A stretch of DNA of 20,000 bases. Source: an uncultured virus (IMG/VR IMGVR_UViG_2886339191_000001) (taxonomy: Duplodnaviria; Heunggongvirae; Uroviricota; Caudoviricetes). Shown in pieces: positions 1 to 20,000 of the stretch (the first letter of the stretch is position 1; each line of letters opens with the position of its first letter). The notes beneath the pieces are model-generated. The model made no database searches, was not told the DNA's origin, and worked only from the letters and a program-made list of their open reading frames with translations. The position numbers were made by a program, and so were the translations under genes. Location: the IMG/VR virus record IMGVR_UViG_2886339191_000001. One strand, written 5' to 3'.

Positions 1-275
1 ATTGCTGTGCAGGTCCCGATGAGGCGCCATTTGCCATCGGGGTGCATGGTGAATTGCGCGCCGGCGCTCAGCCCAGAGTCATCAGCGATGAGCACTGCGA
101 GCGTGCCGGCCGGCAACGAATCAGCGTTCAGGCTGATCGCGTTCAAGGCGGCCAATGTTGGAACGAACTTCACCGGAAGGGCTTGATTGATCGAACCCGC
201 AAACGTGGCAAACAAGTCGGTGAGCCGACCGATTGGCCCCGAGGAGGGGTATGTGATGATTCCTACTTTGGCCAT
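1..275 (-). CDS. 5' part of a probable minor tail / tail fibre protein, running off the window edge; absent from the ORF track
   Basis: Manual translation from ATG at 275 gives MAKVGIITYPSSGPIGRLTDLFATFAGSINQALPVKFVPTLAALNAISLNADSLPAGTLAVLIADDSGLSAGAQFTMHPDGKWRLIGTCTA..., open to base 1. AAGGAG RBS upstream; same strand as the tail block. Confidence 0.7.
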   Translation of the reverse strand, partial: MAKVGIITYPSSGPIGRLTDLFATFAGSINQALPVKFVPTLAALNAISLNADSLPAGTLAVLIADDSGLSAGAQFTMHPDGKWRLIGTCTA

Positions 276-298
276 TAGCTGGCTCCTTACGTTGTTAG

Positions 299-529
299 TT
301 AGCTAGGTTCGGGTGGTGCGGCGCCGGCTACGGCGGAAGCTTCATCCTGTGTGAGCCCTAGATCGACAAGCTTTGCGAGGGCTGATGTCAGCAGAACATC
401 GGGCGTGATCATCACGCTGAGAACGCAGGCTTCCCCTGCCCGTGAAGCTGCAAGGTCAGAAGCCTCTTCAATAGACATTGCTTCCAAAGTGAAGCTCTCA
501 ACTTCTGTAGTGACATTCCAAACAAGCAT
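299..529 (-). CDS. Small acidic phage protein (76 aa), possibly a tail-fibre accessory protein or chaperone
   Basis: AGGAG RBS overlaps the stop of the upstream fibre gene. The C-terminal SALAKLVDLGLTQDEASAV resembles small ORFs that follow fibre genes. Function inferred from position only. Confidence 0.6.
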   Translation of the reverse strand: MLVWNVTTEVESFTLEAMSIEEASDLAASRAGEACVLSVMITPDVLLTSALAKLVDLGLTQDEASAVAGAAPPEPS

Positions 530-537
530 TTGTTCTC

Positions 538-3450
538 CTATAAAATTTCAGCATCTAGAGCAAATACACCATTGCCGCCAATATTTGCGGCAAGAAGAGC
601 TGGCCGATATGCAGTAGCAGTACCCGCGTGCAGAATGCTTAGATAGCAGCTTTGGAGACCCATTCGAGAGTAGCCCGTACCACCAGTGACGGTTAGATCG
701 TAAGTGCTTCGGTCAGTAATGATGAGGTTGACCAGTTTTACAATCACAGGCGTAGTACGCATCGTGACTGGATAAGTTACCGAGATGAGACTGGTGCCAG
801 CACTTTGAGACAGACCTACTCCCAGAGAAACATAGGCTTGAAGATTTGCTTGCCAGTAATACCGCAGGCAAGCACAAAGCTCTTGGCCAATCTCGGGTAA
901 CTCAAATGGAGTTGCAGTGATGCCAGCTTCAAGTTTTACGTTACCAACAGTCCCACTTGTAAACTCAACACATACGTCTCCACTTCCGTTCAGAGCCACA
1001 GTGACAGGGCTAGATGAGAACACTGGAGCAGTGGCTCCAACGACGTAAACACGACCCTTGCCCGTCCCAGACCATGAGGCAGTATATGTACCTGCTGGCA
1101 TGTTTGCTCTTTCAATCTTTTGACAGATTTGGAGATTTGTCGGAAGCGTAACCAATTGCCCCTGAGGAGAAGAGGTGTAAGTGGCCGGAGACCCCCAATA
1201 GCTGTAGCTAGCATGTGTCGCTCCTGCCCAAGAAACCCCTGAGGTTACCGACGGGTCAACGTAGGTCGTTTCGGCAGGAGCTCCGGCTGGAGAAGTGTTC
1301 TTTTCTACTACTCGAATAGCGTCCCAACGAATTTGCCCAGCCGTGTTTCCAAGGTAGAGGCGAACAAAAGCTTGAGTTGCAGTCAATGGCACAGTCACTT
1401 CAACCGACACTCGTGTAGGAGTATTTATAGTGTTTGGAACCTGCGGGCTGTGGTACATCTGATACCCTCCCGCAGGTGTGTTTGTATGAACAACGATGGC
1501 TCGCTCCCGAGGGAGCAATACGCCTGTATTTGCGTCAATTTCTCCTGTATGGCTAGTTCCTGTCATCGCACTTTTGACATTGCCTGTTGCGCTAATAACG
1601 TAGGTGCGCCCTGGGGTCATTCCGTGCCGAAATGTCCCCCCATTGTTGCCAACGAAACCAAAGTCAACATAAGAATCAGTCCCAGTTGGGCTATAGAGGT
1701 TGACAGACTTGGTCCCGTATGCGGCCCAAGTGGTATCACCAACATCGAGCGTGCAATTCGTTCCGCCATAATCAAGTCCTGGCGTAGCTCCCTCGTTACT
1801 CGGGTTCATAACTTGATTGGCATACTTAGAAGTCACTTGCCACCTGTCAAAGCCGAAGCCTTCTGGAAGAATTACCGCATTGCTAGTAGTGCCGCGTTGG
1901 TTAGTGCGAAATGCACCATTGATGATCTTGTTCTGAGCTGGTACGCGCGCGGCCAACGAGCGCGGGGTCACAAGTTTTGTCGTCGAAGTTCCAGCCATGG
2001 CATCTGCATCGGAGGCGAAACTGCCAACGTCAAGAATGGCTTGACCGTTGTTCTGGTAGGCCTGTCCTGCGACGTCGAGCATGCCGTTTTCACGGTATTT
2101 GCCGACACCCATTCCAATTGCGCCATCCCAGTGCATGAAGATGGTTGACGTTGCGACTGTGCGGGTTATGGAGCTTGTAGAAAATACATCAATGACCTCA
2201 ATCAGCACCTCCCAGGATTTGGCTACCCCGTAGGTGCCGATCAGCCGAGAACCCGCAAAGGTGATGCCGCCAGGGGTGACTGTGGCGATGTTGGTGTAGA
2301 CGCTTGCCCCACGAGCCCTTGTCGAGATTCGGTAAGTGAGCGAGTTTTTTTGGGTGCCATTTACAAGCGACTGAACAGCAGTATTCAGCGTGATCTTGAT
2401 GTACGTGCCATCGTCTCGGATGGTTCCATCCACGTAAGCACGCTGCAGTGTCAAGGTTGTGGCATCGATCGTTGGCGCGATGTAGGGCAGCACGGCGATA
2501 GAGCTTGTAGTGGAAGCAGACTGGCCCCGAGAGTCCGTGACGGAAGCGGCCATGGATAACGTGCCGGAGCCGCTCAGCGCGGCCGTAGTGCCCGATATCG
2601 AATTGATTGTTTGTCCATCGACGGTGATCTTGTACGAAACAATCGTCGAGCCGTAAATTCCTGCAGATCCGACAATGCCGAGATTCAATTTGGAGAGCTG
2701 CTGCACATAAGCCCCAACAACAGAGTTGACGGCAGCAACGTTTTCTGATCGGCTGATCGAGCTGATGCTAGGCACAACACTGGATGGGACGTTGAGGGTA
2801 AACCCAACTGCAGTTGTTCCGATTAAGGAGCCCCCCGAGTACGTGTTGGTTGTCAGCGCACCAGCGCCACTCATTGCATTGGGAATCTCGTTTAGCAATC
2901 CCAGGGGGGGCGTCCACGATGTCGAACTGCCAACGCCACTGGCGATAGTGCCGGATTGCGAACCGAACGAATAGGTCACCGTATGAGTGAAAGAGGACGA
3001 CGCAGGATTTGTGTAAATCGTCACGGGCGAGTTGGCAACCATTGGGCTGGGCGAAAAGGTCGAATTAGACGCGCGCGCGATTGTTGGAAGACCTTCTGAG
3101 CTGCTGCAGCTTGCGCTCCCGATTGTGCCGGGACTACTCGAGCTTGCCGAAAAGCTGTAGCTGCGTGTGCCGTCTGAGTTGTGACCGATATTGAATTGAC
3201 CAGAGCCGAGCGACTTGGACTGGCCAGCGGACAGATCGTAGGAGTAGGAGCCGGAAGCGGTTTGCCCTTCGATATTGACGGACCAAGAAGAGTCGACATC
3301 GTAACGATAAGAGCGTGATCCGCTGTTGTAAAGCGTCAGCGACCAGTTGACTGTCGAGTAGTTGCCCGCGATGTTCTGGCTCGCTAAGGAGGTGCTGAGT
3401 TGGAGCTGAAAATTTGAGCGTCCCGAAAAATTGCCTGCTGCGTAACCCAT
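538..3450 (-). CDS. Tail fibre / receptor-binding protein with DUF859-like N-terminus (970 aa)
   Basis: DUF859-type N-terminal motifs QNIAGNYSTVNWSL, HNSDGTRS, LPTIARAS, SSSFTHTVTYSFG. Fibre-repeat-like ASDADAMAGTSTTKLVTP. C-terminal fibre domain from NKIINGAFRTNQRG..DRW to KLEAGITATPFE..ELCACLRYY. Rich in Ser/Thr/Gly. Confidence 0.8.
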   Translation of the reverse strand: MGYAAGNFSGRSNFQLQLSTSLASQNIAGNYSTVNWSLTLYNSGSRSYRYDVDSSWSVNIEGQTASGSYSYDLSAGQSKSLGSGQFNIGHNSDGTRSYSFSASSSSPGTIGSASCSSSEGLPTIARASNSTFSPSPMVANSPVTIYTNPASSSFTHTVTYSFGSQSGTIASGVGSSTSWTPPLGLLNEIPNAMSGAGALTTNTYSGGSLIGTTAVGFTLNVPSSVVPSISSISRSENVAAVNSVVGAYVQQLSKLNLGIVGSAGIYGSTIVSYKITVDGQTINSISGTTAALSGSGTLSMAASVTDSRGQSASTTSSIAVLPYIAPTIDATTLTLQRAYVDGTIRDDGTYIKITLNTAVQSLVNGTQKNSLTYRISTRARGASVYTNIATVTPGGITFAGSRLIGTYGVAKSWEVLIEVIDVFSTSSITRTVATSTIFMHWDGAIGMGVGKYRENGMLDVAGQAYQNNGQAILDVGSFASDADAMAGTSTTKLVTPRSLAARVPAQNKIINGAFRTNQRGTTSNAVILPEGFGFDRWQVTSKYANQVMNPSNEGATPGLDYGGTNCTLDVGDTTWAAYGTKSVNLYSPTGTDSYVDFGFVGNNGGTFRHGMTPGRTYVISATGNVKSAMTGTSHTGEIDANTGVLLPRERAIVVHTNTPAGGYQMYHSPQVPNTINTPTRVSVEVTVPLTATQAFVRLYLGNTAGQIRWDAIRVVEKNTSPAGAPAETTYVDPSVTSGVSWAGATHASYSYWGSPATYTSSPQGQLVTLPTNLQICQKIERANMPAGTYTASWSGTGKGRVYVVGATAPVFSSSPVTVALNGSGDVCVEFTSGTVGNVKLEAGITATPFELPEIGQELCACLRYYWQANLQAYVSLGVGLSQSAGTSLISVTYPVTMRTTPVIVKLVNLIITDRSTYDLTVTGGTGYSRMGLQSCYLSILHAGTATAYRPALLAANIGGNGVFALDAEIL

Positions 3451-3452
3451 GT

Positions 3453-5009
3453 TTATAGGCTCCTAACGACTGTGCCACTGCCAAGTTTTTCGAGTTTGTG
3501 GTTTCCCAAAACGACCTCAGTGCCAACAAAAGAGTTCACGAATAGCTGACCGGAGTTCCAGTAGGAGACCACAGCCCCGCTTTCGATCATCTCAATACGA
3601 TCGGGCTTAAGTGCGAGTTGGAATGGTGAGCCTGGGTTGCTGATAATTGCGCCAGTCGGGCCGAAGGAGTAAAAGGTCTGCATGGCCGCGAGATTGCTTG
3701 ATGTGCTGCTTAGCCCGTTAGCCACCTCGGCGACTTGGCCGGCAAGAATTGTCACCGTGCCGTTGGCAGAAAGGTTTAGGTCCCGGCCCACTGTGGGAGA
3801 CAATTCGTTTACGGTCAGGGATCCAGCCACTATGGAGGTCGCGCCAATTGTTCCTGCGGTTATGAGGCCACCGTTCAGCGTGCCTACGGTTGCGCTGCCG
3901 AGGTCAATTGAAGAGATTGTCTCGTGGGATATGGTCTGCACAAGCCATGCGCCACCAATCCACTGCCACTGGGCAATAATGTTGTTCGCAGTATTGTGCC
4001 TGAACCAAAGATCACCCTCGACGACTCCATTGACCGTCGGAGTAGTGTCGGCCCAAGTGAGGTTATTGCCCGTGGTACTGACCACCGTGAGCAGTGCTGG
4101 AGTCAAGTCTCCTGCACTGACGCCGACGATAGTGGTAGTCGAGCTTGGGGACGGCAAAGTGGCCGCGCCGAGGCTGTCAATGGCAATAAGGCGGACGTCG
4201 TAGGAGGCACCAACAATCAACCCAGCGATCTGGATGCTGCCACCACCTCGAACTAGCGCCGAGCCCATGCGGATCCAGGCTGCAGCGCCACTAACCGAGA
4301 CCTCCGCGTAAGTGTAACGAAACTGAGAAGAGGGCAATGCTGACCCAAACAGGCCATTCCAGGCGGCCACCAGCATGCCAGCGCCAGAGCTGAGAGATGG
4401 TGAGTTCGGTGTAGCCATAACTGTGAGGGTCGCTGGGGTGGTTGCAAGAACGTAGTCGCTGAGCACGCTGGAAACGCCCCACGCAGATATTGCAACCACG
4501 CGGATTTGATACTGAACACCAACTTGCAGAGCATCAACCTGAACATTTGTGCTTGGGCTGGTCCCAAGCATCAAGTAGCCCGGGCCGTAACCGATCGTTG
4601 TGGTGTCGCCGTTAGCGATGCTGCCATCGGCATAGAAGACACGGCCCCAGACTTGGTAAATCGTAGGGATGAGTGGGTTTCCGTCGACGTCCAGGTCGCT
4701 CGGGACGATAGACACATTCAGTCGCCCGTATGGTGCTCCGCTTGTATCGAAGTAAGTCGAGGGGGCGACCGTCAAAGCGGTCGCGGCAAGAGTCGCGGGA
4801 ATCCGCTGCATTTCGTATTGAGCGGCGATCTGGGCCTGCACGGAGTTGGCTGAGGCAGTGATGGCATTGCCGGCCATCACGATGGCTGTCTCGCTGTTGT
4901 TGGCGAGAATCTGTCGGCGAGTTTCGTCGTCGCGCAAGAACTTATCGATGCGCCGAGCCCATGGCTGTGCCGCTACGGGAAGCCCATTATCAGTAAGCAC
5001 ATCGCTCAT
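3453..5009 (-). CDS. Minor tail protein with two fibronectin type III-like domains
   Basis: FN3-like strands LQVGVQYQIRVVAISAWG and LIVGASYDVRLIAIDSLG; GDLWF motif; ITAGTIGATSIVAGSLT repeats. Start is ATG 5009 or GTG 5015. Confidence 0.75.
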   Translation of the reverse strand: MSDVLTDNGLPVAAQPWARRIDKFLRDDETRRQILANNSETAIVMAGNAITASANSVQAQIAAQYEMQRIPATLAATALTVAPSTYFDTSGAPYGRLNVSIVPSDLDVDGNPLIPTIYQVWGRVFYADGSIANGDTTTIGYGPGYLMLGTSPSTNVQVDALQVGVQYQIRVVAISAWGVSSVLSDYVLATTPATLTVMATPNSPSLSSGAGMLVAAWNGLFGSALPSSQFRYTYAEVSVSGAAAWIRMGSALVRGGGSIQIAGLIVGASYDVRLIAIDSLGAATLPSPSSTTTIVGVSAGDLTPALLTVVSTTGNNLTWADTTPTVNGVVEGDLWFRHNTANNIIAQWQWIGGAWLVQTISHETISSIDLGSATVGTLNGGLITAGTIGATSIVAGSLTVNELSPTVGRDLNLSANGTVTILAGQVAEVANGLSSTSSNLAAMQTFYSFGPTGAIISNPGSPFQLALKPDRIEMIESGAVVSYWNSGQLFVNSFVGTEVVLGNHKLEKLGSGTVVRSL

Positions 5010-5039
5010 GCTCACTATTCTTGCAGCTTATTGTCAGAA

Positions 5040-7127
5040 TCAGGTCTGACGCAATGGCGCACCAGCAAATTGCAAGTCAGTTCGAGTGGCCCACACCGCA
5101 TCGAAGTCATCAAATGTGCGCAACGCCCACACCGCATCGAAGTCGTCCATGGTCGTGTCAGCAACTGCGGTGAAGCTCGTACCGCTTTCACCGGTTGGGG
5201 CGGTGATGACTCGGTAGACCGAGTCGCCCGAGCGAAAACGGGACCCAGCGATATCGCCAGGCATCAGGCCAGGATTGTCTGTAGTCCCGCTGATATTGAC
5301 AACGGGGCGAGAGAACATCGGCACGGTCTCACTGGCAACTCGATCGGCCATGTCGCGGGTCTGGACATAAGCGGTGTCGATGGTCACCCCGACCTCCCCC
5401 GAGGCCTCTGTGGAGCTGAGCCCTGTGAGATAGGTGAATTTCTCTTTGCGGTTGATGATGCCCGTGCCGCGCACGCGCAGCGTGGAGTAGTAGGTGCTGT
5501 CGCCGGAGCCCATGGAAATTGCAAAGGGTGCCAGTGTGGGCTCATTTGTTCCAGAGGTGATGGTGATGATGATGGTGTCGAAGTTGTCACCCACCTTGAC
5601 CGTCACTGATCCGCCAAGCTGAGTCCAGACCGCCGGATCCAGGGTTTGGATCGATCCTGCTCCACCGTCCACGCTGCCTTGTCCCATGACCGTGTAGACG
5701 GAGCCGGCCGCGCCGTCGGAGGGGGCAACCTCCTTGACACACACTGGCTGCTCTACCGAGACCAGGGAGCCAAGGACGGGGACCTCGATCGTCGTGACCG
5801 AGCCGGAGTCGACTGAGAGGATCGCAGCGTCCATGGTCCAGCCGGCATCCGAGGAAGTGCCTGTCGCGTCGTCGTAGCTGGCGGGTGGGTAAACAAGCGC
5901 ATTTACAAGGTAGCGAGAGTTGTAGTTGAAGACCTCCACGGACTGTGCAAGCTGCGAGGCGTCTGCAGAAGTTCCAATCTGTGTTACGTCGCTGCCATTG
6001 AATGAGCGAGTTCGTGGGAGTCGAATGTAAACGGCATCTCCCAGGTCGCTCAACTCAACTCCTTGGGCTGCGCAGAACTCCTTCACGCGGGTCAAAACGT
6101 TGTCCTTGAACCCGGGTACGGCAACGGGCCGCTCGGCAATGCCAATATCAACGTTCAACGGGCGAGTGACTCCGACGCTCGCAAGGAGAGTGGCAATGTA
6201 GCCGTCTAGTGACCCAACGAACGGGGCGACACGACGGACAACGTTCAGTCGCGCTATGACCGACATGCTGGTGATTGAAACGGTGTTGCCGTCACTGGTC
6301 GGGGAAGAGATTCCGCCTTGGATAATCGCCCGCCCCGAGTCGAGTACGGTCAGCTCTCCGCCGCCGAGCAACATGGAGTCATCGAACTCGCGGATGCCAA
6401 GCTGCACCGTGGTCGCGCCACCCGTGGTGTCTGCTGGTGAGAGTGGGCTGGCATTTTCAGAAATCGTGTACGTGGTCAAATTCTCTACCGCGTAGTACGG
6501 GCCGGGCGCGTTGCTGAGATTGCGTGTGGTGCGGATCGAGCGCGAGCCGTTCGTTGCCCCCTCCCAGTAGTAGAAGTCTGTCGATCCCAGCGCGACTTTG
6601 CTGTCACCGACAAATGGCATCTGCCCATTGGGCATGATCGAGCCAAGCTTCACATCGATCAGTGTGCCCGCTGTGCCATTTCCAAGTCGCAGGACTAGCG
6701 TCCAGTTGGTGGCAGCATCGATTGTGATGGTGGCAAGGGTCGCGGTCCAGGCGGTAGTCGTAGAGAAAATGGCTCCGGTGATGTTGTCTGCCGTCACCTG
6801 ACTCTGGCCACGCCGAAGCCCCAGAGTGCAGCTTGTCTCGATCGCGCTCGTGCGGATCCAGATGCGCACATCAAATGTGCCAGCCGGGATCGCCAGGGAA
6901 GAATCGTTGATTGTAACGACCGCGGCTCCCGCACTCGCGCGCGTAAAGCGCAAGAACTGCTCTGTCTCGTCGGTGCGGAGTATCGGCGCCCCCAGGGTTG
7001 CGCTCGTAGAGCTCCAGAGCCGACGCTGGAGGGTCGCATGAGGAGTAGCAAGATAGTTGAGAGACAGCGGCAGGCCGATCGCATAGCGCGGCAGTGGAGG
7101 CTGCTGAATGCCGATATTTACAGCCAC
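5040..7127 (-). CDS. Minor tail protein, baseplate hub / Tal-like position (695 aa)
   Basis: Second gene after the tape measure gene; overlaps the upstream gene's end; beta-rich; N-terminal CBM-like module ending YYWEGATNGSRS. Confidence 0.7.
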   Translation of the reverse strand: MAVNIGIQQPPLPRYAIGLPLSLNYLATPHATLQRRLWSSTSATLGAPILRTDETEQFLRFTRASAGAAVVTINDSSLAIPAGTFDVRIWIRTSAIETSCTLGLRRGQSQVTADNITGAIFSTTTAWTATLATITIDAATNWTLVLRLGNGTAGTLIDVKLGSIMPNGQMPFVGDSKVALGSTDFYYWEGATNGSRSIRTTRNLSNAPGPYYAVENLTTYTISENASPLSPADTTGGATTVQLGIREFDDSMLLGGGELTVLDSGRAIIQGGISSPTSDGNTVSITSMSVIARLNVVRRVAPFVGSLDGYIATLLASVGVTRPLNVDIGIAERPVAVPGFKDNVLTRVKEFCAAQGVELSDLGDAVYIRLPRTRSFNGSDVTQIGTSADASQLAQSVEVFNYNSRYLVNALVYPPASYDDATGTSSDAGWTMDAAILSVDSGSVTTIEVPVLGSLVSVEQPVCVKEVAPSDGAAGSVYTVMGQGSVDGGAGSIQTLDPAVWTQLGGSVTVKVGDNFDTIIITITSGTNEPTLAPFAISMGSGDSTYYSTLRVRGTGIINRKEKFTYLTGLSSTEASGEVGVTIDTAYVQTRDMADRVASETVPMFSRPVVNISGTTDNPGLMPGDIAGSRFRSGDSVYRVITAPTGESGTSFTAVADTTMDDFDAVWALRTFDDFDAVWATRTDLQFAGAPLRQT

Positions 7128-7984
7128 GAGCCGACCTCCACAAGCTTTGCCGCAGCCGATACTTCAGCACGGACGTTGACCGTTGATAGTGCGGTAACGG
7201 TGGGTTCATCGGCGAAGGCGCAACCAGAGTTACCGCGGCCCGAGATGTACCCACCTCCATCGGGCATGTCATTGCTGGGAAGGACCTGGAGGATCAGAGC
7301 GGTCAGAAGAATGCTGTCGCCAACCGCACCAGCGAGCTGTATGTCAACACCGCTGACCCCAACGAATGTGTCTACCACTCGTTGGCCGGCGAGCCCGAGC
7401 GGTGTTAGTTTGCGCGCTGCGCCACCGACAGGTGTTACTTGCACGCCTGCTGTGCCGGTGGCGGAACCGTGAAAGCCAGCCCATAGCTTGAATCCTGGCG
7501 GGATCGGCACGTAGATCGAGCGAGGGGTGGTTGCTGCCGTGAAGGTGTAGACAGCGGAAAAAGTCGGATAACCCTGAGTGTTCGTCGGGGTTGCGACGGC
7601 GGACGGCCGAGCATCAACAAACATAGAGGGAGCATCCGAAGCCGCCAGGGCCGCATGCCCGAGGTTCACCGGAGCAAGGTTGAGTTCCATCTCCATCGGG
7701 TCGAGGAAGTAGATGAGGTTAGAAGCCACCATGAATTTGGCCAAGGGGTCGTTGTCGTAAACGTGCCCTGCGTAATCGAGAATCGGGCGCATCTCGAGGC
7801 GGCCAGCGACAGGCCAGCTCATCTCGTACTCGGCATGCGTAGTGCGGGATCCAAGGATCGCCGCCCCTCCGTTGACGAAGTTGAGCTGAGTGGTGAACTT
7901 CTTGCGCGAGAAATTTGCTGAGGTAGCGGGGGCCTTCACCCATTGCTCGTGCCCACGGGTGCCAAACCACATTTGCTGTGCCAT
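7118..7984 (-). CDS. Minor tail protein, distal tail (Dit)-like position (288 aa)
   Basis: ATG abuts the tape measure stop (TAGATG) with a GGAG RBS; size and position typical of Dit. Confidence 0.7.
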   Translation of the reverse strand: MAQQMWFGTRGHEQWVKAPATSANFSRKKFTTQLNFVNGGAAILGSRTTHAEYEMSWPVAGRLEMRPILDYAGHVYDNDPLAKFMVASNLIYFLDPMEMELNLAPVNLGHAALAASDAPSMFVDARPSAVATPTNTQGYPTFSAVYTFTAATTPRSIYVPIPPGFKLWAGFHGSATGTAGVQVTPVGGAARKLTPLGLAGQRVVDTFVGVSGVDIQLAGAVGDSILLTALILQVLPSNDMPDGGGYISGRGNSGCAFADEPTVTALSTVNVRAEVSAAAKLVEVGSWL

Positions 7985-10900
7985 CTATTTCACTCCTGCT
8001 CTGACAAGTCGTGCATTCGCGGCGTTCGCGGCCTGCGCGATGACACCATCGCTCACCGTGAGCGACCCAGCAAATTCCTGGAAGAGATTGCGGAAGAACA
8101 TCCGGTCGGAGGCGGACATCTCCGATACTGCGGAGGAGCCACGGCCCGAGGCAGCAGGCATATTGCCGCCGACTGGTCCTCCATTGGCGTAACCACCGAG
8201 CGATCGTTGGTGCATGCGAGCCAAGTTTTCGACCCCGTAGTACCGAACAGATTCTTGTGGGAAGACGTACTCACCAGCATGGACGATTCCGCGGGCGTCG
8301 TACTTTCCACCGCCACCGGTATAGCCGCCCTGATCGAAGAACTTCATGCGAGTTCCAGAATTGAGGGTAGCGCCACCAGAGTTTTGGATGGCTGCACTGA
8401 TCGGGTTGTTCTGGAAGTAGTTAACAAAACCTGGCCGCATGCCTGCAGCCAGCAAAGCGCCGGTTCCATACAGCTCGTTACGGTCCCAAGTTGCCTCGAT
8501 CTTTACCGATCCCTTTGAGAGGTTGATAGCGTCGAGGGCTGCCTGCAACGCCAGCTTGGCATCGTAATTACGGCCATCGATCGTCACGGTCCCGCGGCCC
8601 TGGTCAATAGCGGCAAGGGCCGCGCTGAGGACTTTTTTGGCGGGGATATTAGTGCCATTGATGGTGACTGTCGCCGTTGACTTGTTGACGGAGCCAAGGA
8701 GCTGCATCAGTTCATCACCAGCTCCAACTGTGTTGCCGTCGATGTTGACTGTGCCAACTGATTTGTTGATGCTGGCGACGATTTGATCGCGCGCAAGTTC
8801 AGCTTTTACGATCTTGCCGTTGATCGAGACGTAACTTTCACCGCGCTCAATTGCCTTGAGCACGTCGCCAAGAGCCTGACTTGCTCCCTTCGTCTGGCCG
8901 CCGATCTTTACTTTCGGAGCCTTCTCGTCGATGCCCGTATAGAGCTTTTTTAGTGCATCGTTGACGAGTATCGTGTCGCCGTTGAATACAATCGTTTTTT
9001 CTAGGTTGAGCCCGGCGTCGGCGATGAGCTTCGCCATCAATGCCTCAAAGTCGAATCCTGAACCGACGCCGCCGCCGCCTCCTCCTCCGCCCCCGCCACT
9101 TGCGTTTGCGGCTTTTAGCTTGGCCTCGAACTCGGCTATTGCTGCATCTACGCCCGTGATATCCAAGCCGACGGTGATGTTACGTGGGATGCGGTTGATT
9201 GCCAGCGTCATGTCATCGAAGGAGCTGGCGTAATCGAGGATCGCGGAACGGGAGAAGCCGGCCTGGGTGGCCTGTGCAATGAACTGGGCCTTGAGTTCGG
9301 CAACCTTCTTCTTGAGCTGGTCGGCCGGCATACCCGTGGAGGCATAGGTGCCAATCAGGTCTTGGTATTTAGAGACCAGATCAGTGATGACTCCACGGTT
9401 TTCGATTGCCGCAGCAGAGTTACCAGTAAGGCTCGTCGACGAAGCCTCCTGTGCATCAGACATCTCTTTTACCGCTTTGGTCTGATCCCCATTGGCCGAA
9501 CTGAGGTCAGCTTGGGCAGCGGCCGTATCGGAAGCGTTCTTGGCCAAGTCAGCCTGAATCTTCTTGACCCGCTCAGCATCTCCGTACATTGTGGCGACAC
9601 GCAAGTAGTATTCGCTGTTGCTCTTATCTGCCGCGAGCTGAGAGAGAGTGGCGTTGGCGTCGCGGCCCTTTTGGTTGGCGTTTTCGATTGCCTCGGCGGC
9701 GCTGTCAATTTTCTCTTTCGCATCAGCGGAGTTGCTGGCGATATCGAGCCAGCTTTTGGAAAGGCCGTCCAGGGAAGTTTGAGGGGCAAACCGCATCTCG
9801 TTCATGCGCCTGAAAACCCCAGACAAGTCATTGCCGTAGTCCGCGAGAGTGCGGATTTGCTTAGCGGCCCCGCTGGCAGATTTGCCCACTCCGCCGACAC
9901 CCTTGGAGGCACCGGCGGCCCCAGACTTCATGGCAGCCAGCATCGCGTTGACATCAGCGCCAGTTTTGTTGGTAGCAATAGCTACCCCAGTAAGCTGGCC
10001 CATGGTGGCCAGAAGTGGTGTGAGCTGCGCGACGGAGGCGAAACCCCCAGCGATGAGTGCGGAGAAGAGGGCAGAGATTTGTCCGGCAGCGGCTGGGCCG
10101 GATCCAGCAGACTCGACGATATTTGTCAGGACAGAGCTGAGGGCAGATCCACCAAGAGCAGCAGTGGCGCCGCTGCTGACGAATGCGCCACCGAGAGTGC
10201 TGAGGTCTCCGACGAGCGACTGCGCAGCGATGCTTTGCTGGAAGAATCCATCGATAGTTTTCTTGGACTCGTCAACGAAAAGCACTGCGGCAGCTCCGGC
10301 ACCGGTAGCGGCATCGGCCTGCGCTCTTAACGCGGCCGTGGTTTGTTCTGCGGAAACCCCAACTGCATTGTTTGCAGCCGCTTGTGCTGCTGTTGCTTTT
10401 GCTGAATCTGTGACGGTGGTTTTTATAGCACTTGCACCTTTGGCCATGTCAAAAAATGCTGGTGCCGCAGACTTTAGCCTTGTAAGGTCTTCGTCTGATA
10501 TGGCTCCAATTTTTATCCCAGATGACGAGAGTGCGCGGTCATTACTCAGCCCAGCTTTGAGACCAGCCAAAAGCATGACGAGCTTTTCACGGCTAATTTT
10601 TAGCTGATTTGCCATGGAGTCCGTGAGCTGTGTCACGTAGTCAGCTCCACCCTTGACGGGATCCCCGATGGATGCTTTCAGCAGCGCGGCCGGGTCGCCA
10701 CCAAAGCTTTGGATAGCTCGGTTGCCGGCATTGTCATCAAACAGTTTCTGCACTGTTTTGTTGTTCGCAAGCTCGTTGGCAAGAGCCGCTTTGGTGTTCT
10801 CGCCGTAGGCAATTGTCTGGTTTCTGATCTTTTCCGTGGCGTTAGTGGTCCCGCTATTCAGCTTGACCTGTGCCCCAGTGGCGCTCTCAATGCCGCCCAC

Positions 10901-13624
10901 CCAATCTTTTGCTGCAACGGTTGTGTCTTTGACGGTGGTGGTGATGGTGGTGATTGCTTTGCCGGTTTTTGCATACTCAGCCTGGTCTTTTGCCATGGCC
11001 GTGCTGATCGAGCTTGAGTCACCGAAAAACTCTTTGGCCGCAGCACCTGCTGTCTTCTGTGATTCGCTGAATTGGACGAGCGCCGCTGCGGCAGTGCCGA
11101 TAAGGACAATCAGCGCACCAATGCCCGTGCTGATGAGTGCAGCTTTCAAGCCAATAGAACTGACTGTTGCGAGCCGCTGGGCACCCGCAAGCCCATTTGT
11201 GGCGACTATGGCAGTACCGGTTGCCGCCGCATTAGCGCCCGTGGCAACCGTGCTTGCAGCGGTAGCGGCAGTAGCGGCTGCGGTTGCTGCAGTTTTTGCT
11301 GCCGTAGCTGCGGTTGCCTCTAGCATGAAAGTTCGCAGAGCGAGAAGTGATCCAGTAAACCGCGCTGTACCGGCTGCTGCGAGTGCAATCACACCAGTAA
11401 GGGCAACGATTGCAAGAGCTGCAAAAATGAAAGGTTGGTTGCTTTTTTCTCCCGCGAAATCGCTGATTAGTCGGAAAAAATCAGTCAGAGATAGCACCAG
11501 GTCATTGAGCGGTCCCTTTGCCGCCCCGCCGATGGAGGCGAACATGGCGGTTATCGTGTTGCTGAGGATTGTTAGCTTGGCGGCGAGAGTGTCGTTCGTG
11601 ATGCCGTACTGGGCGCTTAGCTCGTCGGCATTCTTGAATCCATCGGCAGCGTTCCCGAGCGACTGCTGGAGGATGTCGGTGTTCTGAGCGAGCTTGAGTA
11701 GCGCGGGGATATCGCGGGTGCTAGTGAGGCCGAGGGCTTGCAGAGTGGCGATTGCGCTGTCGCCAGAGGCGTTGACGCCTGTGAGTAAGTCCACAAGGCT
11801 CGAGCCGGCGTCGGCCTTGAATGCTGCGCGGAACTGGTCACCCGTTTGCCCAGAGAGCGCGCCAAACTTTGCAAGGGCGGCCGTGTCTCCGTTGATTGCT
11901 TCTTGGATTGAGATAAATAGCCGGGTAACCGTCGAGCGCGCAGCCTCTGGGGCAATTCCGATGGAGGCAAGCGCACCAGAAAGTCCGATGACTTCATCGG
12001 TAGTGAGTCCGACCGTGCCAGAGATACCGGCGATGTTCTGGGAAATGGCGATGATCTGCGACTCAGTGGCGACCGAGTTGACACCGACCTTGAGGATGGA
12101 GGAGGCGAGTGCTTCGTAGTTGCTGTTGACGTCGGGCAAAAGTTGGTTGAGACGGCCGAGCGCGGTGCCTGAAGCCTCAATGGTTACATTTGTCGTTGCC
12201 GAGAACTGAGCGGTGACTTTGGTGAAATGCGTAAGGTCATTAGCGGCGATGTTGAGCTGGCCACCGAGAGTACCGATCGCAGATAGGTCACTAAACGAGA
12301 CTGGGATTGACTGGGACAGATCAATAAAGTCAGCCTTGAGCGACTGTGCGGCCTGCCCAGTCGCGCCGACTGTGCGCTGCACCTGGGCGAAGTCTTTCTC
12401 GAAACTGATGGCAGCGCCGGCCGCAGCAGCGAAGGCGCCCACCAGAGCCGTACCAGTTATAGCCGCCGCGAAGGAGACATCGTAGAGTGCGTAGCGCACT
12501 CGTGGCAATCGACTTTCGTCAATACCTAGAAATGCCTTTTTTGGGCCACCACCTGGCTGATCCTCAGCAGCCTGGAGGGCCTTGGACGCAGCTCGGCTTT
12601 TCTCTTTGGCAGCAACGACGCGGTTGGTCGCCTCGAGCTGCGCCTGCAGGTTTCCGGGAGAGCTACGCTGAACGGCCTGCAGCTCCTTCTCTGCGACAGT
12701 GAGCTGGGTGGTAGCAAGCTGCGCGCGTTTCTTGGAGGCAGCGACGACCCCGTTATCCCTGACATCCTTATCGAAGGCGTTGTCCAAATTGATCTTTGCG
12801 ACTTTGCCCCTGGCGGCATCGAGCTGCTCCTGCAGCTTGGCCTTCGCTGCAGTAAGCCGGGTGGTTTCAGCAGCGGCCTTGGCCTCTTCAGCGGTGAGAC
12901 GCTGCGTGGCGGCGCGCTCTTCCTCCATAGCTGCAGCGACATTCCGAGAGGCATTTGCCAGCGTAGGCAAAGAGGCGTCTTTCTTTTCCAGGCGAGAAAG
13001 TGCAATCTGTGCGGAAGCCAGGTTGGTAGATGACGTGGCAGCGCGGAGCTGTGCAGCCCCAAGCGCCCCGAGCTTGGCAATCTGCTCGTCTTCACCGTTT
13101 GCGCTCTGAACAGTGGCAATGCGTTTCTCAGCGGTGGCGATTTCGCTTGCTGCCGTCGTGAGGACGTTGGCATAGCTTGCAGTACGAGCAGCAATCGTGG
13201 CGAGCTTATCGAGCTGGTCACTGCCCCTCTCCTTGTTGGGATCGAGCTTCTTGCCCGGCTCGTCACCGGTCAGTGCGTTTTTGCGGAAATTCGAGTAGGC
13301 GCGGGACGCATCATTGACTTCCTGGACGCGCTTGGTCCATGCAGCGGAGCCGCGGATTGTCGCCGACTCTTCTGTATTGAGAGAGCGAGTCAGCTCGCCA
13401 ACCTGAGTTGTGAGAATTGTGACTGCAGTCTTGTTTCCAAGAAGGTCTTTCTCAAGCTTCTCTAGTGCCCTTCCGGTTGCCTGAGTTTTGCCTTCAAGGC
13501 CGGCCATGCTTGTGATCGTGCCGTCAAGACTTTTCTCGAGTCCCTTGAGCTGATCGAGGGCCTGAGCGAGCCCAGTGATGATGAAGTTCAGACGTGCTTC
13601 AAGGCTGAAATCTTCGGCGGCCAC
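7985..13624 (-). CDS. Tape measure protein (1879 aa)
   Basis: Very long Ala-rich helical ORF directly after the frameshifted chaperones. TP901-type core (AISFEKDFAQVQRTV...LGGQL...GVNSVATESQI), hydrophobic segments, and C-terminal GGYTGGGGKYDARGIVHAGEYV motif. GTG start with AGGGAG RBS. Confidence 0.95.
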   Translation of the reverse strand: MAAEDFSLEARLNFIITGLAQALDQLKGLEKSLDGTITSMAGLEGKTQATGRALEKLEKDLLGNKTAVTILTTQVGELTRSLNTEESATIRGSAAWTKRVQEVNDASRAYSNFRKNALTGDEPGKKLDPNKERGSDQLDKLATIAARTASYANVLTTAASEIATAEKRIATVQSANGEDEQIAKLGALGAAQLRAATSSTNLASAQIALSRLEKKDASLPTLANASRNVAAAMEEERAATQRLTAEEAKAAAETTRLTAAKAKLQEQLDAARGKVAKINLDNAFDKDVRDNGVVAASKKRAQLATTQLTVAEKELQAVQRSSPGNLQAQLEATNRVVAAKEKSRAASKALQAAEDQPGGGPKKAFLGIDESRLPRVRYALYDVSFAAAITGTALVGAFAAAAGAAISFEKDFAQVQRTVGATGQAAQSLKADFIDLSQSIPVSFSDLSAIGTLGGQLNIAANDLTHFTKVTAQFSATTNVTIEASGTALGRLNQLLPDVNSNYEALASSILKVGVNSVATESQIIAISQNIAGISGTVGLTTDEVIGLSGALASIGIAPEAARSTVTRLFISIQEAINGDTAALAKFGALSGQTGDQFRAAFKADAGSSLVDLLTGVNASGDSAIATLQALGLTSTRDIPALLKLAQNTDILQQSLGNAADGFKNADELSAQYGITNDTLAAKLTILSNTITAMFASIGGAAKGPLNDLVLSLTDFFRLISDFAGEKSNQPFIFAALAIVALTGVIALAAAGTARFTGSLLALRTFMLEATAATAAKTAATAAATAATAASTVATGANAAATGTAIVATNGLAGAQRLATVSSIGLKAALISTGIGALIVLIGTAAAALVQFSESQKTAGAAAKEFFGDSSSISTAMAKDQAEYAKTGKAITTITTTVKDTTVAAKDWVGGIESATGAQVKLNSGTTNATEKIRNQTIAYGENTKAALANELANNKTVQKLFDDNAGNRAIQSFGGDPAALLKASIGDPVKGGADYVTQLTDSMANQLKISREKLVMLLAGLKAGLSNDRALSSSGIKIGAISDEDLTRLKSAAPAFFDMAKGASAIKTTVTDSAKATAAQAAANNAVGVSAEQTTAALRAQADAATGAGAAAVLFVDESKKTIDGFFQQSIAAQSLVGDLSTLGGAFVSSGATAALGGSALSSVLTNIVESAGSGPAAAGQISALFSALIAGGFASVAQLTPLLATMGQLTGVAIATNKTGADVNAMLAAMKSGAAGASKGVGGVGKSASGAAKQIRTLADYGNDLSGVFRRMNEMRFAPQTSLDGLSKSWLDIASNSADAKEKIDSAAEAIENANQKGRDANATLSQLAADKSNSEYYLRVATMYGDAERVKKIQADLAKNASDTAAAQADLSSANGDQTKAVKEMSDAQEASSTSLTGNSAAAIENRGVITDLVSKYQDLIGTYASTGMPADQLKKKVAELKAQFIAQATQAGFSRSAILDYASSFDDMTLAINRIPRNITVGLDITGVDAAIAEFEAKLKAANASGGGGGGGGGGVGSGFDFEALMAKLIADAGLNLEKTIVFNGDTILVNDALKKLYTGIDEKAPKVKIGGQTKGASQALGDVLKAIERGESYVSINGKIVKAELARDQIVASINKSVGTVNIDGNTVGAGDELMQLLGSVNKSTATVTINGTNIPAKKVLSAALAAIDQGRGTVTIDGRNYDAKLALQAALDAINLSKGSVKIEATWDRNELYGTGALLAAGMRPGFVNYFQNNPISAAIQNSGGATLNSGTRMKFFDQGGYTGGGGKYDARGIVHAGEYVFPQESVRYYGVENLARMHQRSLGGYANGGPVGGNMPAASGRGSSAVSEMSASDRMFFRNLFQEFAGSLTVSDGVIAQAANAANARLVRAGVK
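8510..8995 (-). repeat. Six tandem degenerate 27-aa (81-bp) repeats in the tape measure C-terminal region
   Basis: TIVFNG.., KVKIGG.., YVSING.., TVNIDG.., TVTING.., TVTIDG.. recur at an exact 27-residue period. Confidence 0.85.
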
Positions 13625-13670
13625 CGGTCACTCCCTCTCTAACGATTCACTGAAATACTACAGTCAACCT

Positions 13671-14123
13671 TCAGGAAACCCTCAGAGAGTCCATGATTTC
13701 CTTCCGGCGCTCCATCTCCGCTTGGTAGTACCGGTCCCGGTAAGTGACGAAATCGCTGTCGTCAGTTGTGTACGGCATCGGGCGGAGGGTTGAGCCAGGC
13801 GGCTTCTTATATGCGTCGTCTTTGCGCTTGCCCTCCTCGAAAATATCGACCGCTTTTGTTGCCTCACAAGTGTCTTCTTCTATGCGGAAACGGATATGCG
13901 GGTCGTCGCTGTGGCAGATATAGACAGGCAGGCCACAGTGGCATCGCTCAGACTCAAGGGTCTGTACCGCCTCGATGAGGAGGTAGTCCCACTCGCTCCA
14001 CTGGGCGTTTGTCGGATTGCGCTTGCGGAATAGAAACGCCGTTGGCGGCAACTTCGCGGAGATTGCCGCCTTGATGATCGAGACGTACCTGGCACCGGCG
14101 CTAGATGCCAGGTAGCCCGCTAA
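13671..14123 (-). CDS. Tail assembly chaperone C-terminal (gpT-like) part, reached by -1 frameshift
   Basis: The -1 frame is open from the slippery site (LAGYLASSAGARYVSIIKAAISAKLPPTAFLF...) into track ORF 13671..14051. Contains the Cys/His cluster CHCGLPVYICH..C. Confidence 0.85.
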   Translation of the reverse strand, partial: LAGYLASSAGARYVSIIKAAISAKLPPTAFLFRKRNPTNAQWSEWDYLLIEAVQTLESERCHCGLPVYICHSDDPHIRFRIEEDTCEATKAVDIFEEGKRKDDAYKKPPGSTLRPMPYTTDDSDFVTYRDRYYQAEMERRKEIMDSLRVS

Positions 14124-14923
14124 AAATCCGCTTGTGCGATGGCCGACTCAGAGATGGCGTTCCTGAACTGCAGGTCATTGACCGCTGCGAAGAACTTTGA
14201 GGACTGGCTGATCGGCATGAAGTCGCGGATTGTCTCAATCTCTTCTAGCGAGAGCTTCGTGCCAGAGCGACCATTCCTGTTGTCGCGGAATCGCCCCACC
14301 ATGTCAAAGGCCAGCTCAAGGAGCTGCTGCTCCTCGAACTCATCCTGTCGATCCTCGGGGATCCCCTTTTCGGTAAGCCCGAGAGTCTTCCGTGCTCGTC
14401 GTGCTGCCCCACGAGCGATCTTGTAAGGAATGGCGCGCAGCTCGATTGACAGCGACTCCTTGTTGACCAACGCCCGGACCTCATCGGCCGCCATGTCCAT
14501 CTCAATCTGCTTCGCACGCAAGGGCGCCATCTGCTCGAGCAGGGCAATGCGCTCACTGATTTGGCGCTCTCCTTCTTCGATCTGGTCTTGAATCTCGCCG
14601 GCGTCTTCAGCATTGGCCTTCTTGATATCGCGCTTGAGCTTGGCGACAACTTTCTTGAGTTCGTCGACGCCGCTGCCGTTGCGCTCAGCCTGGTCGAGAA
14701 TGTTGCGGAGCTGGCCAAGTGCCGCTTCGATGCCAATGAGCTTCTCGCTATTTACTTCGTCGTAGCCGAGGTCAATTTTGACTGTCCGCATATCGCGGTT
14801 CTTGATGTTGTCGATCAGACTGCCGGATTCGATGAAGGAGGCCTTGGCCTCTTCGATAATTTCCTCCACCTCGTTCCGCTCGACATTGATGTCGTCGGAA
14901 GTGGTTTCCAGTGCGTCGGTCAT
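14120..14923 (-). CDS. Tail assembly chaperone (gpG-like, about 267 aa)
   Basis: Lies between the tail tube and tape measure genes; acidic and helical. ATG 14923 has a strong GGAGGAG RBS; ATG 14959 is an alternative leaderless start. Confidence 0.85.
   Translation of the reverse strand: MTDALETTSDDINVERNEVEEIIEEAKASFIESGSLIDNIKNRDMRTVKIDLGYDEVNSEKLIGIEAALGQLRNILDQAERNGSGVDELKKVVAKLKRDIKKANAEDAGEIQDQIEEGERQISERIALLEQMAPLRAKQIEMDMAADEVRALVNKESLSIELRAIPYKIARGAARRARKTLGLTEKGIPEDRQDEFEEQQLLELAFDMVGRFRDNRNGRSGTKLSLEEIETIRDFMPISQSSKFFAAVNDLQFRNAISESAIAQADF
14122..14129 (-). other. Programmed -1 ribosomal frameshift site G GAT TTT T
   Basis: Minus strand reads GCG GAT TTT TAG at the end of the chaperone ORF; a -1 slip joins the downstream ORF in frame, as in the lambda G/GT arrangement. 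Confidence 0.85.
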
Positions 14924-14991
14924 TGCTCCTCCAAGCATTGTGGGCTGCCTCCCAGCCATTTCCCAGTGTAGGCCGGAAGCCTTTAGCCAGC

Positions 14992-15022
14992 AAAAAACCC
15001 CGCCGCTCGAAAGCGACGGGGT
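14992..15022 (-). terminator. Intrinsic terminator after the major tail gene
   Basis: Minus strand ACCCCGTCGCT-TTCG-AGCGGCGGGGT followed by TTTTT. Confidence 0.9.
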
Positions 15023-15038
15023 CCTCTGTGTGTTGAAG

Positions 15039-15800
15039 TTACGCCGTGGTTGTGATTACGACCGCGGTCGACGCAAGCGCGCCCGGGAAGGTGACGCTGA
15101 TGTTTGCCGTACCCACCGCGATGCGCTGCACGATGCCGTGCTCGGAGACGGTGGCCTTGCTCGGGTCGCTGGTGACCCACTTCGCACCGACCGTGATGTT
15201 CTTGCCCTGGTAGATCGCCTTGAGGCGAGCGACAGAGCTGACGATGCCCGAAGCGGCACCCGCCACAATGGACACCGTAGGGGCAACTGCGGCCGCTGGA
15301 GCGACGATTCCACGCACTGCCATGTCGGACTGCGGAAGTAGCTCGACAACCCACGAATAGCTGGATGCGCCACGCACGTCGCTCGGGGCGTCCGTAAGGA
15401 CGTGCCAGGCGTTGTACTCGTGGCCCGCAGCAAGAGCCGACGAGGCGCTTTCCACCGGGCGGTTCAGGAAGATGATGTCGCTTCCAGCGGGCTTTATGCC
15501 CACCTCGGCAGCACGGAACGTCGAGGTAGTGTCGCTGTCCTGCGCCTTGAAGCACGAGAGGCTGCCACCGAAATCGCCGTTACCGGAGGTCTTGGCGCCT
15601 GCAGCGTCCGCGAAGGAGCGGTCATCTGCAGACAGGCTCGCCTTGGTGTTGAAGTTGGTGCCGTCAAGCTTTGCGGCATCCGTGATGTTGATGAATGTCG
15701 CTGCTTCGGTAGCGGTGATTGCCTTGATGTTGGCAACCGCAGTCGCCGGGGCGAAGAACCACGCGAGGTTCTTGTTGGTGAGTACGCGCTTGTTGGGCAT
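15039..15800 (-). CDS. Major tail (tube) protein with C-terminal Ig-like (Big_2) domain
   Basis: Actinophage tube-like N-terminus (INITDA..DDRSFADAAG..VLTDAP); Big_2-like KWVTSDPSKATVSEHGIVQRIAVGTANISVT; followed by a terminator and the chaperones. Confidence 0.85.
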   Translation of the reverse strand: MPNKRVLTNKNLAWFFAPATAVANIKAITATEAATFINITDAAKLDGTNFNTKASLSADDRSFADAAGAKTSGNGDFGGSLSCFKAQDSDTTSTFRAAEVGIKPAGSDIIFLNRPVESASSALAAGHEYNAWHVLTDAPSDVRGASSYSWVVELLPQSDMAVRGIVAPAAAVAPTVSIVAGAASGIVSSVARLKAIYQGKNITVGAKWVTSDPSKATVSEHGIVQRIAVGTANISVTFPGALASTAVVITTTA

Positions 15801-15811
15801 GTCTGGATTCC

Positions 15812-16396
15812 TTAGAGGAGGATCGCGTCTTCAACGCTGATGGACTTGGTGACGAGGGAAACCTCGATGGTCTGGTTGTTGCCGTCTCCGTACATGTCGA
15901 TCGGGTGATCTGTTTGCACGTAGAAGGCGTTGTACTTCTGGCCCGCCAACGCAGCAGAGTTGTATGCGAATCCGATCCGGCGGAAGGCGATGTAGCGCAC
16001 GCCGCGCGCACGGATGTTGTCGTTTGCCAGGTTGTAGTTCGAGTCTGTCGCGGCGCTGAGCTTGTCCCGGAAGATGGTGAGCTTCGCGTCGTAGTTCTGA
16101 CTGGTCGGGACGACGGAGTTGCCGCTGGCGTTGATTGCTTTGTCGCCGTCGGTCTCGGAGCTGCTCTGGGCGAGCTTTGAGTCGTCCTTCACCGAGAGGG
16201 TGATGTTTCCGCCGGCGCCTGTGTATCCGGCGCTGGAGCGGTCAACGATGGACAGGTACTCGTTGACTGCGGCTGCGGTCAGGACGCCGATCTTGAAAGA
16301 TCCGGCCACGCCGATCGACTGGGGATCACCGAGAACCTCGACAGCGGGTATAAGCACCCATGCCTCGGTGTCCGCTGCAATAACTTTGTCGGCCAT
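15812..16396 (-). CDS. Second tail-tube-like protein (194 aa), paralog of 15039..15800 lacking the Ig domain
   Basis: Shared motifs: AWVLIPA vs AWFFAPA; GNIT vs INIT; AGQKYNAFYVQTDHPIDMYG vs AGHEYNAWHVLTDAPSDVRG. Confidence 0.75.
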   Translation of the reverse strand: MADKVIAADTEAWVLIPAVEVLGDPQSIGVAGSFKIGVLTAAAVNEYLSIVDRSSAGYTGAGGNITLSVKDDSKLAQSSSETDGDKAINASGNSVVPTSQNYDAKLTIFRDKLSAATDSNYNLANDNIRARGVRYIAFRRIGFAYNSAALAGQKYNAFYVQTDHPIDMYGDGNNQTIEVSLVTKSISVEDAILL

Positions 16397-16578
16397 TAGG
16401 AGGCCACCTCTCTTTTGCTCTTCGTGGTGACGGGGGCTCCGTCATTGGATTCGGTTTCGGGGGTGACCTCGGGCTCGGCCGTAACTAGCCGCAGCTCGGG
16501 AAACAGGTTTGCAACAGCATCGCTGTACTGGCCCACCAGACCGGTGATTTCGTGCTTGTAGGACTTGAGTTCGCTCAT
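16396..16578 (-). CDS. Small hypothetical protein (60 aa, MSELKSYKHEITGLVGQY...)
   Basis: TAATG stop/start overlap with the next gene; ATG 16578 lies 7 nt after a TACACT -10-like hexamer. The longer track ORF overlaps the upstream gene. Confidence 0.7.
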   Translation of the reverse strand: MSELKSYKHEITGLVGQYSDAVANLFPELRLVTAEPEVTPETESNDGAPVTTKSKREVAS

Positions 16579-16591
16579 ACAGCTAAGTGTA
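16579..16591 (-). promoter_or_regulatory. Candidate leaderless promoter for the small ORF and tube genes
   Basis: TACACT (16586-16591) is 7 nt before ATG 16578 with no SD, in a 49-bp intergenic gap. Confidence 0.55.
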
Positions 16592-16627
16592 GAGAAACCT
16601 ACAGCGATTTTCCAGAAACGCGGTATG

Positions 16628-17071
16628 CTACCCGGTCGACATGTTGATCGTGGTCGCCATAGCCGCAACTTTGGAGAAGATCGCTGGGCGGCTGATGGTG
16701 CGTGTGGCTGACCCATTCGAGGCATACGGCATGCGAATTGGGGTGGCGTTTCCATCGCTCGGTATCCAGTTGACCAGACGTTTGACAACCTCCCTGAACA
16801 GCGCGTTTAGCGATTTACGGTCTCCGGCGTAGCAGCCAACAACAAACGTCATCGTGTAAGGGATGTCGTCTTCGCCGTCGCCCATCGAGCGGCCACCGCC
16901 ATTGAGCGCGAACGGGGCACCGACAGACAACACAATGTAGGGCCGCGCCTTGCCAACAGAATCGAGCAAGACATCTGCATCATCTGGGGCCATGTCCAAG
17001 ATCCGTCCGCCGGCTAGGTCGCTCAATTTTTCGCGGATGCTGGTCTCTTCGTCGATGCCGTCGAAGCTCAT
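16628..17071 (-). CDS. Tail terminator protein (147 aa)
   Basis: Position before the tube genes, RPYIVL motif, typical size, ATGA overlap with the upstream gene. Confidence 0.7.
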   Translation of the reverse strand: MSFDGIDEETSIREKLSDLAGGRILDMAPDDADVLLDSVGKARPYIVLSVGAPFALNGGGRSMGDGEDDIPYTMTFVVGCYAGDRKSLNALFREVVKRLVNWIPSDGNATPIRMPYASNGSATRTISRPAIFSKVAAMATTINMSTG

Positions 17072-17550
17072 TTGTATTCTCGCTTTACATAGTCGGCCAG
17101 GCGCTTCTTGAACTCAGCCTTGGCCACCTCTGAGGCATCAAGGAGAGCGTGGACCGGGGCAACCGCAGTGCCCTTGGCCGTGAAGCCGTTCTCTTGCAGC
17201 TCGAAGTAAGACTTGCCGCCCGCGGCATTCGCTTCCTGCCCTCCGTCGAGCCAGCCGAAGCGACCTTGAAGCTGATCCCGGTTGACCTGGTATGCCTCGT
17301 GCTTGAAGTCGTCGATGTAGTCGCCAGTGTCAATACGGCCAGGGCGCCCTTGCCCCATCGCTTCACGTTCAATACCGGTGCGCGTAATCGACATTTCAAT
17401 ACGGTCTTGCGCAATTTCTTGCCCTGATTGCATCGCCTCCCCCATGGCACCCGACATCTCGGCCATCAGTTCGTTGCGAATGCTTTCAAGCTTCTGCCGA
17501 ATCCCATCCACAAGGGTCTTGGCGCTTTGCTGGCCAAGAGTTGTACTCAT
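17068..17550 (-). CDS. Tail completion protein, HK97 gp10-like (160 aa)
   Basis: GRIDTG and YFELQENGF motifs; ATG 17550 forms an ATGA overlap with the upstream stop, so it is preferred to 17592. Confidence 0.7.
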   Translation of the reverse strand: MSTTLGQQSAKTLVDGIRQKLESIRNELMAEMSGAMGEAMQSGQEIAQDRIEMSITRTGIEREAMGQGRPGRIDTGDYIDDFKHEAYQVNRDQLQGRFGWLDGGQEANAAGGKSYFELQENGFTAKGTAVAPVHALLDASEVAKAEFKKRLADYVKREYK

Positions 17551-17996
17551 GATGCAACCCAGACCGCAGCGGGCGTGCCAGTTGACTGGCACTCGAGCTT
17601 GTTGAGCGCAGCGATGGAGCCGGTGGGTGCGGCCAGTACAGCGAAAGCGAATTGAGTCAGGGCGGGATTGTCCCCACCCGGCAAGACTCGAACGATCATT
17701 CCCTTGCTCACTAGCGGGTCGCCGGCTTCGGGAATGAACTGGACCCGGTAGCGGACGATTCCCTGCAGGAGTCCGGCCTCAGTGGCGACCGTCGCGCCGA
17801 TCGCCTGGACGTAGGCCGCGCGCGGCGCAATCACAACGGCTGGCGTAGAGACGCCACCGGTGTCTGTCAGCGGGTCATAGGGCGTGACCGTCTCGGTCTG
17901 GGGGTCGAGCACAACGATGGTGTCTCGGAGCATTCCCGCATCGACGAGCGCGGTGCGAATTGCCCCAAGAAAGTCGGTGTCGATTTCCAGTGCCAT
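17547..17996 (-). CDS. Head closure / head-to-tail stopper-like protein (DUF6093-like, 149 aa)
   Basis: YDPLTD motif, RAAYVQ, YRVQF, GMIVRV..DNPAL; first gene of the canonical stopper-completion-terminator-tube series. Confidence 0.65.
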   Translation of the reverse strand: MALEIDTDFLGAIRTALVDAGMLRDTIVVLDPQTETVTPYDPLTDTGGVSTPAVVIAPRAAYVQAIGATVATEAGLLQGIVRYRVQFIPEAGDPLVSKGMIVRVLPGGDNPALTQFAFAVLAAPTGSIAALNKLECQSTGTPAAVWVAS

Positions 17997-18024
17997 GTGC
18001 TAAGAGTACCGGTTAGCTGGCTAT
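17997..18024 (-). promoter_or_regulatory. Candidate leaderless promoter for the tail operon with adjacent palindromic site
   Basis: TACTCT (18003-18008) is 6 nt before ATG 17996 with no SD; palindrome TTAGCTGGCTAT at 18013-18024. Confidence 0.55.
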
Positions 18025-18025
18025 T

Positions 18026-18217
18026 TCAAGCAGCGCTTCGAGGCTTCCGCGCTCGAGGGGCCATAACCCAGTCATCGACCCATTCTTCTTTTGTGCGCCA
18101 ATCAGACTTTGCTGCGGGCTGCACCCCTTTGAGTTCACCATCGCGCAGAGCATTGCGCACTGTTTCTGGGTGCCTTCCTGAATGCAGGGCAGCTTCTCTC
18201 GTGGTCATCCACGCCAT
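18026..18217 (-). CDS. xis: Excisionase / recombination directionality factor (MerR-like HTH_17, 63 aa)
   Basis: WMTTREAALHSGRHPETVRNALRDGELKG..WR winged-HTH signature; AGGAGG RBS; divergent from the integrase. Confidence 0.85.
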   Translation of the reverse strand: MAWMTTREAALHSGRHPETVRNALRDGELKGVQPAAKSDWRTKEEWVDDWVMAPRARKPRSAA

Positions 18218-18232
18218 CTTGTCCTCCTATGT

Positions 18233-18287
18233 TTAGCCAGCAAATTGAGTGTAGCGCCATTGCGTGCGGCAAAGTAAAGTGACGTGC
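18233..18287. promoter_or_regulatory. Divergent xis/int control region
   Basis: Minus-strand TACACT at 18248-18253 (xis); plus-strand TAAAGT at 18275-18280, 7 nt before the int ATG (leaderless); TTAGCCAGCAAA at 18233-18244. Confidence 0.55.
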
Positions 18288-19406
18288 ATGGCATATACCG
18301 AAATTCTCCCCTCGGGGAAGTATCGGGGGATCTACCTGTTGCGCGACGGAAGTCGGCGATCAGCAGGATCATTCCCCCATAAACGAACAGCACAAAAGGC
18401 AGCCGATGCCGCAGAGGTGGAAGCGCGCGCCCTGAAATGGCGTGACCCGCGCGCGGGCTTGCGTACTTGGGGGGACTGGCAGAAGGAGTGGTGGGCCTCT
18501 CGGGCTGTTGAGCCAGGCACTCTCTCACGCGACCTATCCGCAGTAACGAAGCACATGATGCCAAAGTGGGGTGATGTCCCGCTCTCGGACATCACGCGGT
18601 TCGCCGTAAAGTCATGGGCGGCTGAGCTGGCTAAATCAGGCCTGGCCGTCGGCACGGTACGTCGCCACGTCTACGTGTTTAGTGCGTCACTGGCTGCAGC
18701 AATGGATGCCGAGGTGATCGACTACAACCCTGCCTTCAAGATCAATCTTGTCGGCGGACATCAGGAGGTCCGGCGCTACCTCAAGGGCATTGAGCTGCAG
18801 CGACTGCTCAGCAAGTTAGATGGAGTCAACCTGGCGATGATTACTACCCAAGTTGGCACTGGGCTGCGCTGGGGCGAACTAGCTGGGCTCCAGGTCCACC
18901 GCGTCGACCTTGAGCGCGACGTTGTGCGCGTCGCTGAGGTGTGGGATGACCAGGGGCATCGGCTCAAGCCATACCCGAAAGGCAAGCGCCCACGGGAGGT
19001 CCCAATCCCCGAATGGGCGAAGCCGCTCCTCGCCCAGCAGATCGGTGAGCGCAAGGAGGGGTTCGTCTTCTCCGCGCCAGAGGGCGGCGTTGTCAGCTAC
19101 CACAACTTCCGCATCCGAGTGTGGCTGCCGGCGGCCAAGGCTGCCGGGCTCGCCGGAGCAAAAAATCACGACCTGCGCCACACCTACGCCTCCATGCTTA
19201 TCCAGAATGGTGTCCCGCTTGCCGTCGTCGGGCAGCTCCTTGGCCACCGCTCACCGCAGACCACCGCGCTGTACGCCGACCTAGAGGGGTTGCCGAGTGA
19301 CACGATCTTGAGTGGCTATGCGCGGGCCGTGATCGAACGCTTGACAATGGCGCGTGGGGATTTCGTGGGGAATTGGTCGCCAGCAAGTGCTAGTTATTCA
19401 CTGTGA
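18288..19406 (+). CDS. int: Tyrosine recombinase (phage integrase, 372 aa)
   Basis: N-terminal arm-binding region MAYTEILPSGKYRG; catalytic residues in TGLRWGEL, PKGK, HDLRHTYAS, LLGH and TALY; adjacent to a tRNA-derived att core. Confidence 0.97.
   Translation: MAYTEILPSGKYRGIYLLRDGSRRSAGSFPHKRTAQKAADAAEVEARALKWRDPRAGLRTWGDWQKEWWASRAVEPGTLSRDLSAVTKHMMPKWGDVPLSDITRFAVKSWAAELAKSGLAVGTVRRHVYVFSASLAAAMDAEVIDYNPAFKINLVGGHQEVRRYLKGIELQRLLSKLDGVNLAMITTQVGTGLRWGELAGLQVHRVDLERDVVRVAEVWDDQGHRLKPYPKGKRPREVPIPEWAKPLLAQQIGERKEGFVFSAPEGGVVSYHNFRIRVWLPAAKAAGLAGAKNHDLRHTYASMLIQNGVPLAVVGQLLGHRSPQTTALYADLEGLPSDTILSGYARAVIERLTMARGDFVGNWSPASASYSL
19353..19374 (+). repeat. Tandem 11-bp direct repeats, candidate integrase arm-type sites
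   Basis: CGTGGGGATTT directly followed by CGTGGGGAATT, about 125 bp from the att core and overlapping the int 3' end. Confidence 0.65.
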
Positions 19407-19424
19407 CTCACCGTGCTGCGAACT

Positions 19425-19455
19425 CGCAAATCCCCGGAAACACGGGGTTTTTGCG
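19425..19455 (+). terminator. Intrinsic terminator after int, possibly bidirectional
   Basis: CGCAAAT-CCCCG-GAAACA-CGGGG-TTTTTGCG stem-loop with U tract. Confidence 0.7.
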
Positions 19456-19498
19456 TGCTTGACCGTGATTGCATGTACTTCAATTTGTCCGCTAAGCC

Positions 19499-19545
19499 CA
19501 CTCGTAATGAGAAGGTCGTCAGTTCGATTCTGACAGGCGGCTCCA
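19499..19545 (+). mobile_element. att core (attR or attP): 3' half of tRNA-Thr(CGT)
   Basis: CA-CTCGTAA-TGAGAAGGTC-GTCAG-TTCGATT-CTGAC-AGGCGGC-T-CCA gives the anticodon loop (CGT), T-arm, acceptor 3' strand and CCA. The 5' acceptor strand and D-arm are missing upstream. Confidence 0.9.
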
Positions 19546-19550
19546 TGTAA

Positions 19551-19588
19551 ACAAAGGGATCGGGGGCCGCCAGTCCCGGTCCTTTTGT
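19551..19588 (+). terminator. Hairpin after the tRNA 3' fragment, likely a tRNA terminator
   Basis: ACAAAGGGATCGGGG pairs with TCCCGGTCCTTTTGT (15 bp including G-U pairs). Confidence 0.65.
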
Positions 19589-19775
19589 CTGAGGTGTAGC
19601 CGAAGGTTTAGCCGATCGACCACGATCGCTTCATCGCCATCACTACCCAGAGTGGGCAATACTGATGGTTGGCTTTCCTCAATAAGAGAGCTACAGCCAA
19701 CCAAGCAACTCGCAGCATCAACCGCACGGGAGCAACCATTACGGCATCGAAGTGACATCTGTTGCTCAACGCACG

Positions 19776-20000
19776 ATGTCTGCCGCGAATCTGCCGTTCC
19801 TGTTACTTGGCGGTGTGATTCTTTTCATCGGCGGTGCATTATTTGGGTTTTGGGCAGACTGGCAGACCTTCCGCACGCTGCCCGTTGATGCATTCCCAGC
19901 CGTGCAACTTTGGGGCGCGTCGAGTATGGGTGGTGTCATTATTTCGGTCATCGGATTTCTGATGATGCTCACCAATTTTTCTCTCAGGTGGGCGAAGTAG
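19776..20000 (+). CDS. Small membrane protein with two predicted TM helices (74 aa)
   Basis: Hydrophobic stretches LPFLLLGGVILFIGGALFGFW and MGGVIISVIGFLMMLTNF; TAG at 19998-20000; start uncertain and no clear RBS. Confidence 0.5.
   Translation: MSAANLPFLLLGGVILFIGGALFGFWADWQTFRTLPVDAFPAVQLWGASSMGGVIISVIGFLMMLTNFSLRWAK

Follow-up and report, generated by a model that had tools for sequence, protein, structure and literature searches.

The 20,000-nucleotide stretch of DNA analysed here (G000:C1:216262-236261; hereafter the window) is very probably the right end of a prophage that lies in a tRNA-Thr(CGT) gene and represents a complete temperate long-tailed phage of 66.7 kb, with its integration cassette placed between the genes for the adaptor and the stopper. 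The element is ordinary in kind, as a complete prophage, and unusual in layout. Judging from sequence comparisons, the layout is a split between head and tail genes that is common to divergent phages and to several integrases. Integration would place the head block at one end of the prophage and the tail block at the other, and excision would restore the usual gene order; the prophage order is shown by the sequence, and relatives display the circular order directly. The layout departs from the usual rule of virion genes in one arm, and appears to have been kept through several integrase swaps. Its recognition removes a false lead, as such prophages mimic tail-only or head-only elements in short windows or broken assemblies. 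The host family, judged from the named relatives, is probably Microbacteriaceae.

Organization of the Prophage

The att core is a 45-bp sequence (19499-19543 of the window, plus strand) that forms the 3′ part of tRNA-Thr(CGT) and the right end of the 66,703-bp prophage. The sequence-only reading had taken this core to be 47 bp long and had proposed a leftward search for a second copy within an intact tRNA-Thr(CGT) gene; the exact repeat is 45 bp, and the second copy was found 66,703 bp away (G000:C1:169057-169101) inside an intact tRNA-Thr(CGT) gene (C1:169028-169101). The two copies are direct repeats, one of which restores the tRNA, and imperfect similarity beyond the exact core extends the match to 93 bp at 90%, including the tRNA terminator hairpin.

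The tyrosine integrase gene int (18264-19406, plus strand; PF00589, E 3.3e-23; phrog_1, E 1.6e-59) is antisense to the virion genes and is followed by a terminator-like hairpin (19432-19447, plus strand; z -3.0) and the att core. A pair of direct repeats (19353-19372, plus strand), of which two copies also stand beside the other att, probably represents the arm-type sites of the integrase. An ATG at 18288 is a possible alternative start of int. The xis gene (18026-18217, minus strand, the same as the tail genes) encodes an excisionase-like HTH_17 protein, for which matches to PF12728 (E 7.8e-6) and TIGR01764 (E 9.7e-5) are just under and under the cut-off, respectively; it also matches phrog_66. 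The xis/int intergenic region contains a 12-bp near-palindromic box (18233-18244, plus strand), a candidate operator.

Right to left on the minus strand, xis is followed by a 29-bp gap (17997-18025) and the head-tail stopper gene (17547-17996; DUF6093, PF19586), the first virion gene at this prophage end. These coordinates and family matches agree with the stopper-xis-int-att arrangement described in the sequence-only reading, and searches of open reading frames and families likewise show xis and the stopper gene with no head gene between them. The stopper identity is backed by the fold: the model (pLDDT 92) has phage neck or stopper-type chains in its top 22 VIA-align rows, with a best match at Z 9.7 (rmsd 3.4, 114 aligned). 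The predicted leaderless stopper promoter (18003-18024, minus strand) consists of a 12-bp box (18013-18024) and a TANNNT hexamer (18003-18008) located 6 nt before the start codon, and it does not contain the late-promoter motif described below. The sequence-only reading had also proposed a promoter for the first tail gene; a strict sigma-70 scan of 16300-19700 gave no promoters.

The remaining tail genes follow on the minus strand. A neck gene (17068-17550; phrog_16765, function not known) stands between the stopper gene and that of the tail terminator (16628-17071), whose profile matches WaterT gp36, annotated as a tail terminator; the neck gene has the same position in relatives and is named gp10-like by that position only. 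A predicted late promoter of the TTTCTG-N6-8-CTG-N9-11-TANNNT class (16586-16618, minus strand) lies 5′ of a small gene (16396-16578) and of two tandem tail tube paralogues (15039-16396; PF25595) encoded at 15812-16396 and 15039-15800, the second with an Ig domain. The tail assembly chaperone pair (13671-14959), of which the downstream frame matches phrog_20192 and the upstream frame is assigned by position, is followed by an 1879-aa tape measure protein gene (7985-13624) and four tail tip or adsorption genes (538-7984; 7118-7984, 5040-7127, 3453-5015, and 538-3450). All tail frames are open, as claimed earlier, and match tail families.

The head module (C1:169511-176686) adjoins the second att copy and shares the strand of the tail genes, as expected from the option in the sequence-only reading that placed head and tail modules at opposite prophage ends. 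It encodes terS, terL (phrog_2, E 1e-19), portal (phrog_10963, E 2.5e-66), protease (phrog_15531), decoration protein, major capsid protein (PF25209), and a 144-aa adaptor, so that the proposed search for head genes between the att copies was answered by terL, portal, protease, and capsid beside the second att. The terS gene was assigned by its position and by matches to the gene preceding the terminase gene in relatives. The adaptor model (pLDDT 92) has its best match in a neck chain of phiCD508 (Z 9.4, rmsd 3.7, 97 aligned), and phage neck or connector chains fill its first five Foldseek rows at E 0.006-0.4, with no row at E 0.001. This fold match, modest for a helical protein, together with the position of the gene suggests that the protein is the adaptor. 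None of 34 adaptor proteins had a match in Pfam, and nothing useful was found among solved structures by sequence searches with the adaptor, stopper, or DndB-like alignments.

Genes for helicase, primase, and endolysin are located in the middle of the element. The two att copies enclose genes for terminase, portal, protease, capsid, neck, tube, tape measure, and lysis. In circular form the order is terS-terL-portal-protease-decoration-capsid-adaptor, a small convergent membrane-protein gene, attP, int, xis, stopper, and tail.

The Head–Tail Split in Relatives

A capsid alignment search gave 338 candidates, with 80 loci among those listed. The scan for PF00589 covered 36 records (33 of the 80 listed loci and three named phages) and found a match in 10, in all of which the integrase gene is at the adaptor–stopper junction; the phages are kin, and counts of this kind are not independent. 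Four of the 10 are continuous contigs in attP form, of which L045, L047, and L076 cover adaptor, integrase, and stopper, and L060 covers adaptor and integrase. The other six have head and tail blocks at opposite ends. Many of the 26 records with no PF00589 match are fragments; among the scanned records at least 90% complete, six of 12 have a match. The adaptor and stopper genes are adjacent in 27 of the 80 listed loci, of whose distant members the integrase scan covered a minority, and they are mostly side by side in integrase-free relatives. One locus (L065) has a 1.7-kb insert at the junction without an integrase gene, and L084, a distantly related phage in which the adaptor and stopper genes adjoin, has a serine recombinase gene upstream of its terminase gene. 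Single-protein scans of viral contigs with the stopper or adaptor as query, and the first stopper alignment, gave no matches.

The rule was tested afresh on a second set of 19 records, retrieved with the DndB-like gene (see below) instead of the capsid. An integrase gene was present in six and lies downstream of the adaptor gene in each of them; adaptor and stopper genes were both present in five records and were adjacent in none. This set includes a complete circle in attP form with the order stopper-int-adaptor (G467), a record with int on the head side of att (G477), and a record that is split, yet has no PF00589 match (G476). The cargo between the adaptor gene and int in relatives reaches several kb.

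In bacterial genomes compared with that of the window (G000), the stopper was found in two of 400 other genomes of the family, and the capsid profile matched in two of 31 other genomes of the genus. The sequence-only reading had proposed to check homologs for a conserved xis-int-stopper junction; the split recurs in three other genomes, as it does in the viral records above. G389 carries a prophage of 57.4 kb, also at tRNA-Thr(CGT), which is divided at the same junction and whose virion proteins are only 25-51% alike. In G140, the head genes, adaptor gene, and tRNA-Thr(CGT) are on one contig, and att-int-xis-stopper is on another. In Leifsonia aquatica (L022/G401), the split element is 74.6 kb long and encodes an unrelated integrase, for which the att is probably a 17-bp sequence within a transporter gene.

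Predicted Expression Signals and the DndB-Like Gene

The late motif TTTCTG-N6-8-CTG-N9-11-TANNNT, located 6-7 nt before the start codon, occurs five times in the element (before terS, portal, protease, adaptor, and the small gene preceding the tube genes) and is absent from the other 2.78 Mb. The 12-bp box occurs 11 times, with 0.12 expected, at sites that include the xis/int intergenic region, the stopper promoter, and the region 5′ of the DndB-like gene. Each motif was initially derived from the G000 sites that it describes, and both recur in the phage DNA of G401 and G140 and are absent from the host flanks there. G389 has neither the late motif nor boxes of the G000 type, though the DndB-like gene is present. 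In a count made by eye without a shuffled background, all 13 split phages have a TANNNT hexamer 5-9 nt upstream of the stopper start, as does one of 16 others; in these others, the stopper start mostly abuts the adaptor gene. The G000-type box is found in the stopper promoter of four of the 13 split phages (G000, G140, G401, and L044), and variants recognized by eye occur in several more.

From these motifs, it appears that att cuts no single transcript and that the virion genes have several predicted leaderless promoters. The earlier description of a virion operon split by att therefore holds for the division of head and tail blocks but not for a single operon, given the several predicted promoters. 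The split would cost nothing because the virion genes would be expressed from several such promoters, with an extra promoter before the stopper gene in split-type phages.

A gene just before terS (C1:176761-178131) encodes a 456-aa DndB-like protein, which has the DGQHR signature motif and, like DGQHR proteins, passes the cut-offs of both PF14072 and TIGR03187. Unlike DndB of dndBCDE systems, it does not reach the TIGR03233 cut-off (25 versus 328 bits) and is encoded in a prophage, where a role in phage immunity is a candidate function. A small gene, for which no assignment was obtained, is divergent from it. The DndB-like gene is present in 14 of 14 split records and in none of 19 other records, and it had no match among 50,697 GenBank phage records. 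The other regulatory genes of G000 are less widely shared: an 82-aa XRE-type HTH protein has no match in the relatives compared, and the remaining HTH genes have matches in at most two relatives.

Lysogeny is probably held by a repressor that binds the 12-bp box at the xis/int and stopper promoters. As the DndB-like gene is common to all split phages and the other HTH genes are not, its product is the best candidate for this repressor, if a tentative one. When the stopper box of each phage was compared with its own DndB promoter, the scores were 9-10 of 12, about the same as for random stretches, in a test without power. In a broader and more doubtful reading, these phages would be undescribed temperate members of a group known from lytic isolates and would share a three-part lysogeny kit: an exchangeable cassette at the head-tail junction, an operator-bearing neck promoter beside xis, and a nucleotide-sensing ParB-fold (DndB-like) repressor that replaces the cI type. 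If this kit exists, the position of the junction would be functional and virion completion would be tied to excision. The tight link of the DndB-like gene to the split makes it a testable question whether a nucleotide-binding ParB-fold protein serves as a phage immunity repressor.

History of the Junction, Alternatives, and Known Phages

The integrases of 14 records fall into at least four unrelated groups, with identity under about 32% between groups; 10 are antisense and four are sense with respect to the virion genes, and several att targets are used by cassettes in the same adaptor–stopper slot. On the head-protein tree (32 rows), the split state needs three changes and a single clade is rejected (AU p 1e-73), and on the tail tree (30 rows), it needs two changes; the head tree does not include L072, L083, L087, L105, L108, and L112. 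A single origin of the split phages is rejected on the head tree, and module exchange weakens any count of origins. The head, tail, and DndB trees conflict in places and, because of this disagreement, origins are not countable. The simplest reading of these trees is an old arrangement with swaps of the cassette in place and with losses or exchanges in lytic lines. The adaptor–stopper junction would thus tolerate insertions, and integration cassettes would have replaced one another there.

Within the window, xis, int, and att are accompanied by tail genes alone, and the sequence-only reading had accordingly raised the option of a self-integrating tail-only element, either a tail-donating satellite or a mobile tailocin. 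This option is refuted because the head module stands beside the second att copy: the att copies flank an open full head module together with genes for replication and lysis, and capsid and adaptor genes are also present in all three checked genomes with a stopper relative, so that the probability left to it is negligible. Beyond an integrase and a long non-contractile tail gene set, the element shares nothing with capsid-forming PICIs and F-type tailocins, and it differs in having head, packaging, replication, and lysis genes of its own. A one-off rearrangement or deletion in a cryptic prophage is nearly as improbable. Such an event would fit a remnant of a deleted relative at tRNA-Thr(TGT) in G402, in which a broken capsid gene is joined to the int end, and it would fit the read depth of the prophage, which is not above that of the host: in the only sequencing run, which is possibly the source of the window, the prophage is a single 66,718-base contig at depth 364 versus 390-393 for the flanks, and these contigs cannot separate attP from attL/attR. 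However, all virion frames examined in the prophage are open, and the same layout occurs where virion proteins are only 25-50% alike and in attP-form contigs.

The tail genes might instead be transcribed only once excision links them to a head-operon promoter across attP. The head block, xis, and the tail block are on one strand of the circle, and the predicted stopper promoter is of a type other than the late motif; still, this mode of control is very unlikely, given that the stopper and tube genes have predicted promoters of their own and that cargo separates the adaptor gene from int in relatives. Read-through across attP is itself unlikely because transcripts would have to pass the convergent membrane-protein gene, the antisense int, and, at att, a strong hairpin (z -4.0, head-gene strand). 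It is also possible, although rather unlikely, that the slot is kept by selection and not merely tolerated. Selection might act through a shared repressor box that couples neck completion to excision, through the location of the terminase gene at 7.6 kb from the border with host DNA, which would make packaging before excision take mostly host DNA, or through integrase crosses that permit head/tail swaps. The occupation of one slot by at least four integrase groups in both orientations and with several att targets, the absence of a single split clade on the head tree, the conflict of that tree with the tail tree, and the box in four stopper promoters all accord with selection. Recombination in flanking genes would, however, maintain the slot unselected, and integrase-free relatives likewise have neck-gene insertions (as do cluster ED phages in the available text of PMC7302621) and show conflict between head and tail trees. 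Tolerance of the junction, with exchange of cassettes in place, is the reading adopted here.

The sequence-only reading had compared the cassette with that of Giles, a comparison that can be made with LilHazelnut (MF919517; cluster Q), which is 99.99% like Giles (PMC6509537). In both LilHazelnut and the present element, a tyrosine int and xis are among virion or late genes, with int antisense and xis in the sense of the following genes. The comparison fails at the junction itself: the LilHazelnut cassette separates minor tail genes from the lysis genes and has a further minor tail gene on its far side, and the head and tail blocks of that phage are together. Prophages of Actinobacteria with tRNA-targeting tyrosine integrases, such as cluster J, resemble the element in the available text of PMC3706429 by a core of about 45 bp that restores the tRNA 3′ end, an att downstream of int, paired arm-type repeats, and a divergent HTH xis; unlike the element, they keep the virion genes in one arm, with the cassette close to the middle of the genome.

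A literature search found no description of a split between adaptor and stopper, with thin coverage of subscription papers that makes this weak evidence of absence. The closest described phages are the lytic Microbacterium phages Hortus1, PhillyPhilly, and WaterT and Clavibacter phage CMP1, which have a collinear set of homologous virion genes (23-40% identity) and share an exonuclease, the terS-terL-portal-protease-decoration-capsid order, the two tube paralogues, and insertions in the neck region. Unlike the element, they lack genes for a tyrosine integrase, a serine recombinase, and a DndB-like protein, as judged from three scanned records. The available text of PMC7302621 describes the phages of cluster ED as lytic, with insertions before connector genes and neither a repressor nor an integrase, in contrast to the integrase-bearing element in G000. 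The split phages add temperate relatives to a group whose described members are nearly all lytic, and their att sites would be usable for integration vectors. In CMP1 and WaterT, the adaptor and stopper genes are adjacent, and in PhillyPhilly, three non-integrase genes lie between them.

The DndB-like gene and its divergent neighbor

A DGQHR-domain gene of the DndB-like type, a candidate repressor gene, is located on the minus strand upstream of terS in the source prophage (G000:C1:176761–178131, corresponding to 16761–18131 of L001, the head-gene side of this prophage). This gene is present in all 14 records of split phages, compared with none of the 19 others. A small gene (L001:18336–18581) is divergent from it, and the interval separating the two contains a copy of the 12-bp near-palindromic box, a candidate operator.

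The adaptor–att interval, a prophage remnant, and a possible second element or scar

Between the adaptor and the tRNA, the source prophage has a small membrane-protein gene (L001:9271–9525) on the plus strand, convergent with the head genes, and small genes of similar type occupy the same position in G140 and G401; the gene in L001 is a possible candidate for superinfection exclusion. Two relatives contain tRNA-Arg(CCT) in the adaptor–att interval (G401:C9, about 261170–261250; G402:C4:31399–31470). In five viral records (L045, L048, L064, L066, and L068), 1–7 kb of cargo genes separate the adaptor from the integration cassette, and some of these genes appear by eye to be fiber- or hydrolase-like.

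The deleted prophage in G402 retains about 2.3 kb (G402:C4:31011–33400), in the order tRNA-Thr(TGT), adaptor, truncated capsid gene fused to the last codons of int, and second att copy. In G389, the DNA to the right of the att copy (G389:C1, about 538250–538410) matches the phage-side arm of the G000 prophage at 91% over 167 bp; this resemblance of att-flanking DNA suggests that a second element, or a scar, may be present at the same tRNA.

Other genes of the prophage and its relatives

The source prophage also encodes, in L002, an RNA ligase (2542–3330; PF09414), a DprA-like protein (12982–13884; PF02481), and, on the minus strand, an Acb2/Tad1 hairpin-domain protein (3535–3807; PF24729, above the cut-off) that is likely an anti-defense sponge. 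Two tail tube paralogs lie in tandem at 15039–16396 of the window, the second with an Ig domain, and this pair is common to most relatives. L065, a relative without integrase, has 20 clustered tRNA genes (L065:228–4330).
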